Source: an uncultured Candidatus Saccharibacteria bacterium (GTDB lineage Bacteria; Patescibacteriota; Minisyncoccia; Phycocordibacterales; Phycocordibacteraceae). Taken from it: a DNA stretch of 64,000 nucleotides. The stretch covers positions 134,295 through 198,294 of the forward strand of contig CAZMTN010000002.1 in assembly GCA_964569655.1 (NCBI GenBank), read 5' to 3'. The notes under the pieces are model-generated. The model saw nothing but the letters and a program-made list of their open reading frames with translations, was not told the origin of the DNA and ran no database searches. The position numbers were made by a program, and so were the translations under genes. Below are positions 1 to 64,000 of this stretch, one piece after another; within the stretch, counting starts at the first letter, position 1, and the number at the start of each line of letters is the position of its first letter.

Positions 1-294
1 TCGCGGCGCGGGATGTGCTTCGTGCGCTCATCCCATTCCGCTGGGTCGAACGGCTTTCGTCTGGTGCCGGTGCTATTCTGATCCCGCCCCGCCGCCCGCT
101 TGAGCCTCTGCTGCTCTCTTATATCTTCTATCGGATGGCTATAGCAGAAGCCAGTCTTATTAGAGACAGAAAGAAGCTTGCCGAACGTGTCGAGCTGGCA
201 TCGCTCCTTTCCCGAAGTGCTGTGAGTCTCGCCCATAGCGGGCTCCTTTGCTAGCGTTCCGGATGCACCCTATCACTGCTGGCGCTCGCGTCAA

Positions 295-1281
295 TTAATG
301 CGCCTTCAGATATGCCTTGCCTTTATCAGTGAGCATGCGTCCGCGCAGCGAGCGCTCGATGAACCCGAGGCGCAAGAGATACGGCTCATAGACCTGCTCG
401 AGGGTGTCCTCGTCCTCGTGCATGGCGCTCGCGAGCGCGCGTACGCCCGCCGGGCCACCTTTGAATCCTTTCTCGAGGGTGCTGAGGTAGCGGCGGTCGT
501 CCTTCGTGAGGCCGAGCGAATCGATGCCGAAGAGCTGGCAGGCTTCGTCGCAGACGGCGACGCTGAGCGGCTTCTCGTGGACCTCGGCGAAGTCCCGGAC
601 GCGCTTCAGGAGGGCGTTCGCAACGCGCGGGGTGGCGCGGCTCCTCACCGCGATCTGCTCGACGACGTCGCTTGGCGCCGAGAGCCCGAGCACCTTTGCG
701 GAGCGCTCGATGATGTTGCGCAGATCCTTCTCGGAATAGAAATCGAGCTGGTATACGCCGCCGCCGAAGCGGGAGCGCAAAGGACTGGAGAGGGAAGCGA
801 CCTTGGTAGTGGCACCGACGAGCGTGAACGGCGGGAGCGCGAGCTCCACCGTGCGCGCGGACGGCCCTTTGCCGAGCACGATGTCGAGCGTGCCGTGCTC
901 GAGCGCAGGGTACAGGAGCTCCTCGATCTTTCGGGAAAGCTGATGGATCTCGTCTATGAAAAGCACGGTGCCCGGCTCGAGATTCGTGAGTATGGCGGCC
1001 AAATCTCCTGCGCGCTCGATGGCGACGCCGGAGGTGGTCTTCACCGGAGCTTCGAGCGTGACGCCGATGAGGTGCGCGAGCGTGGTCTTGCCGACGCCCG
1101 GCGGCCCGTAGAAGAGGAAGTGCTCCGGCATGCCGCCGCGGCGCTTGGCCGCGTCGATTACCACGCGCACGTTGGCCTTCACGTGCTCCTGTCCCGCGTA
1201 TTCGTCCCAGAGCGAAGGGCGCAGCGCGGCATCGAGCTGCTGATCCTTCTGAAGCGGGGTATCAGGAGAGGGGGTTGACAT
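295..1281 (-). CDS. ruvB: Holliday junction branch-migration helicase RuvB
   Basis: 328 aa; AAA+ Walker A GPPGVGKTTLA and Walker B LFIDEIH; RuvB C-terminal winged-helix region; ATG at 1281 with an extended -10-like TGnTAGAAT upstream. Confidence 0.9.
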   Translation of the reverse strand: MSTPSPDTPLQKDQQLDAALRPSLWDEYAGQEHVKANVRVVIDAAKRRGGMPEHFLFYGPPGVGKTTLAHLIGVTLEAPVKTTSGVAIERAGDLAAILTNLEPGTVLFIDEIHQLSRKIEELLYPALEHGTLDIVLGKGPSARTVELALPPFTLVGATTKVASLSSPLRSRFGGGVYQLDFYSEKDLRNIIERSAKVLGLSAPSDVVEQIAVRSRATPRVANALLKRVRDFAEVHEKPLSVAVCDEACQLFGIDSLGLTKDDRRYLSTLEKGFKGGPAGVRALASAMHEDEDTLEQVYEPYLLRLGFIERSLRGRMLTDKGKAYLKAH

Positions 1282-1557
1282 AAAAATACCTTATGCTAGT
1301 ATTCTATCACACGAGCGAAGGGCTCGAAAGCACATTCCGGACGGCCACCTGGCTCGCCCGGATTAAAAATACCCGGATCCGGGCTACCGGATCCTTCATA
1401 GAATCTTCGAGGCAAGGCTTGACGGCTTCGGGCGCTTCCCCAAGGACTCTCTGGTACCGCACTTGTGCGGCCCGCTGGAGACATCCTCAGGCGATTTGTC
1501 CACGCATCTTTAAGTAGATGCGATCGCCTCGAAGATTGTGTGCAGGATCCTCCATGT

Positions 1558-1590
1558 AAAAGCCGCCTGAAAGGGCGGCTTTTGCGCTTG
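1558..1590. terminator. bidirectional rho-independent terminator (GC hairpin gccgcc-tgaaag-ggcggc followed by T tract)
   Basis: perfect inverted repeat with TTTT on the plus strand and TTTTA on the minus strand; sits downstream of the minus-strand pilB operon. Confidence 0.6.
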
Positions 1591-1602
1591 TGTGTAAATC
1601 GT

Positions 1603-1920
1603 CTACTCCTTCGAATACTTCTCCCGTATCGCTGCGACGATCTCTGCTTCGGGCATGCCTATCTTCTCAGCGAGCCACGCCGTGTTTATAAAAGACTTCC
1701 ATACGTTCGCCTTGAGGTTCTCCATATCCAAATCGTTCCCATGATCAACGTCCTCGACGGCCGCGGCGAGCTTTCCTGCGGTCTTCGAGAAGTGAAGCGC
1801 GGAGTGATGGAGCGCGAACACGAGCTTCTGTTCATCGGAAGCGTCTTTCAGCGCCGGGTAATTCGTCTCATCGAATGTGACGTTCGCTCCGGCGAGCTTG
1901 ATGAGTTCGTCGAGGGTCAT
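1603..1920 (-). CDS. small hypothetical protein (105 aa), possibly MazG-like all-alpha NTP pyrophosphohydrolase fold; last gene of the pilB transcription unit
   Basis: ORF starts 2 nt after the pilB stop and is followed by a terminator; acidic helical composition; no firm motif match. Confidence 0.45.
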   Translation of the reverse strand: MTLDELIKLAGANVTFDETNYPALKDASDEQKLVFALHHSALHFSKTAGKLAAAVEDVDHGNDLDMENLKANVWKSFINTAWLAEKIGMPEAEIVAAIREKYSKE

Positions 1921-1921
1921 A

Positions 1922-3586
1922 CTAATCCCGCGGCAGGTCCGCGACGGACAGCACCTCCTCCAGGGAGGTTATCCCGTTCAAGGCCTTCAGGACGCCGTCC
2001 TGCACCATGGTGAGGTAGCCCTGGCGTGCTGCCTCCTTCTTGATCTCGCTGGTGCTCGGGTTGCTGCGCAGGAAGGTGCCGAGCTGGTCGTCCATGAAGA
2101 TGGCTTCGTAGATGCCGATGCGTCCCTTGTATCCGGACTTGCCGTCCTTCGGATCCGCTACCCAGATGGAGCTCGTGTCTGCAGGGACGAGGGACTTGTC
2201 TACGATGGACGCGAGCACCTTCTCGACAATCTCCTTGTTCTCTCCTTCGAGCGGCACCTGCTTGCGCGCATCCGGATCGAGCTTGCGCACGAGGCGCTGC
2301 GCCATCGATACGGTGACGGCGGATGCGAACTCTTTCGGATCGACGCCGAGATCCACGAGGCGGGGGAAGGTGCCGGCAGCGTCATTGGTGTGGAGCGTCG
2401 AGTACACGAAGTGGCCGGTGAGCGCGGCCTGGATCGCGATGCCTGCCGCTTCCGCATCGCGGATCTCGCCGACCATGATCACGTCCGGGTCCTGGCGCAC
2501 GATAGAGCGGAGCCCCGAGGCGAAGGTGTACTCCTTGCCGACCTGCGTCTGCGTGATGCCGTCGAGGTGGTATTCGATCGGGTCCTCGATGGTGACGATC
2601 TTGATGTCCTTCGTATGGATCTTCTTGAGGAACGAGTAGAGGGTGGTCGTCTTACCGGAACCGGTAGGTCCCGTAGTCAGGAGCATGCCGTTCGGACGGG
2701 CGATCTCCTTCGTGAGGCGCTCGAGCAGTTTCGGCTCGATGCCGAGATTGTCGAACCCGACGCCGAGCGAGGAGGGGTCGAGGAGGCGCATCACGAACGA
2801 CTCGCCGTACTGGCCCGGGATGAGGGAGGCGCGGATCTCGATATCGGTCCCGGCGACGTTCACGCTGAAGCGGCCATCCTGGGCGCGGTCGCGCACGTTG
2901 AGCAAAAGCCCCGAGAGGATCTTGAGGCGGGAATTGAGGAAAGCGTACGCGCGCTCGTCGAAGGAAATCACGTCCGTGAGTACGCCGTCGAGGCGCAGGC
3001 GCAGGCGAACCGCATTCTCCTCAGGCTCGATGTGGATGTCCGAGGCCCGGAGCGCGAACGCCGTAGCCAGGATGCCTTCGAGGAAAGAAGAGACGCCGCG
3101 ATTCTTGTCCGCGAGGGTCTCGGTGAGGTACGCGCCGGCAGCTGAGACGTCGGTGAGCTTTGCGGAAAGCTCCGCGAGCTGCTCCGGTGTGATGGCGAAC
3201 TCGCCCGAGGTGCTCACGGTGGCCATAGAAAGCTCCTTATACCGAGAGAGGGTCTTCTCGAGGCTCGCTTTCGAGATGAGGAACTGGGAGACGGCGAAGC
3301 CGCGCTCGGCGAGGTTCTGGAGGACGTCGGCAAGCGCCGGGTTCTGCAGGTTCTTTACGCCGACCGACACCTTCTTCGATTCCTTGTTGAACGCGACCGC
3401 TTCCGCGGCGCGCGCCTCAGCCTCCGGGATGAGGCGGAGCGCTTCCATATCGATGCCGGCGGCGGTGAGGTCCGCGTACCCGATGCCGTACTTCTGGGAG
3501 AGGATTTGCGCGAGGTCTTCCTCTTCCTCGCGATGGATCTGCGCGAGCTTCTCGTCCTCGGCGTTGGTGTCGAAATGCGGTGCCAT
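1922..3586 (-). CDS. pilB: type IV pilus/type II secretion assembly ATPase (PilB/GspE family)
   Basis: 554 aa; N-terminal T2SSE_N-like region; Walker A GPTGSGKTTT; Asp and His boxes; VGEIRD motif typical of GspE ATPases. Confidence 0.88.
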   Translation of the reverse strand: MAPHFDTNAEDEKLAQIHREEEEDLAQILSQKYGIGYADLTAAGIDMEALRLIPEAEARAAEAVAFNKESKKVSVGVKNLQNPALADVLQNLAERGFAVSQFLISKASLEKTLSRYKELSMATVSTSGEFAITPEQLAELSAKLTDVSAAGAYLTETLADKNRGVSSFLEGILATAFALRASDIHIEPEENAVRLRLRLDGVLTDVISFDERAYAFLNSRLKILSGLLLNVRDRAQDGRFSVNVAGTDIEIRASLIPGQYGESFVMRLLDPSSLGVGFDNLGIEPKLLERLTKEIARPNGMLLTTGPTGSGKTTTLYSFLKKIHTKDIKIVTIEDPIEYHLDGITQTQVGKEYTFASGLRSIVRQDPDVIMVGEIRDAEAAGIAIQAALTGHFVYSTLHTNDAAGTFPRLVDLGVDPKEFASAVTVSMAQRLVRKLDPDARKQVPLEGENKEIVEKVLASIVDKSLVPADTSSIWVADPKDGKSGYKGRIGIYEAIFMDDQLGTFLRSNPSTSEIKKEAARQGYLTMVQDGVLKALNGITSLEEVLSVADLPRD

Positions 3587-3627
3587 GAAGCTATCATAGC
3601 ACCGCCTAAACGCTCGCTTTTAACTAC

Positions 3628-3656
3628 TTGACAAAGATAGATATGTAGTGTATCCT
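3628..3656 (+). promoter_or_regulatory. sigma70-like promoter TTGACA-N17-TATCCT
   Basis: TTGACA at 3628-3633, 17-nt spacer, TATCCT at 3651-3656, about 28 nt before the ATG at 3685, with an AAGGAA Shine-Dalgarno between. Confidence 0.5.
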
Positions 3657-3684
3657 ATATACAGCAACTAAAAGGAACAGCCAT

Positions 3685-3963
3685 ATGAAGAAGATGTGCC
3701 TCATCGGCCTCGCTCTTTTCGCCTCGCTTGCCAACACCGCCTGCGGCCCCGACCTGGTCGACCGCTTCTATGCCGGTTCCGGTTACTACGGCGACTACGG
3801 CCCGCCCGGCTACTATGGCGGTGACATCGGCTATCGTTACAGCGTCCCGCGCAACGTCACCGGCCGGTACTTCTATACCGGCTCCTACACCAGGAAAGAC
3901 CTGCGGGGCGCCGGCTACGAACGTCCCGGCAAGGGCTGCCTGGGCTGGCAAGGAAGCTGCTGA
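3685..3963 (+). CDS. small secreted Gly/Tyr-rich (lipo)protein, 92 aa
   Basis: signal peptide MKKMCLIGLALFASLANTAC with a Cys after the hydrophobic core; GYYGDYGPPGYYGG repeats; own promoter, SD and strong terminator. Confidence 0.55.
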   Translation: MKKMCLIGLALFASLANTACGPDLVDRFYAGSGYYGDYGPPGYYGGDIGYRYSVPRNVTGRYFYTGSYTRKDLRGAGYERPGKGCLGWQGSC

Positions 3964-3980
3964 CGGCAGCACTAAGCGAG

Positions 3981-4012
3981 GAAGCGCCCATCTCTCAGGA
4001 GATGGGCGCTTT
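3981..4012 (+). terminator. rho-independent terminator
   Basis: agcgcccatctc-tcagg-agatgggcgct followed by TTTTT. Confidence 0.7.
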
Positions 4013-4037
4013 TTCATATAGTTAGTACAATTGAGGG

Positions 4038-4472
4038 ATGGAGAAGCGCATCGGATCTATACAGGAACTCGAGGCCGAGGCGGCTGCGTTCGTCGCCGGT
4101 CTTTCGCCTCAGGAGGACAAGGCGACCCTCGTTACGCTCTCGGGGGAGCTGGGTGCCGGAAAGACCGCGTTCACGAAGGCGGTCGCGAAGGTACTCGGCG
4201 TGACCGTAGACCTCACGAGCCCGACCTTCGTGCTCCAGAAGGCGTACGATATCTCATACAACGGCTTCTCGCGCCTCATTCACATAGACGCGTACCGACT
4301 CGAGAGCGGGGAAGAGCTCGCACCCCTTCGTCTCGATGAGTCCCTCGAGGATCCGAAGAACCTCATCATGCTCGAGTGGCCGGAGAAGGTAGTGGGCGCG
4401 CTTCCGGCAGCAGCCATTTCCATAGCCATCGAGCCGAATGCGGACGGCTCCCGTACCATGCGCTATGCCTAA
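4038..4472 (+). CDS. tsaE: tRNA threonylcarbamoyladenosine biosynthesis protein TsaE (YjeE P-loop ATPase)
   Basis: 144 aa; GELGAGKT P-loop and overall YjeE-like layout. Confidence 0.75.
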   Translation: MEKRIGSIQELEAEAAAFVAGLSPQEDKATLVTLSGELGAGKTAFTKAVAKVLGVTVDLTSPTFVLQKAYDISYNGFSRLIHIDAYRLESGEELAPLRLDESLEDPKNLIMLEWPEKVVGALPAAAISIAIEPNADGSRTMRYA

Positions 4473-6846
4473 GGCTTCAAAGAAAAAGCGCCTCGTCCTC
4501 CTCGATTCGCACGCGATCATCCATCGCGCGTATCACGCGCTGCCGTCGTTCACGGGCCCTGAAGGCCAGCCGACCGGCGCGCTCTACGGCCTCTCCGCCA
4601 TGCTGCTCAAGATCATCGCGGATCTGAAACCGGACTACCTCGTCGCGTGCTACGACCTTCCGAAGCCGACCATCCGCCATGAGGCGTACGAGGGATACAA
4701 GGCGACGCGCCAGAAGACTGATGACGCTCTCATTGATCAATTGAAGACGTCGCGCGACGTGTTCGCGGCATTCTGCATCCCTGTCTATGAACGCGAAGGG
4801 TTCGAGGCGGACGATATCCTCGGCACCATCGCGAAGGAGCTGAAGGGCAACAAGGACGTAGAGATCGTCATCGCGTCCGGAGACATGGACACGCTTCAGC
4901 TCGTCGAGAAGGGGAGGGTCATGGTGTACACGCTCAAGAAGGGCATCAACGACACCATCATGTACGACGAGAAGGCGGTGGAGGAGCGCTACGGCTTCCC
5001 GCCGAAGCTGGTCCCAGACTGGAAAGGACTGCGCGGCGATCCCTCAGACAACATCATCGGGATACCGGGCATCGGCGAGAAGACCGGCACCGACCTCATC
5101 ACGACCTTCGGGAGCATCGAGAATATCTACAAGGCCCTGAAGAAGGACGAAGCGGCATTCGCCGCCAAAGGCGTGAAGCCGCGCATCATCGCGCTCCTCA
5201 AGGAGCACGAGGAGGACGCGCTCTTCTCGAAGATGCTGGCTACCATCCGCACCGACGCACCGATCGCGTTCAAGCTGCCTGAGGAGAGGTGGAGCGCAAG
5301 AGAGCGCCTCGACAAGATCCTCGCCCTCTTCGACAGCCTCGGCTTCCGCTCGCTGCGCGGGAGAGCGAGGAACGTGATCCTCGGAGAAGGGGAGACCGCT
5401 GAAGAAGCGGAAGAGCCGTCCGCTCCGCAGGAAGAGGTCGACCCAACGCGCCTCTCGGAAGCGCAAGTGATGCTGTGGCTCCTCGCGTCCGATTTCACGA
5501 ACCCGTCGCTCGATGACATCCTCGCGTACACGAAGACGAAATCGTTCGACGACGCATATCAGGTTCTCGAAGCGAAGATGGCGGAGACCGGCCGCCTTAA
5601 GGCGGTGTACGACGAGATCGAGCGCCCACTCATCAAGGTGGTCCGCCGCATGGAGTCTCGCGGCGTGCTCGTCGATAAGCAGGTGCTCGCGGACCTCGCG
5701 AAGAAGTACCGTGCCGAGCTCGAGAGCATCCAGAAGCGCATCTATGCTGCTGCCGGCGGAGAATTCAACGTAAGCTCTCCGAAGCAGCTCGGCGACATCC
5801 TCTTCGACAAGCTCGCCCTCACGGTGAAAGGGCAGAAGAAGACCGCGGGCGGCCAGCGCTCCACCAAGGAATCCGAGCTCGAGAAGATCAAGGATCTCCA
5901 CCCGATCGTGGGAGATATCCTCGAGTTCCGCGAGATCCAGAAGCTGCTCTCCACCTATATAGAGAGCATCCCGCCGCTCCTCGACGCGGAAGGCCGCCTC
6001 CACGCGGACTTCCTCCAAACCGGCACTACGACGGGCCGCATGTCGAGCCAGAACCCGAACCTGCAGAACATCCCTATCCGGACGGATCGCGGCCGCGTCA
6101 TCCGCTGCGCCTTCGTGGCGCCCGAGGATTTCACTCTGGTCGCGCTCGACTACTCCCAGATCGAGCTGCGCCTTGCCGCCATCCTCTCCAGAGACGAGAA
6201 GCTCTGCGGTATCTTCGCCGCCGGACGAGACGTCCACCGCGAAGTTGCGGCAGAAGTGTTCAAGGTCGCTCCGGAGAATGTGGATGCGGAGATGCGCCGC
6301 CGCGCGAAGATCATCAACTTCGGCATTTTGTACGGCATGGGCGTGAACGCGCTCAAGGCGCAGCTCGGCACCTCGACCGCGGACGCCCACAAGTTCTACG
6401 ACGACTACTTCGCGAGCTTCAGCACGCTCGCGGAGTATCTCGAATCCACCCGCGGCTTCGCGCGCAAGAACGGATACACTGAGACCCTCTTCGGCCGTCG
6501 CCGCCAGTTCCCGGAGATGAAGTCACCGCTCCCGTACGTGCGCGCCCAGGCGGAGCGCATGGCGATCAATGCGCCCATCCAGGGCACGCAGGCGGACATC
6601 ATCAAGCTCGCTATGGTGCGCATCAGCGATACGCTCGAGAAGGAGGGCGCGCTCGATGACGCGCATCTCCTTCTCCAGGTGCACGACGAGCTCGTCTTCG
6701 AGGTGCGCACCTCGCGCGTAGAGGAGCTCGTGCCGCGCATCAAGAAGATCATGGAAGAAGCGCTCGCGGAGGAGAAGGCCTGCGGCGTGCCGATCATCGC
6801 GGAAGGGAAGAGCGGCGCGAACTGGGGAGACATGAAGCCGCTATGA
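4465..6846 (+). CDS. polA: DNA polymerase I (5'-3' exonuclease plus family A polymerase domains)
   Basis: about 793 aa from the second Met (the ORF could also start at 4438); 5'-nuclease motifs in the N-terminus; polymerase motifs A (DYSQIELR), B (RRRAKIINFGILYG) and C (QVHDELVFE). Confidence 0.9.
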   Translation: MPKASKKKRLVLLDSHAIIHRAYHALPSFTGPEGQPTGALYGLSAMLLKIIADLKPDYLVACYDLPKPTIRHEAYEGYKATRQKTDDALIDQLKTSRDVFAAFCIPVYEREGFEADDILGTIAKELKGNKDVEIVIASGDMDTLQLVEKGRVMVYTLKKGINDTIMYDEKAVEERYGFPPKLVPDWKGLRGDPSDNIIGIPGIGEKTGTDLITTFGSIENIYKALKKDEAAFAAKGVKPRIIALLKEHEEDALFSKMLATIRTDAPIAFKLPEERWSARERLDKILALFDSLGFRSLRGRARNVILGEGETAEEAEEPSAPQEEVDPTRLSEAQVMLWLLASDFTNPSLDDILAYTKTKSFDDAYQVLEAKMAETGRLKAVYDEIERPLIKVVRRMESRGVLVDKQVLADLAKKYRAELESIQKRIYAAAGGEFNVSSPKQLGDILFDKLALTVKGQKKTAGGQRSTKESELEKIKDLHPIVGDILEFREIQKLLSTYIESIPPLLDAEGRLHADFLQTGTTTGRMSSQNPNLQNIPIRTDRGRVIRCAFVAPEDFTLVALDYSQIELRLAAILSRDEKLCGIFAAGRDVHREVAAEVFKVAPENVDAEMRRRAKIINFGILYGMGVNALKAQLGTSTADAHKFYDDYFASFSTLAEYLESTRGFARKNGYTETLFGRRRQFPEMKSPLPYVRAQAERMAINAPIQGTQADIIKLAMVRISDTLEKEGALDDAHLLLQVHDELVFEVRTSRVEELVPRIKKIMEEALAEEKACGVPIIAEGKSGANWGDMKPL

Positions 6847-7517
6847 TCTACCTTTTCACCGGTTCCGATATCGATAAGGCGCGCGCTAAGGCGTTCGCGT
6901 GGGTGGCGGCAGCGCGCGCTAAGGCGCCGGACGCTACGTACGTGCGCATCGCGGCGGATGCCGTTTCTCCCGCAGCGCTCGAGGAAGCGGCGAGCACCAG
7001 CGGGCTCTTCTTTACTAAATCACTCGTCCTTCTCGATGACCCGTTCTCCTTGAAGGATTCAGGCGAGACGGTGCTCGATATGCTCCCCGTGCTCGTCTCC
7101 TCCCCGAACCCGATCGCCATCCTCGCGCCGAAGCTGCTTGCCGGCCCTACGAAGAAGCTCGAGGCGAAGGCGGAGAAGATTTTCAAGACTGACTTAAAAG
7201 AGAAGAAGCCGAGCCGGGGATTCAACTCGGGCCTTGTGAACGCGCTCGGCGCGAAGGATGGGGAAGCGCTGTGGGAAGAGATCGCGAAGGCGCTGCGCCA
7301 AGGAGACGCTCCGGAGATGATCCATGGCCTCCTCCACTGGAAAGCGCGCGACATGATGCAGAAGGGGAGCCGCTCCTGGAGTCCTGCAGAAGCGCGGGAG
7401 CTCTCGGTAGAGCTCATCGAGCTGCTTTCGGACGCGCGCTCAGAGAGCATGGACCTCGGCCTCGTGCTCGAGCGGTGGGCGCTCTCGCTCAGCGCTAAAG
7501 CGCCGAGCTTTTCATAG
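6843..7517 (+). CDS. holA: DNA polymerase III delta subunit-like protein (short HolA homolog)
   Basis: 224 aa; N-terminal IYLFTGSD resembles the HolA start; ATGA overlap with the polA stop suggests coupling; assignment tentative. Confidence 0.45.
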   Translation: MIYLFTGSDIDKARAKAFAWVAAARAKAPDATYVRIAADAVSPAALEEAASTSGLFFTKSLVLLDDPFSLKDSGETVLDMLPVLVSSPNPIAILAPKLLAGPTKKLEAKAEKIFKTDLKEKKPSRGFNSGLVNALGAKDGEALWEEIAKALRQGDAPEMIHGLLHWKARDMMQKGSRSWSPAEARELSVELIELLSDARSESMDLGLVLERWALSLSAKAPSFS

Positions 7518-7519
7518 TG

Positions 7520-7592
7520 TGCGCCCGCCTGGGATCGAACCAGGGACCCACTCCTTAAAAGGGAGCTGCTCTACCAGCTGAGCTACGGGCGC
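7520..7592 (-). tRNA. tRNA-Lys (anticodon TTT)
   Basis: cloverleaf read by hand: acceptor GCGCCCG/CGGGCGC; anticodon loop CTTTTAA; T-arm GGTTCGATCC; no encoded CCA. Confidence 0.8.
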
Positions 7593-7619
7593 AATATCAA
7601 AACCCTATCATTCCCGCTC

Positions 7620-8543
7620 CTAGTACGAAAGGAGGTCCACCGTCTTTCCGTTGCCGTCCACGAGACGGACGGAGCCGTGATCGCGAGTGAAGAACTCGTC
7701 CTTCGATCCCAGGTAGATGCGCCAGGTGCGGCTCATGAAATCCTCTTCGTTCCCGTGCGTCGCGACGCAACCGTTGTAATTCAAATACGTATTCGCGAAG
7801 GCGCGGCATGCATTCCCGACGCGATTGCCTGGCCGCGCGACAGAACAGCGCGGGAGCTCATCCACGTACTCGGCACAGCTCTCGTCGAAGCCCGGGTAGA
7901 AGTCATCGTACTCGGCTCCAGGGGAAGGGCAGCTGAGCTCAAGCGACGGCGTGAAGCTCTGATACTCGTCGAAGTAGCCCGTGCAGAGGTTCTCCTTGAA
8001 TGAGACGCCCACCGGCGAGGTGCCGATCACGATGACCGCATCGTCTCCTGGCTGGAGTACGATCGGCGCGGTCTGGTTCACTGCGCCCGAACGCGGCACC
8101 AAGGTGCCGTTCGGGATGGTGAGCGAGGTCCCGCGGGCCGGGTCCTCGAGGCGCCATCCGCTCACGGTGATGGGATCGTCCGCGCGGCCCGATACCGAGA
8201 TGGTGATGTACTCCTCGTCCGGGTCGCGGCCGTCGATGCCGCTCACGCTGTGGTCGATGGTGACGAAATCCTTGTAGCCGGACGCGTTGCCGAAGCGCGC
8301 GGCGGCGATGCTCTCGCGCAGGTCGGAGACGTTCCCTACGTTCCCGACGTCATCCCGTATGCCGCCCCAGCTCGAATAGAACTGCTCCTCGTCGCCGTAG
8401 CCTTCGCCCACGTCTCCGGGGCCGACGAGCGGCGTGATATATGGGCCGGACCAGGAGATGGGACGGTCCGGACCTCCGGTAGCGAGCCAGAGGACGAATA
8501 TGGAAACGAGTATCCCGACGAAAAGCCAACCGTCTCCTTGCAT
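7620..8543 (-). CDS. secreted/membrane-anchored hypothetical protein with lamin-tail-domain-like (LTD) beta segments and a Cys-rich C-terminal region
   Basis: 307 aa; N-terminal hydrophobic anchor; ITISVSGRADDPITVSGWRLED...SLTIP motif resembles LTD. Confidence 0.5.
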   Translation of the reverse strand: MQGDGWLFVGILVSIFVLWLATGGPDRPISWSGPYITPLVGPGDVGEGYGDEEQFYSSWGGIRDDVGNVGNVSDLRESIAAARFGNASGYKDFVTIDHSVSGIDGRDPDEEYITISVSGRADDPITVSGWRLEDPARGTSLTIPNGTLVPRSGAVNQTAPIVLQPGDDAVIVIGTSPVGVSFKENLCTGYFDEYQSFTPSLELSCPSPGAEYDDFYPGFDESCAEYVDELPRCSVARPGNRVGNACRAFANTYLNYNGCVATHGNEEDFMSRTWRIYLGSKDEFFTRDHGSVRLVDGNGKTVDLLSY

Positions 8544-8561
8544 GCGGCTAATGATACCGCA

Positions 8562-9836
8562 CTACGCTGCTACGGAAGGGGCTGCGATGCGGATTCTCTC
8601 GAGTTCCTCGCGCACTACCGCGGCATCGCTCCAGGGGGTCTTCGTTCCTTTCGCGCCCATGATGAAGGGATCCGTGCCTTTGCCGGTGACGAGCACCGCG
8701 TCTCCGTGCTTGCCGAGGGAGAGCGCTGTGCGGATGGCTTCGCGGCGGTCGAGGATGATCCTCGGCTCGCGCTTCATGCCGCTCCTCATCTCTTCAAGGA
8801 TCTGCATCGGGTCCTCGTCATAGGGGTCCTCGTTCGTGAGGATGACTTCCGCGCAGGTCTCGTCCGCGATGGCGCCCATGAGCGGTCGCTTCCACGTGTC
8901 GCGGCCTCCGCCGGTGTTCCCGAGCACGCAGATCTTCCGCTGCGTCGGGTATGCGGCGTAGAGCGCGCGGAGCGAATCCGGCGTATGCGCGTAGTCGACG
9001 ACGGCGACGAAATCCTGTCCGGCCTCGATGCGCTCAGCGCGGCCCGGGATGCGGGTGAGGGCGGCGAGCGCCTTCGCGGAGACTTCCGGCGAGACGCCGA
9101 GGAACTCTGCGGTCTTAACGGCCGCGAGCGCATTCAGTACGCTCATCGAGCCCGGGTGCGGGATGTCGAAACGCGTGCCTTTGTATAGGAATGAGACGCT
9201 GCCGTCTTTCGGCACCACGGCTTGCGCGTCAGACAGGGAGAAGGGGATGGCTGCATCGACCGGGATGTTGAGGAAGCGCGTGCCGCGGTCGTCGTCGATA
9301 TTCGCGATGATTGCGCGCGGACGCTTCGCGGACGCGGTGAGCGCCTTCGCGAGGCGGAACTTCGCGTTGAAATATTTCTCGAAGCTCCCGTGTGATTCGA
9401 TGTGCTCGCGCTGGAGGTTGGTGAACACGAGCGCATTAAGGTCGAGGAAGAGGTGGCGGTACTGGAGCGCGCTTTCCGAGGTGAGCTCGAGCACTGCGTG
9501 CGTCGCGCCCTTCTTATGCGCCTTGGCGAGGAAGCGCTGGAGGAAGCCGCGTCCTGGGACCGTCATCTTATAGAGGTTCGGCTTCGATTCGCTCCCCACC
9601 GCAAAACGGATAGTGCCCGCGATCGCCGTATTGTGCCCGGCGACCGTGAGGATCGCGTAGAGCATCTCCGCGACCGATGACTTTCCCTTAGTGCCCGTGA
9701 TGCCGATGACCGTCAGCTTCTTGGCCGGGAAGCCGTACCAGACCGCGGAGAGGAATGCCCACAGGAAGTGGTAGGGAAGCAGAAGCACGCGATAGACGGA
9801 TCGCGGGAGGAGGGATTCGATGAATCGCTTGAGCAT
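8562..9836 (-). CDS. murE: Mur ligase family protein (MurE-like UDP-N-acetylmuramoyl-tripeptide synthetase)
   Basis: start chosen at MLKRF (the ORF extends to 9959); GITGTKGKSS P-loop, Mur ligase central and C-terminal domains; N-terminal hydrophobic segment. Confidence 0.7.
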   Translation of the reverse strand: MLKRFIESLLPRSVYRVLLLPYHFLWAFLSAVWYGFPAKKLTVIGITGTKGKSSVAEMLYAILTVAGHNTAIAGTIRFAVGSESKPNLYKMTVPGRGFLQRFLAKAHKKGATHAVLELTSESALQYRHLFLDLNALVFTNLQREHIESHGSFEKYFNAKFRLAKALTASAKRPRAIIANIDDDRGTRFLNIPVDAAIPFSLSDAQAVVPKDGSVSFLYKGTRFDIPHPGSMSVLNALAAVKTAEFLGVSPEVSAKALAALTRIPGRAERIEAGQDFVAVVDYAHTPDSLRALYAAYPTQRKICVLGNTGGGRDTWKRPLMGAIADETCAEVILTNEDPYDEDPMQILEEMRSGMKREPRIILDRREAIRTALSLGKHGDAVLVTGKGTDPFIMGAKGTKTPWSDAAVVREELERIRIAAPSVAA

Positions 9837-9840
9837 TGTG

Positions 9841-10389
9841 TTAGCGAGCGCCGAGCGCGGCCTTGAGGCGGGCATCCCTGCCGACGATGTCTCCCGGGAT
9901 GCCGCCCAAGGCCTTGCGGGCTTCACGCTCGGTATAGCCGAGCGCGACCAGGGTGTCAAAGAGCTCGGCGTCGTCGCTCATGACGTCGTTTCCGGATGCG
10001 CTGATGCGCTCGCCGATCTCCACCATCATCTTCTCCGCGCTCTTCTTCCCGAGGCCGACCACCTTGGTGAGGTAGGTGAGGTCCCGCTTCGCGATGGCGT
10101 CCTCGATCTTCTCGCGCGGCGCGCGGCGCAGCAACGAGAGCGCAGTCTTCGGTCCGACGCCGGAGACCGAGAGCGCGAGCTCGAAGAATGCGCGATCCTT
10201 GGCGTCCGTGAATCCATAGAGGTCCATGCCGTTCTGGGTGACCGAGAGGTACGTTCGGAGGCTGGCCTCGGCGCCTTCCTTTAATGGGGAGGTGTCCGCC
10301 ACGTAGACGAAGACCCCGAACCCGGCCACCTCGATGACCGCCCCCAACGGTTCCACCGACAGCACCGTACCCCGGATGTTCCTGATCAT
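9841..10389 (-). CDS. ruvA: Holliday junction DNA helicase subunit RuvA
   Basis: start chosen at MIRNIRG (the ORF extends to 10542); OB-fold N-terminus; HhH motifs GVGPKTA and GLGKKSAEK; C-terminal domain III. Confidence 0.8.
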   Translation of the reverse strand: MIRNIRGTVLSVEPLGAVIEVAGFGVFVYVADTSPLKEGAEASLRTYLSVTQNGMDLYGFTDAKDRAFFELALSVSGVGPKTALSLLRRAPREKIEDAIAKRDLTYLTKVVGLGKKSAEKMMVEIGERISASGNDVMSDDAELFDTLVALGYTEREARKALGGIPGDIVGRDARLKAALGAR

Positions 10390-10456
10390 TGCCCCAATGA
10401 TACCGCAGGAGCGGGTACCTTGCAGATACCGGGCAAATACATTAGTATGCGGCGAC

Positions 10457-10723
10457 ATGGCAATCACTCGAGGTGCAAAGAAGGCCCATCGCGCGTCCCA
10501 GAGGAAGCGCGTATTCAATGTGCGTCGCAAGAACGCGCTCACCGACGCTACGAAGGCGGTGAAGAAGGCTATCGCCGCAGGCGACGCGAAGGGAGCGGAG
10601 AAGCTCCTCGCTGGCGCCTACCAGGCGATCGACAAGGCGGAGAAGCGCGGCATCATCAAGGGGAACAATGCCGATCGCAAGAAGTCCCGCCTCGCGGCCG
10701 CCATCGCCCGCGCAGCGAAGTAA
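10457..10723 (+). CDS. rpsT: 30S ribosomal protein S20
   Basis: start at MAITRGAKKAHRASQRKR; basic helical S20 signature; 88 aa. Confidence 0.8.
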   Translation: MAITRGAKKAHRASQRKRVFNVRRKNALTDATKAVKKAIAAGDAKGAEKLLAGAYQAIDKAEKRGIIKGNNADRKKSRLAAAIARAAK

Positions 10724-10725
10724 GG

Positions 10726-10752
10726 AGAACCGCCCGGAAGGGCGGTTTTGCT
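10726..10752 (+). terminator. rho-independent terminator after rpsT
   Basis: ccgccc-ggaa-gggcgg followed by TTTT. Confidence 0.65.
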
Positions 10753-10769
10753 TTCGCTATACTTACCGC

Positions 10770-11426
10770 ATGAATCTCATCCTGTCTCCGCACTATGACG
10801 ATGCGGTTCTCTCCTTGGGCGGCCTCCTCGCGAAAGAGGGAGGCGAGAGCGTGGTGATCACGTGCTTTGCGGGGAAGCCCTCGAAGAATCTCTTCCGCCC
10901 CTGGGACCTGCTCTCCGGGTTCTGGGGAAGCGATGCGTCGCATGAGATGCGGAAGGAAGAGAACAGGAAGGCGCTCTCACTCCTCGGCGTTCCTGCAGAG
11001 AATATCCGTGGTTTGCCGCACCTTGATTCCCAGTATCGGTTAGGCGGGCCGCCGGAAGCTGCGCTCAGTACTAGTATCAAATCTATACTCGATTCTTTTT
11101 CCGATGCTCCGGTAAACGTGTACGCACCTGCCTTGGAAGAGCATCCTGATCACGCGCTCGTTAAAGAATGCGCGCTAGCGCTTAAGGATTCGTATCCGCA
11201 CTTCTCCTTCTATCTATACGAAGACCTGCCGTATGCGCTCACGGGAAAGGGCGTAGAAGGGCACGAAGCCTCTTCAATCGAGCTCACCGATGTACAGCTA
11301 GAGCAGAAATTAGAAGCCATCCGCTGCTACGCCTCCCAGATCCGTCCGCTATCGGTCGCGTTCGGTCCTCGATTCCTCGAACGCATCAGGGAGCATGGTG
11401 CAGAAGTCGTGTACCGGATTCAATGA
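10770..11426 (+). CDS. PIG-L/LmbE family N-acetylglucosaminyl deacetylase
   Basis: LSPHYDDAVLSLGG motif near the N-terminus; conserved HPDH; 218 aa. Confidence 0.7.
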   Translation: MNLILSPHYDDAVLSLGGLLAKEGGESVVITCFAGKPSKNLFRPWDLLSGFWGSDASHEMRKEENRKALSLLGVPAENIRGLPHLDSQYRLGGPPEAALSTSIKSILDSFSDAPVNVYAPALEEHPDHALVKECALALKDSYPHFSFYLYEDLPYALTGKGVEGHEASSIELTDVQLEQKLEAIRCYASQIRPLSVAFGPRFLERIREHGAEVVYRIQ

Positions 11427-11514
11427 GGGGTTTTGCTTTCCACCCCTACTTCTATATAGTGCGCGCAGAACGCATCGCATCCGCGGTGCGTGATCTTTAA
11501 CAAAAGGGGACTAC

Positions 11515-12414
11515 ATGACCTACAAGGTAGGCGGTATCACGCTCCCGCACGGGCCGTTCATGGTCGGCGCGGGGGCATGCAAGACGCCGCACAGCACGTT
11601 CGAATGGCTTTCCGTCGCTCCCGTCGTCTCGGGGTCGTATACGCCGAAGGCTCGCGAGGGGAACAAGGGAGAACGTCTGTTCTACCCTGACACCTTCGAG
11701 AAGTTCCTGAAGCTCGGGTGCGGACTCAACGCGTTCGGCATGCCGAACATGGGTTTCGCCGCCGCAGCCAGGCAGTTCGAGCTTTACAGCGGCGAACAGC
11801 CGCTTATCGTCTCGATCGCGGGCTTCAGCGTCGACGACTATGTCGAAGGCGTGCGCACATTCAACGCCGTCGAATCCGTCCAGGCGATCGAATGCAATTT
11901 CGGCTGCCCGAACACCGAGTGCCACGAGATCCTGTCGTTCGACCTCGGGTCGCTCGGCCTGCTCTTCAAGAAGCTCGAAGGCCGGACCGATAAACCGATC
12001 TGGGTGAAGTTCTCGCCCTTCTCGGATCCGGGAATGCTCAAGAAGGTCGTGCGCCTCGTGAACGGCTCGTCCGCGATACGGGCGGTCGTGACCTGCAACA
12101 CTTTCGCGAACGCGCATATGGGAAAGGGGAAGATCACGCCGAACAACGGCTTCGCCGGGCTCTCGGGCCCGATACTGAAGCCGATCACGTTCGGACAGGT
12201 CATCCAGTTCCGAGGAGAGCTCGAATCCCATGTCGACGTGATCAGCAGTGGCGGTGTCGCTATCGGTAACGACGTCGTGGACTTTCTCGAAGCAGGCGCG
12301 TCCGCGGTGCAGCTAACCTCGGTCCCGTTCTGGATGGGGAAACCTGACGGCTTCCTCGACTATATGATCCACCCGGACACGGGTAGCAGGCTTGAAGACT
12401 ACCTGAACCTCTGA
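11515..12414 (+). CDS. pyrD: dihydroorotate dehydrogenase (class 1 family)
   Basis: 299 aa TIM-barrel DHOD motifs (NMGF, CPNT, GG.A.G). Confidence 0.75.
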   Translation: MTYKVGGITLPHGPFMVGAGACKTPHSTFEWLSVAPVVSGSYTPKAREGNKGERLFYPDTFEKFLKLGCGLNAFGMPNMGFAAAARQFELYSGEQPLIVSIAGFSVDDYVEGVRTFNAVESVQAIECNFGCPNTECHEILSFDLGSLGLLFKKLEGRTDKPIWVKFSPFSDPGMLKKVVRLVNGSSAIRAVVTCNTFANAHMGKGKITPNNGFAGLSGPILKPITFGQVIQFRGELESHVDVISSGGVAIGNDVVDFLEAGASAVQLTSVPFWMGKPDGFLDYMIHPDTGSRLEDYLNL

Positions 12415-12426
12415 TGGAGAAAACGT

Positions 12427-13485
12427 ATGAGCACTGAGAGACACGAACTCGATCCTTTTGACGACATGCATCTGCACGTCCGCCAGAAGGATAGGATGAG
12501 GGCCGTCGTGCCGCATACGGCACAGCGGTTCCGCAGGGCGATAATCATGCCCAATACGGCGCCCTATATCCGTACGGTGGAAGAAGCTGCCGCGTACCGC
12601 GACGAGATCATCGCCGCGGTGCCGAGCTCCTTGGTTTTCGAACCGCTGATGACGCTGTACCTCCAGACGACGATGTCTCCGGAGACCATCCGGCAGGCAA
12701 AGAAGTCCGGATTCGTCCACGGCATCAAGATGTATCCTGCCGGCGCCACTACCAATTCGGACGGCGGCGTGAGCAACGTGCAGGATGTCGAGGAGCAGCT
12801 GACCGTCATGGAGGAAGTGGACATGCCGCTTCTCCTTCACGGTGAGACTGCTGACGCCTCGGTCGACGTGTTCGAACGTGAAGCCGCTTTCTATCAGGAA
12901 TCGTTCCTGTGGCTTACGAAGACGTTCCCGAAGCTCAGGATCGTGTGCGAGCACATCACGACCAAGGCGGCGGCGCAGATGATCGAATATGCTCCGGAGC
13001 ATCTCCGGATCGGGGCGACCATCACGCCGCAGCACCTCCTCGTGAATCGCAACTACATGCTGGGAGCGGGACTTCGCCCGCATGCGTTCTGCAAGCCGAT
13101 CCTCAAGAAGGAGGAGGATCGGAAAACGCTCCTGAAAGCAGTGTCGTCCGGCAACCCCCGGTTCTTCCTGGGGACCGATTCGGCGCCGCATCCGAAGCGC
13201 GGTGACTCAGGCAAGGCGAAGGAAGCCGATTGCGGCTGCGCGGGCTCGTATACCGCCCATGCCGCGCTTGAGCTGTATGCCGAGGCGTTCGAGAGCGTAA
13301 ATGCGCTCGATCGTCTCAACGACTTCGGTTCTTGCTTTGGGGCTCAGTTCTACGAACTCCCCCGGAATCAAGGCAAGGTCGTGTTGGTGAAGGACGAGTG
13401 GCAAGCGCCCGAGTCCTATCCTTTCGGCGACAGCACCGTCGTGCCGTTCCGTCAGGAAATTCCCCTGAAGTGGCGCATCATGTGA
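12427..13485 (+). CDS. pyrC: dihydroorotase
   Basis: 352 aa; DDMHLHVRQ metal-binding His motif; carboxylated-Lys region; homodimeric PyrC-type. Confidence 0.75.
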   Translation: MSTERHELDPFDDMHLHVRQKDRMRAVVPHTAQRFRRAIIMPNTAPYIRTVEEAAAYRDEIIAAVPSSLVFEPLMTLYLQTTMSPETIRQAKKSGFVHGIKMYPAGATTNSDGGVSNVQDVEEQLTVMEEVDMPLLLHGETADASVDVFEREAAFYQESFLWLTKTFPKLRIVCEHITTKAAAQMIEYAPEHLRIGATITPQHLLVNRNYMLGAGLRPHAFCKPILKKEEDRKTLLKAVSSGNPRFFLGTDSAPHPKRGDSGKAKEADCGCAGSYTAHAALELYAEAFESVNALDRLNDFGSCFGAQFYELPRNQGKVVLVKDEWQAPESYPFGDSTVVPFRQEIPLKWRIM

Positions 13486-13493
13486 TGCGTAAA

Positions 13494-13529
13494 GGCCCCG
13501 CTGGTTATCCAGCGGGGCCTCTTTCTTTA
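13494..13529. terminator. bidirectional rho-independent terminator between pyrC (+) and the nucleotidase gene (-)
   Basis: ggccccgctgg-ttatcc-agcggggcc followed by a T tract. Confidence 0.65.
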
Positions 13530-14120
13530 GACGTTCTTGTCGATCCAGGCTACAGCTTGCTCCCAAGAATCCACTCGGATGACGCCAGCAGGCGTATCCT
13601 TGCGATTCCAAGGCCGATCCGGCATGAGCACCGGGATGCCCAGGCTCGCGACGTCCTTTGCGTGAACCACTGCATCTTCGATCAAGACCGCGGGTGCGAT
13701 AGCCCGGCACACGTCGGACTTCAGCCGCTTCACGAAACCGGCCTCGGTCGCGAAGCCGTTCGCGAAGTGGAATTCGCGGAACGGATTCCCGAACAGGCGC
13801 TCGGCAACTTCGATCGTCGCGTCGCGGAGGGTCTCCATCCGGTTCGTGACGATGTCGAGATCATAGCGATGGCGCAGAAGTTGCAGCGCTTCCGCCGCAC
13901 CCTCCATCGGCTCAAGAGCACTGAAGCCTGGAGAGTTCCGGAACACCCGGCACCGTTCCGCGATGACCTCCTCCTCGCACCCGTACACTTCACGCATGAG
14001 GTGTGAAAAGATCCCTTCGTACGAGAGGCTGCTGCCGTGCATCTCGTTGTGATATCGGACGAATCCGCGGTTGAAATCCACGAGCGTATCGTCCCAGTCT
14101 ATGGCAACGAGAGCACGCAT
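13527..14120 (-). CDS. HAD-superfamily 5'(3')-deoxyribonucleotidase-like protein (NT5C family)
   Basis: 197 aa; N-terminal IDWDDTLVDF HAD motif I; NT5C-like layout. Confidence 0.6.
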   Translation of the reverse strand: MRALVAIDWDDTLVDFNRGFVRYHNEMHGSSLSYEGIFSHLMREVYGCEEEVIAERCRVFRNSPGFSALEPMEGAAEALQLLRHRYDLDIVTNRMETLRDATIEVAERLFGNPFREFHFANGFATEAGFVKRLKSDVCRAIAPAVLIEDAVVHAKDVASLGIPVLMPDRPWNRKDTPAGVIRVDSWEQAVAWIDKNV

Positions 14121-14184
14121 TGATGCCTCCTGTTAGCTTGTCCGGACCGACTGTAGCATCGGTCGTACCCGTATTCAAATTATG

Positions 14185-14256
14185 TGCTCCTGGCAGGAAT
14201 CGAACCTGCATCGCCTCCTTCGGAGGGAGGCATCCTATCCATTGAACGACAGGAGC
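14185..14256 (-). tRNA. tRNA-Arg (anticodon CCG)
   Basis: acceptor GCTCCTG/CAGGAGC; anticodon stem-loop CCTCC-CTCCGAA-GGAGG; T-arm GGTTCGATTCC. Confidence 0.75.
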
Positions 14257-14278
14257 GCCCTCACACTCTAAAACAATG

Positions 14279-14350
14279 TGCTCTCGGCAGGAATCGAACC
14301 TGCATTGCCAGCTCCGCAAGCTGGCGTCCTATCCATTGAACGACGAGAGC
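14279..14350 (-). tRNA. tRNA-Arg (anticodon read as GCG)
   Basis: acceptor GCTCTCG/CGAGAGC; anticodon stem-loop CCAGC-TTGCGGA-GCTGG; T-arm GGTTCGATTCC; GCG rather than ACG is unusual. Confidence 0.65.
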
Positions 14351-14366
14351 GTTAGGAATGACTCTA

Positions 14367-14840
14367 CTACAGCTGGAACATCTCGACCAGCCGGTCCACG
14401 ACAGAGACCTCGTGGTTGCCCTCATCGAGGTGGTTGGAGAGGTATTCGTACACGGCCTCGGCGTCCACGCCCGAGAGCGGGATGAGGAGGTGGGGGGACA
14501 GGAGGCTGCGCGTCTTTATGGAGAGGGCAGGGGGGAGCTTCTCGTCCAGGTACTCGAGTACCGAGAAGTGGAGCATGGTGTCGTACGGGTAGAGGCGGTC
14601 GTCTATCTGGAGACCGAGCTCCGTGATCATGAAATGGTGGGTGCGCGAGCGCTTCATCGCCTGGAGCGCGACCGCGACCGCCGCCGAGAGGATGACGAGC
14701 GCGAGGAGGAAGTTGCCGAAGAGGACTGACGCGACGATGCCGGCGAGCGCGATGATGCCGAGCGCCCAATACCAATCGGTGCTTTTCTCGGCGAACTCGT
14801 ATTCAGTTCCAGTCCATTCGAATAACGGGGGGCGCGGCAT
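14367..14840 (-). CDS. hypothetical membrane protein (157 aa, two N-terminal TM helices)
   Basis: ORF only; hydrophobic segments; sits in a tRNA-flanked segment. Confidence 0.5.
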   Translation of the reverse strand: MPRPPLFEWTGTEYEFAEKSTDWYWALGIIALAGIVASVLFGNFLLALVILSAAVAVALQAMKRSRTHHFMITELGLQIDDRLYPYDTMLHFSVLEYLDEKLPPALSIKTRSLLSPHLLIPLSGVDAEAVYEYLSNHLDEGNHEVSVVDRLVEMFQL

Positions 14841-14896
14841 GGCTATACAAAACTATACCACCGCCTGGCGCGCGTGGATTCTTTACCCACCCATAA

Positions 14897-14927
14897 TAAA
14901 AACGCCGGCCCTGGGACCGGCGTTTTC
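14897..14927. terminator. rho-independent terminator (cgccggccc-tggga-ccggcg plus T tract)
   Basis: directly downstream of the minus-strand ORF 14928..15482; also reads as a terminator on the plus strand. Confidence 0.6.
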
Positions 14928-15482
14928 TTAGGTGAGACAGCACGAGGCGATCTGTTCGTTCCTTTTAGAGAACAGATGATTCGGCTCGAAGACCGTGAAC
15001 CAGGCATCCTTTGCTTTCGCTATCGCGATGAGCAGCTCGTGCAGTTCGTCGCGGACGACCATCCGGAATTCGCCGTCCCTGTCTTCGATCGCCACCGCTC
15101 CCGTACTTTGCGCAGCTTTCCGGATATCTGCGATCGCGATCTCGAACATCTCCTTCCGAAGCGTCTCTTTCTGGCGCATCTTCACGCTTAGGCGCCAACT
15201 TAAGAACCGTCCCCTGAGTCCCTTCGGGAAGGGCGCTGTCATCTGGACGTCTACGGTATCGCGCAAGGCCTGATACTGGATGGCATATCGCGTGAGACTG
15301 CCGGTCTCATCGAAGTACCGGATGACCGTCTTGATGCCCGTCCGTGCTGCCACGCCACGAACCGACAGCTCCAGGTTCTCAGCGACCCTCTCATGGCATT
15401 CGCGCAGCCCGGAAGTGAGCGGATCGGGACCGCTCCCTTGGACGTGAAAAAACTCAACCTCTACTATAGGTCTTCTAAGCAT
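14928..15482 (-). CDS. hypothetical protein (184 aa)
   Basis: ORF with a terminator downstream; no recognisable motif. Confidence 0.45.
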   Translation of the reverse strand: MLRRPIVEVEFFHVQGSGPDPLTSGLRECHERVAENLELSVRGVAARTGIKTVIRYFDETGSLTRYAIQYQALRDTVDVQMTAPFPKGLRGRFLSWRLSVKMRQKETLRKEMFEIAIADIRKAAQSTGAVAIEDRDGEFRMVVRDELHELLIAIAKAKDAWFTVFEPNHLFSKRNEQIASCCLT

Positions 15483-15559
15483 CTGAGCCTCCTTTCAGGC
15501 TGGATTGTTCCAATCTGCGCGCACTATGTCATAGCGCTACGGAAAAGGAAATATAGGTG

Positions 15560-15645
15560 CGGAGGAGGTGAGATTCGAACTCACGGTCCCTTGCAGGACT
15601 CCTGTTTTCAAGACAGGCGCGATAGACCAACTCTGCCACTCCTCC
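15560..15645 (-). tRNA. tRNA-Ser (anticodon TGA)
   Basis: acceptor GGAGGAG/CTCCTCC; discriminator G; anticodon loop CTTGAAA; long variable arm; T-arm GAGTTCGAATCTC. Confidence 0.8.
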
Positions 15646-15694
15646 GTGCTCGAGAAGATACCACGTTTTCCGTTATATTTGCTAGGATGCGCCT

Positions 15695-16096
15695 ATGCGC
15701 TATCTCGGCATAGATTACGGCAGCAAGAAGGTCGGCATCGCGCTCTCGGACGAGAGCGGGAGCATGGGCTTCCCGCACGCCATCCTGCCGAACACACCGG
15801 CGCTCCTCGATACGGTGCTCGCGCTTCTCAAAGAGAAGAACGCGGGAGCCGTAGTGATCGGGGAATCGAGGGACCTCGCCGGAAACGACAACCCGATCGC
15901 GAAAGATGCCCGTGCGTTCGGCGACGAGCTGGCGAAGTCGGTCCCCGTCTTCTATGAATCCGAGGTCTTCACCTCGGCAGAGGCACGCCGCATGCACGTG
16001 CCGAGCGAGAAGACCCGCAAACCAGCGAACACCGACGCGGTGGATGCCTCTGCTGCTGCCCTCATCCTTACCAGCTACCTTTCCCGTACCAAGTAA
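15695..16096 (+). CDS. ruvX: putative pre-16S rRNA nuclease / Holliday junction resolvase-like YqgF (RuvX)
   Basis: 133 aa; N-terminal LGIDYGSKKVGIA RNase H-like motif. Confidence 0.75.
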   Translation: MRYLGIDYGSKKVGIALSDESGSMGFPHAILPNTPALLDTVLALLKEKNAGAVVIGESRDLAGNDNPIAKDARAFGDELAKSVPVFYESEVFTSAEARRMHVPSEKTRKPANTDAVDASAAALILTSYLSRTK

Positions 16097-16097
16097 C

Positions 16098-17078
16098 ATG
16101 CCGCCGATCCTCGCTTCGCTCGACGAGCTCAAAAACTTCCTCAAGAGGGCGGCTATCGAGCGCGTCTATGTCGTCACTTCCGAGGAGCTTTCGCGCACGC
16201 TCGCGTGGGCCGTCGCTGAGCTCGGCATAGATGCGGACCATCTGATCCTCATCCCGGACGGGGAACAGGCCAAGCAGTGGGAGGAAGTAGAGAAGCTGCT
16301 CCTGACCTTCAGGGAGAAGGACATCGACCGCGGGTGCGCGGTGCTCGCGCTCGGCGGCGGCACGGTCGGGGATCCGGTCGGCTTCGCCGCATCCATCTAC
16401 TTGCGCGGCGTCCCGTACATCCAGGTCCCCACCACGCTCCTATCCCAGGTAGACAGCGCGCACGGCGGGAAGACCGGCATCAATTTCGCCGGCTACAAGA
16501 ACCAGGTCGGCTCGAACACGCACCCCATCGCGATCGTGCTCGAACCGCGCTTCCTCGCCGCGCTGCCCGAAGCACGCATCGTCGACGGCCTCGGCGAGAT
16601 CGTGAAGGCGGGACTCATCAGCGACACGTCGATACTCAAGGCGCTTTCGCGCATGGAGCGCGGCGCACTCGATTTCCCGCTGCTTATCAGGAAGACTGTC
16701 GCGGTGAAGCGGTGGTACGTGAAGAAGGACCCGGAGGAGACGGGACTCCGCCAGATGCTCAACTTCGGTCATACCGTCGGTCACGCGATCGAGGCGAAGC
16801 ACCACATCACGCACGGTACTGCCGTCATCATCGGCATGCTCGCCGAGCTCAGGGCTACTATCGCCATGGGATACACGAAGCCGGAGGCTCTCGAGAGCCT
16901 CAAGGCGCTTCTGAGCCATCTCGGCATCGAGGCAGATACGACGCTTGTCCCTGACCTGGACGCGATGAAGAAGGACAAGAAGGCGCGCGGCGGCAGTATC
17001 AATCTGCCGGTGGTAGTGCGCCCGGGGAAATCGAAGATCATCCCGGTGCCGATCGCTGATTTTATTACTCACCTATAA
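16098..17078 (+). CDS. aroB: 3-dehydroquinate synthase family sugar-phosphate cyclase (AroB-like)
   Basis: start chosen at MPPILAS (the ORF begins at 15906); GGGTVGD NAD-binding and VPTTLLSQVDSAHGGKTGIN motifs; no other shikimate genes in the window. Confidence 0.6.
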   Translation: MPPILASLDELKNFLKRAAIERVYVVTSEELSRTLAWAVAELGIDADHLILIPDGEQAKQWEEVEKLLLTFREKDIDRGCAVLALGGGTVGDPVGFAASIYLRGVPYIQVPTTLLSQVDSAHGGKTGINFAGYKNQVGSNTHPIAIVLEPRFLAALPEARIVDGLGEIVKAGLISDTSILKALSRMERGALDFPLLIRKTVAVKRWYVKKDPEETGLRQMLNFGHTVGHAIEAKHHITHGTAVIIGMLAELRATIAMGYTKPEALESLKALLSHLGIEADTTLVPDLDAMKKDKKARGGSINLPVVVRPGKSKIIPVPIADFITHL

Positions 17079-17081
17079 CGT

Positions 17082-17420
17082 ATGGATTCTGCCCGCATAA
17101 CCATAGACGATCTCGCAAAGATCGAAGTGAAGATCGGAACGGTGAAGGCCGCGGAGCGCGTCCCGGAGACGGATAAGCTCCTGAAGTGCACCGTCGATTT
17201 CGGGGAAGAGGGCGGCCCGCGCACCATCGTGTCGGGCATCGCGGCCTACGTGGAGCCCGAGAGCCTCGTGGGGCGCCAGCTCGCGTACGTCACTAACCTG
17301 GAGCCGAGGACTATCAAGGGCATCGAGTCGAACGGCATGCTCTTCGCTGTCGGGAACGGCGACACGTTCGCGTTCCTCGCCCCGGACCGCCCGGTTCCTC
17401 CCGGAACCGCTGCGCATTAA
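17082..17420 (+). CDS. csaA: tRNA-binding domain protein (CsaA/Myf/EMAP-II-like OB fold)
   Basis: 112 aa; IEVKIGTVKAAERVPETDKLLKCTVDFGEE characteristic of the tRNA_bind domain. Confidence 0.7.
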   Translation: MDSARITIDDLAKIEVKIGTVKAAERVPETDKLLKCTVDFGEEGGPRTIVSGIAAYVEPESLVGRQLAYVTNLEPRTIKGIESNGMLFAVGNGDTFAFLAPDRPVPPGTAAH

Positions 17421-17457
17421 ATAAAACTTCACGAGAGGAGGCGGTATACTAAGCTGC

Positions 17458-18543
17458 ATGAGCAGCTCGTTCTCGCATTTCGCGAAAGTGCATTTCGCGC
17501 CGCCGGAATACATCTCGATGCCGACGGTGGGCGTTGACATGTCCGCGAGCGGCATCAAGATCGCGGTGCTGAAGGAGCGTCCGGGCGGCCTCGAGCTCGT
17601 CGATTGCGGCGAGGAGCGCCTTCCGAGCGGGTCGTTCGCTTCCGCGGACATCAATGACAGCGCCGCCATCGCCAAAGGCCTCGTCAATATCGCGAAGAAG
17701 CACAATGTGAAGCTCGCGAACATCGCCATGCCGGAATCCCGCACCTATCTCTTCGAGACCGACGTGCCGGGGCACACGCCGAGCGAATGGGCGACCGCGT
17801 TCGAGCAGCGCATCGACGAGTATGTGCCGCTGGCCCCCGCGGAGGTCGCCTTCGACCTCGTCCGCGCTGGCCAGAAGGGAGACCAGACCCATGTGGTGGG
17901 CGTCGGGTACGCGCGCCGCATGATCCAGCAATCGGTCGACGTCTTCAAGGAGGCGGGGATCCAGGTGCGTTCCATCGAGAGCGAGCTGTTCTCTATCCCG
18001 CGCGCGCTCCTGTCTCCTGGAGACCCGTCCACCGTGCTCATCATCGACCTCGGGAAGACCACGACCAAGCTCATGGTGGTCTCGGGCCGCCTCCCGCGCT
18101 ACGCGACGACGCTCGACATCGGCGGGCACGCGCTCACGCTTGCGGTGCAGAAGCACTTCGGCGTCACCGAAGAAGAGGCGAAGCGCGTGAAGGCCGATCG
18201 GGGGCTGGTCGCGTCCGACGACAACAAGGAATACCTCGCCGCCATGATGAGCACCATGTCCGCCATCCGCGAGGAGATCGTCCGGCGCCTCGACTATTGG
18301 CAGACGCGCGCGACGCCGGGCAGCGGGCGCGCTCCGGTGACGCGCGCCATCGTGGTGGGCGGCAACGCATCGCTCAAGGGTCTGCCAGAGTACCTCGCCG
18401 CGGGACTGAAGATCCCGGTGAGCCTCGGCGACGTGTTCACCAACCTTGCGTCCCGCGACGCATGGCTCCCGCCGGTCGATTTCATGGAATCCCTCGCGTA
18501 TCCGACGGCTATCGGCCTCGCGCTCAGACAATATGTCCCTTGA
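17458..18543 (+). CDS. pilM: type IV pilus assembly protein PilM (actin-like ATPase fold)
   Basis: 361 aa; PilM-like and followed by PilN/PilO-like genes with overlapping stop/start codons. Confidence 0.7.
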   Translation: MSSSFSHFAKVHFAPPEYISMPTVGVDMSASGIKIAVLKERPGGLELVDCGEERLPSGSFASADINDSAAIAKGLVNIAKKHNVKLANIAMPESRTYLFETDVPGHTPSEWATAFEQRIDEYVPLAPAEVAFDLVRAGQKGDQTHVVGVGYARRMIQQSVDVFKEAGIQVRSIESELFSIPRALLSPGDPSTVLIIDLGKTTTKLMVVSGRLPRYATTLDIGGHALTLAVQKHFGVTEEEAKRVKADRGLVASDDNKEYLAAMMSTMSAIREEIVRRLDYWQTRATPGSGRAPVTRAIVVGGNASLKGLPEYLAAGLKIPVSLGDVFTNLASRDAWLPPVDFMESLAYPTAIGLALRQYVP

Positions 18544-19093
18544 TGTAATCAACCTATTGCCGACCGAGCTCAAGCGTTCATTCCGCAGAGGCTATTTCCT
18601 GCGCCTCGCCACCGTAGCGGTATTCCTGTTTGCCGCGCTGGTCGTCGTCCACGCGGTGCTCCTGCTCCCGTCCTCCATCTACCTTTCCGTAATACGCGAA
18701 TCAACCGAACGCGAACTCGCTTCGATAAATGCGAGCGCCGCGACGCAATCTTCTGAGACCAGCACGCGGCTGGCGGCACTGAAACAGGAGGCCGTCTATC
18801 TCGCGCGCCTCGGCGATGCGCCCACCGCAAGCGCGGCAGTGCAGGCCATCCTCCTCATCCCGCGTCAGGGCGTCCGCATCACCTCGATCACGTTCGCGCC
18901 GGCGGCGGGAGGCGCCGCCAACGGCGTCATGACGATCACGGGCCGCGCGAATACGCGCGACGCGCTCAGGAACTACAACCTCGCGCTCTCGAACGCGCCG
19001 TTCGTGACCAAGGCGGAACTCCCGATCAGCTCGTACGCTGCGGAGTCGAATATCCCGTTCACCATCACGCTCACCGGAACCCTTAAGCCATGA
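18533..19093 (+). CDS. pilN: type IV pilus assembly protein PilN-like (single TM, periplasmic domain)
   Basis: start at MSLDVINLLPTELK overlapping the pilM stop; N-terminal TM helix; position after pilM. Confidence 0.6.
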   Translation: MSLDVINLLPTELKRSFRRGYFLRLATVAVFLFAALVVVHAVLLLPSSIYLSVIRESTERELASINASAATQSSETSTRLAALKQEAVYLARLGDAPTASAAVQAILLIPRQGVRITSITFAPAAGGAANGVMTITGRANTRDALRNYNLALSNAPFVTKAELPISSYAAESNIPFTITLTGTLKP

Positions 19094-19623
19094 ACCGACC
19101 CGCCATCCATCTCTTCATAGCGCTCGGCATCCTCGCGGCGGCATGCGTCGGCTACGGCGTCGCGTATCACGCGCTCGGAACCCTGAGCGCGTCCGTTGCC
19201 GCGCTCACCGACGAGGTGGCCGCGAAGAAGGAGAGCGCATCGGCTGAGGCGCTTGCTGCTCAGGAGCTCGATCGCCTCGCGCTCGAGGAGATGCGCATCC
19301 GGGACTATTTCGTCGCTCCCGACAATATCGTCTCCTTCCTGGAGACGCTCCAGGCGAAGGGCGTCGCGCTCGGGTCCGTCGTCACCGTCGTCTCCGTCTC
19401 CGCGGTCCCGACGCCGCGCCCTCATCTCGACCTCTCGCTGCGCGTCGACGGGTCCTTCGATGTCGTGATGCGCACCATAGGCTCCATCGAGCACAGCCCG
19501 CACGACATAACGGTGACGAGCCTGGTGCTCGACGTCATCGATACCGAGGCTGCGGATGCGCCGTCTGGCTGGACCGCGACCATGAAGATGGACGTAGGCA
19601 CCGCCACTTCCACCACGCCATGA
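19090..19623 (+). CDS. pilO: type IV pilus assembly protein PilO-like
   Basis: 177 aa; N-terminal TM then coiled-coil; ATGA overlap with pilN. Confidence 0.55.
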   Translation: MNRPAIHLFIALGILAAACVGYGVAYHALGTLSASVAALTDEVAAKKESASAEALAAQELDRLALEEMRIRDYFVAPDNIVSFLETLQAKGVALGSVVTVVSVSAVPTPRPHLDLSLRVDGSFDVVMRTIGSIEHSPHDITVTSLVLDVIDTEAADAPSGWTATMKMDVGTATSTTP

Positions 19624-19916
19624 AATTGACTTCTCTCAGCGGGCTCGACATGAATCGCTTGGAATACGGCGAGCATCTGCGGCCGTTCCGCGACTGGATG
19701 ATCATGCTCGCCGTGTTCGCTGCGCTCCTCCTCATGAGCGCCCTCTGGAGCGCTTGGGTCTTCTATCGCGCATGGACCGGCGAATCGGTCGGCGCGGAGA
19801 CCCCGGCTGCTCCCGTGAAGACAGACGAGATCGAGGCGGTGAAGCGCGTCTTCGAGATCCGCGCGATCGAGGAATCGCGATACGGCGGCGAGTATCACTT
19901 CGTTGACCCCGCATAG
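19620..19916 (+). CDS. small membrane protein, possible pilus biogenesis accessory (PilP-like position)
   Basis: 98 aa; one TM helix; ATGA overlap with pilO. Confidence 0.45.
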   Translation: MKLTSLSGLDMNRLEYGEHLRPFRDWMIMLAVFAALLLMSALWSAWVFYRAWTGESVGAETPAAPVKTDEIEAVKRVFEIRAIEESRYGGEYHFVDPA

Positions 19917-19936
19917 GAGTGCGGTAGGGTAGTAGG

Positions 19937-20008
19937 GCCCCCGTAGCACAATGGATCGTGCAGGAGACTTCTAAGCTCTTGATCTTGGTTCGATTCCAGG
20001 CGGGGGCA
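19937..20008 (+). tRNA. tRNA-Arg (anticodon read as TCT)
   Basis: acceptor GCCCCCG/CGGGGGC; D-arm GCAC...GTGC; anticodon loop CTTCTAA with one stem mismatch; T-arm GGTTCGATTCC. Confidence 0.6.
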
Positions 20009-20018
20009 CAAGCGAAAC

Positions 20019-20100
20019 GGGCACGTGGCGGAACTGGTATACGCGTACGGCTCAGAACCGTATCCCGCAAGGGTTGAGGGTTCGAGTCCCTCCGCGCCCA
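20019..20100 (+). tRNA. tRNA-Leu (anticodon CAG)
   Basis: GTGGCGGAACTGGTATACGCG D-arm typical of tRNA-Leu; anticodon loop CTCAGAA; long variable arm; T-arm GGTTCGAGTCC. Confidence 0.75.
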
Positions 20101-20142
20101 CTCATATAAAGGAAAGAGCGCCCGTTTGGGCGCTCTTTCTCT

Positions 20143-20218
20143 TGGTGCGCGGTGAGGGACTTGAACCCCCGACCTTCTCTGTGTAAAAGAGTTGCTCTAC
20201 CAACTGAGCTAACCGCGC
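20143..20218 (-). tRNA. tRNA-Val (anticodon TAC), CCA encoded
   Basis: acceptor GCGCGGT/ACCGCGC; D-arm GCTCAGTTGGTAGAGC; anticodon loop TTTACAC; T-arm GGTTCAAGTCC; 3' CCA present. Confidence 0.75.
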
Positions 20219-20298
20219 GTCTGAGCAGGGTAACGCATCTTCCGGGTTTTTTGAAGGGGTGCCGCAACCTAGCTCCGGCAGAGGCGGTTCTAACCAAC

Positions 20299-20979
20299 AT
20301 GAACGCTCCTGCATCCATCGGCATCCTCATGGACGGCAATCGCCGCTGGGCGAAGGAGCAGGGACTCTCGGCGTATGAAGGGCATCGCGTCGGCGTAACG
20401 AAGATAAAGGAGGTGATGCGCTGGTCGTGGAAGAGCGGCGTGAAGGAGGTAGTGATCTACGGCTTCTCCACCGAGAACTGGAACCGCGCCCCGGAAGAGG
20501 TGCAGGGCCTCATGCAGCTGTTCGAATACACCTTCGGGGGGCCGGATCTCGAAGAGCTCATCCAGGAGGGCGTGCGCGTGCGGTTCATCGGAGAGCGCAG
20601 CCGCATCCCGGACAGCCTGAAGCGGAAGATGGAGGACGCGGAAATGCGCACTAAGGAACTTCAGAATGGGACGCTCATCGTCGGTCTCTCGTACGGCGGG
20701 CGGGCGGAGATACTCGACGCAGTGAATACTTTGCTCAAAGAAGGGAAGGAGCAGGTGGATGAGGCGGAATTCAAGGACGCGATGTGGAGCCGCGGCACGC
20801 TCGACCCGGACATGGTCATTCGCACGGGCGGAGACAAGCGTCTCTCGAATTTCCTCCCGTGGCAGTCCGTGTACAGCGAGCTCTTCTTCACGGACACGTA
20901 CTGGCCAGCGCTCACCGAAGAGGAGTTCGGCTCCATGCTCCATGACTTCAAGAACCGCGAGCGCCGGCATGGACGCTAG
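20299..20979 (+). CDS. uppS: undecaprenyl/isoprenyl diphosphate synthase (cis-prenyltransferase, UppS family)
   Basis: start at MNAPASIGILMDGNRRWA (the ORF begins inside the tRNA-Val); DGNRRWA and RTGGDKRLSNFLPWQ motifs. Confidence 0.85.
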   Translation: MNAPASIGILMDGNRRWAKEQGLSAYEGHRVGVTKIKEVMRWSWKSGVKEVVIYGFSTENWNRAPEEVQGLMQLFEYTFGGPDLEELIQEGVRVRFIGERSRIPDSLKRKMEDAEMRTKELQNGTLIVGLSYGGRAEILDAVNTLLKEGKEQVDEAEFKDAMWSRGTLDPDMVIRTGGDKRLSNFLPWQSVYSELFFTDTYWPALTEEEFGSMLHDFKNRERRHGR

Positions 20980-21004
20980 TACCTGAAGGAGATAGGGTAG
21001 GGAG

Positions 21005-21727
21005 ATGGAGATTCTCTACGAGGACGACGATATCGTCGCCATCAACAAACCCGCCGGCCTCATGACGCACGGGGACGGTCGCAATGATGTCCGGACCGTC
21101 GCGGACTGGTTCGCGGAAGCGTATCCGGCGTCTAAGGACGTCGGCGAGACGCAGCGCCTTACGGACGGCAGCGAGATTAAGCGCCCAGGCGTGGTGCACC
21201 GCCTCGACACCGATACCTCGGGCGTGCTCGTGCTCGCGAAGACGCAAGAGGCGCACGCGTTCATGAAGGCTGCGTTCCAGGAACGCGAAGCCCGGAAGAC
21301 CTACCTCGCGTTCGTGTACGGTTCGCCGAAGGAGAAGAAGGGGACCATCGATTTCCCGATCGGACGCTCCAAGAAGGATTTCCGCCTCCGCTCCGCGCAG
21401 CCGAAGGCGGGCGGCACGCTCCGCGACGCGGTCACGAAGTTCGAGGTGCTGGGCGACATCGGGACGCACGCGCTCATGAAGGTGATGCCCGAGACCGGGC
21501 GCACCCACCAGATCCGCGTGCACCTCAAAGCCATCCACCACCCGATCGTCGGCGACGTCCTCTACGCTCCGAACCATCCCCGCGATCTCGGCTTCGACCG
21601 CCTCGGCCTCCATGCCTGGCGCCTCGACATCCCGCTCCCGGCAGGCGGCAGGAAGGAGCTCGTGGCCCCGATTCCTGAGGATCTGGCCCTCGCCGGGGCG
21701 CGATTCCCGGGGTTTGCCTCCCTATAG
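21005..21727 (+). CDS. rluD: RluA/RluD-family 23S rRNA pseudouridine synthase (no S4 domain)
   Basis: 240 aa; catalytic HRLDTDTSGVLVLAKT motif. Confidence 0.75.
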   Translation: MEILYEDDDIVAINKPAGLMTHGDGRNDVRTVADWFAEAYPASKDVGETQRLTDGSEIKRPGVVHRLDTDTSGVLVLAKTQEAHAFMKAAFQEREARKTYLAFVYGSPKEKKGTIDFPIGRSKKDFRLRSAQPKAGGTLRDAVTKFEVLGDIGTHALMKVMPETGRTHQIRVHLKAIHHPIVGDVLYAPNHPRDLGFDRLGLHAWRLDIPLPAGGRKELVAPIPEDLALAGARFPGFASL

Positions 21728-21750
21728 GAGGCGTGTTACAGTGGCGCGAC

Positions 21751-22266
21751 ATGCAGGCAGTATTGTCTCCAGTAAAGGTCACTGAACGCGCACAGCTCGG
21801 CATCCGCGCGGGTGATACCGTGCGTGTCGAGCAGAAGATCATCGAGGTGAAGAAGGGCAAGGGCGCGGACAAGAAGGAGAAGATCGTGAAGACCGCCCGC
21901 ACCCAGAACTTCGAAGGCCTCGTCATCGCGGTCAAGCACGGCACGGAAGCCGGGGCTACCTTCACCGTACGCGCGACCCTCTCGGGCATCGGCGTCGAGA
22001 AGATCTTCCCGCTCTATTCTCCGGCCATCGAGTCCATCAAGATCGTCCGTCGCTCCGCCGTCCGCCGCGCGAAGCTCTACTTCATCCGCGAGAAGGCCGC
22101 TAAGGAGGTCCGCCGCCAGCTCCGCAACATGCGCATGGTGAACATCAGCACCGATGAGTCCATCGTCGAGCCGGTAGCCGAGCCAGTCGCTCCGGTAGAG
22201 GAGACCCCGGCAGCAGAACCGGCACCTGAAGAGGTACCGGCTGAGGAGGAGAAGGCGGCGGCGTAA
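21751..22266 (+). CDS. rplS: 50S ribosomal protein L19 with Glu/Pro/Ala-rich C-terminal extension
   Basis: start at MQAVLSPVKV; L19 core (RAGDTVRV...FEGLVIAV...FPLYSPAIESIKIVRR); about 40-aa acidic tail. Confidence 0.8.
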   Translation: MQAVLSPVKVTERAQLGIRAGDTVRVEQKIIEVKKGKGADKKEKIVKTARTQNFEGLVIAVKHGTEAGATFTVRATLSGIGVEKIFPLYSPAIESIKIVRRSAVRRAKLYFIREKAAKEVRRQLRNMRMVNISTDESIVEPVAEPVAPVEETPAAEPAPEEVPAEEEKAAA

Positions 22267-22316
22267 GGCCGCCGCGTGCGTTTTTAGTGAGACGAATGTA
22301 TAGTAGCGGAACACCT

Positions 22317-22403
22317 GCCCAGGTGGCGAAATTGGTAGACGTACTACCTTGAGGTGGTAGCGCCCGCAAGGGCTTGGAGGTTCGAGTCCTCTCCTGGGCA
22401 CCA
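22317..22403 (+). tRNA. tRNA-Leu (anticodon GAG), CCA encoded
   Basis: acceptor GCCCAGG/CCTGGGC; anticodon loop TTGAGGT; long variable arm; T-arm GGTTCGAGTCC; CCA at 22401-22403. Confidence 0.8.
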
Positions 22404-22541
22404 ATGTAAAAGGTCGGGGCACGTAGCGGTGTATACTGTATACGTGCTCGTACGGGAATATTCCCGCTGACGAGGTCAAATAGACCGAAACGGGCAATAG
22501 CAAAGCGCGTCCTCACGGGCGCGCTTTGCTATTATGGATAC

Positions 22542-23099
22542 ATGGCACTCTTCACCGGGAAAGGAGACGGCGGCACGACGAAAGTCATCGATTCGACCGA
22601 GCGCATCTCGAAGGCGTCCGCGATGCCCGAATGCCTCGGCACGCTCGACGAATTGAACTCATTCGTCGGCTTCGCGAAGGTGCGCGCGAATGGAGCCGGA
22701 GACCCGATGATCGGGGAACAGAAGACGTCGGCGATCCTCCATGAGATACAGGAGCAGCTGTTCATCGTGCAGGCGGAAGTAGCGGGGGCGGATAAGCGGA
22801 TAGGGGAGGAGAAGGTAACGTGGGCGAGCACCACGGTGAACGAGATCGAGAAGGTGCTGCCGCCCATCACGAACTTCACTATCTCCGGCGGCACCGAGCT
22901 CTCTGCCATCTTGGACGTCGCCCGCACCATCTCGCGCCGCGCGGAGCGCCGGGTGGTCGGCGTCGAAGACTTAGGGCTCCGGACGCTCTCTCCTGGCACC
23001 AAAGCGTTCATGAATAGGCTGTCCTCGCTCCTGTTCGCTCTCGCGCGTCTCGCGAATACGAGCGCCGGCATCGAGCGCGAGACGCCGTCGTATCGCTAA
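22542..23099 (+). CDS. ATP:cob(I)alamin adenosyltransferase, PduO/MMAB-type
   Basis: 185 aa; N-terminal FTGKGDGGTT...LDELNSFVG signature of the Cob_adeno_trans family. Confidence 0.7.
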   Translation: MALFTGKGDGGTTKVIDSTERISKASAMPECLGTLDELNSFVGFAKVRANGAGDPMIGEQKTSAILHEIQEQLFIVQAEVAGADKRIGEEKVTWASTTVNEIEKVLPPITNFTISGGTELSAILDVARTISRRAERRVVGVEDLGLRTLSPGTKAFMNRLSSLLFALARLANTSAGIERETPSYR

Positions 23100-23141
23100 G
23101 CAAAATCAGCGCATCGTGGTATAACGCACAGGTGCGTGCAT

Positions 23142-23214
23142 GGCGGCCTTAGCTCAATGGTAGAGCCCTGGTTTGTGGTACCAGTGGTTATGGGTTCGAG
23201 TCCCATAGGTCGCC
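23142..23214 (+). tRNA. tRNA-His (anticodon GTG) with encoded G-1
   Basis: extra 5' G pairing with discriminator C; anticodon loop TTGTGGT; T-arm GGTTCGAGTCC. Confidence 0.8.
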
Positions 23215-23247
23215 CTCGTAAGAGGGGTATTTGCTATACTGCCCCTC

Positions 23248-23637
23248 ATGAAAAACTTTCTTAAGGAATTCGAGACGTTCGCGGTCCGCGGTAATGCGAT
23301 AGACCTCGCCATCGGCGTGGTAATCGGCGCCGCCTTCGGCCAGATCACGAACGCGCTCTCCACCAACATACTCACCCCGTTCGTCGGCCTCCTCCTCGGC
23401 GGCTACAATTTCAGCACGCTCTCGGTCACGCTCGGCGGCCAATCGGTGATCGGATACGGCATCTTTCTCCAGGCCCTACTGAACTTCGTCCTCATCGCGT
23501 TCGCGCTCTTCCTCCTCGTGAAGCTCATCAACCGCATCACGCGCCGGAAGAAGCAGGAGGAAGCGCAGGCGAAGCCGGTGGAGTCCGCCGAGCTCGCCGT
23601 CCTCAAGGAGATCCGGGACGAGCTCAGGACGCGCTAA
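23248..23637 (+). CDS. mscL: large-conductance mechanosensitive channel MscL
   Basis: 129 aa; MKNFLKEFETFAVRGNAIDLAIGVVIGAAFG signature. Confidence 0.85.
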   Translation: MKNFLKEFETFAVRGNAIDLAIGVVIGAAFGQITNALSTNILTPFVGLLLGGYNFSTLSVTLGGQSVIGYGIFLQALLNFVLIAFALFLLVKLINRITRRKKQEEAQAKPVESAELAVLKEIRDELRTR

Positions 23638-23648
23638 TATACATACAT

Positions 23649-24317
23649 ATGAAACAACTTCTCGCGGGCATCGTCATCATCGTCGTGCTCGGGCTCGCCG
23701 GGTTTTTCTATCGCAACACGCTCGAGCGCGCCCAGGGTCCTGAGCAGACCGCCTGCACCATGGACGCGCGCATCTGTCCGGACGGCACCACGGTAGGGCG
23801 CTCGGGTCCGTCGTGCGAATTCTCACCGTGCCTCTACCCGAACGTGGAGATCGCGTCCGCTAAGCTCGCGTACGCCGTGCCGGCCGGATACGAGGAGAAC
23901 GAGGCTGCGCTTGGGGACCCCACGCTGCTCGCCGCGTACGAGCAGACAGGCACCTCGACGCCGCCGAATGCGATCATCGTGTATCGCTTCCCGATTCCAA
24001 GCGGCCAGACCGCGAACGAGGTCATCCTCGCGAACACCATGCTCGAGCCGTCCGGCATGCAGCCCGAAGACATGAATGACTTCCGTCCGCGCATCATCGG
24101 CACCAAGACGTTCTCTTCGATCACCGTCGAGCGCTTCGAGGCGGTCGTGCATAGCGCGTACTATCTCCCGCGCGCGGATGACGTGCTCCGCTTCGATGTC
24201 ATCGAACGGGACGTCGAGGGGTGGACGGATGCGGATCTCATCGTCTCGAACCTGCCGGAGCACCAGGCCCTCATCCGCATGCTCGGCACTCTCAGGGACT
24301 ACAGCGCCGGCGAGTAA
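23649..24317 (+). CDS. hypothetical secreted protein (N-terminal TM/signal, Cys-containing)
   Basis: 222 aa; hydrophobic N-terminus; no motif match. Confidence 0.5.
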   Translation: MKQLLAGIVIIVVLGLAGFFYRNTLERAQGPEQTACTMDARICPDGTTVGRSGPSCEFSPCLYPNVEIASAKLAYAVPAGYEENEAALGDPTLLAAYEQTGTSTPPNAIIVYRFPIPSGQTANEVILANTMLEPSGMQPEDMNDFRPRIIGTKTFSSITVERFEAVVHSAYYLPRADDVLRFDVIERDVEGWTDADLIVSNLPEHQALIRMLGTLRDYSAGE

Positions 24318-24397
24318 GGAAATACGCCCCCGCGCGTCAGGACAGGTAGCAGTCAGCCTCCACGGTATACTGCCTTTATATCCCTTAAGAGAACCCT

Positions 24398-25207
24398 ATG
24401 AACGAAACGATGAACAGTCTTGCCGATAACCGCGCCTTCCGTATCGCGTCGGTGGCGGCTATTTCCATCCTCGCACTCTTCCTTCTCGTGAAGACGGTGG
24501 ACGTGCTCGGCCAGGTCGGCGACGACGGCATGCCTCCTTCCAACGTCATCACGGTGAGCGGAACCGGCACCGCAAGCATGGTCCCGGACATCGCGAAGAT
24601 CACCTTCTCGGTCACCCAGGAAGCAAGCACCGTCGCGGCCGCTCAGGACGGCGCCACCAAGCAGGCGAACGCCGCGCTCGCTGCGGTAGAAGAGGAAGGC
24701 ATCGACGAGAAGGACATCAAGACGGTCTCCTACAACATCTCGCCGCTCTACTCGAACCCGCGCCCGTGCCCGATCGACGCGTACTGTGTGAATGGCGGTA
24801 CCCCGCAGATCTATGCGTACCAGGTGTCCCAGACCGTGCAGGTGACCGTCCGCGACCTCGAGCAGGTCTCGCCGCTCCTCACGGCCCTCGGCCAGCTGAA
24901 CGTCCAGAACCTCTACGGCCCTGAGTTCGCGCTCGATGACTCGTCTGCGGCCCAGAACGCGGCGCGCGCGGAAGCTATCGAAGAGGCAAAGGCCCAGGCC
25001 GAAATCCTCGCTGATCAGCTCGGCGTCGACCTCGTCCGCATCGTGAGCTTCTCCGACTCCTCCGCGTACCCGATGTACTACGGGAAGGCGTACGGCGGGG
25101 TAGCCATGGATATGGCGCAGGAATCTCGCGCGGCCTCGAACCCGTCGGTCCCGACCGGCGAGAACGAATACACCGCGCAGGTCTCCATCACCTACGAGAT
25201 CCGCTAA
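24398..25207 (+). CDS. SIMPL/DUF541 domain periplasmic protein
   Basis: 269 aa; N-terminal TM anchor; conserved VTVRDLEQVSPLL block typical of SIMPL. Confidence 0.65.
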   Translation: MNETMNSLADNRAFRIASVAAISILALFLLVKTVDVLGQVGDDGMPPSNVITVSGTGTASMVPDIAKITFSVTQEASTVAAAQDGATKQANAALAAVEEEGIDEKDIKTVSYNISPLYSNPRPCPIDAYCVNGGTPQIYAYQVSQTVQVTVRDLEQVSPLLTALGQLNVQNLYGPEFALDDSSAAQNAARAEAIEEAKAQAEILADQLGVDLVRIVSFSDSSAYPMYYGKAYGGVAMDMAQESRAASNPSVPTGENEYTAQVSITYEIR

Positions 25208-25260
25208 GTAGCAGGGAAGACGAAGAAGAAAGCGGCCCAAGAGGGCCGCTTTCTTCGTGA

Positions 25261-25289
25261 TTGACATTACTCACAAATAGATGCATTAT
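25261..25289 (+). promoter_or_regulatory. sigma70-like promoter TTGACA-N17-CATTAT
   Basis: TTGACA at 25261-25266, 17-nt spacer, CATTAT; GGGAGA Shine-Dalgarno before the ATG at 25321; preceded by a terminator hairpin. Confidence 0.5.
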
Positions 25290-25320
25290 ATGCCGAGCAA
25301 TTCACACGTGGGAGAACGTA

Positions 25321-25683
25321 ATGAAACGTACATTCAGCTTCGAGAGGAAGCCGGGCAAGGCCGCAGGGGACAAACTCATCACCGATCACAAGGTCGGTTC
25401 CCTCACCATCGGGGAAGGTCTGCGGCTCGCCAAGGAGGCCACCCAGCCGCATGCCACCGCTTACTTCCAGAGGGAAGCGAGCCACGCGGCTACCGCGCTG
25501 GTCGATGCGGTTCGCACCGGCCAGAAGACCATGCTCCAGGCGTATGCGCAGGCGCCGTTCCTCGGCATCGAGGACCTCGATCGCCTCGGCGAGCGGCTCG
25601 ACGGCGTCCGTCCGCAGGGATCGCTCAGCTGGGCCGAATGCCGCCGTCGTGAAGAAGCCGCCCGGAGAGCGCTCGCTTCCTAA
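25321..25683 (+). CDS. hypothetical protein (120 aa)
   Basis: ORF with promoter, SD and downstream terminator. Confidence 0.5.
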   Translation: MKRTFSFERKPGKAAGDKLITDHKVGSLTIGEGLRLAKEATQPHATAYFQREASHAATALVDAVRTGQKTMLQAYAQAPFLGIEDLDRLGERLDGVRPQGSLSWAECRRREEAARRALAS

Positions 25684-25702
25684 TCCAGGCGTGCCATGAA
25701 GC

Positions 25703-25735
25703 CAAGGCCCGCAACATTCCGTTGCGGGCCTTTTC
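25703..25735 (+). terminator. rho-independent terminator
   Basis: ggcccgcaac-attcc-gttgcgggcc followed by TTTT. Confidence 0.65.
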
Positions 25736-25737
25736 AT

Positions 25738-25766
25738 TTGACACACCCTTCCGGATGTACTATCCT
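25738..25766 (+). promoter_or_regulatory. sigma70-like promoter TTGACA-N17-TATCCT for secE-nusG-rplK
   Basis: same architecture as the promoter at 3628; followed by a cccccgcgggg plus T-rich hairpin in the leader. Confidence 0.45.
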
Positions 25767-25811
25767 TGCAATATACGAACCCCCGCGGGGTTTTTTAATT
25801 TGGAAACTACT

Positions 25812-25997
25812 ATGAACCTGTTTTCCTACCTCAAACACGTGCGCGCAGAGCTGAAGCACGTCGTCTGGCCAGATGCGACGGTTGCTGTTGGGCACACGCT
25901 TATCCTTCTTGCGATTGGCGCATTTCTCGCGCTCTTTATTGGCGTCCTCGACTACGGCTTCACCCGTCTCGTTGGGGAAGTCATCGCGAGCTTCTAA
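25812..25997 (+). CDS. secE: preprotein translocase subunit SecE
   Basis: 61 aa; single TM; KHVVWP motif; position immediately upstream of nusG. Confidence 0.75.
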   Translation: MNLFSYLKHVRAELKHVVWPDATVAVGHTLILLAIGAFLALFIGVLDYGFTRLVGEVIASF

Positions 25998-26006
25998 TCC
26001 CTTCCT

Positions 26007-26576
26007 ATGAAAATGGAAACTGCACCTTCGTTCTCCCCGGACGCATTCAACAGCGAGCCTCGCTGGTATGCCATCCACACCTACGCTGGCTATGAGAATG
26101 CCGTAGAGCGTAACTTGAAGCAGCGTATCGAGTCTCTCGGTATGGAAGGAAAAATCTTCGACGTGGTCGTTCCGACCGAGAAGAAGATTCGCGTGAAGGG
26201 CGGCAAGCGCGTCGTTGAGGAAGAGAAGATTTACCCGGGATACATCCTCGTCCGCATGACGGTGGACGAAGACTCGTGGTTCGTGGTGCGTAACACGCCT
26301 CGCGTAACCGGCTTCGTTGGCTCTGGCGTCACCCCGGTCCCTATGGACGAGGCTGAGGTCGCGGTCCTCATGAAGCGCATGGGCGCGGAAGTAGCGAAGC
26401 ACACCATCGACCTCGTCAAAGACGACCCTATTGTCATCGCCGACGGTCCATTTAAGGACCTCGAGGGCAAGGTAGGGGAGATTGATGAAGAGCGCGGAAA
26501 GGTAAAGGTGCTCGTTGCCATGTTCGGCCGCGAGACCCCCGTCGAGCTCGACTTTTTGCAAGTAAGGAAGCTCTAA
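26007..26576 (+). CDS. nusG: transcription termination/antitermination factor NusG
   Basis: 189 aa; NGN domain WYAIHTYAGYENAV; C-terminal KOW. Confidence 0.88.
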   Translation: MKMETAPSFSPDAFNSEPRWYAIHTYAGYENAVERNLKQRIESLGMEGKIFDVVVPTEKKIRVKGGKRVVEEEKIYPGYILVRMTVDEDSWFVVRNTPRVTGFVGSGVTPVPMDEAEVAVLMKRMGAEVAKHTIDLVKDDPIVIADGPFKDLEGKVGEIDEERGKVKVLVAMFGRETPVELDFLQVRKL

Positions 26577-26600
26577 GGTAGAGTCTGTAAACACATATAT

Positions 26601-27020
26601 ATGGCTAAAGTAGTTAAAAAGATCAAGTTGCAGGTCCCTGCAGGCAAGGCCACCCCGGCTCCGCCTATCGGTACCGTGCTCGGCCCGGCCGGCGTTAACA
26701 TCGGCCAGTTCGTGACGCAGTTCAACGAGGCAACCCGCGACAAGATGGGGGACATCATCCCGGTGGAGCTTTCCGTGTACGAGGACCGCTCGTTCACCTT
26801 CATCATGAAGACTCCGCCGGCCCCAAGGCTCATCTTGAAGGCCCTCGGCCTCGAGAAGGGTTCCGGCAAGACCGGCACCCAGAAGGCGGGAACGCTCTCG
26901 AAGGATCAGGTCAGGAAGATCGCCGAGCAGAAGATGCCGGACCTCAATGCAGGTTCGATCGAAGCCGCAGACCGCCTCATCACGGGCACCGCGCGCTCGA
27001 TGGGCATCGACGTGAAGTAA
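26601..27020 (+). CDS. rplK: 50S ribosomal protein L11
   Basis: 139 aa; [34 protein letters not shown] signature. Confidence 0.9.
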
Positions 27021-27041
27021 AAAGTGTCAGGGCTTGGGAAA

Positions 27042-27070
27042 ATCCCCGCGGGAGCGGGGTTTTTCTTTTA
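27042..27070. terminator. bidirectional rho-independent terminator after rplK (also behind the minus-strand folA)
   Basis: ccccgcggg-agc-ggggttttt; no rplA follows. Confidence 0.65.
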
Positions 27071-27556
27071 TCTCTCCAAATCAGTCCAGGAGTATCGCAC
27101 GCCGTCCGCAGAGACGTGCTTCTCCTCGGAGATCACTTTGGTGAATACGGATTCATACTCAGGAAAGAAGGAATCCCCAGGCTTCTCCTCGCTGATGAGG
27201 GTGAGATAGAGGCGATCGGTGAAGGGGAGGGCGGCCGTGTATATCTCGCCGCCGCCGATGACGAAAATATCCTCGTCCGCTTCCTTCGCTTTCGCGAGGG
27301 CATCCTCGATCGTCGAGACGACGACGGCTCCGGGCGCCTCGTAATTGCTCGTGCGCGTGACGACGATGTTCATGCGATTCGGGAGCGGGCGGAACCGCTC
27401 GGGGAGCGATTCCCAGGTCTTGCGTCCCATGATGACCGGGTGCCCGTCCGTGAGCTCTTTGAAGCGCTTCAGGTCTTCCGGGATCCTCCAGAGGAGGTCC
27501 CCGTCCTTGCCGAGGGCGCGGTTCACGGCTCCGATAGCGGCGATGATGCTGATCAT
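27068..27556 (-). CDS. folA: dihydrofolate reductase
   Basis: start at MISIIAAIGAVNRALG; DHFR motifs (LPW-like LLWRIP, GRKTWESLP, VIGGGEIY); 162 aa. Confidence 0.85.
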   Translation of the reverse strand: MISIIAAIGAVNRALGKDGDLLWRIPEDLKRFKELTDGHPVIMGRKTWESLPERFRPLPNRMNIVVTRTSNYEAPGAVVVSTIEDALAKAKEADEDIFVIGGGEIYTAALPFTDRLYLTLISEEKPGDSFFPEYESVFTKVISEEKHVSADGVRYSWTDLER

Positions 27557-27569
27557 GAGCTTGAGTGTA

Positions 27570-28019
27570 TCAAATGTCGCGGGCGTCGGTCTGGATGAAC
27601 GCGTGCGTGTGCTTGTAGTAGTCGACGACGCACACGAAATCAACCGGCTCGTCCCAGTCCTTCCGCTCGAGGAGGTCGTCCTTCAGTTCATGCTCGAAGC
27701 AGAAGCCGATGCGGATCCACTCCTTGGGCACGGCGGAGAGGAAACGGTCGTACCAGCCGGCGCCGTGGCCGTGGCGGGTACCGGTGCGGTCAAACGCCCG
27801 GCCGGGGAGGAACACGCAAGCGCGCTCGCCGTTCGCGACGGCAATCGCTTTCTGCGCTTCTTCGAACGGGTCCAGGCTCCTTCGAGGGACGATACGGTAC
27901 ACCTTCTTCCCGGGCGGTATGGTGACTAATTCTTGGAAAGGCACTTCGATCTTAAGCGGCGTGTACGTGATCCACACCGTGCACGCGTCTATCTCCGTTA
28001 CTTTGCCTTCTTGTGCCAC
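27570..28019 (-). CDS. 5-formyltetrahydrofolate cyclo-ligase family protein (appears N-terminally short)
   Basis: 149 aa; C-terminal PGRAFDRTGTRHGHGAGWYDRFL motif of 5-FCL; overlaps the dcd 3' end by 22 nt. Confidence 0.6.
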   Translation of the reverse strand: MAQEGKVTEIDACTVWITYTPLKIEVPFQELVTIPPGKKVYRIVPRRSLDPFEEAQKAIAVANGERACVFLPGRAFDRTGTRHGHGAGWYDRFLSAVPKEWIRIGFCFEHELKDDLLERKDWDEPVDFVCVVDYYKHTHAFIQTDARDI

Positions 28020-28702
28020 GGCTGTTTCTTCTTCGTGTCCTTATCGCTCCAGAGGCGGGGGAGCATGCTCTCCGGCTTCCAGTCCTTCTCGAGCTGCTTC
28101 ACGTTCGTGGAGGAGGCGTACTTGCCGCTCGCGGCGTAGTCCTTGCCTTCGATGGGGCCGGTCTCGAAGAAGATGATCTGCGCGATGCGGCGCCCGACGA
28201 CCAGCGGGATGATGTAGTTCTTCGAGTTGTTGGTGATCTCCATGGTCCAGCGGTTGATGTACCCCACGTCGCCCCAGCCGGCGCATTTGCAGACCTCGAT
28301 GAACGAGCGCCCGAGGGAAGAGCGCGCCTTCATCATGGTGGTGATGTGGTCCTTGCCGCCGATGAACTCCTGCGTGTGCGCGAGGATAGTCTCTCCGGGG
28401 CGCAGCACGATGACCTTGTCGTCCGGGCGGATGCCGCCGGTCCAGTCGAAGTTGTATTTCTTGAACGCCTCCTTGGCCGTCACCGCGCGCTCTACCTTAT
28501 CCGCGCCCCACACGTGCTCGATGTGGTCCTTGTCCCAGATGTTGTAGAGAGAATGGTTGTATTTCGGCGGCTGTTCGCGGAAGAACCATTCGCCGAGCGT
28601 TACGTCATAGGAAGACGTCGCGAGGTTGCCGCGGTCGAACGGCGAGATGACGATATCGCCTTTCTGCATCTCTTCCTGGATCCTCTTGTCTGAAAGCGCC
28701 AT
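27998..28702 (-). CDS. dcd: dCTP deaminase (dUTPase superfamily) with C-terminal Lys-rich extension
   Basis: 234 aa; N-terminal MALSDKRIQEEM...ISPF and dUTPase-fold motifs. Confidence 0.7.
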   Translation of the reverse strand: MALSDKRIQEEMQKGDIVISPFDRGNLATSSYDVTLGEWFFREQPPKYNHSLYNIWDKDHIEHVWGADKVERAVTAKEAFKKYNFDWTGGIRPDDKVIVLRPGETILAHTQEFIGGKDHITTMMKARSSLGRSFIEVCKCAGWGDVGYINRWTMEITNNSKNYIIPLVVGRRIAQIIFFETGPIEGKDYAASGKYASSTNVKQLEKDWKPESMLPRLWSDKDTKKKQPWHKKAK

Positions 28703-28713
28703 AGGTCTGGGGA

Positions 28714-29544
28714 TTATACGGCCATCGGGGCTTTTATGGGAGGGTGGGACTCGTATCCCTCGAGGCGGATGTCGTCCATGGTGAACTTAGATATATCCTT
28801 CACCTCCGGGTTGAGCCAGAGTTTGGGGAGCGGGAGCGGCTCGCGGGAGAGCTGCTCCGTTACGGCATCGAAATGATTCTTATAGATGTGGGTATCCCCG
28901 AGCGTATGGATGAACTCGCCGGCCTTGAGGCCCGTCACCTGCGCCACCATATGGAGAAGGAGAGAATAGGAGGCGATGTTGAACGGGACGCCAAGGAAGA
29001 GGTCCGCGCTCCTTTGATACATCTGGAGCGAGAGCTTCCCGTCCGCGACGAAGAACTGGAAGAAGATGTGGCAGGGCGGCAAGGCCATCTGATCGAGCTC
29101 CCCGGGATTCCAGGCCATCACGATGAGGCGGCGGCTCGAGGGATCCTTCTTAATCATCTCCACTACGTCGGAGATCTGGTCGAGGGTGGTGCCGTCCGGG
29201 CGCATCCAGCTGCGCCACTGCACGCCGTAGATGCGGCCGAGGTCTCCCGGGTACTTCGCCTTCGGGTTCCAGTAGTCGGCGGTGCCGTTCGCGGTCCAGA
29301 TGGTCTTCTCGGACTCATTGAGCTCCTTCAGGCGGTTGTCGTCGCTCGAGCCTTCGAGGAACCAGAGGAGTTCGCTTTTGACCGCCTTGAAGGCGAGCTT
29401 CTTGGTGGTTACGGCCGGGAAGCCGTCCTCCATATTGAAGCGCATCTGGGCGCCGAAGAGCGCCCGGGTGCCTGTTCCTGTGCGATCAGAACGATCTGTG
29501 CCCTCATCCATCACTTTGCGCATGAGGTCGAGGTAGGTCTTCAT
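28714..29544 (-). CDS. thyA: thymidylate synthase (ThyA)
   Basis: start at [16 protein letters not shown]...DRTGTGT (the ORF extends to 30213 in frame); catalytic Cys region PPCH; 276 aa. Confidence 0.9.
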
Positions 29545-29562
29545 TACGGGTATACTACCATC
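29545..29562. promoter_or_regulatory. 18-bp divergent intergenic core between the thyA and tmk start codons, containing a palindromic GTATAC with overlapping -10-like hexamers (TATACT on plus, TAGTAT on minus)
   Basis: tacgggtatactaccatc; each -10-like hexamer ends 7-8 nt before the respective ATG, implying leaderless mRNAs. Confidence 0.45.
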
Positions 29563-30255
29563 ATGCAAAAAGGCGTCTTCGTAGTCCTCGACGGGCTTGA
29601 CGGGTCCGGCAAAGCGACGCAGACCAGGCTCCTCAAGGAGCGGTTCGAGAAGGACGGCACCCCGTACGAGACCATCGATTTCCCCTCGTATGACCGCACC
29701 GTCTTCGGGAAGCTGCTCGGCGAGGCGCTCGCCGGGAAGCGCGGTGACTTCCTCCATGTGGATCCGCGCATCGGCTCGACGCTCTATGCCCTCGACCGCA
29801 TGGAGATGTCTTCCACCATCTGCGGCTGGCTGAGTGAAGGGAAGGCGGTGATCGCGGACCGCTTTACGAGCTCTAACCAGATCCATCAGGGCGGGAAGAT
29901 CGAGGACATCAAGGACCGCGACGAGTTCCTCAACTGGCTCGACACCATGGAGCACGAAGTATTGAAGGTGCCGCGTCCGGATGCGGTCATCTATCTGAGG
30001 GTCCCGATCGAGACGAGCGCGCAGCTCCTGCGCGAGAAGCGCGCGGCGAAGAACCGCATCCTGAAAGACGGCGAGCAGGACACGGTGGAGCGCGACACGG
30101 AGTACGTGGCCCGGAGCTACGAGTCCGCCCAGTATCTCGCGGAGACCCGTCCGAACTGGCATGTCGTCGATTGCATGCAGGGCGCTGAGATCCGTACGCC
30201 CGCCTCTATACATGAGGATGTCTACAATATCGTGCGCGGTATACTCCTGTCATGA
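29563..30255 (+). CDS. tmk: thymidylate kinase
   Basis: start at [20 protein letters not shown] (P-loop); the ORF extends upstream to 28744 only as read-through frame; 230 aa. Confidence 0.88.
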
Positions 30256-31514
30256 GTTACGGCCATATCGAGAAGCAGGACGCCGAGGTCTTCGGCGCCA
30301 TCACGGGCGAAGAGCAGCGCGAGCGCGAAGGCCTCGAGCTCATCCCGTCCGAGAACTACGTATCGCTCGCGGTCCGCGAGGCGATGTCTTCGGTGCTCAC
30401 GAACAAGTACGCGGAAGGGTACCCTGGGAAGCGCTACTACGGCGGGCAGGAGTTCACGGACGAGGTGGAGACCCTCGCGATCGAGCGCGCGAAGCAGCTC
30501 TTCGGCGCGAAGTACGCGAACGTGCAGCCGCATGCGGGCGCGCCGGCGAACGTTGCGATGTACTTCGCGCTCCTTGAGCCCGGGGACACGGTGCTCGGGA
30601 TGGACCTTTCCCACGGCGGCCACCTCACGCACGGCCACCCGGTGACCTACCTCACCAAGATCTTCAACTTCGTCCGCTACAAGATGAAGGACCCGGAGAC
30701 CGGGGAGATCGATTACGACGAGATGCGCGAAGTGGCGCTCCGCGAGAAGCCCAAGATTCTGCTTGCCGGCTATTCCGCGTATCCGCGCGAGCTCGACTAC
30801 GCGAAGTTCGTGGCTATCGCGCGCGAAGTTGGCGCGTACGCGGTGATGGACATCGCGCACATCGCAGGCCTCATCGCGGGGAAGGCAGTGAAGAACCCGT
30901 TCGACTACGGCTTCGACGTCATGACCACCACCACGCACAAGACGTTGCGCGGCCCCCGCGGCGGCATGATCCTCACGCGCGAGAGCGAGGAGATCGCGAA
31001 GAAGGTAGATAAGTCCGTGTTCCCGGGATTCCAGGGCGGTCCGCTCATGCACATGATCGCGGCGAAGGCGGTCTGCTTCAAGGAGGCGCTTGACCCGTCG
31101 TTCCAAGACTATGCGAAGCAAGTCATTAAGAACGCTCAGGCGATGGCCGAGGTTTTCAAGCGGGGAGGCGTGCGCCTCATCACGGGCGGCACGGACAATC
31201 ATTTGATACTCGCCGACGTGTTCGGCTCGCTCGGCATCCCGGGAGGGGAAGCGGAGAAGCTCCTCGATCGCGCCGGCATCACGCTCAACAAGAACGCGAT
31301 CGCGGACGATACCCGGAAGCCCATGGACCCGTCCGGCATCCGCTTCGGTACGCCGGCCATCACCACTAGAGGCTTCAAGGAAGCGGAGTGCATCCGCGTC
31401 GCGGAGCTCATGCTCGAGATTCTGAAGCAGAAGGACGACGCCACCATCGAGAAGGCGAAAGCGGAGATCATGCAGCTCGCGAAAGCGCATCCGGTGCCGG
31501 AAGCGTTCATCTAG
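30252..31514 (+). CDS. glyA: serine hydroxymethyltransferase
   Basis: 420 aa; PLP-binding motif TTTTHKTLRGPRGG; ATGA overlap with the tmk stop. Confidence 0.92.
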   Translation: MSYGHIEKQDAEVFGAITGEEQREREGLELIPSENYVSLAVREAMSSVLTNKYAEGYPGKRYYGGQEFTDEVETLAIERAKQLFGAKYANVQPHAGAPANVAMYFALLEPGDTVLGMDLSHGGHLTHGHPVTYLTKIFNFVRYKMKDPETGEIDYDEMREVALREKPKILLAGYSAYPRELDYAKFVAIAREVGAYAVMDIAHIAGLIAGKAVKNPFDYGFDVMTTTTHKTLRGPRGGMILTRESEEIAKKVDKSVFPGFQGGPLMHMIAAKAVCFKEALDPSFQDYAKQVIKNAQAMAEVFKRGGVRLITGGTDNHLILADVFGSLGIPGGEAEKLLDRAGITLNKNAIADDTRKPMDPSGIRFGTPAITTRGFKEAECIRVAELMLEILKQKDDATIEKAKAEIMQLAKAHPVPEAFI

Positions 31515-31609
31515 CGTTCACTTACTGGGCGTATCGTGTGTAATCGGGATGACCCGAAGCCGTCTTCTCTTACGGATCGCTTAGCAGCTAAACCATATCT
31601 TCTACACTT

Positions 31610-32125
31610 ATGACATTCGCTAGAACTATCGTTGCTGGCGCAGCGGGCGTGGCGCTCTTCACTGCGCCGCTCTTCGCTCTCGCGCAGGACGACGACAACA
31701 AGAAGAGCAAGATGACGAAAGCCTTCGACGAGACCGCGGTATCCATCAGCATCTCGGACAACGGCTCCGTGCTCGTGCGCGGTGCGGAGGTGACCGACGT
31801 CTCGGGAGACCGCATCACGGCGGTGACCGAGGTGGGCTCGCTCGACCTCGTGTGGCGCATCGACACGAACGGCGACACCGACTTCGTCGACGAGGACGGC
31901 GCGGGCATCGAATCGGATGACGTGAGCGATGGCGACTACGTGAGCTTCAGCGGTTCGCTCGACACGGACGGCGAGGTGTTCACGGTGGACGCGGACACCG
32001 TCCGCGACTGGTCGGTCGACTCGGACGATGACGATGACCGCCCGATCTTCCGCTTCTGGACGGACTTCAAGACCAAGTTCCCGGGGTGGAGCTTCTGGGG
32101 GCACGCTAAGGGAGATAATCGCTAA
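31610..32125 (+). CDS. hypothetical secreted Asp-rich protein (171 aa)
   Basis: signal peptide MTFARTIVAGAAGVALFTAPLFALA; acidic repeats. Confidence 0.5.
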   Translation: MTFARTIVAGAAGVALFTAPLFALAQDDDNKKSKMTKAFDETAVSISISDNGSVLVRGAEVTDVSGDRITAVTEVGSLDLVWRIDTNGDTDFVDEDGAGIESDDVSDGDYVSFSGSLDTDGEVFTVDADTVRDWSVDSDDDDDRPIFRFWTDFKTKFPGWSFWGHAKGDNR

Positions 32126-32143
32126 GCAGCAAATCTCCATCCA

Positions 32144-32173
32144 GAAACCCGCGCTTCCGGCGCGGGTTTCTGC
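32144..32173 (+). terminator. rho-independent terminator immediately followed by a TACACT -10-like element before argS
   Basis: gaaacccgcgc-ttcc-ggcgcgggtttc followed by tgctacact, 8 nt before the argS ATG. Confidence 0.55.
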
Positions 32174-32185
32174 TACACTCGCCGT

Positions 32186-33853
32186 ATGGAAGAGAGGATA
32201 CGCGCCATCGTAGACGCCGCGCTCGGCACGAGCGTCCCGTTTTCCGTGGAGCGTCCCGGGGATCCGTCCCACGGCGACTACGCAGTGAACGCCGCCATGG
32301 TCGCGGCGAAGGAGCTCAAGAAGAATCCGCGCGAGCTCGCGGAGGTATTGGTAGAGGCGCTGAAGACAGGACTCGGCGATCTCGCTTCAAGCGTTGAAGC
32401 GGCAGGCCCGGGCTTCGTGAACATCACGCTCTCCAAGGGAGCGGTGGATGCAGTGTTGAGTACTGCCGCGGGAAGCGCGTGGGGAACGAACGCTTCGAGC
32501 GCCGGCAAGAAAGTGATGATCGAGTACGGCAATCCGAACCAGTTCAAGGAGATGCATATCGGGCACCTCATGAGCGCAATCATCGGCGAAGCGGCATCAA
32601 GGCTCATCGCGGCCTCAGGTGCCTCGGTACTGCGCGATACGTTCGGCGGAGATATCGGGCCGCATGTCGCGAAGGCGCTCTGGGCGCTCCGTAGGGACGG
32701 GGTCACCGATGTCGCTTCCGCCGCTGAGATCGGCAAGGCGTACGTCCACGGCGAGCGCGCGTACGCGGAATCGGAAGAAGCGAAGGCCGAGATCGACGCC
32801 TTCAATACACATCTCTACGATGTCGTCGCGAAGCAGGACGACCCGTCCTCGCTGTCTGAAGAGGACCGCACCTTGCTCGCGCTCTGGAGGAAGGGCAGGG
32901 AAGTATGCGTCGAAGAGTTCGCGCGCGTCTTCGAGATACTCGAAACCAAGCACGACTATGCCTTCTACGACAGCGATACCACGAAGGGAGGTCTCGAAGT
33001 AGTGCATGACGCGCTTTCGAAGGGCATCTTCACGAAGAGCGACGGCGCCATCATCTACGAAGGCGAGAAGAAGGGGCTCCATACGCTCGTGTTCGTCACG
33101 AGCCGCGGCACGCCGACCTACGAGACCAAGGACATCGGACTTGCGTTCCTCAAGGAGGAGCGCGTCCAGACCGACGAGATCGTCATTGTGACGTCAGTGG
33201 AGCAGATCGGGCACTTCAAGGTGTTCCTCGCTGCGCTCGAAGACATCGCTCCGCTCATCGCGAAGAAGACGAAGCACGTCGCGCACGGGCTCCTGCGCCT
33301 CACGACCGGCAAGATGTCCTCGCGCAAGGGGAACATCCTGAAGGCGATGGACATCATCCAGGAGCTCATCGAGAATGCGTCCGAAAAGAACCCGGACCCG
33401 CTCATCGCGCAGCAGGTCGCACTCGGCGCACTCAAATACATGATCCTCCGCCAGTCTCCTGGCGCGGACATCATCTTCGATCCGGAGAAGTCGCTCTCGC
33501 TCGAAGGAGATTCAGGACCGTACCTCCAGTACGCACTCGTCCGCGCGATGTCCGTGCTTTCGCAGGCGGAAGGGAAGGGAGATTTTAGTAATGGACCCGA
33601 GACGCCGTATCTCATCGAGCGCCTCCTCATCCACTTCCCGAAGGTGGTCGCACGTGCGGCAGACGATCTTGCGCCGCAGCTTCTCACCTCGTACCTCACC
33701 GAGCTCGCCGGTGAATGGAATTCCTTCTATGCCGCGGAGCGCGTCATCGGGGGAGAGCACGAAGCGTACAAGCTCGCGGTCGCTAAGGCCTTCGTGGAGA
33801 CCATGAGGAACGGCCTTTCTATACTTGCTATCCCGACGCCGGAGAGGATGTAA
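32186..33853 (+). CDS. argS: arginyl-tRNA synthetase
   Basis: 555 aa; class I HIGH-like region (NPNQFKEMHIGHL); KMSK-equivalent MSSRKG; C-terminal DALR anticodon-binding domain. Confidence 0.88.
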   Translation: MEERIRAIVDAALGTSVPFSVERPGDPSHGDYAVNAAMVAAKELKKNPRELAEVLVEALKTGLGDLASSVEAAGPGFVNITLSKGAVDAVLSTAAGSAWGTNASSAGKKVMIEYGNPNQFKEMHIGHLMSAIIGEAASRLIAASGASVLRDTFGGDIGPHVAKALWALRRDGVTDVASAAEIGKAYVHGERAYAESEEAKAEIDAFNTHLYDVVAKQDDPSSLSEEDRTLLALWRKGREVCVEEFARVFEILETKHDYAFYDSDTTKGGLEVVHDALSKGIFTKSDGAIIYEGEKKGLHTLVFVTSRGTPTYETKDIGLAFLKEERVQTDEIVIVTSVEQIGHFKVFLAALEDIAPLIAKKTKHVAHGLLRLTTGKMSSRKGNILKAMDIIQELIENASEKNPDPLIAQQVALGALKYMILRQSPGADIIFDPEKSLSLEGDSGPYLQYALVRAMSVLSQAEGKGDFSNGPETPYLIERLLIHFPKVVARAADDLAPQLLTSYLTELAGEWNSFYAAERVIGGEHEAYKLAVAKAFVETMRNGLSILAIPTPERM

Positions 33854-33980
33854 TTTCCGTAAAAGGTGGTATAACGGTCTCCAGCCAGCACCTTTCGGCG
33901 GGCGTAATCAGCAAACAGCAGGAGAGACTCGATTGGGGAAAAAGGGAAAAGAGAGTCAATGGGGCCGTCTGTGGCGCGTC

Positions 33981-34325
33981 ATGAATATGAAGCGCGACTT
34001 TTTCGCGGACTTCGAGTTCAAGCTCGCGTCTGAATTCGTCGCAGCGGCTGCCGCTTTCTACGGCGAAGAGGACGCTGCCGCGAAGCTGCAGGCGACGATG
34101 GACGCCGAGGCGGTCTATGACCGCAAGAAGGACGGTAAGAAAGCCATGTACCAGTACAAGATGCCCGAGTATGTGGCGATGTACGTTACCGAGGTGGAGC
34201 GCATGATCCACACGCTGCAGCGCGAAGCCGCTGAGCGCGCCCGGCGCCCTAGCCGCAGGGACCGCGGGCCCCGGTCGCACATCCGTGCGCCGATCCAGCA
34301 TCAGCGCCATCGCCGGCACGCCTGA
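33981..34325 (+). CDS. hypothetical protein (114 aa, basic C-terminus)
   Basis: ORF from MNMKRDFF; no motif. Confidence 0.4.
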   Translation: MNMKRDFFADFEFKLASEFVAAAAAFYGEEDAAAKLQATMDAEAVYDRKKDGKKAMYQYKMPEYVAMYVTEVERMIHTLQREAAERARRPSRRDRGPRSHIRAPIQHQRHRRHA

Positions 34326-34335
34326 AGCCGAAACG

Positions 34336-34396
34336 CACCATATCCTGGAGAAGAGCTCGCGCTCAGCTCCAGGATATGGAGGCGTTTTCTTTTTAC
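34336..34396 (+). terminator. long hairpin terminator upstream of ileS
   Basis: accatatcctggag...ctccaggatatgg 13-bp stem followed by TTTTCTTTTT. Confidence 0.6.
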
Positions 34397-34422
34397 CCCG
34401 TAAACGCTAGGATGAGTGCACT

Positions 34423-37400
34423 ATGGAGAAATCAGAGGCGGCGCTCCGGGAAGAGAAGATCCTCCAGTTCTGGGAGGATCGAGGCATCTTTAAGAAGTCC
34501 CTGGAGAAGCCTTCGCCGAAAGGGGAGTTCGTCTTCTACGAAGGTCCGCCTACCGCGAACGGGCGCCCCGGCATCCATCACCTCGAGTCTCGAGCGTTCA
34601 AGGACGCCATCCCGCGCTATAAGACCATGCGCGGCTACCGCGTCCCGCGCCGCGCCGGCTGGGACACGCACGGCCTCCCGGTAGAGCTCGAGGTGGAGAA
34701 GGAGCTCGGGTTCTCGGGGAAGAAGGAGATCGAGACCTACGGCATCGCGGCGTTCAACCGCAAATGCCGCGAGAGCGTGCTCCGCTACATCGGCGACTGG
34801 GAAGTCTTCACGAAGCGCATGGGCTACTGGGTGGACGCGTCCAAGGCGTACTTCACCTTCGATGCCTCCTATATGGAAGCGGTGTGGGGCGTGTTCAAGA
34901 CGGCAGCGGACTCCGGCCGCCTCTACAAGGATTACAAGGTGGTGCCGTGGTGCCCTAGATGCGAGACGGCGCTCTCCTCGCACGAACTCGCGCAAGGATA
35001 CGAGGACGTCTCGGACCTCTCGGTGACAGCGAAGTTCGAGCTCGTCGACGAGCCAGGTACCTACGTCGTCGCCTGGACCACGACGCCGTGGACGCTTCCG
35101 GGGAACGTCGGCCTCGCGGTGGGTCCGAACATCAAGTACGGCATTTACATAAAGGAAGGCGTGAAGGTCATCGTCGCGGACGCGCGCGCAAGCGTGCTCG
35201 GCGAAGGCTGGGAGCGGAGTTCGGACGCGCCGGACCTCGTCGGCAAGGCATACAAGCCGCTCTACGATTTCCTCTCGCCGCTCGCGGAAGGGAAGGAGAA
35301 GGAGAATCTGCAGAACGCGTGGAAGATCTACGCGGCTGATTTCGTAACTACCGAGGACGGTACCGGCGTGGTGCACACGGCAGTGATGTACGGCCAGGAC
35401 GACTTCGCGCTCGGCCAGAAGGTAGGTTTGCCGAAGGTGCATCTTGTCGCGCCGAACGGCCGCTACGTATCCGGCACCGGCTTCCTCGAGAACCGCTTCG
35501 TCCGGGACGAGGAGGTAGCGGTGGATATCATCAAGGATCTCGCGGGCCGCGGGCTCCTCTTCAGCAAGGCGAAGTACCAGCACACGTATCCGTTCTGCTG
35601 GCGCTGCAAGACCGCGCTCATCTATTACGCGCGCGATTCGTGGTACTTCCGCATGACGGATCTCGCGGGGGAGCTTTCGAAGGAGAACAAAGGCATCCAC
35701 TGGGAGCCGAGCCATTTCCGCGACGGCCGCATGGGCGAGTGGCTCGCGAACGTGAAGGACTGGGCGATTTCGCGTGAGCGCTACTGGGCGACGCCGCTTC
35801 CGGTATGGCGGAGCGAGGATGGGGATCAAGTTGTCATCGGATCGGTGGAGGAGTTGAAGGCGCGTACGAAGAAGAGCGGAAATACGTACTTCTTCATGCG
35901 CCACGGCCAGTCCGAGACGAATGTCCGAAAAATCGCTAGCGTCGACGCGGAATCGAAGTACCCGCTCACGGCGAAGGGGCGGGGGCAGGCAGTGGCCGCT
36001 GCGAAGAAGCTCAGCGGGGTGACGCGCATCTATACCTCGCCGGTGCTCCGCGCGCGTGAGACCGCAGAGATCGTCGCTGAGGAGGTCGGATTCCCGAAGG
36101 AAGAGATCATCGTCGACGATCGGCTCCGCGAGTATGGATTCGGCGATCTCGAAGGGAAGTCGATTACCGAGTTCCAGAGGATGCAGGAAGGGCTCGGCTA
36201 CGCGGATCCGGTCCCGGGCGGGGAGAGCTATCAGGATGTGAAGAATCGCGTCGGCGATTTCCTCTATGAGATCGAGACCGCGCTCGCGGGCGAGACCGTG
36301 CTCATCGTGACCCACGGCGCAGTGAACGAGGTGCGCGAGGCGCTGGCTTCGGGCGCCGATAAGAAGGTCTCGAAGGAGCTTGTCGATTCCGGGTACGTGG
36401 AAGCGGGCACCGTCTCCCCGCTTGCATTCGTCCCGCTCCCGCACAACGAGCGCTACGAGCTCGACCTCCATCGCCCGTACATAGATGATGTGGTACTCCT
36501 TTCAGATTCCGGGAAAGCCATGCGCCGCACGCCAGAGGTTATGGACGTCTGGTTCGACTCAGGCGCCATGCCGTTCGCGCAGAACGCGAAGGATCGGAAG
36601 CCTGGATCCTTGAAGGACTATTTCGATACCGTGCCGTACCCGGGTCAGTACATCAGCGAAGCGATAGACCAGACGCGCGGTTGGTTCTACACCCTGCTCG
36701 CAGTCGGCGTGCTCATGGGGCGCGGCGCATCCTATAAGAACGTGATCTGCCTCGGGCACCTCCTCGATGCCGAAGGGAAGAAGATGTCGAAGTCGAAGGG
36801 GAACGTGGTGGTGCCGGGCCCCGAGATGGACAAGTGGGGCGTCGATACCATCCGCTTCTGGATGTACAGCGTGAATCAGCCCGGAGACAGCAAGAATTAC
36901 GACGAGAAGACCATGAAGGAAGCGTCGCGTACGCTCTCGTGGCTCACCAACAGCGCGAAATTCTACGAGCTCTTCGCTGCGGATAAGAAAGGGGGAGCCA
37001 AGAAGCAGTTCATCGACCGCTGGATGGAGCAGCGCGTGGCTGACACGGTGCGCGCCGTCACCGAGGACCTCGAGGGCTACAAGCTCTATGAGGCGGCTAC
37101 CGAGGTCGCCTCGCTCTGCGAGGACCTCTCGCAGTGGTACGTGCGCCGCATCCGCGATCGCGCGAAGGAGGGGGACGCTGCCGCAATCGGCACGCTGCGC
37201 CATGCGCTCAAGTCGATCGCGCTGCTTGTCGCGCCGTTCGCGCCGTTCATCGCGGAGGACGTGTATCAGGTGGTAAAGCAGGAGACGGATCCGGAAAGCG
37301 TGCATCTCGCGCAGTGGCCGGTCGCGAAGGAATCATTCCTTTCGCGGTGGTTCAATAAGGACACGTCGGTCGCTGAGATGAAGAGGGTGCGCTCGCTCGC

Positions 37401-37755
37401 ATCCGAGGCGCTCATGCTCCGCCAGAAGGCGGGCAGCAAGGTGCGTCAGCCGCTCGCGAGCCTATCCATCCCAGGCACGCTCTCTGCGGGAGCGCAGGCG
37501 CTGCTCGCTGAAGAAGTGAACGTGAAGCAGATCATCTGCAACGCCCCCGAGCTTGCTCTCGACACCAACCTCACCACCGAGCTCATCCGCGAAGGGGACG
37601 AGCGCGAGATGCTCCGTGCGGTCGCGGAAGCACGAAAGACGCTCGGCCTCTCGCCGAAGGATAGGATGCGCGTCGACGTGAACGCGGAGGGCGCATACGC
37701 GGTCGAGCTCTCCACCGGCACGCAGAAGTTCGATCTCGTCCCTGATGCGGCATAA
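34423..37755 (+). CDS. ileS: isoleucyl-tRNA synthetase with an inserted histidine-phosphatase (PGAM-like) domain
   Basis: 1110 aa; HIGH region (PTANGRPGIHH), CP1 editing domain, WAISRERYWATPLPVW, DVWFDSG, KMSKS (KMSKSKGN); about 230 aa inserted between the WxISRxR and DVWFDSG motifs carrying RHGQSETN and THGAV motifs. Confidence 0.9.
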   Translation: MEKSEAALREEKILQFWEDRGIFKKSLEKPSPKGEFVFYEGPPTANGRPGIHHLESRAFKDAIPRYKTMRGYRVPRRAGWDTHGLPVELEVEKELGFSGKKEIETYGIAAFNRKCRESVLRYIGDWEVFTKRMGYWVDASKAYFTFDASYMEAVWGVFKTAADSGRLYKDYKVVPWCPRCETALSSHELAQGYEDVSDLSVTAKFELVDEPGTYVVAWTTTPWTLPGNVGLAVGPNIKYGIYIKEGVKVIVADARASVLGEGWERSSDAPDLVGKAYKPLYDFLSPLAEGKEKENLQNAWKIYAADFVTTEDGTGVVHTAVMYGQDDFALGQKVGLPKVHLVAPNGRYVSGTGFLENRFVRDEEVAVDIIKDLAGRGLLFSKAKYQHTYPFCWRCKTALIYYARDSWYFRMTDLAGELSKENKGIHWEPSHFRDGRMGEWLANVKDWAISRERYWATPLPVWRSEDGDQVVIGSVEELKARTKKSGNTYFFMRHGQSETNVRKIASVDAESKYPLTAKGRGQAVAAAKKLSGVTRIYTSPVLRARETAEIVAEEVGFPKEEIIVDDRLREYGFGDLEGKSITEFQRMQEGLGYADPVPGGESYQDVKNRVGDFLYEIETALAGETVLIVTHGAVNEVREALASGADKKVSKELVDSGYVEAGTVSPLAFVPLPHNERYELDLHRPYIDDVVLLSDSGKAMRRTPEVMDVWFDSGAMPFAQNAKDRKPGSLKDYFDTVPYPGQYISEAIDQTRGWFYTLLAVGVLMGRGASYKNVICLGHLLDAEGKKMSKSKGNVVVPGPEMDKWGVDTIRFWMYSVNQPGDSKNYDEKTMKEASRTLSWLTNSAKFYELFAADKKGGAKKQFIDRWMEQRVADTVRAVTEDLEGYKLYEAATEVASLCEDLSQWYVRRIRDRAKEGDAAAIGTLRHALKSIALLVAPFAPFIAEDVYQVVKQETDPESVHLAQWPVAKESFLSRWFNKDTSVAEMKRVRSLASEALMLRQKAGSKVRQPLASLSIPGTLSAGAQALLAEEVNVKQIICNAPELALDTNLTTELIREGDEREMLRAVAEARKTLGLSPKDRMRVDVNAEGAYAVELSTGTQKFDLVPDAA

Positions 37756-38314
37756 GTATCCGAGCGAAGCCATCGTGCTTGCGCGGACGCCGCTCGCGGA
37801 GGAGAGCGCGCTCCTCACACTCCTCACGAGAGAGCTCGGCCTGGTACGTGCCCGTGCGCAGGGAGTGCGCAAGCCCGGCGCGAAGCTGTCCGCCTCGCTC
37901 CAGACCTTCTCGGAAGCGGAAGTGGTGCTCATCGCGGGGAAGGAGGGATGGCGCGTCTCTGGCGCGCTCCTGCAGGAAGCGTGGTTCCCGAAGCTCTCGC
38001 GTGCGGCTCGGACGCGCGCCGGGCGCATCGCGTCCCTGCTCTTGCGTCTCGTGCATGGCGAATCGCCGGATCCGCACGCCTACGACATATTCCGGAACGC
38101 GCTCATCGCGTTCGCAGAGTTCCCGGAGGACCAGCATGATGCCATCGAGTGCTTGGCAGCGCTCCAGCTCCTTTCCATACTCGGCCTCGACGCCGGAGCG
38201 CTGCCCGGCGCCGCAGCAGAGCCTTTCACCGAGGAAGCGCTCGCATCCGTCACGAAGGAGCGCGCGTCGTATATCGCTCGCGTGAACCGGGGCATCGCTG
38301 CCTCGGGCCTTTGA
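37745..38314 (+). CDS. recO: DNA repair protein RecO
   Basis: 189 aa; N-terminal OB-fold pattern AIVLARTPLAEESALLTLLTRELG. Confidence 0.7.
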   Translation: MRHKYPSEAIVLARTPLAEESALLTLLTRELGLVRARAQGVRKPGAKLSASLQTFSEAEVVLIAGKEGWRVSGALLQEAWFPKLSRAARTRAGRIASLLLRLVHGESPDPHAYDIFRNALIAFAEFPEDQHDAIECLAALQLLSILGLDAGALPGAAAEPFTEEALASVTKERASYIARVNRGIAASGL

Positions 38315-38328
38315 GTTATACTGGGCGC

Positions 38329-40209
38329 ATGCCTCACGAAGAAGATAGCGCTCTCGAGCGCATGCGCTCCCGCCTCTACGCGCCGAATGCGGACAAGGAG
38401 GCGCTCGGGCAGGATGAGCTCAGCGAGCGCGCGAGCGAGGTGCCCCGCGGATGGAATCCGCCCCCGGAGATGCCCAAGAAACCTACCTACAAGACCCTGC
38501 CGCTCTCATTGAAGTTCCTTCTCGGGGCGCTCGGCTTCTGCATCGTCGCCGGCCTCGCCACCGCCTACTTCCTCTTCATGGGCGGCAGGACCGTATCCAC
38601 GGACAACATTGATATCGATATCGAGGCGCCGGTCACGGCTGCCGGCGGAGACACCATCTCCATCCAGATCGCGATCGAGAACCGCAACCCGGTCGCCATC
38701 AAGGATACGGACTTCTCGGTGGAGTTCCCGGAAGGGACCCGCTCCGCCGACGACGTCACGAAGCCGTTCACCCGCTATAACGACACGCTCGGGGAAGTGG
38801 AATCCGGCCGCGCGGTGGTGCGCACCATCCGCGCTACCGTCTTCGGCGCGGAGAACAGTACTGTCCGCATCCCGATCCGGCTCGAGTACCGTACGGTCAC
38901 CTCGAACGCGGTGTTCGTGAGAGAGGAGGTGTACGAGCTCACTATCACGTCCTCGCCGATGTCGGTCACGGCGACGTCGGTGTCCGAGATCTCGTCCGGC
39001 CAGCCGCTCACCGTCTCGCTCTCGGTCCGTTCGAACGCTACTGAGCCGCTGACCGATGTCGCGCTCAAGCCTGAGTTCCCGTTCGGCTTCACGCTCGGCG
39101 AGGCGTCGCTTCCGCTTGAGAGCGGCCTCTTCGATCTCGGCACGCTGCGTCCAGGCCAGGAGCGGAAGATCACGGTCTCGGGGACGCTCGCCGGCGAAAA
39201 TAATGACGAGCGCGTCTTCCGGTGGAGCGCCGGATCGGTCGCGACGAGCACCAACGGAGCGCTTGGCGTCGTGTTCGCGACCGCCGAGTCGTCGGTCACC
39301 ATCACGCGCCCGTTCTTCGACGTATCCCTCTCTTTGAATAACGAGACGACCGGCACGCCGGTCGTCGCTGCAGGGCAGACGGTGCAGGGCGTTGTGCGCT
39401 GGCGCAACACGCTCGATGATCCCATCACGGACGGCTCCGTCATCATCGCGCTCTCGGGGAACGCTTACGACCCGAAGAGCGTGGTGGCGGACAACGGCTT
39501 CTACCGCTCCTCCGATAACACCATCCGCTTCGACCGCGACACGGACTCGGGGCTGCGTTCCATCGCGCCTGGAGACACTGGGGTAGGGACCTTCTCGTTC
39601 CGGATCAAGTCCGGCAGCGAGCTCGACTCGCTCCGGAACCCGTCCGCGACCTTCACTGTCTCCTCCTCCGGCCGCCGCGTCGGCCAATCCGGAGTCCCGG
39701 AGTCGCTTACCGCGGTCATCACTCGCTCGGTGAAGATCGCGACCGGGATCTCGCTCGAGTCGCGCGCCGTGCGCTCGGTCGGGCCGTTCACGAACACGGG
39801 CCCTATCCCGCCCGAGCCCGACCGGGAGACGACGTACACCATCATGCTCACCGCGCAGAACGACGTGAACTCCATCGGCGGCGCGACGGTCACCATGACG
39901 CTTCCGTCGTACGTCCGCTTCACGGGGCTCACCAATCCGAACGGCTCGGTCACCTACACCGAATCCACTCGCACGGTGAAGTGGGTGCCGGGGGACATCG
40001 GCCCGAACACGACGAAGCAGGCATCTTTCCAGGTCGGATTCACGCCGAGCTCGTCGCAGTCCAATTCGAGCCCGATGATCGTGTCCGCGCAGAGCCTCAC
40101 CGGCACCGACCGCTTCACGCAGACCAGCATCACGAGCACTGCGCCGATGCTCACCATCGAGACCGATACCGACCCCGCCTACGATAAGGAGGATGGCTCG
40201 GTAGAGTAG
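38329..40209 (+). CDS. large membrane-anchored surface protein with repeated beta-sandwich (CARDB/DUF11-like) segments
   Basis: 626 aa from MPHEED; one TM helix near residue 70; Thr/Ser/Val-rich repeated about 100-aa units; a TATACT -10-like element 8 nt before the ATG. Confidence 0.6.
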   Translation: MPHEEDSALERMRSRLYAPNADKEALGQDELSERASEVPRGWNPPPEMPKKPTYKTLPLSLKFLLGALGFCIVAGLATAYFLFMGGRTVSTDNIDIDIEAPVTAAGGDTISIQIAIENRNPVAIKDTDFSVEFPEGTRSADDVTKPFTRYNDTLGEVESGRAVVRTIRATVFGAENSTVRIPIRLEYRTVTSNAVFVREEVYELTITSSPMSVTATSVSEISSGQPLTVSLSVRSNATEPLTDVALKPEFPFGFTLGEASLPLESGLFDLGTLRPGQERKITVSGTLAGENNDERVFRWSAGSVATSTNGALGVVFATAESSVTITRPFFDVSLSLNNETTGTPVVAAGQTVQGVVRWRNTLDDPITDGSVIIALSGNAYDPKSVVADNGFYRSSDNTIRFDRDTDSGLRSIAPGDTGVGTFSFRIKSGSELDSLRNPSATFTVSSSGRRVGQSGVPESLTAVITRSVKIATGISLESRAVRSVGPFTNTGPIPPEPDRETTYTIMLTAQNDVNSIGGATVTMTLPSYVRFTGLTNPNGSVTYTESTRTVKWVPGDIGPNTTKQASFQVGFTPSSSQSNSSPMIVSAQSLTGTDRFTQTSITSTAPMLTIETDTDPAYDKEDGSVE

Positions 40210-40228
40210 TTCGTGGTAATACAACCCT

Positions 40229-41554
40229 ATGGCTGAACCCACCCTCATGGAGAAGATCGTCTCGCTCGCGAAGCGCCGCGGCTTCGTGTTCCCGGGCTCC
40301 GAGATCTACGGCGGTCTCGCGGGCACCTATGACTACGGCCACTACGGCCTCATCCTGAAGAACAATATTAAGCAGCTCTGGTGGCGGATGATGGTGGAGG
40401 AGCGCGACGACATGTTCGGCGTAGACGCCGCGATCCTGATGAACCCGAAAATCTGGGAATCGTCCGGGCACGTCTCCGGCTTCTCTGATCCGCTTACTGA
40501 GTGCGAGAAGTGCAAACGCCGCTTCCGCGCGGACCAGCTCGACGACCCGACTACCTGCCCCGAGTGCGAAGGGAAGCTCGGCGAGGCGCGCCAGTTCAAT
40601 ATGATGTTCAAGACGCAGATCGGCGCTTCCGAGGATGCGTCCTCCATTTCGTACCTCCGCCCGGAGACGGCTGGCGGCATCTTCGCCAATTTCAAGAACA
40701 CCGTGGATACGCTTCATCCGAAGCTGCCGTTCGGCATCGCACAGATCGGCAAGGCGTTCAGAAATGAGATCGCGCCGCGCGACTTCATCTTCCGCCTCCG
40801 CGAGCTCGAGCAGATGGAGGTTGAATATTTTGTACGTCCGAGCCAGTGGCAGGAAGCGTTCGAGATGTGGCGCACCATGATGCACAGCTTCGCCGAAGCG
40901 GTCGGTCTCAGGACCGAGGCAGTGCACGAGCTCGAGGTAGCTGATGGGGATCGCGCCCATTATTCGAGGCGCACCATTGATTTTGAGTTCGACTACCCGT
41001 TCGGCAGGAAGGAGCTCTGGGGCCTTGCGTATCGCACCGACTTCGACCTCTCCGCGCATCAGGACGGCTCGGGAGTGAACCTTGAATACATGGATGAGGA
41101 AACGAAGGAGAAGTTCATTCCGCACGTGATTGAGCCGTCTCTTGGCGTCGACCGCACTCTGCTTGCCATCCTAGCGAGCGCTTACCGCGAAGATGACCTC
41201 GGCGGCGAGGTCCGCACGTATCTTGCCCTCGCGCCGAAGATCGCGCCGGTGAAGGCCATGGTCTCTCCGCTTTTGAAGAATAAGCCTGAGCTCGTCGAGA
41301 AGGCGAAGGAAGTACGCAAGCTGCTCCAGAAGGTGCATCCGGCCATCGCGTGGGACGACAACGGCAACATCGGCAAGCGCTACCGCCGCCAGGACGAGAT
41401 CGGCACGCCGTTCTGCATCACCGTCGATTTCGACACGCTCGGCGAGAATCCGGAGCTCCTCGATACGGTCACGCTGCGCCACCGCGATAGCGGGGAACAG
41501 GAGCGCCTCACTATCGCTGAAGCTGCGGAGCGCATCCGCGCTGCAGTTTCCTAA
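40229..41554 (+). CDS. glyS: glycyl-tRNA synthetase, class II alpha2 (archaeal/eukaryal-like) type
   Basis: 441 aa; N-terminal MEKIVSLAKRRGFVFPGSEIYGG; class II motifs; C-terminal anticodon-binding domain. Confidence 0.88.
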   Translation: MAEPTLMEKIVSLAKRRGFVFPGSEIYGGLAGTYDYGHYGLILKNNIKQLWWRMMVEERDDMFGVDAAILMNPKIWESSGHVSGFSDPLTECEKCKRRFRADQLDDPTTCPECEGKLGEARQFNMMFKTQIGASEDASSISYLRPETAGGIFANFKNTVDTLHPKLPFGIAQIGKAFRNEIAPRDFIFRLRELEQMEVEYFVRPSQWQEAFEMWRTMMHSFAEAVGLRTEAVHELEVADGDRAHYSRRTIDFEFDYPFGRKELWGLAYRTDFDLSAHQDGSGVNLEYMDEETKEKFIPHVIEPSLGVDRTLLAILASAYREDDLGGEVRTYLALAPKIAPVKAMVSPLLKNKPELVEKAKEVRKLLQKVHPAIAWDDNGNIGKRYRRQDEIGTPFCITVDFDTLGENPELLDTVTLRHRDSGEQERLTIAEAAERIRAAVS

Positions 41555-41566
41555 GACGCCCGTTCA

Positions 41567-41600
41567 ATCGCCCTGAAAAGGGCGGTTATGCTATATTTCC
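41567..41600 (+). terminator. weak rho-independent terminator after glyS
   Basis: cgccct-gaaa-agggcg followed by an AT-rich tail. Confidence 0.4.
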
Positions 41601-41603
41601 CCT

Positions 41604-42647
41604 ATGGATAGACAGCTCGGCATCTCCATCACCTCGGGCACCCTCATCAAGGCCATCGTCATCGGCGTAGCCGCATACCTGGTCTGGATCCTCCGGGACC
41701 TCCTCCTCCTCATCCTCACGGCCATCGTGATCGCGTCCGCCATCGAGCCGGGCGTGGTCTTCTTCACGCGCCACCGCATCCCGCGCCTTCTCGCGGTGCT
41801 CCTCATGTACCTCATCGTCTTCGGGTCTTTCTTCACCATCATCTATTTCTTCCTCCCACCGCTCCTCGCGGACGCCTCCTCCTTCTTCGCGTCCCTGCCG
41901 CAGTACTTGAATTCCTTCCAGCCGGAGAGCTCCTTGGTAGGCGTGACGGACGCCGCATCGCACCTCACGAGCGAGCAGAATTCCATCCTCACCGCGCTCG
42001 ACATCTTCCGCGGCGCGTTCACGACCGGCACGAGCGGCGCCATCCACCTCATCTCGACGTTCTTCGGCGGCATCTTCTCCTTGCTGCTCGTCATCGTGCT
42101 CTCGTTCTACTTCGCGATGCAGGAGACCGGCATCGACGACTTCCTCCGCCTCATCACGCCGAAGAAGCATGAAGCGTACGTGGTGGACCTGTGGCTGCGC
42201 GCCAAGGCGAAGATCGGCCTCTGGATGCAGGGCCAGCTCCTCCTTTCCGTAATCGTCGCCGTGCTCACCTCGCTCGGCCTCTTCATCATGGGCGTCCCGT
42301 ACGCGCTCCTGCTCGGCATCATCACCGGCATGGCGGAACTGGTGCCGATCTTCGGCTCCCTGGTCGCCGGCGTGATCGCCATCATCGTGGCATTCGGCGC
42401 CGGCGGTCTCCCGCTCGCGTTCATCGTGGCGGGCCTCTACGTGATCATCAACCAGTTCGAGGCGAACCTCATCTATCCGCTGGTGGTGAAGAAGGTGGTG
42501 GGCATACCACCGCTACTCGTGATCATAGCCCTCATAGCTGGGGGCGAGATCGCCGGTTTCCTCGGCCTCCTCCTTTCCGTGCCTATCGCTGCTGCCGCGC
42601 AGGAGTTCTTCTCGGACTACTCGAAGAGCAAGCAGCTCATCTCGTAA
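41604..42647 (+). CDS. AI-2E family transporter (PerM/UPF0118 permease)
   Basis: 347 aa; 7-8 TM helices; characteristic C-terminal PLVV...GGL.G.LL.PI block. Confidence 0.7.
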   Translation: MDRQLGISITSGTLIKAIVIGVAAYLVWILRDLLLLILTAIVIASAIEPGVVFFTRHRIPRLLAVLLMYLIVFGSFFTIIYFFLPPLLADASSFFASLPQYLNSFQPESSLVGVTDAASHLTSEQNSILTALDIFRGAFTTGTSGAIHLISTFFGGIFSLLLVIVLSFYFAMQETGIDDFLRLITPKKHEAYVVDLWLRAKAKIGLWMQGQLLLSVIVAVLTSLGLFIMGVPYALLLGIITGMAELVPIFGSLVAGVIAIIVAFGAGGLPLAFIVAGLYVIINQFEANLIYPLVVKKVVGIPPLLVIIALIAGGEIAGFLGLLLSVPIAAAAQEFFSDYSKSKQLIS

Positions 42648-44086
42648 TGCGCCGCTACCTCACGACAACCCTGCCGTACGTGAACGACAAGCCGCACATC
42701 GGGCATGCGCTCGAGTTCGTGCAGGCGGACGCGTACGCGCGTACGCTTCGCGCGGGCGGGGACGAGGTGTTCTTCAACACCGGCACCGACGAGCACGGTT
42801 CGAAGATCTACAAGATGGCGAACGAGGCGGGGCAGACCCCGCAGGACTATGCCGACCGCTTCGCGGAGCAGTTCAAGAAGCTCCATGCGCTCCTCGGCAT
42901 CTCGTACGATGCCTTCATCCGCACGACGGATCCGGGTCACGTGGCGGCAGCCGAGGAGTTCTGGAAGCGGTGCGCTGCTGCCGGCGACATCTACAAGAAG
43001 GCGTACCAGGTGAAGTACTGCATGGGCTGCGAGCTCGAGAAGACGGATTCCGAGCTCTCGAACGGGCGCTGCATGCTCCATCCGAACCTCGAGCTCGAGC
43101 TCCGCGATGAGGAGAACTATTTCTTCCGCTTCAGCAAATACGAGGATGCGCTCTCGAAGCTCTATCGCGAGCATTCGGAGCTCGTGGTGCCGTCTTTCCG
43201 CCTGAACGAGTTCACCTCGCTCATGGAGAAGGACGGCCTCCAAGACTTCAGCATCTCCCGATTAAAGTCGAAGATGCCGTGGGGCGTCTCGGTCCCGGGA
43301 GACGAGGAACAGGTCATGTATGTCTGGTTCGACGCGCTCGTGAGCTACATCTCGACGCTCGGCTGGCCTGACACGGAGAAGTTCGACGCGTTCTGGACCG
43401 GCAAGGCGATCCAATTCGCCGGGAAGGACCAGGTCCGCCAGCAGGCCGCGATGTGGCAGGCGATGCTCCTGTCCGCGGGACTCCCGCCGACGGGGCAGAT
43501 TTTCATACACGGGTTCGTGACGAGCAACGGGCAGAAGATGTCGAAGTCCCTCGGCAATACGGTTGATCCGGTCGAATACGCGGAGAAGTACGGCGTGGAC
43601 GCGTTCCGCTACTTCGTGCTGCGCCACGTGCACCCTTCGGAAGACAGCGATTTCACCCGCGAGCGCTTCGAGGAGGTCTATACCGCGAACCTCTCGAACG
43701 GCCTCGGGAACCTGGTCGCGCGCGTGATGAAGCTCGCCGAGGATAATTTCACGGCGCCGGTGACCCTCACCGAGGAGGACGTCGCCATCGAGCCGGCATT
43801 CACCGAGCACATCGAGAAGTTCCGCTTCAACGATGCGATGGACCTCATCTGGGAGCACATCGGCAAGGGAGACGCCTTCATGACGGAGCACGAGCCGTAT
43901 AAGAAGGTGAAGAGCGAGGATGAGCAGATAAAGGCGGAAGGGAGGTTCGAGATCGAGAAGCTGGTGCGGCACGTCGCGAAGGTGGCTGCGCATTTGGCCC
44001 CCGTGATGCCGAAGACGTCGGAGACTATGATGAAAGCGGTGAAGGAGAACAAGAAGCCGGAGAATCTCTTCCCGAGGCTCGGATAA
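42647..44086 (+). CDS. metG: methionyl-tRNA synthetase (short form without C-terminal tRNA-binding domain)
   Basis: start at MRRYLTTTLPYVNDKPHIGH (HIGH); zinc knuckle CxxC...CxxC; KMSKS; TAATG overlap with the upstream stop. Confidence 0.88.
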   Translation: MRRYLTTTLPYVNDKPHIGHALEFVQADAYARTLRAGGDEVFFNTGTDEHGSKIYKMANEAGQTPQDYADRFAEQFKKLHALLGISYDAFIRTTDPGHVAAAEEFWKRCAAAGDIYKKAYQVKYCMGCELEKTDSELSNGRCMLHPNLELELRDEENYFFRFSKYEDALSKLYREHSELVVPSFRLNEFTSLMEKDGLQDFSISRLKSKMPWGVSVPGDEEQVMYVWFDALVSYISTLGWPDTEKFDAFWTGKAIQFAGKDQVRQQAAMWQAMLLSAGLPPTGQIFIHGFVTSNGQKMSKSLGNTVDPVEYAEKYGVDAFRYFVLRHVHPSEDSDFTRERFEEVYTANLSNGLGNLVARVMKLAEDNFTAPVTLTEEDVAIEPAFTEHIEKFRFNDAMDLIWEHIGKGDAFMTEHEPYKKVKSEDEQIKAEGRFEIEKLVRHVAKVAAHLAPVMPKTSETMMKAVKENKKPENLFPRLG

Positions 44087-44128
44087 GAAGAAACCCCGCT
44101 CCTGACTAGCAGAAGCGGGGGATAGTGC

Positions 44129-44857
44129 CTACTCGATGATTCGTTGGATCTGTGCCGTTTGGACTTGTCCAGCGAATGCCTTGAAACGATTCTCTGTCAC
44201 GCGCAAGGCTTTTTGGTAAGGAGCCGGCAGGTCGCTATCGCGCTTTCCGATCGCGAAGAGTTCATCCTGAAACTTATCGAGCTCATGCAGGATCGAGCCG
44301 TAGTAGACGGGCCATATCCGATCGTCTGGTCGGGTTTCGGTTACCACTGTGCCCGGCCTCATGCCGCAGGTAAGGATGCCGACGAAAGGTTTGGGAACGA
44401 ACCATTCATCATGCGGCCTCGGCCCGTCTCCGGTTACGCCATTGCGCCAGTGCTTAAGCACCGACCTCAATCTTTCGGTGAAATCATAGTCCTCGTTCTC
44501 AAATTGCAGGTCCTGGACCGTCAGTTCGAGACCGCAGAAGTCTTTCCTCGGGTCATTTTGAAAGGTCAGGTGAGCGAAGGCGGATCCCAAGTCGGTTTTT
44601 ACCGACCGGACGATCAACACTAGGTCCGCCCGAAAATGAATCAATCCGACGCCCTTTCGGTCTGCAGAGAGAACCATCCGGATGAGGAGCTGATCCTGGC
44701 CTATCTTGAGCAGCTTGGGAAGCAGCTCCTCGTTCGTTTCGACTGCTAAAGAACTCATTCTTTCCTCCAATCGTCCTATCTCTTCGAGAATCGGACTATG
44801 GTTTAGCCTCTCAAGGAGGCAACGCCGGTACTCTACGCGCTGGGGAGGGGAAGTCAA
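44129..44857 (-). CDS. hypothetical protein (242 aa) in a lower-GC patch
   Basis: ORF only; composition differs from neighbours; no motif recognised. Confidence 0.45.
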   Translation of the reverse strand: MTSPPQRVEYRRCLLERLNHSPILEEIGRLEERMSSLAVETNEELLPKLLKIGQDQLLIRMVLSADRKGVGLIHFRADLVLIVRSVKTDLGSAFAHLTFQNDPRKDFCGLELTVQDLQFENEDYDFTERLRSVLKHWRNGVTGDGPRPHDEWFVPKPFVGILTCGMRPGTVVTETRPDDRIWPVYYGSILHELDKFQDELFAIGKRDSDLPAPYQKALRVTENRFKAFAGQVQTAQIQRIIE

Positions 44858-44882
44858 TGCGTGTGATACTGTTCTTGCACAT

Positions 44883-45689
44883 ATGCGCTACTTCGACGCC
44901 CACTGCCACATCCAGTTCGACCAGTTCAAGGATGACCGCGAAGCGCTGGTGAAATCCCTCCACGAGCGCGGCATCGGGGCACTGGTGGTCGGCACGGATG
45001 AGGCATCGTCACGTGCGGCCGCGGAATTCGTAGACGAAGAGCCGGAATTCTTCGCATCGGTCGGGCTCCATCCGAATCATGCGCCGGATTCCGTCTACGA
45101 CGAGCACGCGTTCCGGAATCTCCTCATGTACCCGAAGGTGGTCGCGATAGGGGAGTGCGGCCTCGACTACTACCGTCCCGAGGACGTGACGGAGGAGCTG
45201 AAGAAGAACCAGAAGGAGCTCTTCGAGAAGCATGTGCACCTCGCGGGGAAGACCAAGCGGCCGCTCATCGTGCATGCGCGCCCTTCAAAAAGGAGCATGG
45301 ACGCGTACCACGACGCGCTCGACATCATCCAGAGCGCGAAGCAGGAGTATGGCGACGCCCTCAAGGGAGACTTCCACTTCTTCGTAGGGGACAAGGACGT
45401 GGCGAAGCGCGCCTTCGAGGCGGACTTCACCATCTCCTATACGGCGGTCATCACCTTCGCCCGGGATTACGACGACGTTATCCGGTACGCCCCCCTGGAC
45501 CGCCTCCTCACCGAGACGGACGCCCCGTACGTGGCCCCGGCCCGCATCCGGGGACAAAGGAACGACCCGGGCTCGGTCATAGACGTGGTCCAGGCCCTTT
45601 CGGAGATCCGGACCGAGGACATGGAGAAGGTCCGGGAGGCCACCGTCCTGAACGCCGTACGGCTGTTTGCCCTGGGGGAAGGGGCGTGA
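44883..45689 (+). CDS. tatD: TatD-family metal-dependent DNase/hydrolase
   Basis: start at MRYFDAHCHIQF (HxH motif); TIM-barrel TatD motifs (GECGLDY, ETDAPY). Confidence 0.8.
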   Translation: MRYFDAHCHIQFDQFKDDREALVKSLHERGIGALVVGTDEASSRAAAEFVDEEPEFFASVGLHPNHAPDSVYDEHAFRNLLMYPKVVAIGECGLDYYRPEDVTEELKKNQKELFEKHVHLAGKTKRPLIVHARPSKRSMDAYHDALDIIQSAKQEYGDALKGDFHFFVGDKDVAKRAFEADFTISYTAVITFARDYDDVIRYAPLDRLLTETDAPYVAPARIRGQRNDPGSVIDVVQALSEIRTEDMEKVREATVLNAVRLFALGEGA

Positions 45690-45704
45690 TAGCATGCGTT
45701 CACT

Positions 45705-46172
45705 ATGGCTCGAAAGAAAGAAATCGAAGCAGACGTAGAGGCGGCTGACCCGTCCGAAGTCCGCGTATACGAGATCGCGTTCCACCTCGACCCGGAGCTC
45801 TCCGAGAGCGAGGCGAAGCGCGCGTACGAGGCTATCCGCGATGTCGCGGGAACGGTGGTCGCCGAGGGCGCCCCGGAGAAAGTCCAGCTCGCCTACACCA
45901 TCTCCCGCTCGGAGACCGCCGGCCGCCGCGACTTCGACTCAGCGCACTTCTGCTGGGTAGCGTACGAAGGTAACGCAGCCGTTCATGAGGCAGTGCAGGA
46001 GGCGGTCAAGGCCGAGAACCGCATCATCCGCTCGCTCGACATCCGCACGGAGAAGGAGGTAGCCCTCCACGCCGCCGAGATGCGTGAGCTCCGCGAGAAG
46101 GTCCCGGCCTCAGGAGAGGAGGAAGTGTCTGACGCAGAACTCAACGCCGCCCTCGAGGGAGCGAACGCCTAA
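45705..46172 (+). CDS. rpsF: 30S ribosomal protein S6 with acidic C-terminal tail
   Basis: 155 aa; YEIAFHLDP...QLAYTI S6 pattern; position upstream of ssb-rpsR. Confidence 0.7.
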   Translation: MARKKEIEADVEAADPSEVRVYEIAFHLDPELSESEAKRAYEAIRDVAGTVVAEGAPEKVQLAYTISRSETAGRRDFDSAHFCWVAYEGNAAVHEAVQEAVKAENRIIRSLDIRTEKEVALHAAEMRELREKVPASGEEEVSDAELNAALEGANA

Positions 46173-46175
46173 ATC

Positions 46176-46634
46176 ATGTACCTCAACAAAGTACTCCTCT
46201 ACGGCAACCTCACCCGCGATCCTGAAGCCCGCGCCCTCCCGGGCGGCGGCCAGGTCGTCACCTTCGGTCTCGCGACCAACCGCAGCTTCAAGGACAAGTC
46301 AGGCGCTCCGCGCGAGATGACCGAGTTCCATAACGTCGTAGCCTTCGGCCGCGTCGCCGAGGTCATGGCGCAGTACCTCAAGAAGGGGCGCCCGGTATAC
46401 GTCGAGGGACGCATCCAGACCCGTACCTGGGAGGCGGACGGGAAGAAGAACTACCGCACCGAGATCGTCGTCGATACCTTCCAGTTCGGCGCGGACGGCG
46501 GACGCGGGGGAGCTGCCGGCGGCCCAGCGCCGAAGGAGCAGGGAGCCAAGGCAGCTTCGGATTTCGAGGCGCCATCCTCAGAAGGCATCCAGTACCCGGA
46601 GGAGGATATCAACCCGGAAGACATTCCGTTTTAA
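46176..46634 (+). CDS. ssb: single-stranded DNA-binding protein
   Basis: 152 aa; OB-fold MYLNKVLLYGNLTRDPE; Gly-rich linker; acidic C-terminal tip (EDIPF). Confidence 0.88.
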   Translation: MYLNKVLLYGNLTRDPEARALPGGGQVVTFGLATNRSFKDKSGAPREMTEFHNVVAFGRVAEVMAQYLKKGRPVYVEGRIQTRTWEADGKKNYRTEIVVDTFQFGADGGRGGAAGGPAPKEQGAKAASDFEAPSSEGIQYPEEDINPEDIPF

Positions 46635-46651
46635 GCTTTAAATAATCAGGT

Positions 46652-46858
46652 ATGGCACATCAGGCAGAACGAGAGGAGATCGAGCACAAGAAGTACGTCG
46701 ACTACAAGGATGTCGGCTACTTGAAGCTCTTCACCGACCCGCACGCGCGTATGGTCGCTCGCAAGCGCACCGGCGTACAGGCAGAGCGTCAGCGCGAGAT
46801 CGCGCTCGCGATCAAGCGCGCCCGCTACATGGGCCTCCTCCCATACCTCCAGGCGTAA
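46652..46858 (+). CDS. rpsR: 30S ribosomal protein S18
   Basis: 68 aa; YLKLFTDPHARMVARKRTGV...RARYMGLLPY. Confidence 0.85.
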   Translation: MAHQAEREEIEHKKYVDYKDVGYLKLFTDPHARMVARKRTGVQAERQREIALAIKRARYMGLLPYLQA

Positions 46859-46876
46859 AGCCCGGGAAGGAAAGCA

Positions 46877-46906
46877 GAGAAACCGGCATGAGCCGGTTTC
46901 TTGCGT
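46877..46906 (+). terminator. rho-independent terminator after rpsR
   Basis: gaaaccggc-atga-gccggtttc followed by TTGCGTTT. Confidence 0.6.
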
Positions 46907-46962
46907 TTATAGAGACGCTCGGGCAGTATGCGTGCAGGTGCAACTTCAAACGGGGGAACCCA

Positions 46963-47427
46963 ATGGAAAAGACGTCATCGAACCTCACCCAAGTCCTTGC
47001 CGGAAACGTGATGCCGGACTTCGCGAAGCGGGGCGGTCTCATTGTGGCCATCGCCCAAGACTATCTGACCAAGGAAATCCTGATGCAGGCCTGGACCAAC
47101 GAAGCCTGTCATCGGGAGACTGTCGCCACCGGCGAAGTCGTCTATTTCTCGACCAGCAAGCAGGAGCGCTGGAAGAAAGGCGAGACCAGCGGACACATCC
47201 AGAAGGTCATGAGCATGCGGATCGATTGCGACCTCGACTGCATCATCTACTTCGTCGAACAGGTCGGCGGCGCTTGCCACACGCATGCGCGCAGCTGCTT
47301 CTTCCGCGACGTGATCGGCGGCCATCTCACCATGGACGTGCCGAAGCCTGAGGATGCAACGGATGCCGACGTGGTGCAGATTGAAACCCATATCGACATC
47401 GCCCGCCGTTCTGCTCGCCAAGCCTAA
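46963..47427 (+). CDS. hisI: phosphoribosyl-AMP cyclohydrolase (HisI) family protein, stand-alone
   Basis: start at MEKTSS with GGGGGA Shine-Dalgarno; motifs GETSGHIQKV, IDCDLDCIIYFVEQVGGACHT, SCFF. Confidence 0.7.
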   Translation: MEKTSSNLTQVLAGNVMPDFAKRGGLIVAIAQDYLTKEILMQAWTNEACHRETVATGEVVYFSTSKQERWKKGETSGHIQKVMSMRIDCDLDCIIYFVEQVGGACHTHARSCFFRDVIGGHLTMDVPKPEDATDADVVQIETHIDIARRSARQA

Positions 47428-47442
47428 GGGCGCGCAAAAGGC

Positions 47443-47479
47443 AAAAGCCCCCGGAGAAATCCGGGGGCTTTTTCTTTCC
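47443..47479. terminator. bidirectional rho-independent terminator between hisI (+) and efp (-)
   Basis: aaaagcccccgg-agaaat-ccgggggcttttt. Confidence 0.7.
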
Positions 47480-47481
47480 CG

Positions 47482-48057
47482 TTACGCCTTACTTACGCGC
47501 TCCACGTACTCGCCGGTCTCCGTGTTGATCTTGATCACGTCGCCCTCGTTGATGAAGAGCGGGGTGTTCACGGTAGCCCCGGACTCAAGGCCGACCTGCT
47601 TGCTGCCGCCGGAGACGGTGTCTCCCTTCACTGCCGGAGCGGCCTCCGTCACTTTCAAGTCAACCTTGATCGGGATCTTGATGGTTACCGGCTTGTCCTT
47701 GTAGACGAGCACTTCAACCTCGGCGTTGGTGATGAGCCACTGCACCTGATCGTGCACGGCCTCCTCCTTGAAGGAGAAGCGGTTCTTCGGGTTGCCGACC
47801 TCGGTGAACCAGGACTCGCCGCGGTTGGTGTAGAGGTAGACGGCGTCCATCTTCTCAATGTCCGCCTCGGAAATGGTCTCGGACTGGTGGAAGGAGATCT
47901 CGATCACGCGGCCGGAGATGATGTTCCGGAGCTTGGTCTGGTTGACGGGCTTGCGCATCTGCATGCGGAAGATGTGGGACGAGAGGACCTCGTACGGGGC
48001 GTTTTCGTACTCGATCACCGTCTTCGGGAGGATCTCGTTGTATGAGAGGACTGCCAT
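47482..48057 (-). CDS. efp: translation elongation factor P
   Basis: 191 aa; KOW-like N-domain and two OB domains; EF-P conserved blocks. Confidence 0.88.
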   Translation of the reverse strand: MAVLSYNEILPKTVIEYENAPYEVLSSHIFRMQMRKPVNQTKLRNIISGRVIEISFHQSETISEADIEKMDAVYLYTNRGESWFTEVGNPKNRFSFKEEAVHDQVQWLITNAEVEVLVYKDKPVTIKIPIKVDLKVTEAAPAVKGDTVSGGSKQVGLESGATVNTPLFINEGDVIKINTETGEYVERVSKA

Positions 48058-48092
48058 AGGAAACGTTGGTTAAGGTCTGATGGTTATAAAAA

Positions 48093-48701
48093 ATGCCCGG
48101 AAAGCGGGATAACTGTATGATACAGGACGTGACCGCATTTTCAACCGAGGTCCTGAACGCCCTCTCAGACGAGGACATCCTCCGCCTTTCCCGCTCCGAG
48201 CCGGGCGCGTTCCGCGTGCTCGTGAAGCGGTACGAGGATGCCTTCCTCCGGAAGGCCCGGAGCATCCTCGTGAGCCCGGAGGACGCGGAGGAAGTGGTCC
48301 AGGACGCCTTCACCCGCATCTACCTCTACGCGGACCGCTATGCGGTGCAGGAGGGAGCTTCGTTCTCGTCTTGGGCGTATACCATCCTCACGAGGCTCGC
48401 GTTCACCCGGTACCAGAAGCTTCGGAAGCTCAATCGGGTATCGGCCGCTCTCGACCCGGAAGTATTCGAGCGCCTTCCAGACAAGGGTGACTTCGTTGAG
48501 GATCTCTCGGTCCGCAACGAGGTGCTCATGGTCCTCGCGAAGCTGCCGGAAGCGATGAGCCGTGCGCTCAGGCTCCAGTTCCTCGAAGGGAAGACGCAGG
48601 AGGAGATCGCATCCGCAGAAGGGAGCACCGTATCCGCCATTAAGACGCGCGTGCACCGCGCGAAGAAACTATTCAAAGACACCTATGACGAACAACGCTG
48701 A
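48093..48701 (+). CDS. RNA polymerase sigma-70 factor, ECF subfamily
   Basis: 202 aa (alternative start at 48117); region 2 (FRVLVKRYEDAFLRKA...DAFTRIY) and region 4 HTH (QEEIASAEGSTVSAIKTRVHRA). Confidence 0.75.
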   Translation: MPGKRDNCMIQDVTAFSTEVLNALSDEDILRLSRSEPGAFRVLVKRYEDAFLRKARSILVSPEDAEEVVQDAFTRIYLYADRYAVQEGASFSSWAYTILTRLAFTRYQKLRKLNRVSAALDPEVFERLPDKGDFVEDLSVRNEVLMVLAKLPEAMSRALRLQFLEGKTQEEIASAEGSTVSAIKTRVHRAKKLFKDTYDEQR

Positions 48702-48993
48702 TATCGAATCCGTCGTGATGCGCCGCGTGCGCGTCATCCACTACTCGCGCCTCTTGCTGAGCGGCTCCGCGCTTGCGCTCGTGATCGCCGCGCTCGCGCT
48801 CTACGGCATCGGCAGGGAAGTATGGGTAGCGAAGGTCTTTGAGAACGTGCCGGGAGACTTCCTTGGCGCCATCCAGTTCTTCCTCTATGCGTTCGGGCAC
48901 ACGGAATTCCTGGTGCAGGCGCTCACGCTCGTCACGGGAGCCGCCGTGCTCTGGGTGCTGAAGGATATCGGGCGCGTGGTGCGCTTCGCGTAA
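48685..48993 (+). CDS. small membrane protein, candidate anti-sigma factor partner
   Basis: 102 aa; 2-3 TM helices; overlaps the sigma gene stop by 17 nt. Confidence 0.45.
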   Translation: MTNNADIESVVMRRVRVIHYSRLLLSGSALALVIAALALYGIGREVWVAKVFENVPGDFLGAIQFFLYAFGHTEFLVQALTLVTGAAVLWVLKDIGRVVRFA

Positions 48994-48996
48994 AGG

Positions 48997-49026
48997 AAAA
49001 GGCCCGGGGGTTCCGGGCCTTTCTTA
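48997..49026. terminator. bidirectional rho-independent terminator
   Basis: aaaaggcccgg-gggttc-cgggccttt. Confidence 0.65.
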
Positions 49027-49374
49027 CGCAACAAGCTCTTCGATCTCGAACTCAGGATGGATCGGGAGGGTGATGACCTGCCGGAAGCCGAACGGGCGCA
49101 GGTCGTACTGGCGCTTGAGCCGCAGGGCGTCGATGTCCCTGCCAGCCTCTCTAAGGCTCTCGTAGAGCGCGAGCAGCTCCACGATCCAGCATTGGTTCGC
49201 CATGAGGCCCGAGGGGCAGTACCCGAACGCTATGGTGACGCTCACGACTCCGCCCTTCGGTATGGGCGGCAGCTTGAACGGGCCGAACCGGATCGCCTCG
49301 ACAGTGAGCCCGAGGAGCAGCTTTTGCAAGTGTGAGCCGCTTTCCGCGACCCGCACCACGTGAATGCGGGCCAT
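49024..49374 (-). CDS. hypothetical protein (116 aa)
   Basis: ORF only. Confidence 0.4.
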   Translation of the reverse strand: MARIHVVRVAESGSHLQKLLLGLTVEAIRFGPFKLPPIPKGGVVSVTIAFGYCPSGLMANQCWIVELLALYESLREAGRDIDALRLKRQYDLRPFGFRQVITLPIHPEFEIEELVA

Positions 49375-49514
49375 ATGGGCCTCCTTTCTCTTCTGTGTCC
49401 ACCATAGCAGAAGGGACGCTCGGAATCACGCGGCGGTTGTATTTTCCCGGCGCCTGGTATGTAATGGCCCGAGCGCCGCGGATGAGCCGCGGCTTTGTAC
49501 AAACAGGGGGCGAC

Positions 49515-49982
49515 ATGGAGTATCTCAGCATTATCCTGGACGCAGCCGCGTCCAATACAGGCTATCTCGGCCTGTGGGTCGTACTTCTCGTGTGCATCGG
49601 CTTTCTCCTGCAGTTCCTGCCGTATCCGGAGACGGTATCGGAACCGGATCCGCACGGGATGCTCGGGAACGTCACGAGCACGCTGCAGCAGGAGCTCAAC
49701 CTGCAGGGATACGAAGCCTTCGATTTCATGCCGAGCAGGTGGATGACGGAAGTCGTCCGCATAATCGGCGGGAAGCCGCGCACGCTCATGCGCGTGCGCA
49801 TCTCGCTCCCGTCCGGAGAACCGGTACGCATGGCCGCATACTGGGACATGAGTCCGAGGCGAGGGCTCAGGTCCTTCTACGGCCTCCATGAGGAAGCCAG
49901 GCTCCTTGATGACGTCCTCGCGTACCTGCGGGAGCACGAGGCCATCCTCATCCTCGAACAAGAAGCGGAAGCCGCGCAGTGA
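49515..49982 (+). CDS. hypothetical membrane protein (155 aa)
   Basis: start at MEYLSI; TM helix; upstream of sppA. Confidence 0.45.
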   Translation: MEYLSIILDAAASNTGYLGLWVVLLVCIGFLLQFLPYPETVSEPDPHGMLGNVTSTLQQELNLQGYEAFDFMPSRWMTEVVRIIGGKPRTLMRVRISLPSGEPVRMAAYWDMSPRRGLRSFYGLHEEARLLDDVLAYLREHEAILILEQEAEAAQ

Positions 49983-50048
49983 TGCGCGGCTTTTACGTTG
50001 CTGGGCATAACTCTCCAGGGAAGCCCATCCTGCCCGTACTATGGGCGC

Positions 50049-50894
50049 ATGACTCCATATCACGGCATCCTCCGGGGAATCCTGTTCTTCACGGGCGTCC
50101 TTATCACGTTCTATATCGGCCTCGCGCTCTGGGGCTCCTGGTACGACGAATGGAGCGGATACAACGCGAGCGTTTCGGTGAGCGACGGCTACTGCACCAT
50201 CGCCGTCCTTTCGATCACGGGCGACGTGTACGGTTCCGGCGTCTCGTACGACGAATCCGGCAACGAGCTCCTCTCGATGGACCCGGACACCTTCGGCTCG
50301 GAGCTCCGCCGCGCAGAGGCGGACCCGAATATCCTCGGCGTCCTTGTGCAGGTGGACTCGGGCGGCGGCTCCCCGGTAGGCGGGGAGATGCTCGCTGAGC
50401 TCCTGAAGACGTCTCCGCTCCCGAGCGCCGCCGTAATCCGCGATATGGGAGCGTCTGCCGCGTATCTTGCAGCCACGGGCGCGGACACTATCATCGCATC
50501 CCCATTCTCGAACGTAGGCAGCATCGGCATCACCATGTCGTACCTTAATTACGCGGAGCAGAACGAACTGAGCGGCATCTCGTACGAGGCGCTCTCGTCC
50601 GTGCCGTTCAAGGATGCGGGAAGCCAGGATAAGGAGCTCACCGCTGAGGAGCGGGCCCGCTTCGAGGAGGACCTCGCGTTCTTCCATGACGAGTTCGTGC
50701 GGATGGTCGCGGCGAATCGGAACATCCCGGTAGAGGAGGTTGCTGCTATCGCGGATGGTGCGACGCTCCCAGCCGCGCTCGCGCTTAAGGCGAAGCTCAT
50801 CGACGCCATCGGCAACGAGGAGACCGCCCGCCTCTGGTTCGCTGAGCAGCTCGGCCTCGATGCTACGGACGTTGCCATCTGCTATCCGTGGTAG
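50049..50894 (+). CDS. sppA: signal peptide peptidase SppA (S49 family, 36K type)
   Basis: start at MTPYHG; N-terminal TM; ClpP/crotonase fold with Ser (GASAAYLAATGADTI) and Lys catalytic region. Confidence 0.75.
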   Translation: MTPYHGILRGILFFTGVLITFYIGLALWGSWYDEWSGYNASVSVSDGYCTIAVLSITGDVYGSGVSYDESGNELLSMDPDTFGSELRRAEADPNILGVLVQVDSGGGSPVGGEMLAELLKTSPLPSAAVIRDMGASAAYLAATGADTIIASPFSNVGSIGITMSYLNYAEQNELSGISYEALSSVPFKDAGSQDKELTAEERARFEEDLAFFHDEFVRMVAANRNIPVEEVAAIADGATLPAALALKAKLIDAIGNEETARLWFAEQLGLDATDVAICYPW

Positions 50895-50989
50895 TGGTGC
50901 GATTCGCGTAAATAGGATATAGAAAGGGCAGAGGCACGTGGTGCCGTTAGGATTTTCACCTCAGCCAATGGCTGAAGAAGGGAAGTGTC

Positions 50990-51481
50990 ATGTACTTTTG
51001 GTTGGCAATAGTAGTTGCCATTAGTGTCGCGGCGCATGCCGCGATAGCATGGCGGATCGAGAAGCGCGTCTTCGAAAACGGGTACGGCTTCTGGAAGAGG
51101 CACGCACGTAGGAAGATGCGTCGCAAATACGGGCAGAAGCGGCGAATCGCGCAGATCATGAACGAGTTGCGCAAGGTAGCGGACGAGGCCATCGTTGAGC
51201 GCAAGGCAGCGGGCAAAAGCGCTTACGAGACGGAGACCTTCGAGCCGAACCCTTTCAGCAAGGTCCTCATGGTCCATGAGCCGCAGCTGTTCGTCGAAGC
51301 CGGGCCTCTCATCCCTGCCAGCGATCCGGTTCTGTGTGTGCAGGTAAGTCGGGACATCCGTGCGCCCTGCATCCTGCTTTCCACTTACTATCCCAAGGAA
51401 GGGAAGTACCCCTTCGGTCCGGATCTGAGGGGTCTTGAAGACTTGAAGTGCGTCATCGCCGAATGCATCAGGGCGGCCTGA
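50990..51481 (+). CDS. hypothetical membrane-anchored protein (163 aa)
   Basis: ORF; N-terminal TM; followed by a terminator. Confidence 0.45.
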   Translation: MYFWLAIVVAISVAAHAAIAWRIEKRVFENGYGFWKRHARRKMRRKYGQKRRIAQIMNELRKVADEAIVERKAAGKSAYETETFEPNPFSKVLMVHEPQLFVEAGPLIPASDPVLCVQVSRDIRAPCILLSTYYPKEGKYPFGPDLRGLEDLKCVIAECIRAA

Positions 51482-51490
51482 CCCTGATGC

Positions 51491-51526
51491 GAAAGCCCGC
51501 GGATACGACCGCGGGCTTTTCTTTTC
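51491..51526 (+). terminator. rho-independent terminator
   Basis: gaaagcccgcgg-atacga-ccgcgggctttt. Confidence 0.65.
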
Positions 51527-51529
51527 CGT

Positions 51530-52054
51530 TTGACATCCTGTTCTGCGGGCTGGTACCTTGCTCCGAGGAGTGCAGTATCACAGCTGCGCGAGATTCTGGA
51601 GGGTGAGATGTTGCTGTTCATTGAATCGATTGCATTTAACGAGACCGCACAGCGGTTGATTATGTCCGTCGGGCTGATAGCCCTGATCTTCATCGCATGG
51701 CTCTTCATCAGGGTCACGCCGAAGAATGTGCTCGGCAGGATAGAGCATCGTGTGAAAATGGAGATCGATGCTCCCGCCTACGACCTCGCTGGCCTCTCAG
51801 TGATACGGGTGGGGAAGGCTGTGGTCATCTGCCGCGACCAGGACCGGGTCCGTGTCCTCCGGATCTGGCTGCCGCCATGCCCGAAGCATGAGGAGCCGGT
51901 CCTCAAGGCGACGTGGTATGAAGGCGATATCGAATCGCCGCAGGCGCTATTCGAGGTGTCAGGGAAGGGTATAACGCATCTCATGAATGAGGCGCGCGTG
52001 TGCCTGGGCAGGTATCGGGTCAGGGAGTCAGAGCTGGCGCATGAAGCGCTCTAA
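51530..52054 (+). CDS. hypothetical membrane-anchored protein (start possibly at internal Met 51609)
   Basis: ORF; TM helix IMSVGLIALIFIAWLFI; TTGACA at 51526 upstream. Confidence 0.4.
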   Translation: MTSCSAGWYLAPRSAVSQLREILEGEMLLFIESIAFNETAQRLIMSVGLIALIFIAWLFIRVTPKNVLGRIEHRVKMEIDAPAYDLAGLSVIRVGKAVVICRDQDRVRVLRIWLPPCPKHEEPVLKATWYEGDIESPQALFEVSGKGITHLMNEARVCLGRYRVRESELAHEAL

Positions 52055-52067
52055 GTTCTTAGGACGA

Positions 52068-52098
52068 AGAAGGCCCGCAGGGAACTGCGGGCCTTTTC
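52068..52098. terminator. bidirectional rho-independent terminator after recA
   Basis: aggcccgcag-ggaa-ctgcgggcctttt. Confidence 0.65.
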
Positions 52099-53151
52099 CT
52101 ATTCCGCTGCGAGCTTCGCGCGGATCTGCTTCAGTATCTCGTTCGCAATCGGCTTGTTCTCGCGGAGGAAGGTGCGGGTGTTGTCGTACCCGACCGCGAG
52201 CTTCTGGTCGCCGAACTTATAGGTATTGCCGGACTTCTCTACGATCTCGTACTTCTCGCCGAGCGCGATGAGCTCGCCCTCGCGGGAGATGCCCTCGTTA
52301 TAGAGGAGGTCGAACTCGGTGGTCTTGAACGGGGCCGCGACCTTGTTCTTCACCACCTTCACGCGCACGCGGCCGCCCACCACTTCCTCTCCCTTCTTGA
52401 TGGAGGCGATGCGGCGGATGTCGAGGCGGACCGAGGTGTAGAACTTGAGTGCCTTGCCGCCGGTGGTCGTCTCAGGGTTGCCGAACATGACGCCGAGCTG
52501 CATGCGGATCTGGTTGATGAAGATGATGATGGTCTTCGACTTCGCTGTGATGGCGGTGAGCTTTCTGAGCGCCTGGGACATGAGGCGGGCCTGCTTTCCC
52601 ATCTGCGCCTGGCCCATGTCTCCCTCGATCTCATCCTTAGGCGTGAGCGCGGCGACGGAGTCCACGACGATCATGTCGATATTCCCGGAGCGGACCAGCG
52701 ACTCGACGATCTCGAGCGCCTGCTCTCCCGTGTCCGGCTGCGAGATGAGGAGCTCTTCGAGCTTCACGCCGATGCGGCGCGCGTACTCGGGATCGAGCGC
52801 GTGCTCCGCGTCCACGAATGCGCAGATGCCGCCCTTCTTCTGCGCCTCAGCGATGGAATGGAGCGAGAGCGTCGTCTTGCCGGAAGACTCGGGGCCGTAG
52901 ATCTCGATGATGCGGCCGCGGGGAAGTCCGCCGATGCCGAGCGCGGCATCGAGCCCGATGGAGCCGGTCGAGACGGAAGCGATGGCCGCCGGCTTCGTCG
53001 AGCCGTAGGTCATGATGGCCTCGTCGCCGAACTTCGTCCGGATCTCCTTCATCGCGATGTCGATCGACTTCTGGCGGTCGGTGCCGCTTGTGGACGGCTC
53101 GGCCGTCTCTTCAGCGGCTGCTTGCTTCTTCGTGGCGGGTTTCTTGGGCAT
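52099..53151 (-). CDS. recA: recombinase RecA
   Basis: 350 aa; Walker [10 protein letters not shown]; L1/L2 loops; RecA signature [14 protein letters not shown]. Confidence 0.93.
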
Positions 53152-53165
53152 AGTTCAAAAATTAA

Positions 53166-53492
53166 TCACGGCACGTAGACCGATGTCTGCTTGGTAATGC
53201 TCCTCCCGAATCGGTCTGACGCGGTTAGGGTAAGTATAGCGCTCCCCCGGGGAAGCACGATGAGGCGCGAAAAGTTGCCTGCCTCGTCTATGAGGAGGGG
53301 TGACCCGTTAAGGGAGAGTGAATTCACCCGGGAGGCGACCCCGGCGACCTCAACCATGCCGCCGAGCGCGGCAGCCCCTTCCTGGGGGGTGGTGAGGACC
53401 AGGTCCGGGCCCGCAAGCAGCGGAGCGGCCTCCAGGGCCCCGTACCCGACCAGGATGACGAGCACGACGGCGATGAGGGAGCGGGTGAGCAT
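53166..53492 (-). CDS. small membrane-anchored hypothetical protein between ftsK and recA
   Basis: 108 aa; N-terminal TM helix. Confidence 0.4.
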   Translation of the reverse strand: MLTRSLIAVVLVILVGYGALEAAPLLAGPDLVLTTPQEGAAALGGMVEVAGVASRVNSLSLNGSPLLIDEAGNFSRLIVLPRGSAILTLTASDRFGRSITKQTSVYVP

Positions 53493-53495
53493 CGG

Positions 53496-55670
53496 CTAGA
53501 ACTCTTCCTGGACGTCGTCCGCGGGCGCGCTCCCGGCGCGGGAGAGGACCTCACGCGGACGGGAGCCGTCTGCAGCCCCGATGACCCCTTTCTCCTCGAG
53601 GAGGTCCATGAGGCGCGCCGCGCGGCTGTAGCCGATGCGGAGCTTACGCTGGAGGTACGAGGTGGATGCACGTCCTGCCTCCTCAACCGCTGCTTTCGCC
53701 TGCTCGTAGAGGTCGTCGTCGACATCGCTGTCCTCGAGGTTCGCTGAGAACATGACCGCGTCGTTCGGCTCGGCCGGCTGGCCGTTCGCACCGAGATCGA
53801 GGGAAGAGAGGTCTCCGGCGTTATTCGCCTTGATATGCGCCACCACCTTCTTCACTTCGGCCTCGCTGATGTACGCGGTCTGGATGCGGACCGGCTTCTG
53901 CATGTCGCTCGAGAGGTAGAGCATGTCTCCGGCGCCGAGGAGCATCTCTGCGCCGCCGCTATCAATGATGGTACGGGAATCGATCTGGCTCGCCACCTGG
54001 AGCGCCATGCGGGTAGGGACGTTCGCCTTGATGAGGCCCGTGATCACGTTCACCGACGGGCGCTGGGTCGAGAGGACGAGGTGGATGCCCACCGCGCGGC
54101 TCATCTGCGCGAGGCGGACGATGCTTGCCTCGAGTTCGCGCGGGTAGCTCTGCATGATGTCCGCGAGCTCATCGATGACGATGACGATGTACGGCATCGC
54201 CTCCGGCATGTTCTCGGACTTCTTCTTGCGTGCCGGCTCCACGATCGTGTTGTGATAGGACTCGATATCGCGGACGGCCTCCGTCTCGAGGATGTTGTAG
54301 CGGCGCTCCATCTCCTTCGCCGCCCATTTGAGCGAGAGGATGCACTTCTTTGGGTCCGTGATGACCGGGGTCAACAGGTGCGGGATGCCGTTGTATCCGG
54401 TGAGCTCGACGCGCTTCGGGTCCACCATGATGAAGCGCAGCTGGTTCGGGCCGTTGCGGTAGAGGAGCGAGGTGATGAGCGCATGGATAGCCACCGACTT
54501 TCCGGATCCGGTCGCGCCGGCGACAAGGCCGTGCGGCATCTTCGCTACGTTCACGTAGTGCGGCGTGCCGGTGATGTCGCGGCCGATGGCGGCGAGGAGC
54601 GGCTTCTTGCTCTCGGTCCACTCCGGGACGGAGATGATGCCCGCGAGGCCGACCGTCGCCTTGGTCGAGTTCGGCACTTCGATGCCGACCAATGACTTGC
54701 CCGGGATAGGCGCCTCGATGCGCACCGGGTGTGCGGCCAGCGCGAGCTCGAGGTTCGACTGGAGGCTGATGATCTTCGAGAGGCGGACGCCCTCTGCCGG
54801 CTTCACGGCATAGCGGGTGACGGTCGGACCGACCGATACTTCGTCCATCTCCACGTTGATGCCGAAGTTCTGGAAGGTGCGCTTGATGATATTGGCGTTC
54901 GCCTTGATGTCGCCCGTGCCCGGCTTCCCGGTATCCGAGCCTAGGAGGGAGAGGGGAGGGGGATTGTATTCCGCATCGAAATTGGCGATAGAACCGACTG
55001 GCCCGGCAGCTTCCGCGCCCTGCGGCCGATTGAAGACGCTGATGACCGGTTCCTTCTCAGGAGCCGCTGGCGCAGGTTCCTCCGGGACGTAGCTGTCCTG
55101 GCTCGCGTCTGCTGAAGCAGTGCCGAACGCAGGGAGGGATACGTTGCTGAGCGCATCTCCCGCGGCATCCTTGGTCTTGTTCGCAGTGGTCGAAATGAAT
55201 TCGAGGAAGGCGCCGATATCGATGACGAGCACTGCGCCGACTGCCGATACCGCCAATAGGATGATGAGCGCTCCGCCGATGCCGAACGCGGACACCGCGC
55301 TCTGTCCGACATAGTCTCCCGCGACGCCGCCGAGCGCATGGCTCACGAGTCCCATGAGGCCGAGAAGCGCGACGATGATAAGCGTGCCTCCTGCCACGGT
55401 CTTGCCGCTCGCGAAGGTGCGCTCGAGCATGAGACCGAGGCCAAGACCGATCACCACCACCGGCAATAGGTATGCGGCGACGCCGAGATAGCCGAAGGCG
55501 TAAGTGAAGAGCGCGTCCCCGATGGGTCCGCCGAGCGTGAGCGGCTTCAAGGAGATGAGGAGGATGAGGCCGAAGGCGACAAGCGCGATCGAGCCGACCC
55601 ATTTGATGAGCGTCCGATAGTGTCCGGGCTTCGGTGCCGGCTTTTGGGACTTCCTCCGCTGCTGTTTCAT
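53496..55670 (-). CDS. ftsK: DNA translocase FtsK/SpoIIIE
   Basis: 724 aa; four N-terminal TM helices; linker; RecA-like motor with Walker A GATGSGKS; C-terminal gamma winged helix. Confidence 0.9.
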   Translation of the reverse strand: MKQQRRKSQKPAPKPGHYRTLIKWVGSIALVAFGLILLISLKPLTLGGPIGDALFTYAFGYLGVAAYLLPVVVIGLGLGLMLERTFASGKTVAGGTLIIVALLGLMGLVSHALGGVAGDYVGQSAVSAFGIGGALIILLAVSAVGAVLVIDIGAFLEFISTTANKTKDAAGDALSNVSLPAFGTASADASQDSYVPEEPAPAAPEKEPVISVFNRPQGAEAAGPVGSIANFDAEYNPPPLSLLGSDTGKPGTGDIKANANIIKRTFQNFGINVEMDEVSVGPTVTRYAVKPAEGVRLSKIISLQSNLELALAAHPVRIEAPIPGKSLVGIEVPNSTKATVGLAGIISVPEWTESKKPLLAAIGRDITGTPHYVNVAKMPHGLVAGATGSGKSVAIHALITSLLYRNGPNQLRFIMVDPKRVELTGYNGIPHLLTPVITDPKKCILSLKWAAKEMERRYNILETEAVRDIESYHNTIVEPARKKKSENMPEAMPYIVIVIDELADIMQSYPRELEASIVRLAQMSRAVGIHLVLSTQRPSVNVITGLIKANVPTRMALQVASQIDSRTIIDSGGAEMLLGAGDMLYLSSDMQKPVRIQTAYISEAEVKKVVAHIKANNAGDLSSLDLGANGQPAEPNDAVMFSANLEDSDVDDDLYEQAKAAVEEAGRASTSYLQRKLRIGYSRAARLMDLLEEKGVIGAADGSRPREVLSRAGSAPADDVQEEF

Positions 55671-55838
55671 GCACAGATTTTACCATTGTATTCCTCAATC
55701 CGTCGCGCAGCCGCAAGGTTTATTGAAGAATAGCCACTCGCGCATTGGGACACGTTACCCGGGCAATAAAAGACTTGCGTCCGTGATGCGAAAGGACATA
55801 TACTTACGGACAAGTGAGGCAAATTCTTAGAGACAAAT

Positions 55839-56594
55839 ATGGAAAATAAAGGACAGAATAGTGTCTCAAATACAAACTCGAGAGTGAGTTCCGTAGACAG
55901 TTTCGTCCTAGAAAAAGGCATATTCTCCAACATATTCGGAAAGGACATAAAGAGGATTTACATATACAAGAAGGCGGAGCGATTGGCCCGTGCAGTCCAC
56001 CTGGTCGCTCCGGCATTCAGCTACTCGCCGTCCTTGAAGCAGCGTGCGGACGAGCTCGCCATGGCGCTCGTGGATGCGGCCGTCCTTGAGCCCCACGTAG
56101 CTCGCCCGGCGCTCTCTAAGGAACTCCTCTCGCTTTCGAGCCTCCTCTCGATCGCTCGCACCAGTAACCTCCTCTCCCCGATGAATGCGGATCTGATAGC
56201 CAGGGAAGCGCACCTGCTTCTTGAGGAGGTGGCTACCTATGAGGAGCCGCGCGTCTCGTTCGATGCGATGCCTTCGCTCGCGGAGCTCGCGAAATCATCG
56301 CCGAGGAGAGAGGCGGTCGCGTCCAGGACGGAGCCAAAGAAGCCAGCAAAACTCGTCTCGACCCCGTCCATTCCTAAAGGACATCTATCGGACAATCCTC
56401 AGAAGGAAGGGCGGCGAGAGGCGGTGCTCTCCATTCTCAGGTCCAAAGGGCCGTCTCATATAAAGGATATTTCCATGCTGATCCGGGACGTGAGCGAGAA
56501 GACCATCCAGCGCGAACTGCAGGCCCTGGTGGACGAGAGGAGGGTAACTAAGGAAGGGAAGCGTCGCTGGACCAAATATACCCTCGCGGACTAG
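55839..56594 (+). CDS. hypothetical regulator-like protein with C-terminal winged-helix DNA-binding domain (lower-GC island)
   Basis: 251 aa; C-terminal KDISMLIRDVSEKTIQRELQALVDERRV wHTH-like; AT-richer codon usage than neighbours. Confidence 0.45.
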   Translation: MENKGQNSVSNTNSRVSSVDSFVLEKGIFSNIFGKDIKRIYIYKKAERLARAVHLVAPAFSYSPSLKQRADELAMALVDAAVLEPHVARPALSKELLSLSSLLSIARTSNLLSPMNADLIAREAHLLLEEVATYEEPRVSFDAMPSLAELAKSSPRREAVASRTEPKKPAKLVSTPSIPKGHLSDNPQKEGRREAVLSILRSKGPSHIKDISMLIRDVSEKTIQRELQALVDERRVTKEGKRRWTKYTLAD

Positions 56595-57089
56595 CGGTTT
56601 TCCCGCCTAATCGGGGCTCATCTGGCCTTCATGCTGCTGATTGACTAAAGGGCCCAAAAGCTATAGATTTAGCTTGTGGGGAAACAATAGCCATAGGGGA
56701 GGTATGGGACCGGCAACGGTCTCTTCATGCTATATCCCCGGGGCCTGTGTTATCCACATTAAATACGTAAGGAATGGGCGGCTCGTCCGTATACTTACGT
56801 GTACTGACTCGGGGTAAGACCCGATCAGGGGACTTTGAAAACTGAATAGGGAAACTGGTTCAGTCGCGTAAGCAATTACGCGCGTAGCCGTCTACGTAAA
56901 TGGCGGCACATACAGACATGGAAGTCCTCCCAGACACGGATGCATGACCGGACGAACAATTTTGCCAGCTAGCCGATGGGGCGTGAGTCGATAAAGCGTC
57001 CTGTCGGATAGTGTGAAAGTGCGCTTCGTGCGAAACGCAAATTACCACAAAGGGCGTGTGACGGGGCGGCGATTTAGATCGCTCCTCGC
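56595..57089. other. about 495-nt ORF-free, hairpin-rich noncoding region (candidate structured RNA or long 5' leader)
   Basis: no ORF over 80 aa; several GNRA-capped hairpins (gaccg-gcaa-cggtc; gcgtaa-gcaa-ttacgc; cgtag-ccgt-ctacg; gcgat-ttag-atcgc); lower GC. Confidence 0.35.
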
Positions 57090-59009
57090 ATGTCTCTAAC
57101 ATTAATTAACAAAACGATTGTTATGACTAGCTCAAACACAAACGCTGTTGCGAAATTCGCAGCTGTCGTCGCTGGTCTCGGACTCGTAGCTATGTCGTTC
57201 GCTTCTTTTGCTCCGGCAAAGGCAGCAACGCAGGCTGAGCTCGAGGCACAGATCGCGGCCCTCATGGCCCAGATCGCAGCACTCTCAGGCGGATCATCCG
57301 CTTCTATGACCTTCACGATGGATCTCACGATCGGATCGTCAGGCGCAGAAGTAACCGCACTTCAGAACTGGCTTATCAGCAAGGGATACTCGATCCCGGC
57401 AGGCGCAACTGGATACTTCGGTGCCCAGACGCAGGCTGCACTTGCTGCATACCAGGCAGCTAACGGCATCTCACCGGCAGCAGGATACTTTGGCCCGATC
57501 ACTCGCGCTAAGGTAAACGCTTCAGGTGGATCAACCGGCGGCTCGACCGGAGGTTCTACCGGCGGTTCTACCGGCGGCCTCTCAGGCGGCGCAGGTTCTA
57601 TCGACAGCTTCGACGAAATCGGATCTCTCTCTAACGAGCACGTTGGTGAGGACGAAGAGGACGTAGAAGTTGCAGGCCTCGAGATCGAGGTTGACGATGG
57701 ATCTGACATTGAGATCACTGCAGTTCGCCTCGACTTCTCAACCCAGCCTGGAAACGATGATCTCGATGAATTCATCACCGAGGTATCTATCTGGTGCGAC
57801 GGCGAGGAGTTCGCTCGCGTAGATGCAGATGAGTTCAATGATGACAACGACTGGACGAAGACCGTTTCCCTCGACGATGGCTGTGTCATCGATGCAGGTG
57901 ACACGGGCGAGCTCACTGTCGCTGTTAGCGGTGTAAACAACGTTGACACTGGCGATGCAGGTGATGACTGGGGTCTTGATTTCGTAAGCGTCCGCTTTGT
58001 GGATGCTGACGGAGCAACGATCACTGAGACCACCGGCACCGATGAGTTCCTCTTCGATGTCGAGACCTTCGCTGACGCAGCTGACGCTGAGCTCTCTATC
58101 TCTCTCACCGATGGTGACGATGCAGATGACATCAACGATGCTCACGTGATCAACGTTGACGACAACGATGAGACTGAAGCAGATATTCTTGCCTTCACCG
58201 CTGAGGTTGAGGGAGACTCTGACCTCACTGTCGACGATATTGTTGTTGAATTCGTAGTTACGGGCGCAGCAGGTCTTGAGAACATGGCAGCTACTGCCTA
58301 CCTCATGCTTGACGGCGAAGTAGTCGGCGAGGAAAACATCCCTGCTGACGAAACCGTAACCTTCGACGACCTCGATCTTGAACTCGAGGCAGGCGAAGAG
58401 TATGAGTTCACTGTCACCGTAGACCTTCTTGAAGGCCTCACTGACGGCTGGACCATCATGGCAGAAGTCACTGACGATGAGACTGATCTCTGGGACGTTG
58501 AGGATGAGAGTGGTGAGGAGCTTGCAGACGCAGCCAAGACTGGAACTGCTGCAGGTGACGCACATGGCGTCTACGACAGCGGAATCATGGTTGAGTTCGT
58601 CTCAGCTGATGAGAGCGTAACTTCTCCGGAGACCGGAGCAGATCGCGGAACCTTCACCATCGTCTTCGACGTGACGGCATTCGATGCTGACGCATATGTC
58701 GACGCATCTGCGATTACTGATGAGGCTGGAGGCACAACCTACCAGAACATCGTAGTGGACAATGCAGTCGGTACTGGCGTTCTTACATCGAACGCTCCTA
58801 CGGCAGCCAACGACACGTATCGTGTTCGTGAAGACCGCACTGAGCGCTTCACGCTTACGATTAACGCACCGGCTGGTGCCGATGGATTCGTCCGTGCAGC
58901 ACTCGAGAGCGTCCTCTACGCAGCAACTGCTGTTGATGGCGACCTCCTCTACACGTTCGATATGTCTGACTACAAGACGGACAGCGTTTACCTCGACACC
59001 AACGCCTAA
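57090..59009 (+). CDS. secreted acidic surface protein: N-terminal signal/anchor, coiled-coil, PG_binding_1 domain, (GGST)n linker, large Asp/Glu-rich beta region
   Basis: 639 aa (possible start at 57121); PG-binding motif SGAEVTALQNWLISKGY...GYFGAQTQAALAAYQAANGI; very acidic body. Confidence 0.65.
   Translation: MSLTLINKTIVMTSSNTNAVAKFAAVVAGLGLVAMSFASFAPAKAATQAELEAQIAALMAQIAALSGGSSASMTFTMDLTIGSSGAEVTALQNWLISKGYSIPAGATGYFGAQTQAALAAYQAANGISPAAGYFGPITRAKVNASGGSTGGSTGGSTGGSTGGLSGGAGSIDSFDEIGSLSNEHVGEDEEDVEVAGLEIEVDDGSDIEITAVRLDFSTQPGNDDLDEFITEVSIWCDGEEFARVDADEFNDDNDWTKTVSLDDGCVIDAGDTGELTVAVSGVNNVDTGDAGDDWGLDFVSVRFVDADGATITETTGTDEFLFDVETFADAADAELSISLTDGDDADDINDAHVINVDDNDETEADILAFTAEVEGDSDLTVDDIVVEFVVTGAAGLENMAATAYLMLDGEVVGEENIPADETVTFDDLDLELEAGEEYEFTVTVDLLEGLTDGWTIMAEVTDDETDLWDVEDESGEELADAAKTGTAAGDAHGVYDSGIMVEFVSADESVTSPETGADRGTFTIVFDVTAFDADAYVDASAITDEAGGTTYQNIVVDNAVGTGVLTSNAPTAANDTYRVREDRTERFTLTINAPAGADGFVRAALESVLYAATAVDGDLLYTFDMSDYKTDSVYLDTNA
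57531..57590 (+). repeat. in-frame tandem repeat encoding a (GGST)n flexible linker
   Basis: tcaaccggcggctcgaccggaggttctaccggcggttctaccggcggc. Confidence 0.6.
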
Positions 59010-59056
59010 CTCACGTTAAGCGCTGACTGAAGGTAAAACCTGAAAGTTAAGTAAGC

Positions 59057-59086
59057 AAAAACCACCCTTCGGGGTGGTTTTTGCTT
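59057..59086 (+). terminator. rho-independent terminator
   Basis: aaaaaccaccc-ttcg-gggtggttttt. Confidence 0.7.
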
Positions 59087-59205
59087 TGTTGCGCTATCCC
59101 CAATTCCTTATTCAGACGACACGGCAATACCTTAATGGGCAAGTACACTGCAGGAAGGTATGGGATAACGTATTTAATAGTCACTTTACCAATAACTCTA
59201 TAAAC

Positions 59206-60774
59206 ATGAATCAGGTATTTTCATCCCCTGAGCACGCGCGTCGAACTGCGACAACACTGCTTGCAGCAGCGGCACTCTTTGCTCTCGTGCCTTTCACGGC
59301 GTTCGCGGCAGGAGTAATTGAAGACGAAGAAACTGTTGCGAATGTAGCGGCATCTACTATCCCCGCCATTACCTTCGAAGGAGGGGCCGCAGCTACGAAT
59401 GCAACTTCGACGCTTACTGCGGTCACCAAGGCGAATCTCGCCAATGGTGATTACTTTATTATTTCAGATAGCGCACTTGCGGCAGACGCGGTTTGTTTCT
59501 ATTTTGACGTCGATAATACTCTTGCAAATGACGGGGGAACAGCTGCTGCATGTCAGGCAGCAGATGGTGTAGTAGGAGGAGTCGAGGTGAGCGTTAGTGC
59601 GGACACGACGGCGATCGAAGTCGCTGGGCGCATTCATACGGCGATCACCGCGCAGGTCGCGACCCTTCTCGTCACGTCAACGAATAACGGGGACGGCACG
59701 CTTCTCCTGACTGCAGATACTGCAGGCACGGCAGGCAACATCGCGCTGAACGCTAACTACATGACCGAAGCGGTCACAAACGCGGGCTTTACCCTTACAG
59801 CTCTTACGGGCGGGGCAGCAGCGGTAGCAGCAACGGATACCATAGTCATTCCGGCAGGAATCGTTGCCGCTGCGGCAGATCAGTCAATAACGATCGACGG
59901 CGTCGTCATTGCTCTTGGGGCAACCGCTAAGACAGCGGCAGAAGTCGCTGAAGTCATCGCAGACACGGTTCTTACTGGCGGAACGGTATTCGATGTCACT
60001 CCGTACGATATCGTCGATACAGGTGCGTCTCTTACAATCACAAAAAACACTACCGGCACAGGGGGCAATGGCGCACTTACCATTGCGGATGCAAGTTACG
60101 GCGCCAAAGCGCAAGTAGTGACGTTTACCCCGACAGGAGTCAGCGGCAATGAAAGCTTCAAGGTCACTATCAATGGCAATCAATACAATGTAAGAGGCGC
60201 AACAACGGTCCAGGAAGCCGTTGAGGGGCTTGTGGCCGATATGGCAGAAGATGCTGACGTAACGTGTATTGAGGACAACGTTAAGGTCACCTGCACCGCA
60301 GACGTTCCTGGCACAGCGTTCACCTTTGGCGCAGCAACCACAGGATCAAGTAGTGGCGGCGGCGGTGGTGGCGGAAGCTCAGGCAACAACAATGATGATG
60401 ACGAAGATGAGGACGAGGATTCTTCGAACACTGACATGGACGCAGAAATTGAAAAGCTCCTCGCTCAGGTTAAGGCGCTCCAGGCACAGATGCAGGCCGG
60501 AACCACGAACGGTATCGGCGCAGGCGTCTCTGCCTTCGCTCGCGATCTCGACATGGGGGCAACGGGCTCTGACGTCATGGCGCTCCAGGCATACCTCAAC
60601 GCGAAGGGCTTCATGGTCGCAGAGACCGGTCCTGGCTCGAAGGGTATGGAGACCGAGATGTTCGGGGGCCTTACGCAGGCAGCTCTCGCCAAGTTCCAGG
60701 CATCTGTCGGCATTTCGCCGGCAGTCGGGTACTTCGGTCCGAAGACGCGTGCGTACGTCGCAGCCAACCCGTAA
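59206..60774 (+). CDS. secreted surface protein paralog: signal peptide, Ala/Thr/Gly-rich beta region, poly-Gly/acidic linker, coiled-coil, C-terminal PG_binding_1 domain
   Basis: 522 aa from MNQVFSS; C-terminal GSDVMALQAYLNAKGF...GGLTQAALAKFQASVGISPAVGYFGPKTRAYV; same coiled-coil plus PG-binding module as 57090..59009 but at the opposite terminus. Confidence 0.65.
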   Translation: MNQVFSSPEHARRTATTLLAAAALFALVPFTAFAAGVIEDEETVANVAASTIPAITFEGGAAATNATSTLTAVTKANLANGDYFIISDSALAADAVCFYFDVDNTLANDGGTAAACQAADGVVGGVEVSVSADTTAIEVAGRIHTAITAQVATLLVTSTNNGDGTLLLTADTAGTAGNIALNANYMTEAVTNAGFTLTALTGGAAAVAATDTIVIPAGIVAAAADQSITIDGVVIALGATAKTAAEVAEVIADTVLTGGTVFDVTPYDIVDTGASLTITKNTTGTGGNGALTIADASYGAKAQVVTFTPTGVSGNESFKVTINGNQYNVRGATTVQEAVEGLVADMAEDADVTCIEDNVKVTCTADVPGTAFTFGAATTGSSSGGGGGGGSSGNNNDDDEDEDEDSSNTDMDAEIEKLLAQVKALQAQMQAGTTNGIGAGVSAFARDLDMGATGSDVMALQAYLNAKGFMVAETGPGSKGMETEMFGGLTQAALAKFQASVGISPAVGYFGPKTRAYVAANP

Positions 60775-60795
60775 AGAGACTAGTTAGTGCAAGAC

Positions 60796-60824
60796 AAAAC
60801 AACCGCTACGAGCGGTTGTTTTGC
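60796..60824 (+). terminator. rho-independent terminator
   Basis: aaaacaaccgc-tacga-gcggttgtttt followed by TATAAT. Confidence 0.7.
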
Positions 60825-60837
60825 TATAATCGATGCA

Positions 60838-61310
60838 TGAAGAACCCATATATCATCGCGGGAGTCATCATCATCGCGCTTATCGGCATCTATGCGGTCT
60901 CGCACTGGAGTACGGACGAGCGTACGGCACGCGAGGTGGCCCTGACCTGCACCACGGACATGGCGACGGAATACCACATCCATCCGGTGCTCCGGATCGT
61001 CATTAACGGAGAACAGATTCTGATCCCGGAAAACGTCGGCATATCCCGTGGCTGCATGATGTCCCTTCATACCCATACGCCAGACGGCATCATCCATGTG
61101 GAATCACCGGTACAGCGGGACTTCACGCTCGGCGATTTCTTTGCGGTCTGGGGCCAGACCTTCAATGAAGGCCAGATCTTCGAGCACGAAGCTAATGAGC
61201 AGAATGTTATTACTATGACCGTGAACGGGGAAGCGGTAGACACGTTCGAGGACACTATCCTCAGGGACGACGACCAGATCCTGATCGTGTACGGACCGGT
61301 AGTACAATAG
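60838..61310 (+). CDS. hypothetical membrane-anchored His-rich protein (157 aa)
   Basis: start at MKNPYII; N-terminal TM; HIHPVLRI and LHTHTPDGIIHVE motifs suggest a metal site. Confidence 0.45.
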
Positions 61311-61465
61311 GAGGGTCCATGAAGTACTTCCTTCATTTCCTGAAGTTCACGAGCGGCTTCGCCCTCGTGCTCGCGTTCTCGCTGGTCATCATCCAGGTCG
61401 CTGGGATGGCGTAGTGAGGCTTCTCAATTCCTAACTCATACCACAGTCCCGGCTAATCAAAGCAA

Positions 61466-62017
61466 ATGATAAAACCAACTGATATCAAGGAGGAAATAAG
61501 GAAGAGGCCACCCCTGCAAAGGAAAGATGCATTAAAACATTACGAAGGCGTACGTATAAGCTGGGAAGTGAAGTTTAAGGGAGTTGCAGCACACTCTTCC
61601 CCTGAAAAACTAATAATAAGAACCGAACCGGCGGGAACTGCTATGTATCCCGACATATATTTTCAGGTTCCTGAAGAGGATCGCGCTCAAATAAATCTTC
61701 TTCACGAGGATGCCCCAATTTGGATCGATGGCGAAATTTTCAGTCTCAAAAACGATGGTCTCCAAGTACATATAAATCCCAATAGGATTTCTTTCAGTAG
61801 GAAGGATGAGAAGAATTCCCCTGACGATTCAAGGAGAAGCATCTACAACATTATGCAAGTTCACCACGGGAACGGTGACAATGTAGGGCTAAATAAAAAT
61901 GAAGAGAATCATATGTCGCATAAGCAGTGGTATGAAAAACCAATGGGAATGATAATTCTCGGGATTGTAGTTACGGTCGTAGGTACTGGGATAGTCTATT
62001 ATCTCGGCTGGCAATAG
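61466..62017 (+). CDS. hypothetical tail-anchored protein (183 aa) with AT-rich foreign-looking codon usage
   Basis: ORF; C-terminal TM helix GMIILGIVVTVVGTGIVYYLGW; GC visibly below the genome background. Confidence 0.45.
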   Translation: MIKPTDIKEEIRKRPPLQRKDALKHYEGVRISWEVKFKGVAAHSSPEKLIIRTEPAGTAMYPDIYFQVPEEDRAQINLLHEDAPIWIDGEIFSLKNDGLQVHINPNRISFSRKDEKNSPDDSRRSIYNIMQVHHGNGDNVGLNKNEENHMSHKQWYEKPMGMIILGIVVTVVGTGIVYYLGWQ

Positions 62018-62139
62018 TTAGGGTTACCATGTCCAGCGCTTACCCAAGTGCATTCGAGCTCGCTTTCCCAAATCTCAAGAATTCCTCAAGAAAACCTAAA
62101 GATGGGTAAAAGGCCCAGCTAGCGCTCCCATTCCGTCTC

Positions 62140-62303
62140 TGGTATAGTCCCTCCTGTACGGACCGAAGACAGCGGGTAGCCCGAAAGGGCGATAAATCCT
62201 GCCGAGGGACGAAAGGGTAGGGAAACCTCCCGGTCGACTGTCTCCTCGCATCGGTCCCCGTTTGGGGACCTTTGCCGTTTCGTACAGAAACAACAAACAC
62301 ACA
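62140..62303 (+). promoter_or_regulatory. ribosomal protein L10 (rplJ) leader-like structured 5' UTR
   Basis: about 160-nt GC-rich hairpin-rich leader (cccgaaaggg; gacgaaaggg; ggtccccgtttggggacc) with no Shine-Dalgarno before rplJ. Confidence 0.4.
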
Positions 62304-62792
62304 ATGGCTATTACCAAAGCAAAGAAGGAGGATATTGTCGCAAAGCTCACTGATGCTTTCGCGAAGGCGACTTCGGTCGTGTTCGTTAAGTTCAATAATC
62401 TTTCAGTGCTCGACACTGCAGCGATGCGTAAGGCTCTCAAGGCGGACGGTACTCAGTACTACGTCGCCAAGAAGACCCTTATCCGTCGCGCGCTCGCTAC
62501 TCGCGGCTTCACGGGAGATCTCCCGGAGCTTAACGGCGAAGTGGCAGTGGCATGGAGCGAGACCGACGCTACGGCGCCGGCACGCGGCATCCATGAGCAC
62601 GGAAAGAAGCACAAGGGCATGCTCACCATCATCGGTGGCGTGTTCGAGGACGTGTTCGCCGATGCGGCCAAGATGACCGCCATCGCGACGATCCCATCGG
62701 TATCGGTGCTCCGCGGCATGTTCGCGAACGTTATCAACTCGCCTCGCGCCCGCTTCGCGGTAGCGCTCGGTGAAGTAGCAAAGCTTAAATAA
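62304..62792 (+). CDS. rplJ: 50S ribosomal protein L10
   Basis: start at MAITKAKKEDIVAKL; L10 pattern; followed by rplL. Confidence 0.85.
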   Translation: MAITKAKKEDIVAKLTDAFAKATSVVFVKFNNLSVLDTAAMRKALKADGTQYYVAKKTLIRRALATRGFTGDLPELNGEVAVAWSETDATAPARGIHEHGKKHKGMLTIIGGVFEDVFADAAKMTAIATIPSVSVLRGMFANVINSPRARFAVALGEVAKLK

Positions 62793-62795
62793 TTT

Positions 62796-63161
62796 ATGAA
62801 CCAGGAACAGATCATCGAAGCAGTGGAGAAGATGACCGTCCTCGAGCTCAACACGCTCGTGAAGGCCATCGAGGAGAAGTGGGGCGTGTCCGCGACTGCG
62901 GCCGCCGCAGCTCCGGCAGCAGGCGCAGCCGCTGGCGGCGAGGAGGGCAAGTCCTCATTCGACGTCGAGCTTACCGATGCAGGCGCAGCCAAGATTGCTG
63001 TCATCAAGGCAGTGAAGGAGGCACTCGGCCTCGGCCTCAAGGAAGCGAAGGATCTCGTCGACGGCGCACCGTCCGTCGTGAAGGCCGGCGCGAAGAAGGA
63101 GGAGGCAGAAGACCTCAAGAAGAAGATCGAGGAGGCAGGCGGAAAGGTTACCCTCAAGTAA
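62796..63161 (+). CDS. rplL: 50S ribosomal protein L7/L12
   Basis: 121 aa; N-terminal dimerisation helix; Ala/Pro hinge; C-terminal [27 protein letters not shown]. Confidence 0.92.
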
Positions 63162-63180
63162 CGCTCTCGCAAGCAAGAAG

Positions 63181-63210
63181 AAACGGCGCCTTTTGGGGCG
63201 CCGTTTCGCT
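63181..63210. terminator. bidirectional rho-independent terminator after rplL
   Basis: aaacggcgcc-ttttgg-ggcgccgttt; no rpoB follows. Confidence 0.65.
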
Positions 63211-63837
63211 TTAGGTATAGGTAAGAGCAACGTACATGTGCGTGGTAGTCGCGAGCAGGATCAGCACATGCTGCACTTCTCGGAACCCGAAGAGCTCGGG
63301 GAAGGGATCAGGCCGCTGCAGCGCGAGCACCAGCTGTTGTGCCAAGTAGAGCGCTGCTCCAGCCCAGAATGCGAGCCATGGCCAGAAAGGAAGCCACCGT
63401 TGCAATTCATAGAAGGAAATCACGAGGCCGGCAGCAGACGACCCCGCATACAGAAGCCCGATGAAGAGCTGCCGCGTTCCAGCCAGTAGGAAGCCGATCC
63501 CGATCACCACGCCGATCGCGACGCCGGCCAGATGCACCACCGCTTCATCGGGCGGCAGGAACCCGCCCCAATACGGCACGAAGGTTGCGCCGATCAGCAT
63601 GAAGATGACGCTCTGATCGATCAGCCTCCTCCATGGAGAGAACCGAGCCCAGTGATAGTTGAAGCTGACGACAAACTGAAGCATGATCGTCAGCGGTAAG
63701 AATGCTGCGGCCGGCGATGGCCGGTAGGCGACAAGAAAAGCCAGCGCGATCGCGAATCCGATCGTATCGAGTATGCAGACGACAGGGTGGCGCGGACGCC
63801 ATCCCGGCGTGTCTTCAAGGTACGCGAGTGCGTTCAT
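63211..63837 (-). CDS. hemolysin III / PAQR family membrane protein
   Basis: 208 aa; 7 TM; conserved HW..R and metal-binding His positions of the HlyIII family. Confidence 0.65.
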   Translation of the reverse strand: MNALAYLEDTPGWRPRHPVVCILDTIGFAIALAFLVAYRPSPAAAFLPLTIMLQFVVSFNYHWARFSPWRRLIDQSVIFMLIGATFVPYWGGFLPPDEAVVHLAGVAIGVVIGIGFLLAGTRQLFIGLLYAGSSAAGLVISFYELQRWLPFWPWLAFWAGAALYLAQQLVLALQRPDPFPELFGFREVQHVLILLATTTHMYVALTYT

Positions 63838-64000
63838 GGGTGTCCCCCGTAAAACTCTCCCGAGACCCTAGCACGCCCTTCAGAAAAGCGCATTTTGGAC
63901 AGGGTTTTTGCGCTACCCGTCAAGAGTTGCGCGAATAGGGGAGGGACGAGACAATGCTCGGACATGGACCCGCTCTCAAAGCTCTTCGGCAGCCCCCAGA

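Follow-up and report, generated by a model that had tools for sequence, protein, structure and literature searches.

How is expression started at two divergent genes whose ATG codons are separated by only 18 bp? The question is raised by thyA and tmk, which lie head-to-head in a compact set of thymidylate and folate genes (Table 1) of an uncultured, ultrasmall Paceibacteria/Parcubacteria (CPR) bacterium of 60% GC; the window analyzed here is a 64,000-nucleotide stretch of its DNA. The reading that we favor, with a probability of roughly 0.8 as judged from the sequence, is that the spacer is a bidirectional leaderless core promoter composed of two overlapping -10 elements. This is, in essence, what the first-pass annotation of the locus had proposed, and every testable prediction of that proposal at this level has held, namely the anchoring of the starts, the absence of a Shine-Dalgarno (SD) signal, the conservation of the core and the peak in spacing.

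The identities and strands of the genes given in that annotation agree with the Pfam and NCBIfam profiles, which recover ThyA, DHFR, SHMT, Tmk and Dcd of the claimed dCTP-to-dTDP/folate route, and the reported overlap between tmk and glyA is there as well, the stop codon of the former and the start codon of the latter sharing ATGA at 30252-30255. A misassigned start codon of thyA or tmk had been named as a possible pitfall; both proteins align from profile position 1 (ThyA residues 1-276 on positions 1-264 of the 264 in NCBIfam NF002497, Tmk residue 1 on position 1 of TIGR00041), their N-termini coincide with those of relatives, and the 18-bp spacer contains no in-frame start codon for tmk. 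FolA begins with MISIIAA, and the upstream TTG is not its start. The 5-FTHF cyclo-ligase-like gene covers the C-terminal half of the profile only and scores 61.9 bits with TIGR02727, below the NCBIfam cut-off of 84.9; its start could be the GTG at 27977 or the one at 28019, and neither candidate has a -10 box nearby. No dut or other gene for a separate dUTPase is present within the module, and the dUTP to dUMP step would rest on a putative and unproven bifunctional Dcd; the full-length PDB matches of Dcd are dUMP-forming enzymes only (1ogh, E 2e-12), at low similarity. As in known thymidylate-cycle clusters (thyA-folA operons and the dTMP modules of phages and bacteria), ThyA, DHFR and SHMT make up the dTMP/folate cycle here, with Dcd and Tmk added; the present module is distinguished by two divergent arms, apparently individually promoted cistrons, the lack of the separate dUTPase and the truncated MTHFS-like gene. 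Rfam and tRNA scans of the window detected nine tRNAs and no rRNA.

Table 1. Genes of the thymidylate/folate module and candidate -10 elements in the window (window coordinates)
Feature	Position	Strand	Remarks
folA (dihydrofolate reductase, 162 aa)	27068-27556	-	PF00186: residues 1-158 on profile 1-155
5-FTHF cyclo-ligase-like gene, short	27570-27977/28019	-	PF01812, profile positions 103-185 only
dcd (dCTP deaminase family, 234 aa)	27998-28702	-	PF22769, 4e-32
thyA (thymidylate synthase, 276 aa)	28714-29544	-	PF00303, 2.7e-112
thyA-tmk spacer TACGGGTATACTACCATC, 18 bp	29545-29562	.	entire intergenic region
tmk (dTMP kinase, 230 aa)	29563-30255	+	PF02223; TIGR00041
glyA (serine hydroxymethyltransferase, SHMT)	30252-31514	+	PF00464, 4e-151
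tmk candidate -10 hexamer TATACT	29551-29556	+	6 nt, then ATG; predicted TSS, A at 29563
thyA candidate extended -10 TGgTAGTAT	29552-29560	-	7 nt, then ATG
glyA candidate -10 TATACT	30240-30245	+	inside last codons of tmk; 6 nt before glyA ATG (30252)
dcd candidate -10 TATAAT	28713-28718	-	includes thyA stop TAA; 10 nt before dcd ATG
folA candidate extended -10 TGaTACACT	27564-27572	-	7 nt before folA ATG (27556)
argS candidate extended -10 TGcTACACT	32171-32179	+	6 nt before ATG at 32186
626-aa gene (38329), candidate -10 TATACT	38317-38322	+	6 nt before ATG at 38329
glyS candidate TGgTAATAC	40214-40222	+	6 nt before ATG at 40229; GlyRS by profile match

The 18-bp gap and its palindromic GTATAC, both noted in the first pass, are found as described in TACGGGTATACTACCATC, which extends between the thyA ATG at 29544 (minus strand) and the tmk ATG at 29563 (plus strand). 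So is the overlap of TATACT on the plus strand with TAGTAT on the minus strand: the two hexamers share 5 bp on opposite strands and end 6 nt and 7 nt before the ATGs of tmk and thyA, respectively. The thyA box (TGG at 29560-29558, TAGTAT at 29557-29552) resembles the known extended -10 (TGn) promoters without a -35, whereas the tmk box, GGgTATACT, has the G at -14 and no TG. Transcription of thyA is predicted to start at 29545, with a 1-nt leader, or at 29544. T29556, the -7 base of tmk, is paired with -11A of thyA, and A29552, the -11 base of tmk, is paired with -7T of thyA; assuming transcription start sites (TSSs) at 29563 and 29545, a T occupies -18 on both strands (29545 is T on the plus strand, and 29563, A on the plus strand, is T on the minus strand). 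The predicted TSSs are thus 18 bp apart, or 19 bp if thyA starts at its A. In the commonest class of bidirectional promoters, the TSSs are 18 bp apart, -7T and -11A are reciprocal, and T is found at -18 on both strands, opposite the +1 A of the divergent transcript, within an overall range of 7-25 bp for divergent TSS pairs (PMC10268837, PMC12825309). The thyA-tmk spacer shares with this pseudo-symmetric class of shared -10 elements, described by Warman, Grainger and colleagues, the overlapping hexamers, the -7T/-11A pairing, the -18 T, the TSS distance of about 18 bp and mRNAs that would be driven in both directions, with TSSs that are predicted here. It differs in that both products would be leaderless, in that the 18-20 bp intergenic region holds nothing else, and in that the element has been kept throughout a deep clade and did not arise sporadically.

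So could the short distance between a -10 hexamer and an ATG be a peculiarity of this spacer? Gene starts in the window (n = 68) were predicted independently of any motif, with a codon log-odds caller that uses codon statistics only and was employed in place of an earlier stop-to-stop ORF caller (GC by codon position) that missed tmk and folA. TANNNT is found 6-7 nt before 18 of the 68 predicted starts, compared with about 1.6% of all ATGs (binomial P ~3e-17), with 14 genes at a spacing of 6, four at 7, and 0-4 at every other spacing from 0 to 30; none of the 310 internal in-frame ATGs has TANNNT at spacing 6-7. The complete TATACT-N6-ATG occurs four times in the window, against 0.04 expected from shuffles, an approximately 100-fold excess. 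In 42 related loci, the peak at spacing 6 is seen again (34 of 204 genes), also when the homologues of thyA, tmk, glyA and dcd are removed (13 of 124 genes). The tally of -10-to-start distances that the first-pass annotation had suggested yields, then, a sharp peak at 6-7 nt, and its presence both window-wide and clade-wide supports the earlier claim of widespread leaderless initiation. About 30% of the genes have a -10 box 6-7 nt from the ATG, and close boxes are found in 14 of 42 candidate first genes and in 6 of 26 closely packed genes. A bias of the caller, through in-frame TAA/TAG hexamers, was considered as a source of the peak and rejected: there is no peak at spacings 3, 9 and 12, and TAT or TAC forms the beginning of 10 of the 14 hexamers at spacing 6.

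Close boxes had previously been reported for argS, glyS and the gene at 38329, and all three are present at N6, the glyS box being the weaker one because it has C, not T, at -7; the argS box abuts the upstream terminator hairpin (32138-32173). Those of glyA, folA and dcd had gone unremarked. The TGA of the folA box doubles as the stop codon of the gene before it. For dcd, a leader of 3-4 nt is predicted, and 23 of 34 relatives also have a -10 box 9-10 nt ahead of this gene; the glyA box is poorly kept, with TANNNT at 6-7 nt in 12 of 40 relatives and GGAGG instead in some.

What kind of promoter, and what kind of translation start, do these boxes imply? In a matrix of 26 close -10 boxes, G is found at -14 in 18 and T at -15 in 12, and there is no -35 signal; from these frequencies, the promoters look like extended -10 elements (TGnTAnnnT) without a -35. 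The first-pass annotation had placed any -35 contacts of thyA and tmk inside the opposing coding sequences; in a promoter class with an extended -10 signal and no -35 consensus, such contacts are probably not needed. A scan for canonical -35/-10 promoters, with a TTGACA-like hexamer at a distance of 16-18 bp from the -10, found none at the spacer or pointing at thyA or tmk, as would be expected of promoters that have no -35, not of a spacer that has no promoter. The start codon is ATG in all 20 genes with close -10 boxes, compared with 36 of the 48 others, the other 12 of which start with GTG or TTG; a strong preference for AUG is characteristic of leaderless translation. In 17 of the 20, a pyrimidine occupies position -1, the usual pyrimidine/purine context of a start site, and non-leaderless genes have a C(-4)/C(-2)/T(-1) context at their ATG starts. 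SD matches are not enriched: matches of at least 4 nt are found at 12% of the starts in the window compared with 20% of internal ATGs, matches of at least 5 nt at 2 of 68 starts, and the 18-bp spacer has no match of at least 4 nt to AAGGAGGTGA at usable spacing on either strand, neither thyA nor tmk receiving an SD call. In the first 40 nt, 5' folding energies are similar in genes with close -10 boxes and in the others (P 0.49), and in both classes there is less structure than inside genes. For about 70% of the window's genes, there is neither a close -10 box nor an SD, so another mode of initiation must also exist.

Leaderless 'group C' bacterial genomes are recognized by a -10 box at a distance of 6-8 nt from the start codon (PMC6028130), and in them the Pribnow box precedes the first genes of about 25-50% of transcription units, with ATG preferred (PMC6028130; D. 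deserti, PMC4007540). The -10-to-ATG distance and the ATG preference observed here are those of this group, defined by GeneMarkS-2 and including Mycobacterium, Streptomyces, Corynebacterium and Deinococcus. However, group C employs SD for leadered and internal genes, whereas the remaining genes here show no SD enrichment, and the mixed 'SD plus leaderless' model of that type was rejected for the leadered genes on this ground; moreover, internal genes of apparent operons often have their own -10 box here, and the host belongs to the CPR/Paceibacteria, a group absent from PMC6028130. No report of leaderless initiation in CPR/Patescibacteria was found in the literature searched. The divergent lysG-lysE pair of M. 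tuberculosis, with its 108-bp spacer, was considered as an analogue and is not a close one.

The comparison of related genomes is most informative on the spacer itself. thyA and tmk are divergent in 30 related loci, 24 of which have a spacer of at most 30 bp, with a mode of 20 bp and homologous spacers of 19-23 bp. The usual form in these short-spacer relatives is CAT-N6-AGTATACT-N6-ATG, with 20 bp between the ATGs; the GTATAC core is present in 22 of the 24 and AGTATACT, a perfect 8-bp palindrome, in 18. The distance from TATACT to the ATG is 6-7 nt in 22 of 23 relatives on the plus strand and in 18 of 19 on the minus strand, core positions being 95-100% conserved with variable flanks, and the spacing of the hexamers to both ATGs is kept across relatives with only 50-70% Tmk identity. 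The hexamers in relatives are offset by 2 bp, and the predicted TSSs are 21 bp apart, which falls between the optima of 18 and 23 reported for shared -10 promoters. The thyA hexamer of the window (TAGTAT, 7 nt) is further from the ideal than the TATACT-N6 seen in relatives. The TG of the extended -10 is missing from the tmk box and from the AGTATACT relatives, so that it does not seem to be essential at this locus. In loci where tmk is no longer close by (spacers of 74-122 bp), CAT-N6-AGTATAC is retained at thyA, which suggests that each half acts as the promoter of the gene next to it. Furthermore, a C is found at -8 in 22 of 22 and 21 of 22 cases, a stricter conservation than a generic -10 requires, which would allow for a further constraint.

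Such a constraint would be expected if the conserved palindrome, AGTATACT/GTATAC, were primarily the operator of a dimeric regulator of thymidylate genes, with the promoters located elsewhere or overlapped. The perfect symmetry of the core in 18 relatives is compatible with this possibility, as are the invariance of the normally tolerant -8 position and the longer symmetry in some relatives, such as CCTAGTATACTAGG in L028. However, the symmetry ends after 8 bp, which is short for a dimeric regulator, the fifth base pair from the center being complementary in 2 of 22 spacers; TATACT is also found 6-7 nt before unrelated genes, where it is not palindromic; the fixed distance to both ATGs is needed by a promoter, not by an operator; and thyA retains its half-element in the loci from which tmk has moved away. 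All in all, we consider a primary operator improbable.

Somewhat less probable still is that both genes have ordinary leaders transcribed from promoters inside the opposing coding sequences and are translated independently of SD, as in Bacteroidota, the hexamers being incidental or giving rise to minor antisense transcripts. The missing SD signal implies that most genes must have leaders and be translated in a non-SD mode, the C(-4)/C(-2)/T(-1) context is common to non-leaderless ATG starts, and at least one TATACT, at 24366, sits 26 nt upstream of its gene, which starts at 24398. Nevertheless, such leaders would leave unexplained both the conservation of the hexamers 6-7 nt from the two ATGs and the sharp spacing peak that is confined to gene starts, and the scan for canonical promoters gave none directed at either gene. 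As for chance coincidence or misassigned start codons, the looseness of the TANNNT motif and the long spurious ORFs of high-GC genomes speak in its favor, and the frames antisense to thyA and tmk are both open; this explanation is effectively refuted by the profile alignments from residue 1 of ThyA and Tmk, the 100-fold excess over shuffles and the persistence of the arrangement in at least 24 independent genomes.

Under the bidirectional leaderless promoter that we favor, a sigma-70-type RNA polymerase would bind the spacer in either orientation: TATACT would direct the tmk mRNA from the A of its ATG, and TGgTAGTAT the thyA mRNA from 29545 or 29544, one base before the ATG or at it, such that both mRNAs probably start at or within a base of the ATG. 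Both would be translated from a 5'-terminal AUG without SD interaction, and the internal -10 boxes in the last codons or stop of the preceding gene would provide glyA (N6), folA (N7) and dcd (N10) with 5'-proximal AUGs. The dTMP module would then be a local case of a genome-wide style with extended -10, no -35 and no SD enrichment. The analysis establishes the geometry of the sequence, its conservation and its statistical enrichment, and from these we infer the TSSs, the leaderless translation and any coupling of the two directions; the thyA-tmk layout itself combines two already known mechanisms, the shared bidirectional -10 and the leaderless -10-to-ATG distance. A broader reading, which we offer tentatively and at rather less than even odds, is that this CPR clade translates essentially without SD pairing and relies heavily on leaderless mRNAs, that its apparent operons are sets of individually promoted cistrons with -10 boxes lying in the final codons or the stop of the gene before, and that the AGTATACT palindrome, flanked by N6 on both sides, is a minimal and fully symmetric 20-bp unit that starts transcription and translation of two essential genes and ties their expression because one polymerase at a time can occupy it.

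These findings have practical and biological implications. Start-codon calling in metagenome-assembled CPR genomes depends on knowing the initiation signals, and SD-based gene finders will mis-annotate a lineage in which -10 boxes take the place of ribosome-binding sites. The locus also illustrates how far intergenic compaction can go: 18-20 bp serve two genes, bases of stop codons double as promoter positions, and the U-tracts of terminators supply the TG of the promoter that follows. The thyA-tmk element would make a ready minimal bidirectional promoter for testing the symmetry model of divergent transcription. Our search found no literature on how bacteria with reduced ribosomes start translation, and the arrangement described here provides a testable entry point into this process.

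In the window, thyA and tmk are divergently oriented across a gap of exactly 18 bp, TACGGGTATACTACCATC, which holds no in-frame ATG, GTG or TTG and in which two -10 hexamers, one per strand, overlap by 5 bp, with T29556, the tmk -7 base, paired with -11A of thyA, and A29552, the tmk -11 base, paired with -7T of thyA. As judged from profile alignments, both start codons are anchored: residues 1-276 of ThyA align to positions 1-264 of the 264 positions of NF002497, and residue 1 of Tmk aligns to position 1 of TIGR00041 (both NCBIfam). A script was used to re-read the coordinates of every hexamer, start codon and stop codon.

Coordinates of the features discussed in the text
Feature	Position	Strand	Remark
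thyA start codon	29542-29544	-	ATG as reverse complement; ORF list and raw sequence
tmk start codon	29563-29565	+	ATG; ORF list and raw sequence
thyA-tmk gap	29545-29562		whole gap
tmk hexamer TATACT	29551-29556	+	6 nt, then tmk ATG
thyA hexamer TAGTAT	29557-29552	-	preceded by TGG; 7 nt, then thyA ATG
glyA TATACT	30240-30245	+	within last tmk codons, 6 nt before glyA ATG; besides the tmk/glyA ATGA overlap
dcd TATAAT	28718-28713	-	includes thyA stop TAA; 10 nt before dcd ATG
folA TGaTACACT	27572-27564	-	7 nt before folA ATG; TGA is the stop of the MTHFS-like gene
5-formyl-THF cyclo-ligase-like (MTHFS-like) gene	27570-28019	-	135-149 aa; start codon uncertain
DHFR (folA)	27068-27556	-	true start MISIIAA; upstream TTG of longest ORF rejected
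GC-rich hairpin and T-run	27044-27059		CCCCGC-GGGA-GCGGGG
Paired GTATAC	22431-22443	+	TATACTGTATAC, 1 bp between copies
Fused terminator and promoter	32138-32185		GC-rich hairpin, then TTTGC
Isoleucyl-tRNA synthetase	34423-37755	+	1110 aa
626-aa protein	38329-40209	+

So is a -10 box this close to the start codon peculiar to the spacer? When 68 genes and their starts were predicted from codon log-odds only, without upstream information, the distance from TANNNT to the start peaked sharply, at 6 nt in 14/68 genes and at 7 nt in 4/68, with 0-4 genes at each other distance between 0 and 30 nt (binomial P ~3e-17); the background over all ATGs of the window is 0.2-0.9% per position, and none of the 310 internal in-frame ATGs in the window has TANNNT at spacing 6-7. 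TATACT-N6-ATG occurs four times in the window versus 0.04 expected from shuffles, and TATACT itself occurs 13 times in the window, in 6 cases 6-7 nt before a long ORF. At 5-8 nt, TANNNT is present in 20 of the 68 predicted genes, namely 14 of the 42 whose upstream neighbour is divergent or at least 40 bp away and 6 of the 26 that are closely packed. All 20 start with ATG (GTG or TTG is used by 12 of the 48 others), and 17 have a pyrimidine at -1, the usual start-site context. The spacing-6 peak is also found in 42 related loci with GC of at least 50% (34/204 genes; GC of the window is ~60%) and persists after removal of the thyA, tmk, glyA and dcd homologues (13/124 genes). The proposal of the first-pass annotation that leaderless-type spacing is widespread is supported by this tally over the window.

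Of 26 aligned sites of this class, 18 have G at -14 and 12 have T at -15, and the region near -35 carries no signal. The class therefore looks like extended -10 (TGnTAnnnT) promoters, in keeping with a canonical -35/-10 scan that finds no promoter at the spacer. Shine-Dalgarno sequences are not enriched at the starts: 12% of starts, versus 20% of internal ATGs, have a match of at least 4 nt, and 2/68 predicted starts have one of at least 5 nt. Some 70% of the predicted genes, including those for ribosomal proteins, have neither a close -10 nor a Shine-Dalgarno match (for example, 26601 (L11), 62304, 62796 and 47482-48057(-)), and the ATGs of such genes prefer C at -4 and -2 and T at -1, and G is under-represented at both -1 and -4.

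The relatives of Tmk that were found all belong to uncultured Patescibacteria/CPR genomes that carry the label Paceibacterota, Parcubacteria, Kaiserbacteria or Minisyncoccia; the top match is 71% identical, and an identical protein was sought but not found. When the ThyA, Tmk, GlyA and Dcd sequences of the window were compared with 80 related loci by tblastn, the two-armed arrangement, with dcd and thyA in one arm and tmk and glyA in the opposite one, was found to be kept in ~30. With start codons refined, 30 thyA/tmk pairs are divergent, and 24 of these have a spacer of 30 bp or less (20 bp in 11, 21 bp in 6, the others 19-23 bp and a single one 30 bp). Its usual form is CAT-N6-AGTATACT-N6-ATG: GTATAC is present in the spacers of 22 relatives and the perfect 8-bp palindrome in 18, TATACT stands 6 or 7 nt before the ATG of tmk in 22/23 spacers and, on the other strand, before that of thyA in 18/19, and column counts show the eight core positions to be 77-100% conserved amid variable flanks. 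In the five relatives with a spacer enlarged to 74-122 bp, CAT-N6-AGTATAC still adjoins thyA, so each half appears to act as the promoter of its own gene. The same architecture with tmk opposite another divergent gene is seen in two related loci (L022 and L046), and in two others (L027 and L033) an unrelated pair of genes is separated by 19-22 bp built around TATAAT or TATACT. In L001, the closest relative (5953-5990), the tmk ORF is longer by four N-terminal residues (MTTM-MQKG), and 18 bp separate its first ATG from that of thyA, with TATAAT just 4 nt before the tmk ATG; this plus-strand start may be a short-leader variant.

If +1 lies, as is usual, 7 nt from -7, transcription of tmk is predicted to start at 29563(+), the A of the ATG, and that of thyA at 29545(-), an A one base before the ATG that is preceded by a pyrimidine. 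The distance between the two predicted start sites is 18 bp, and each strand has T at -18; in the relatives, where both hexamers are TATACT with a 2-bp offset, the distance is 21 bp. RNA polymerase would start at these bases, 70S ribosomes would initiate on the 5'-terminal AUG of either mRNA, and the two directions would compete for a single polymerase-binding site. The geometry of the spacer elements, their conservation and their enrichment are matters of observation, and the first two, together with the window-wide spacing peak, support the earlier reading that thyA and tmk would be leaderless and share a palindromic -10.

A chance arrangement or misassigned starts are excluded by the spacers of the relatives, the profile alignments and the excess of TATACT-N6-ATG over shuffles. 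Leadered transcription from within the opposing genes cannot explain either the conservation of the hexamers or the spacing peak. The palindrome might also be regarded as an operator overlaid on the promoters, and such an overlay is conceivable in view of the unusually strict conservation of C at -8. However, the symmetry stops at 8 bp, the identical hexamer also stands before unrelated genes, and each ATG keeps a fixed distance from the element. Given that the fifth base pair from the centre is complementary in only 2/22 spacers, the symmetry amounts to two overlapping hexamers rather than a lengthier operator, which appears an unnecessary and poorly supported assumption.

Within the rest of the module, the glyA box is not conserved, with TANNNT at 6-7 nt in just 12/40 relatives and GGAGG instead in a few. 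Before dcd, a -10 box stands 9-10 nt from the ATG in 23/34 loci of the relatives, mostly followed by ...ACT-ATG, so a conserved leader of 2-3 nt is predicted there. Stop codons double as promoter bases at the dcd and folA boxes, and the overlap of the thyA stop with TATAAT is found again in many relatives. Pfam and NCBIfam confirm the identities of DHFR, Dcd, ThyA, Tmk and SHMT; the cyclo-ligase-like protein matches only the C-terminal half of its profile, scores below the NCBIfam cut-off and may be a truncated or divergent small variant, and no recognisable promoter or initiation signal precedes its gene. Of the complete route to dTDP that had been proposed, the parts formed by ThyA, DHFR, SHMT, Dcd and Tmk stand. 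The dUTP-to-dUMP step may fall to a bifunctional Dcd: a dut gene is absent from the module, and the only solved structures that match the 234-aa Dcd over its full length (1ogh and relatives) belong to bifunctional enzymes that form dUMP, with low similarity. The hairpin between the convergent genes for L11 (end 27020) and folA (end 27068) is probably a shared bidirectional terminator.

Farther downstream lie the genes for ArgRS, the 626-aa protein and GlyRS. The 626-aa protein belongs to no Pfam or NCBIfam family, and its gene has an unusual GC by codon position (0.58/0.53/0.84) and a textbook TATACT-N6-ATG, a predicted promoter. In the isoleucyl-tRNA synthetase, a histidine-phosphatase/phosphoglycerate-mutase-like domain is inserted at residues ~481-644 between the N-terminal (3-493) and C-terminal (~698-1035) synthetase parts (NF038349, 1.5e-27; TIGR03162, 5e-23). 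In the fused terminator and promoter, TTTGC also provides the TGn in the extended -10 (TGcTAnnnT-N6-ATG) of the gene that follows, so that a single short stretch would end one transcript and begin the next, a leaderless one; the same fusion precedes four other genes, which start at 60837, 41604, 22542 and 23248. GTATAC occurs 14 times in the window versus 3.6 expected; the paired copies lie just 3' of tRNA-Leu, are followed by GTG and are out of frame with the next predicted gene (22542).

Both a shared bidirectional -10 and leaderless initiation are already known. Among bacterial bidirectional promoters, divergent start sites 18 bp apart are the commonest, 10 and 23 bp being also common and small deviations allowed, and the predicted thyA-tmk geometry of the window is that commonest configuration (PMC10268837, PMC12825309). 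A -10 box 6-8 nt before the start codon is the signature of genomes with frequent leaderless transcription (PMC6028130), the GeneMarkS-2 group C, mainly Actinobacteria and Deinococcus-Thermus, in which leaderless transcription affects 25-50% of transcription units (PMC6028130; D. deserti, PMC4007540), and the peak at 6-7 nt in the window matches this signature distance (PMC6028130). The novelty lies in the host, a CPR/Paceibacteria clade; within the literature searched, we found no paper linking leaderless mRNAs or Shine-Dalgarno usage to CPR, Patescibacteria, Parcubacteria or Minisyncoccota. Also new is that both divergent mRNAs are predicted to be leaderless, a combination that appears conserved across genomes with Tmk just 50-70% identical, so that every start signal for two genes would be contained within 18-20 bp.

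Follow-up and report, generated by a model that had tools for sequence, protein, structure and literature searches.

A predicted histidine phosphatase nested in the catalytic domain of a type-2 isoleucyl-tRNA synthetase from Parcubacteria

What is a histidine phosphatase doing inside the aminoacylation domain of an isoleucyl-tRNA synthetase (IleRS)? The question is raised by a single, uninterrupted ORF at 34423..37755 of the 64,000-nucleotide stretch of DNA analysed here (the window). The ORF is read from the plus strand, as are all the gene features described below, and, with its stop codon included in these coordinates, encodes a protein of 1110 aa. The initial annotation of the window had proposed that a branch-1 histidine phosphatase domain is inserted, in frame, in the catalytic core of this IleRS, and that the synthetase resumes beyond it. 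Two antisense ORFs on the minus strand, at 34432-36471 and 36559-37305, have no family match and are regarded as spurious ORFs in GC-rich DNA.

The synthetase itself is readily identified. The NCBIfam equivalog model for ileS, TIGR00392, matches with 784.2 bits against a cut-off of 621.4, the match falling in two stretches that flank the insert, and the closest solved synthetase, both by sequence (E 5e-212) and by fold (TM 0.75), is the type-2 enzyme, IleRS2, of Priestia megaterium (PDB 8C8W). Residues 1-480 (34423..35862) contribute the first Rossmann half and also contain the CP1 editing domain and, at aa 447-455, the W-x-ISRERYW strand; residues 7-480 align to 11-476 of 8C8W. The second Rossmann half, the anticodon-binding domain and the C-terminal domain are in residues 679-1110 (36457..37752), of which 679-1020 align to 485-826 of 8C8W. 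This part contains the DVWFDSG motif (aa 708-714; 36544-36564) and KMSKS (aa 787-791; 36781-36795), with K787 to S791 invariant in 62 homologues; the KMSKS motif and the remaining IleRS are present downstream of the insert, as originally claimed. Pfam recognises Anticodon_1 at aa 865-1011 and DUF5915 at 1044-1089. In the editing domain, W218, T219, T220, P222, W223 and T224 (WTTTPWT) and G313, T314, G315, V317 and H318 (GTGxVH) are invariant in the same 62 homologues.

The class I signature is non-canonical, G50-I51-H52-H53 (34570..34581), and so has the form GXHH instead of HXGH; among the 62 homologues, H52 and H53 never vary, with G50 kept in at least 90%. As described by Brkic et al. (2023, PMC10485003), GXHH, in which the first and third positions of HXGH are swapped, is found in natural IleRS2 and has also been engineered. 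The best PDB match, 8C8W, is a GVHH mutant, and the GIHH of the window protein fits an IleRS2 of the GXHH type. The synthetase retains the complete set of signature, editing and anticodon-binding elements. The NCBIfam exception models for acquired mupirocin-resistance IleRS are missed (MupB 651.7 and MupA 630.1 bits, against a cut-off of 1900), as is the model for an IleRS with a GNAT domain, ileS_w_GNAT (NF040702; 270 against 1999). Judged from its sequence, the window protein serves a Parcubacteria (Paceibacteria) bacterium as its housekeeping IleRS, of type 2, turned into a predicted two-enzyme polypeptide.

The inserted domain occupies residues 481-678 (35863..36456), with a Pfam core at 490-638; a family HMM covers 486-682. 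The initial annotation had estimated that some 230 residues stand in place of a linker of 60; the alignment to 8C8W gives different figures, with ~198 residues taking the place of an 8-residue loop, residues 477-484 of 8C8W. Histidine phosphatase profile His_Phos_1 (PF00300), the check then suggested, matches with E 2.9e-34 and 118.9 bits, well above the gathering cut-off of 21.7, and the Pfam tRNA-synt_1 match is broken in two around it; the claim of a genuine in-frame insertion of a branch-1 histidine phosphatase is borne out. The motifs quoted earlier are all where they had been placed, in the order WAISRERYW (aa 447), RHGQSETN (aa 493; nt 35899), TSPVLRARETAEIV (aa 538), VLIVTHGAVNEV (aa 626), DVWFDSG (aa 708) and KMSKS (aa 787), and the motif-to-motif distance is tightly constrained, 261-271 aa in 120 homologues. 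The loop used is at the surface of the catalytic domain, which has the Rossmann fold; it follows the W-x-ISR-x-R-Y-W strand, precedes the D-x-W-F-D-S-G motif and would correspond to the connective region designated CP3.

The junctions are ordered and conserved. The return junction, F669-V-P-L-P-H-N675...E-L-D-L-H-R-P-Y-I-D688 (36427..36486; pLDDT 84-91), has F669 in 99%, P671 to N675 in 92-97% and D681, H683, P685 and D688 in 100% of 120 homologues, and from E679 onwards aligns with SIELHKPYVDD of 8C8W. An AlphaFold2 model of the full-length protein has the insert as its most confident part (pLDDT 86-97), with alternating strands and helices, junctions at pLDDT 84-93 and no disordered linker. 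A fold search with this full-length model gave only synthetases among the matches listed. Conserved, confidently modelled junctions suggest a fixed orientation of the domain, which could mean that it is coupled to the synthetase. In GC content, 0.62-0.64, the insert equals its flanks, and the composition profile gave no signal of horizontal transfer. The insert is acidic, with a net charge of -9 (mean -9.75 over 120 homologues), which speaks against a general RNA-binding role. No second copy of the phosphatase domain was found within the 64-kb window, and neither the ArgRS nor the MetRS encoded there carries a comparable insert.

An assembly chimera, a frameshifted gene pair or an intein-like mobile element could, in principle, generate a gene of this appearance. 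H674-N675 at the C-terminal junction does resemble, superficially, the end of an intein. There is, however, no Hint domain detectable by Pfam, the residue following HN is Glu or Asp rather than Cys, Ser or Thr, the composition matches the flanks and the domain is an ordinary His_Phos fold. The ORF is continuous, and the same junctions recur in more than 100 independent assemblies, so that an artefact or a selfish element is scarcely credible as an explanation. The protein itself is present in NCBI (P0001) in identical form, together with 119 further clusters from independent assemblies that have the same architecture at identities down to 61%. All 120 of these best homologues, from Paceibacteria, Kaiserbacteria and Brennerbacteria, have the domain, and the named taxa that carry it include Kaiserbacteria, Brennerbacteria, Paceibacterota and Minisyncoccia. 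For carriers at the canonical site, the identity of the synthetase core to the query is only 36-46%. To judge from this distribution, much of the Parcubacteria has the domain-bearing form as its standard IleRS.

To which histidine phosphatases is the insert related? Among solved structures, PhoE (1EBB/1H2E; E 2e-15) is closest in sequence. In NCBIfam, the best match is dPGM_arch, a cofactor-dependent phosphoglycerate mutase (dPGM) model (NF038349), at 96.7 bits, and CPR genomes are streamlined; both are consistent with a fusion, during genome reduction, of the cellular dPGM to IleRS, or of some other named enzyme, CobC or SixA for example. The score is, however, far below the dPGM_arch cut-off of 225, and the other equivalog cut-offs are missed by similarly wide margins: PRK01295 (51.4 against 316) and GpmB PRK03482 (58.3 against 261) among the mutases, and CobC TIGR03162 (81.5 against 162.9), SixA TIGR00249 (30.5 against 74.5) and the phosphoserine phosphatase PspA NF045917 (43.1 against 350). 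In dPGM, the second catalytic His is followed by the signature H-G-N. This is absent from the insert, in which the second His is in the context T-H631-G-A-V, with position 633 mostly Ile or Ala in homologues. Related synthetases have up to four copies of the domain per protein, which would be unexpected of a glycolytic enzyme, and with a phosphatase as the closest solved relative we consider a captured mutase, CobC or SixA very unlikely. The initial designation of the insert as PGAM-like is thus correct at the level of the superfamily but not as an identification of a mutase; by these matches the insert is a PhoE-like branch-1 histidine phosphatase and not a true phosphoglycerate mutase.

The catalytic residues had been claimed to be intact, and alignment with PhoE supports this. 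R493-H494-G495 (35899..35907) is the RHG motif, with the phosphate-binding Arg and the nucleophilic His, which we take to correspond to R9 and H10 of PhoE, numbers counted from the alignment. The second phosphate-binding Arg, R543 (36049..36051), is in the S-P-x-x-R motif and has its counterpart in TSxxGRAxETA of PhoE; E570 (36130..36132), the putative general acid/base, corresponds to the DERLRE of PhoE; and H631-G632 (36313..36318), the second catalytic His with its HG motif, to VLIVTHG. The pentad R493, H494, R543, E570 and H631 is conserved in 97-100% of 120 homologues, with R493, H494, R543 and H631 at 100% and E570 at 97%, against values of 20-60% at nearby positions. Among 153 diverged copies, taken from representatives at only 30-52% identity, R493 and H494 are present in all 153, RHRxH is complete in 153 of 153 and the whole RHREH pentad in 146, these being the copies with Glu at the position of E570; three more have Asp. 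Mean identity is 46% in the insert against 72% and 62% for the synthetase core, and so the insert evolves faster than its host. The pentad is, by this pattern, under strong purifying selection while the remainder of the domain drifts. The substrate-cap region is poorly conserved, so the substrate cannot be read from the sequence.

Would a domain with these residues have to be an enzyme? By binding a phosphorylated metabolite, the insert might instead serve as a sensor or an allosteric regulator, or it might be a dimerisation or scaffold element, with its catalytic residues kept for binding. Tandem two-domain arrangements are frequent among free-standing relatives, and inserted copies can likewise be paired in tandem, which would fit a domain prone to pairing, and ordered junctions are likewise consistent with such roles. 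Pseudo-enzymes, however, usually lose at least one catalytic residue, whereas here the full pentad, including the acid Glu and the nucleophilic His, has been preserved over very deep divergence. A purely non-catalytic role is, on balance, doubtful. The family of one tandem His_Phos-His_Phos protein, from Woesearchaeota (P0211), a candidate for a specific group encoded beside ileS or valS, proved to be generic, a PhoE-like group distributed over Acidimicrobiia, Anaerolineae, Patescibacteria and others.

The domain is not confined to one synthetase or one site. The initial annotation had proposed a survey of its distribution, and this extends the finding well beyond the window. Of the best 150 representatives at 50% identity, 109 are linked to IleRS or ValRS, and no other fusion partner is found in these 150. 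ValRS of Gracilibacteria and Peregrinibacteria has 1-4 copies in 73 of 120 clusters; the homologous loop accommodates most of these copies, and a second site further upstream accommodates some. Piecewise mapping with phmmer locates copies at other loops in the IleRS of Peribacteria, which could have arisen by intragenic duplication and relocation. One of the loops used by related enzymes is past KMSKS, where the anticodon-binding domain begins. The different hosts, IleRS and ValRS, have unrelated junction sequences. Nearest-neighbour identities among the copies are only 35-50%, too deep for the number of independent insertions to be derived from the relationships among them.

These observations are best accommodated, and we think it probable although far from certain, by an active phosphomonoesterase that is tethered to the type-2 IleRS as a largely autonomous module. 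In the Rossmann fold, a complete PhoE-like domain with short, ordered and conserved junctions stands in place of a small loop at the surface. In this domain, H494 would be the nucleophile, R493, R543 and H631 would bind phosphate and E570 would serve as the acid, the reaction presumably following the usual phospho-histidine mechanism. The domain would be a tethered module, rather than an element of the aminoacylation site with an exact position, because related enzymes have 1-4 copies in several loops, one of them beyond KMSKS. The tethering itself appears to be selected, since the domain is present in both IleRS and ValRS with unrelated junctions. By analogy with PhoE, we would guess at a small phosphomonoester, resembling a nucleotide or sugar phosphate, as the substrate. 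The initial annotation had suggested, as candidate functions, action on a nucleotide or aminoacyl-adenylate by-product or a moonlighting or regulatory role.

Some features sit less easily with a largely autonomous module. It leaves unexplained why IleRS and ValRS are the only partners in the best 150 representatives, and why the domain is nested instead of being encoded by a separate gene or fused end to end. The conserved catalytic residues could, moreover, serve only for ligand binding.

Alternatively, the phosphatase may act in cis, on a target that belongs to the synthetase or is bound by it, and so repair or protect the charging of Ile and Val. Candidate targets would be the acceptor end of a tRNA that bears a 3′-phosphate or a pyrophosphate, a residue of the synthetase that has been phosphorylated, such as a serine of the KMSKS loop attacked by a toxin kinase resembling HipA or HipT, or a reaction product, AMP for instance. 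Damage of this type has precedents, as the toxin kinases HipA and HipT act on the class I synthetases GltX and TrpS, respectively, and toxSAS enzymes transfer pyrophosphate to the CCA end of tRNA. The choice of host is specific and recurs, with IleRS and ValRS the sole partners in the best 150 representatives, the domain is within or adjoins the second Rossmann half, which holds KMSKS, its junctions are conserved and ordered, and simple gene dosage hardly accounts for as many as four copies, since a free-standing gene would do as well. On the other hand, several loops and tandem arrays would not be expected if precise geometry mattered, the domain is acidic, its nearest characterised relatives are small-molecule phosphatases and not protein phosphatases, and the neighbouring genes are housekeeping genes, with no toxin or kinase seen near ileS. 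We regard action in cis as a serious but unlikely possibility. A more specific and more speculative proposal, and one that we consider improbable, is a built-in repair or immunity device, acquired repeatedly in IleRS and ValRS by CPR bacteria, that strips inhibitory phosphate or pyrophosphate, added by a toxin, a phage or a host enzyme, from the KMSKS region or the acceptor end.

The initial annotation knew of no earlier description of such an enzyme, and this still appears to be so. Full-text searches of the literature accessible without subscription returned no description of a phosphatase insertion in IleRS or ValRS, the word phosphatase is absent from the text of the AARS Online paper, a catalogue of aminoacyl-tRNA synthetase domains, and targeted reading of recent synthetase papers, PMC10485003 among them, gave no mention of the fusion. 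It had also been allowed that the insert might prove to be common and already annotated in IleRS families; common it is, in much of the Parcubacteria, but it is not annotated, in that the database names of these proteins are only isoleucyl-tRNA synthetase or class I tRNA ligase family protein, the latter often used by NCBI, and no dedicated NCBIfam model for a phosphatase-bearing IleRS was matched. The phosphatase is invisible to metabolic reconstructions. Taken together, the sequence data lead us to regard the architecture as real, lineage-wide, undescribed and, by prediction, bifunctional.

Synthetases have been studied as thoroughly as almost any enzymes, and their catalogued accessory domains have roles in tRNA binding, in editing or, in eukaryotes, in signalling, whereas here a predicted phosphomonoesterase with an intact catalytic set is located inside the aminoacylation domain of an essential enzyme. 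Its upkeep over very deep divergence in one CPR lineage and its recurrence, in up to four copies, in the paralogous ValRS of another imply a selected link between phosphate-ester hydrolysis and the charging of Ile and Val, one that current knowledge does not predict. These enzymes provide a concrete and easily expressed test case for how additional functions are packed into the core genes of CPR bacteria, for whether phosphorylation serves to regulate or to attack synthetases or tRNAs in these bacteria, and for the tolerance of the class Ia catalytic core to large insertions.

Several known systems share part of this organization. P. megaterium IleRS2 (8C8U/8C8V/8C8W; PMC10485003) is likewise a type-2 enzyme, studied in the work in which the GXHH signature seen in the window protein was engineered and found in natural IleRS2, but in place of the 198-residue phosphatase domain it has only the 8-residue loop (477-484). 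The ileS_w_GNAT family (NF040702) provides a precedent for an IleRS with an extra, unrelated enzymatic domain that has its own curated model, the extra domain being, however, an N-acetyltransferase and not a phosphatase. The CP1 editing domain of IleRS, ValRS and LeuRS and the INS domain of bacterial ProRS are also hydrolases nested in a loop of the aminoacylation domain that leave the catalytic fold intact, but they have other folds and hydrolyse mischarged aminoacyl-tRNA esters; we know of no role for a phosphomonoesterase in aminoacylation or proofreading. In the RNase H/acid phosphatase of the Rv2228c type (NF005567), a CobC/PhoE-like His_Phos domain is similarly joined to a nucleic-acid enzyme, but in an end-to-end fusion with a different partner, and the insert scores 83 bits against the cut-off of 326 for that model. 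The insert most closely resembles PhoE of Geobacillus stearothermophilus, with which it shares the RHG, SxxxR, DxRLxE, GE and THG motifs and a length of ~200 aa; PhoE is a free-standing phosphatase of broad specificity, whereas the domain described here, ~30-35% identical to PhoE by our reading of the alignment, is nested in another enzyme.

The region 34423-37755 (+ strand) is a single unbroken ORF of 1110 aa in which Pfam places a His_Phos_1 match at aa 490-638, with an E value of 2.9e-34 and 118.9 bits (gathering score 21.7), far beyond chance level. This match splits tRNA-synt_1, the class I catalytic domain, in two, with Anticodon_1 and DUF5915 following, and the NCBIfam isoleucine-tRNA ligase equivalog TIGR00392 (784 bits, cut-off 621) likewise aligns in two stretches. 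The initial annotation had proposed a histidine phosphatase domain inside the catalytic core of isoleucyl-tRNA synthetase (IleRS); the motifs it quoted are all present where it had placed them, and the proposal is borne out by the continuous ORF, the location of His_Phos_1 between the tRNA-synt_1 pieces and the TIGR00392 score. That the arrangement is an artefact or an intein is exceedingly improbable.

The nearest solved structure, both by sequence (E 5e-212) and by predicted fold (TM 0.75), is Priestia megaterium IleRS2 (8C8U/V/W). The window protein aligns to it in two blocks, aa 7-480 with residues 11-476 and aa 679-1020 with residues 485-826, so that ~198 residues (aa 481-678, nt 35863-36456) stand in place of an 8-residue loop. 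In the sequence, the replaced loop falls after the W-x-ISRERYW strand (aa 447) and before DVWFDSG (aa 708); judged from general class Ia architecture, it is presumably the CP3 connective region. The text of the IleRS structure paper names a CP core, CP1, CP2 and CP3, with the boundaries appearing in a figure only. Among homologues, the spacing from W-x-ISRERYW to DVWFDSG, insert included, is 261-271 residues, and the junction residues N487, F669 and P671-N675 are 92-100% conserved (120 homologues).

An alignment of 62 homologues shows KMSKS, DVWFDSG, the WTTTPWT and GTGxVH motifs of the editing domain and many anticodon-domain residues to be invariant. The HIGH-type signature is G50-I51-H52-H53 (nt 34570-34581), the non-canonical GXHH form, with H52 and H53 invariant and G50 at least 90% conserved in the 62 Parcubacteria homologues. 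As described by Brkic et al. (2023, PMC10485003), GXHH occurs in natural IleRS2 and is tied to mupirocin hyper-resistance in type-2 IleRS; the best PDB match of the window protein is the GVHH mutant from that study. Housekeeping genes surround ileS: upstream are thyA, tmk and glyA (28.7-31.5 kb) and argS (32186-33853, +), and downstream are recO, an unassigned 686-aa ORF (38149-40209, +), a class II HGTP-type synthetase gene (40229-41554, +) and metS (within the ORF 42191-44086, +). From the invariant synthetase motifs and these neighbours we infer that the protein is the housekeeping IleRS of the cell.

Four synthetase genes are located within 12 kb on one strand (32186-44086, +), interspersed with recO, the 686-aa ORF and an AI-2E transporter gene. 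The ~570 bp gap between argS and ileS (33854-34422) is overlapped by ORFs at 33825-34325 (+), which has no Pfam match, and 33828-34319 (-). Neither ArgRS nor MetRS of the window contains an insert, and no further His_Phos copy occurs in the 64 kb. Nine tRNA genes (Lys, three Arg, Ser, two Leu, Val and His), none of them for tRNA-Ile, lie within 16 kb at 7519-23215. The sequence at 15906-17078 (+) encodes a 3-dehydroquinate-synthase-like protein (DHQ_synthase and DHQS_C domains). CPR bacteria usually lack aromatic amino-acid synthesis; in such an organism this enzyme would be unexpected, and the protein may therefore be a sugar-phosphate cyclase that belongs to a different pathway. Two adjoining large proteins of 639 and 566 aa, with PG_binding_1 as the only recognisable domain, are encoded at 57090-60774 (+).

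Among solved structures, the insert is closest in sequence to the broad-specificity phosphatase PhoE of Geobacillus stearothermophilus (1EBB/1H2E; E 2e-15), followed in order by TIGAR, fungal PGM, Shb17, fructose-2,6-bisphosphatase, PspA and CobC. R493/H494, R543, E570 and H631 align with the PhoE catalytic motifs, and catalytic residues are 97-100% conserved, adjacent positions only 20-60%, in 120 homologues of 61-100% identity. Representatives of 50%-identity clusters supplied 153 domain copies with 30-52% identity to the query; of these, 146 retain the complete R-H-R-E-H pentad and all have R-H-R-x-H. Both the synthetase and the phosphatase active sites are, by these residue comparisons, intact in one predicted bifunctional polypeptide, and the insert would hydrolyse a phosphomonoester via a phospho-His494 intermediate. 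A non-catalytic role for the insert, as a sensor or in dimerisation, appears doubtful.

It is very unlikely that the insert is a true cofactor-dependent phosphoglycerate mutase (dPGM) or another named enzyme, as it misses all four NCBIfam cut-offs: dPGM_arch (96.7, cut-off 225), GpmB (58.3, 261), CobC (81.5, 162.9) and SixA (30.5, 74.5). An Asn after the second His-Gly is a dPGM signature; the insert has Ala or Ile there.

The insert evolves faster than its host, with a mean identity of 46% versus 72% and 62% for the synthetase core. In an AlphaFold2 model (mean pLDDT 82.5, pTM 0.73) built from a shallow alignment of 62 sequences with identities to the query of 62% or more, confidence is highest in aa 481-680 (pLDDT 86-97), where strands and helices alternate regularly. 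The junctions (pLDDT 84-93) are as confident as the domains, and there is therefore no floppy linker. Taken with the conserved catalytic and junction residues, this pattern marks an enzyme that is under selection for catalysis and anchored rigidly in its host. Confidence is low (pLDDT 46-71) for aa 701-800 (36523-36822), the second Rossmann half from DVWFDSG to KMSKS, and for the GXHH region (aa 41-60, 34543-34602), which could reflect the shallow alignment or true mobility; under the same alignment, the editing domain, insert and anticodon domain are all modelled with high confidence.

PF00300 and IleRS domains occur together in all of the 120 best homologues in a collection of 5.8 billion proteins. 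Isoleucyl-tRNA synthetase and class I tRNA ligase family protein are the only names these proteins bear; the minority whose source records give a taxon come from Paceibacterota, Pacebacteria, Kaiserbacteria, Minisyncoccia, Parcubacteria or Patescibacteria. With the insert as sole query, an exhaustive HMMER search across 1.84 billion representatives produced 1628 matches at E <= 1e-10, and in 109 of the best 150 IleRS or ValRS sequence flanks one or both sides (29 full length). Full-length carriers of the insertion at this canonical site, one from Candidatus Brennerbacteria (UniProt A0A1G1XM41), have synthetase cores as little as 36-46% identical to the query. With all best homologues carrying the insert and carriers so diverged, we conclude that the canonical insertion is old and that it typifies a large share of the Parcubacteria. 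Some IleRS have two tandem copies at this site, the pair forming a conserved subfamily (homologues P0219, P0249 and P0261). In IleRS of Candidatus Peribacteria/Gracilibacteria (P0152, P0172, P0164 and P0224; loci L001, CAZGJL010000001.1 of Candidatus Peribacteria, 3001-7275; L002, JACKFV010000001.1, 3001-6585; L003, 11-3466), whose nearest insert-free relatives are spirochaete IleRS, His_Phos copies occupy other loops, one directly after DxWFxSG and another ~65 residues past KMSKS where the anticodon-binding domain begins, and a single protein can have as many as three such sites.

The domain is also present in ValRS of Gracilibacteria/Peregrinibacteria, proteins that pass the valS equivalog cut-offs: 73 of the 120 best clusters (P0241 and P0280-P0393) have it, as one (59), two (12), three (1) or four (1) copies. 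The remaining 47, close relatives that include Gracilibacteria, Peregrinibacteria, Magasanikbacteria and Nomurabacteria, have none, and the insert is therefore a presence/absence polymorphism. Insertion is mainly into the homologous counterpart of the IleRS loop, with a second site upstream of W-x-ISRQ. W-x-ISRQ and D-x-WF are 43-50 aa apart without an insert and ~220, 420 and 620 aa apart with one, two and three copies. P0293, for example, has copies at aa 488-670, 700-880 and 883-1076. Parcubacteria IleRS, ValRS and Peribacteria IleRS share no junction sequence, which argues for separate insertion events, and intragenic duplication and relocation may explain part of the diversity. The architecture has junctions that are ordered, is conserved over the long term and recurs in both IleRS and ValRS. 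Free-standing tandem His_Phos-His_Phos proteins of 360-450 aa, such as P0211 (MFT4308263.1, Candidatus Woesearchaeota), P0173, P0176, P0196, P0204, P0208, P0216, P0226, P0250 and P0253, rank with the nearest relatives that the insert has outside synthetases; their two halves are usually each other's best match, and the family is scattered across many phyla.

Such varied loops and copy numbers are hard to reconcile with a mechanism that requires exact geometry. On balance we favour, and rank first, an autonomous PhoE-like module whose tether has been selected, an estimate that takes in the architectural core; the synthetases would provide a permissive loop and constitutive expression. Consistent with this, the nearest relatives are small-molecule phosphatases, the substrate cap is poorly conserved and the domain is acidic (net charge -9; mean -9.75 and never positive over 120 homologues). 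Action in cis, with the synthetase, its tRNA or its products as the target, can be entertained tentatively: among the best 150 of the 1628 matches the only fusion partners are IleRS and ValRS, the domain is nested rather than a separate gene, the junctions are conserved and rigid, and copies have multiplied within the gene.

Synthetases are known to harbour nested hydrolytic domains, for example the CP1 editing domain and the ProRS INS domain. The NCBI-curated NF040702 describes IleRS with a GNAT domain, and in NF005567 (Rv2228c family) His_Phos is fused end-to-end to RNase H; the window protein falls below both cut-offs. Searches of open-access full texts brought up no account of a class I synthetase with an internal histidine phosphatase, consulting the 2023 IleRS2 paper (PMC10485003) and a 2026 preprint on IleRS domain evolution for such a fusion also gave nothing, and the word phosphatase occurs nowhere in the text of the AARS Online database paper. 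The architecture can be seen in databases, since precomputed Pfam annotations list both domains for insert-bearing proteins, but it is unnamed and undiscussed. Each of the two parts is therefore known, as is nesting in principle; what is new is that they are combined, and that the combination is conserved and recurs.

Follow-up and report, generated by a model that had tools for sequence, protein, structure and literature searches.

The 55.7-62.0 kb region of the window, the whole stretch of 64,000 nucleotides analysed here, probably represents a vertically inherited S-layer-type cell-surface locus in an ultra-small, high-GC bacterium of the Paceibacteria (CPR/Patescibacteria). Its main gene, protA, encodes a putative major surface-layer protein and is preceded by a candidate regulator (ORF1) and a structured leader, and followed by a variable slot that includes a second large gene, protB (Table 1). 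A first reading of the sequence alone had proposed that the two large genes encode secreted, peptidoglycan-anchored, S-layer-like envelope proteins, and the predicted architectures of both products are in line with this proposal. The ORFs were recovered at the positions given in that reading.

Table 1. Features of the region (window coordinates)
Feature	Position	Strand	Description
ORF1	55839..56594	+	251 aa, basic, pI 9.7
sigma-70-type promoter	56641..56669	+	consensus scan: TTGACT, 17 nt, TAGATT
structured 5' leader of protA	56677..57122	+	about 445 nt; conserved blocks, covarying hairpins
protA	57123..59009	+	ORF opens at 57090 (639 aa); probable true start ATG 57123
intrinsic terminator after protA	59053..59098	+	perfect 15-bp inverted repeat, 4-nt loop, T-rich tail
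protB	59206..60774	+	522 aa; Pfam, homologs, AF2 model
terminator-like hairpin after protB	60796..60826	+	read from sequence: CAACCGC-TACGA-GCGGTTG, then TTTTGC
ORF4	60837..61310 (alternative start 60816)	+	157 aa, N-terminal membrane anchor
small ORF	61319..61414	+	31 aa, hydrophobic (MKYFLHFLKF...), GGAGGG Shine-Dalgarno upstream
ORF5	61466..62017	+	183 aa, C-terminal membrane anchor, lowest GC3 of region (0.42)
rplJ (L10) leader, probable	62145..62285	+	Rfam RF00557, 25.7 bits, below gathering score 44

A putative surface-layer protein

The protA product starts with a signal peptide (cleavage between ..AKA and AT), a helix (aa 48-66) and a PG_binding_1 domain (aa 84-141), after which come a Gly/Ser/Thr linker, an LxGGAGS motif and approximately three acidic beta-sandwich domains (aa ~170-636), a count taken from secondary structure and pLDDT dips. 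The PG_binding_1 domain (PF01471) scored 45.8 bits (E 6.8e-12), and its counterpart in protB (aa 453-516) scored 30.9 bits (E 3.1e-7); both exceed the Pfam gathering score of 23 bits, so that the peptidoglycan-binding motif claimed earlier was recovered in both proteins. The protA product is acidic (pI about 4), with Asp and Glu accounting for 26.6% of its body. Relatives were found in at least 258 GTDB species representatives; those from Vogelbacteria include, for example, A0A1G2QG06 and A0A1G2QEF6. According to the model that we favour, the protein would be exported by Sec, with the signal peptide cut after AKA, and tethered non-covalently to peptidoglycan by the N-terminal helix and PG_binding_1. 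The flexible Gly/Ser/Thr linker would then project the three very acidic domains outward, where they may form an abundant outer layer, probably a Ca2+-stabilised lattice.

Two published sets of proteins resemble protA. A 640-730-aa three-Ig-domain protein of Yanofsky-, Nealson- and Vogelbacteria was predicted to form a p6 lattice with a spacing of 13.5 nm, which matches the roughly 13 nm S-layer on CPR cells (bioRxiv 10.1101/2024.05.28.596244, supplement). The SymProFold candidates of this class are Yanofskybacteria GMX57981.1 (692 aa), Nealsonbacteria DGGOD1a UMX47672.1 (727 aa) and Vogelbacteria A0A1G2QP48 (643 aa) (bioRxiv 10.1101/2024.05.28.596244). Given the shared organism class, length (~640-730 aa), signal peptide and approximately three Ig-like or beta-sandwich domains, protA appears to fit this Patescibacteria class of putative three-Ig S-layer proteins by size and architecture; a search from a Vogelbacteria protA homolog did not recover the 643-aa entry. 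The lattice of the three-Ig proteins is a prediction in that preprint, which omits the locus, regulator, leader RNA and codon bias found here. Furthermore, genes for signal-peptide PGBD proteins rank in the top five of the secreted-protein genes by expression in three Paceibacteria (PMC10936435), and by its architecture protA seems to fit this group as well. The Yanofskybacteria candidate corresponds to PMX_810_sub_00350 (matched by length, 2079 nt), which carries a PGBD and is the top-expressed secreted-protein gene. Because its best UniRef hit is only 29% identical, to a Microgenomates protein (authors' table, PMC10936435), this Yanofskyibacterium protein may belong to another sequence family with an architecture similar to that of protA.

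The protA locus also shares many traits with Gram-positive S-layer systems. Their S-layer proteins are secreted, acidic and abundant, and they bind the wall through a dedicated module at one end, the opposite end carrying the lattice domains; the genes have a long 5' UTR, a strong terminator and fast-evolving outer domains, and paralogous or accessory wall-anchored proteins carry the same anchor module. The protA locus is similar in all these traits, its abundance and lattice role being presumed. The non-covalent anchors of the Gram-positive systems are SLH (Bacillus, Thermus type), CWB2 (Clostridioides SlpA) and that of Lactobacillus Slp, whereas protA and protB use PG_binding_1 after a short helix instead of SLH, CWB2 or LysM. 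Unlike the Gram-positive systems, moreover, protA has a ~445-nt leader with an rRNA-leader-like element and belongs to CPR bacteria with reduced genomes.

A competing explanation, which we regard as rather unlikely, is that protA and protB serve an episymbiotic CPR cell as adhesins for attachment to host or prey and form no self-assembling layer, the PGBD either binding the bacterial host wall or serving as an anchor only. Host attachment was proposed by Kuroda et al. for highly expressed PGBD proteins (PMC10936435), the body of protA evolves fast and discordantly with the flanks, as expected of an interaction surface, and the second protein of the slot is variable. However, the hosts in that study are archaea, which are devoid of peptidoglycan, and the protA codon signature, at least as strong as that of ribosomal protein genes (see below), suggests bulk structural abundance. 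Furthermore, protA occupies one conserved locus that is near-universal in Paceibacteria whatever the host type, and its uniform size, acidity and anchoring by a single module are reminiscent of S-layer proteins. The adhesin and surface-layer roles could both hold together.

Synteny and base composition of the locus

The order recA-orf108-ftsK, divergent ORF1, gap, protA, variable slot and rplJ-rplL is syntenic in ~50 of 80 Paceibacteria (CPR) loci from genomes of the Kaiser-, Wolfe-, Colwell-, Vogel-, Taylor-, Nomura- and Campbellbacteria types. The sequence identity of the protA body is decoupled from that of the flanks across loci, which bears out the earlier suggestion of fast evolution and likely reflects allele exchange in situ or differential loss of tandem paralogs. 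Given this discordance, 'vertical' inheritance fits the locus, not necessarily the allele.

As noted previously, the region stands out from its high-GC flanks: GC drops from ~0.61 to 0.52-0.57, with 2-kb windows at 0.516-0.571 between 55 and 62 kb versus a background of 0.58-0.655, and the lowest 500-nt window (0.424) lies at 61.5-62.0 kb. In the flanks, GC3 is 0.90 for recA, 0.84 for ftsK and 0.76-0.86 for the remaining housekeeping genes, compared with 0.69 for ORF1, 0.55 for protA, 0.54 for protB, 0.72 for ORF4 and 0.42 for ORF5.

The low GC3 of protA is confined to four-fold boxes, in which A/U-ending codons are used (GCG 0.03 versus 0.53 and GTG 0.07 versus 0.41 in bulk genes). Two-fold boxes remain C/G-ending (AAC 0.91, AAG 0.86, CAG 1.0) and rare codons are absent, with GGG, CTG, CGG, ATA and AGR all at 0, which excludes a general AT shift. 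The closest codon usage is that of rplJ/rplL. Across 47 related loci, A/T-ending four-fold codons are more frequent in protA than in recA/ftsK in 45, and G-ending Lys, Glu and Gln codons in 37; the rplJ/rplL shift in this comparison has the same direction as that of protA. Because the selective four-fold shift is shared with ribosomal protein genes and recurs in 45 of the 47 loci, the codon bias of protA appears to be of the expression type and points to very high expression; a foreign origin of its low GC is not supported. By contrast, protB is AT-shifted even in two-fold boxes, and ORF5 uses rare codons (ATA 0.53, AGG 0.60, CAA 0.71). The low GC of the region thus has three separate causes, which would be expression-driven codon bias in protA, the non-coding leader and spacers, and atypical accessory genes, protB and especially ORF5.

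The sequence-only reading had favoured horizontal acquisition of the region as a genomic island. GC and GC3 below those of the flanks, the rare codons of ORF5 and its lack of copies in relatives, the extension of the protB shift to two-fold boxes, and the protA-minus-flank GC3 difference in the window (-0.31, the most extreme among 52 loci) would all agree with acquisition. However, the synteny of ORF1, the gap and protA between ftsK and rplJ refutes it for the core, the protA bias is of a recurrent type free of rare codons, and no tRNA, integrase, phage protein or flanking direct repeat was found at the region. Acquisition of the whole 55.7-62.0 kb is therefore very improbable, and plausibly fits the accessory part only, namely ORF5 and perhaps protB and ORF4.

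Candidate regulator and structured leader of protA

ORF1, which is located upstream of protA in 62 loci, encodes a protein whose N-terminal helical domain is conserved and is joined by a disordered linker to a DeoR-like winged HTH at the C-terminus (aa ~190-250); its invariant residues are KT.QRE...G.RRW.Y. PF08220 (HTH_DeoR) matches 20 of the 32 family members (best E 1.2e-6), but the copy in the window scores below threshold. We infer from this layout and position that ORF1 is a candidate transcription regulator of protA, acting locally.

Between ORF1 and protA, the 495 nt described earlier as ORF-free and structured (56595-57089, or to 57122) indeed contain no credible ORF and are conserved. 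This gap appears, from its sequence, to be a conserved structured mRNA leader of ~445 nt, which the sigma-70-type promoter (-35 ATTGAC and -10 TAnnnT, conserved in 35 related loci) would drive. The 5' end of the leader, GUGGnAAC (56676-84), is complementary to the invariant GGUUAUCCACAU (56748-59). Further elements are a hairpin of the GGCCGGAAACGGCC type (56707-21), a boxA-like block CnUUGAhA..GAAUAG (56832-49), hairpin D with the invariant loop GUCGAUA (56968-57012), hairpin E (57049-57096) and an A/U-rich stretch devoid of a Shine-Dalgarno sequence before the protA ATG. In hairpin D, 91.7% of cells are paired (slid controls, 32-52%), none of 500 shuffles equals it and 13 of the 17 pairs show double changes; in hairpin E, compensatory changes were found in 10 of 10 pairs. 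A covariance model of hairpin D gave one match per locus, on the + strand and in the gap only (36 loci, 1.37 Mb). Rfam contained no family matching the leader at E<=1.

We found the CnTTGAhA motif in 56 of 62 leaders (background frequency, 0.24 per kb), and the three 23S rRNA leaders examined contain one copy each; its reading as boxA relies on similarity of the motif to Gram-positive boxA sequences. BoxA/Nus-factor elements are known outside rRNA operons, for instance in the E. coli suhB leader (Baniulyte et al. 2017, PMC5725501), where, as in protA, rRNA leaders and a protein gene's 5' UTR have a short conserved RNA motif in common. The CPR motif, a putative NusB/NusE binding site, differs from the E. 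coli boxA consensus, and its target gene encodes a surface protein rather than a Nus factor. The boxA-type element and covarying hairpins might guard the long untranslated RNA against premature termination and decay, and tune translation from the A/U-rich start region.

It is very unlikely that the gap is instead a DNA element, such as a replication origin or DnaA-controlled promoter. The sole perfect TTATCCACA within the 64 kb does lie here, GGTTATCCACAT is exactly conserved in 22 loci, and ftsK and ORF1 diverge at the gap. However, the box stands alone, always on the + strand and ~73 nt downstream of the start site of the conserved promoter, with no box cluster, AT-rich unwinding element or GC-skew sign switch. 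Moreover, the box is complementary to the conserved 5' end of the transcript, and the covariation of the neighbouring hairpins has RNA-level selection as its sole explanation. The TTATCCACA box of the mRNA leader may additionally be a regulatory DnaA site.

protB and the shared anchor module

The length of protB is the same in Logan gene call P0154, whereas NCBI call P0121 is shortened to 395 aa. Its product comprises a signal peptide or anchor helix (aa 8-26), an Ala/Thr/Gly/Val-rich alpha/beta body (aa ~35-380), a poly-Gly/Ser and acidic linker, a helix (aa 409-430) and the C-terminal PG_binding_1 domain, and is also acidic (pI about 4). Among its 33 homologs, about 10 are full length. The AF2 model (pLDDT 76.6) had no significant fold match in the PDB, the best local resemblances, not significant, being to outer domains of phage tail sheaths and FliC D2/D3. 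protB is probably an accessory wall-anchored surface protein.

The two large proteins share only the helix and PG-binding module (46% identity over 108 aa, E 2e-19). The earlier description of them as paralogous thus applies to this module but not to the bodies, which are unrelated. Likewise, the module does lie at opposite ends, N-terminal in protA and C-terminal in protB, but its helix-then-PGBD order is identical in both, which makes the proposed permutation one of module placement and not a circular permutation. Location of a PGBD at either protein end is ordinary for PF01471, and the same module is joined to many unrelated bodies in Patescibacteria. PF01471 is also found in wall enzymes (SleB, Streptomyces Zn D-Ala-D-Ala carboxypeptidase, phage endolysins and L,D-transpeptidases); protA and protB differ from these in the lack of a catalytic domain, with PG_binding_1 as a structural anchor behind a conserved amphipathic helix. 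That they are peptidoglycan hydrolases or remodelling enzymes (autolysins) targeted by the PGBD, as the typical context of PF01471, the family annotation in some sources and weak SleB and endolysin matches might suggest, is extremely improbable, because every enzyme-family match covers the PGBD only, the other 470 aa of protA form beta-sandwiches without a catalytic-domain match and the protB body has no significant match.

A terminator follows each large gene, as previously proposed. The protA stem (59053-59086, 15 bp) is followed by TTGTTG, with a GGGTGG-TTTTTGCTTTG run on the + strand, and the hairpin after protB (60796-60822) overlaps a TATAAT box upstream of ORF4.

The variable slot downstream of protA

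Only the slot downstream of protA (protB, ORF4, ORF5) is lineage-variable. protB occurs in 5 further species-level loci (the co-occurrence check pairs it with protA in L001, L002, L053, L057 and L068), and neither ORF4 nor ORF5 occurs in any; in about 22 loci, protA is followed by a second PGBD protein, the type of which varies. Lineages would keep different second wall-anchored proteins in the slot. Here it holds protB, which has the anchor module of protA at its C-terminus but a body of another kind, together with small membrane proteins.

Both ORF4 and ORF5 have the hydrophobic segment expected of the two further membrane-anchored ORFs that had been predicted, N-terminal in the former and C-terminal in the latter. 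ORF4 contains His-rich motifs and weakly resembles beta-grasp (ThiS-like) proteins, its family matches being sub-threshold only; tblastn against 83 loci gave no match, and it appears specific to the lineage of the window. ORF5 is absent from all related loci searched and belongs to a sparse, unnamed family (18 representatives at E<=1e-10 among 1.84 billion); it looks foreign and is probably a recent acquisition. The probable rplJ leader, followed by rplJ and rplL, marks the boundary of the region.

The small ORF between ORF4 and ORF5, absent from the sequence-only reading, has homologs in 9 other loci, where they likewise lie between protA and rplJ.

A conserved surface-protein locus between ftsK and rplJ

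The sequence-only reading had described the interval between ftsK and rplJ-rplL as a low-GC island, possibly acquired horizontally, that encodes two paralogous cell-surface proteins. The open reading frames, here called ORF1, protA, protB, ORF4 and ORF5, lie where it had placed them, and windowed GC reproduces the drop, with values of 0.52-0.57 across 55.7-62.2 kb and a lowest 500-nt value of 0.42, against a background of ~0.61 in a window whose housekeeping genes include polA, ileS, metG, argS, pilB, thyA, recA and ftsK. Beyond this atypical composition, the hallmarks of an island were missing: family searches returned no integrase, mobile-element or phage families marking the region, the repeat search found no flanking direct repeats around it, no tRNA lies between 23 kb and 64 kb of the window, and the region is not absent from the same site in relatives.

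Features of the ftsK-rplJ locus and of other genes in the window
Feature	Position	Strand	Description
Thymidylate synthase	28714-30213	-	499 aa
Class I tRNA synthetase	34423-37755	+	1110 aa
108-aa ORF	53166-53492	-	N-terminal hydrophobic segment
ORF1	55839-56594	+	251 aa
ORF-free gap	56595 to protA start		about 495-530 nt
Sigma-70 promoter	56641-56669	+	ATTGAC, 17 nt, TAnnnT; conserved
5' GUGGnAAC	leader start	+	conserved
GGTTATCCACAT	56748-56759	+	holds perfect DnaA-box sequence; invariant
GGCCGGAAACGGCC-type hairpin	leader	+	conserved
GGUUAUCCACAU	leader	+	invariant
CnUUGAhA...GAAUAG block	56832-56849	+	boxA-like; conserved
Hairpin D	56968-57012	+	invariant loop GUCGAUA
Hairpin E	57049-57096	+	near leader 3' end
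A/U-rich stretch	57097-57122	+	before protA ATG, without Shine-Dalgarno; conserved
protA	57090/57123-59009	+	639 aa counted from 57090
protB	59206-60774	+	522 aa
ORF4	60837-61310	+	157 aa
Small ORF	61319-61414	+	29-34-aa hydrophobic family
ORF5	61466-62017	+	183 aa
Putative L10_leader (RF00557)	62145-62285		upstream of rplJ
A/C-rich stretch	62270-62303		before rplJ start, without Shine-Dalgarno
rplJ-rplL	downstream of ORF5

Three syntenic contigs share the same gene order, as do about 50 of the 80 loci then compared: recA, the 108-aa ORF and ftsK on one strand and, divergently, ORF1, a long gap, protA, a variable interval of 0.4-6 kb, rplJ and rplL. In 62 loci, ORF1 is separated by a gap of 232-905 nt from a downstream protA-family gene whose product has a signal peptide. 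With ORF1, gap and protA at the same site in about 50 of the 80 loci, the suggestion of horizontal acquisition does not hold for the core, and the region is a conserved Paceibacteria surface-protein locus.

Only the interval between protA and rplJ differs among loci. A protB-type gene lies downstream of protA in five other species-level loci (L001, L002, L053, L057 and L068), a second protA paralog follows protA in seven loci, and unrelated proteins with a C-terminal peptidoglycan-binding domain follow it in six. ORF4 and ORF5 have no counterpart in any of the related loci. Tandem protA paralogs were seen in L018 (3-3886), L007, L042, L044, L058, L062 and L067, and differential loss of such paralogs may account for protA identities that are discordant with those of the flanks.

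Two large secreted proteins sharing a probable anchor module

Both large proteins carry the peptidoglycan-binding domain PG_binding_1 (PGBD; PF01471) that had been predicted for them, at aa 84-141 in protA (45.8 bits) and aa 453-516 in protB (30.9 bits), above the Pfam gathering score of 23 bits, and the domain is predicted to fold as a three-helix bundle like that of solved PGBDs. Their paralogy extends to one module only: an amphipathic helix and the PGBD are 46% identical over 108 aa (E 2e-19), whereas the bodies are unrelated. Both proteins are acidic (pI ~4); the protA body contains 27% Asp+Glu and 2.5% Lys+Arg, and in protB the residues Ala, Thr, Gly and Val are abundant. The reading also took the position of the module, at one end in protA and at the other in protB, for an undescribed permutation. 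This part fails, because the module (47-76% identity) is found on many other Patescibacteria bodies, including Big_5 and Ig-like domains, a SASA esterase and peptidase M26; it is thus probably a general wall-anchor module, for which placement at either end would not be unusual. A strong terminator for each gene is borne out by a perfect 15-bp hairpin with a T-rich tail after protA and another hairpin after protB.

In the family alignment, protA (628-639 aa, in a family of about 630-710 aa) consists of a signal peptide, a short helix, the PGBD, a Gly/Ser/Thr linker, an invariant LxGGAGS motif and an acidic body of ~470 aa. The signal peptide (..FAPAKA|AT) is kept across the family and ends in A-x-A. 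The AlphaFold model (pLDDT 81) has a helix at 48-66, a three-helix PGBD, a disordered linker and an all-beta body (aa ~170-636) of about three blocks set apart by pLDDT dips, so that the domain count is approximate. More than 1000 homologs were found; the ones listed span the full length (about 630-710 aa) at 45-66% identity, and those among them with a name are all from Patescibacteria/Paceibacterota and annotated just as 'peptidoglycan-binding protein'. A scan of one genome per species recovered protA relatives in at least 258 species, with carriers including Kaiser-, Wolfe-, Colwell-, Vogel-, Taylor-, Nomura- and Campbellbacteria-type genomes; this places the source of the window among the high-GC Paceibacteria (CPR).

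For protB, the public NCBI call (P0121) is 395 aa long and has lost the signal peptide; the Logan call (P0154) and the family alignment support 522 aa. Foldseek returned no significant match to the protB model (pLDDT 77), the best local resemblances, all non-significant, being to outer decoration domains of phage tail sheaths and to flagellin D2/D3.

Codon usage of protA points to very high expression

GC3 is 0.90 in recA, 0.84 in ftsK and 0.76-0.86 in other housekeeping genes, 0.78 in rplL and 0.70 in rplJ, and falls to 0.55 in protA, 0.54 in protB and 0.42 in ORF5. When codons were split by box, protA showed no general AT shift: in two-fold boxes, C/G-ending codons are used as in bulk genes or more (AAC 0.91, AAG 0.86, ATC 0.82, CAG 1.0); in four-fold boxes, A/U-ending codons replace G-ending ones (GCG 0.03 vs 0.53 in bulk, GTG 0.07 vs 0.41 in bulk); and there are no ATA, AGA/AGG, GGG, CTG, CGG, CTA or TTR codons at all. 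Its nearest neighbours in codon space are rplJ and rplL, which deviate in the same direction and whose bias protA equals or exceeds. Across loci, A/T-ending four-fold codons are more frequent in protA than in the adjacent recA/ftsK in 45 of 47 cases (mean +0.19), as are G-ending Lys/Glu/Gln codons in 37 of 47, and rplJ/rplL shift likewise. Judged from codon counts, this pattern is best read as the mark of translational selection in a gene expressed at a very high level, the low GC3 being a by-product of that selection in a high-GC genome. A general origin of protA by horizontal transfer is rejected on the codon-box analysis, which revealed a selective bias and no foreign signature.

ORF5 is the opposite of protA in using rare codons (ATA 0.53, AGG 0.60, CAA 0.71). 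These codons, its absence from relatives and its sparse, unnamed family make it look like a recent acquisition. In protB the AT shift extends to the two-fold boxes, and its origin is ambiguous. Non-coding sequence, in the leader and the spacers, makes up the rest of the GC dip. The case is cautionary: translational selection can give a high-GC genome a low-GC 'island' that need not stem from horizontal transfer.

A candidate regulator and a structured leader upstream of protA

ORF1 is a basic protein with a conserved N-terminal helical domain, which matched no family, and a C-terminal winged helix-turn-helix (HTH). It had been called a winged-HTH regulator-like ORF; 20 of 32 orthologs match the DeoR-type family PF08220 at E<=0.01 (best 1.2e-6), whereas the copy in the window is below threshold. 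PHROGs and NCBIfam returned nothing useful for ORF1, ORF4 or ORF5. Since ORF1 always lies immediately upstream of the protA promoter, it would be the obvious candidate regulator.

The gap between ORF1 and protA, noted earlier as structured and ORF-free, has proved to be both: read across 35 close loci, it contains a series of conserved blocks downstream of a conserved promoter (see the table), as well as, near its 3' end, two covarying hairpins. In hairpin D, pairing is kept at 91.7% over 32 sequences and 13 of 17 pairs show two-sided changes, a result equalled by 0 of 500 shuffles, with slid controls at 32-52%; in hairpin E, compensatory changes affect 10 of 10 predicted pairs. A covariance model of hairpin D found one match per locus, on the + strand and inside the gap, in 36 loci, and elsewhere in 1.37 Mb a single weak match (26 bits), in L062, upstream of the tandem protA paralog. 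No Rfam family was detected in the gap at E<=1. The gap is accordingly best described, from its conservation and covariation, as a structured mRNA leader.

A block of the form CnTTGAhA is present in 56 of 62 protA leaders; its background frequency is 0.24 per kb per strand. A strict regular expression for it matched 13 of the 62; as the third position of the block may vary and insertions occur in it, a looser core was then applied together with the background estimate. Three 23S rRNA leaders from related loci were examined as well, and each holds one CnTTGAhA with (G/C)AATA-like sequence after it (L003 15806, L009 19212 and L012 18595), so that the motif is shared with rRNA operon leaders of the same lineage; the window's own rRNA leader lies outside the window. 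We take the block to resemble the boxA elements of Gram-positive rRNA operons, and CnTTGAhA..(G)AATAG is a candidate CPR boxA. BoxA sites are known outside rRNA operons (PMC5725501). The leader may recruit Nus factors, stabilise a heavily transcribed mRNA, or both.

Another reading of the leader centres on TTATCCACA, the sole perfect DnaA-box sequence in the window, with none within one mismatch nearby. At least 22 loci have one copy of the surrounding GGTTATCCACAT in the leader, on the + strand, and this sequence is complementary to the conserved 5' GUGGnAAC. A regulatory DnaA site at GGTTATCCACAT is possible. A replication origin was rejected: there is one box in place of several, complementary to the transcript's 5' end, with no AT-rich unwinding element and no sign change of GC skew in the window. 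Being single, strand-fixed, transcribed and complementary to the leader 5' end, TTATCCACA is better read as one side of an RNA stem. A second promoter at the TTGAAA/TTGACA block was ruled out, there being no -10 element at a workable spacing.

Relation to proposed S-layer proteins

A large part of bacterial diversity belongs to the CPR/Patescibacteria, which are almost uncultured and whose envelope mediates an episymbiotic lifestyle. A regular surface layer is visible on CPR cells by cryo-EM and, to our knowledge, its protein has so far been proposed only in silico. The conserved signal peptide and the PGBD make protA a secreted protein with an envelope-anchoring segment, as an S-layer protein would be.

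In three Paceibacteria, the five secreted-protein genes with the highest expression include ones for signal-peptide PGBD proteins, and the PGBD protein gene PMX_810_sub_00350 (2079 nt) is the top-expressed of the secreted-protein genes (Kuroda et al., PMC10936435). In the SymProFold preprint (10.1101/2024.05.28.596244), putative S-layer proteins of Patescibacteria that have three Ig-like domains form one class, made up of Yanofsky GMX57981.1 (692 aa), which by its length is the same gene as PMX_810_sub_00350, Nealsonbacteria UMX47672.1 (727 aa) and Vogelbacteria A0A1G2QP48 (643 aa). The lattice predicted for the class is p6 with a spacing of 13.5 nm, and CPR cells show a lattice of roughly 13 nm (10.1101/2024.05.28.596244). 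The features of the class (640-730 aa, signal peptide, three Ig-like domains) are found in protA, with an approximate domain count; compared by description, the two also have their taxon and the PGBD in common. Homologs of protA in Vogelbacteria are A0A1G2QG06, which is the L018 homolog, and A0A1G2QEF6; among the best 120 matches from A0A1G2QG06 there was no 643-aa Vogelbacteria entry, only 675-aa Vogelbacteria entries being recovered. By description, protA would belong to a family already proposed in silico as S-layer protein, its homology to the three named members being putative.

The earlier S-layer-like, cell-envelope interpretation is therefore reasonable and now has independent genomic evidence behind it: the conserved place beside ftsK and rplJ, a codon bias like that of ribosomal proteins in 47 genomes, a dedicated candidate regulator and a structured leader point to the family with a PGBD and three beta-sandwiches as a major, abundantly made surface component. 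Four aspects look new: the conserved cassette of regulator, leader and gene; the leader RNA, which covaries and bears an rRNA-leader-like motif; codon bias across genomes as evidence of abundance; and the variable accessory slot. We entertain, tentatively and with more doubt than confidence, the notion that the leader is an undescribed clade-wide cis-regulatory RNA that would borrow rRNA boxA/Nus antitermination for an S-layer gene, together with ORF1, and that the cassette would be the determinant of the 13-nm hexagonal CPR S-layer. If so, the ORF1-leader-protA cassette would be the long-sought genetic basis of the S-layer on ultra-small CPR cells. The anchor module is compact, the covarying RNA element has a usable covariance model, and the accessory slot is variable; these three provide handles for testing.

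Additional features of the locus and the window

The small ORF between ORF4 and ORF5, overlooked in the sequence-only reading, encodes M-x-YF-x-HFLKF followed by a transmembrane stretch and has a strong GGAGGG Shine-Dalgarno. Its relatives (L001 11543-11638, L004 12100, L008 6716, L010 14102, L019 14052, L042 14231, L045 12042, L053 12773 and L068 13576) always lie between the protA region and rplJ, and most records do not annotate it. The protA and rplJ starts are preceded by A/U-rich and A/C-rich stretches, respectively, which are expected to be unstructured; the lack of a Shine-Dalgarno at these starts, against the perfect GGAGGG of the small ORF, suggests two modes of translation initiation in this genome. 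The putative L10_leader scores 25.7 bits, below the gathering threshold of 44, and its position fits.

The 108-aa ORF, located between recA and ftsK in nearly all related loci, is 26-61% identical among them and matches no assigned family. Related genomes have, 3-7 kb downstream of rplL, a 23S(-5S) rRNA gene (L003 15909-21382; L009 19306 onward; L012 18807 onward) that is not linked to 16S and contains a group I intron together with LAGLIDADG ORFs. Many assemblies stop 4-8 kb downstream of protA, probably owing to contig breaks at this gene.

Elsewhere in the window, the thymidylate synthase has an N-terminal extension of ~224 aa without a Pfam match at E<=1e-5. The class I tRNA synthetase, taken as IleRS (Pfam does not name the amino acid), contains a complete histidine-phosphatase domain (PF00300), an insertion that at aa 490-638 splits the catalytic domain into two halves.
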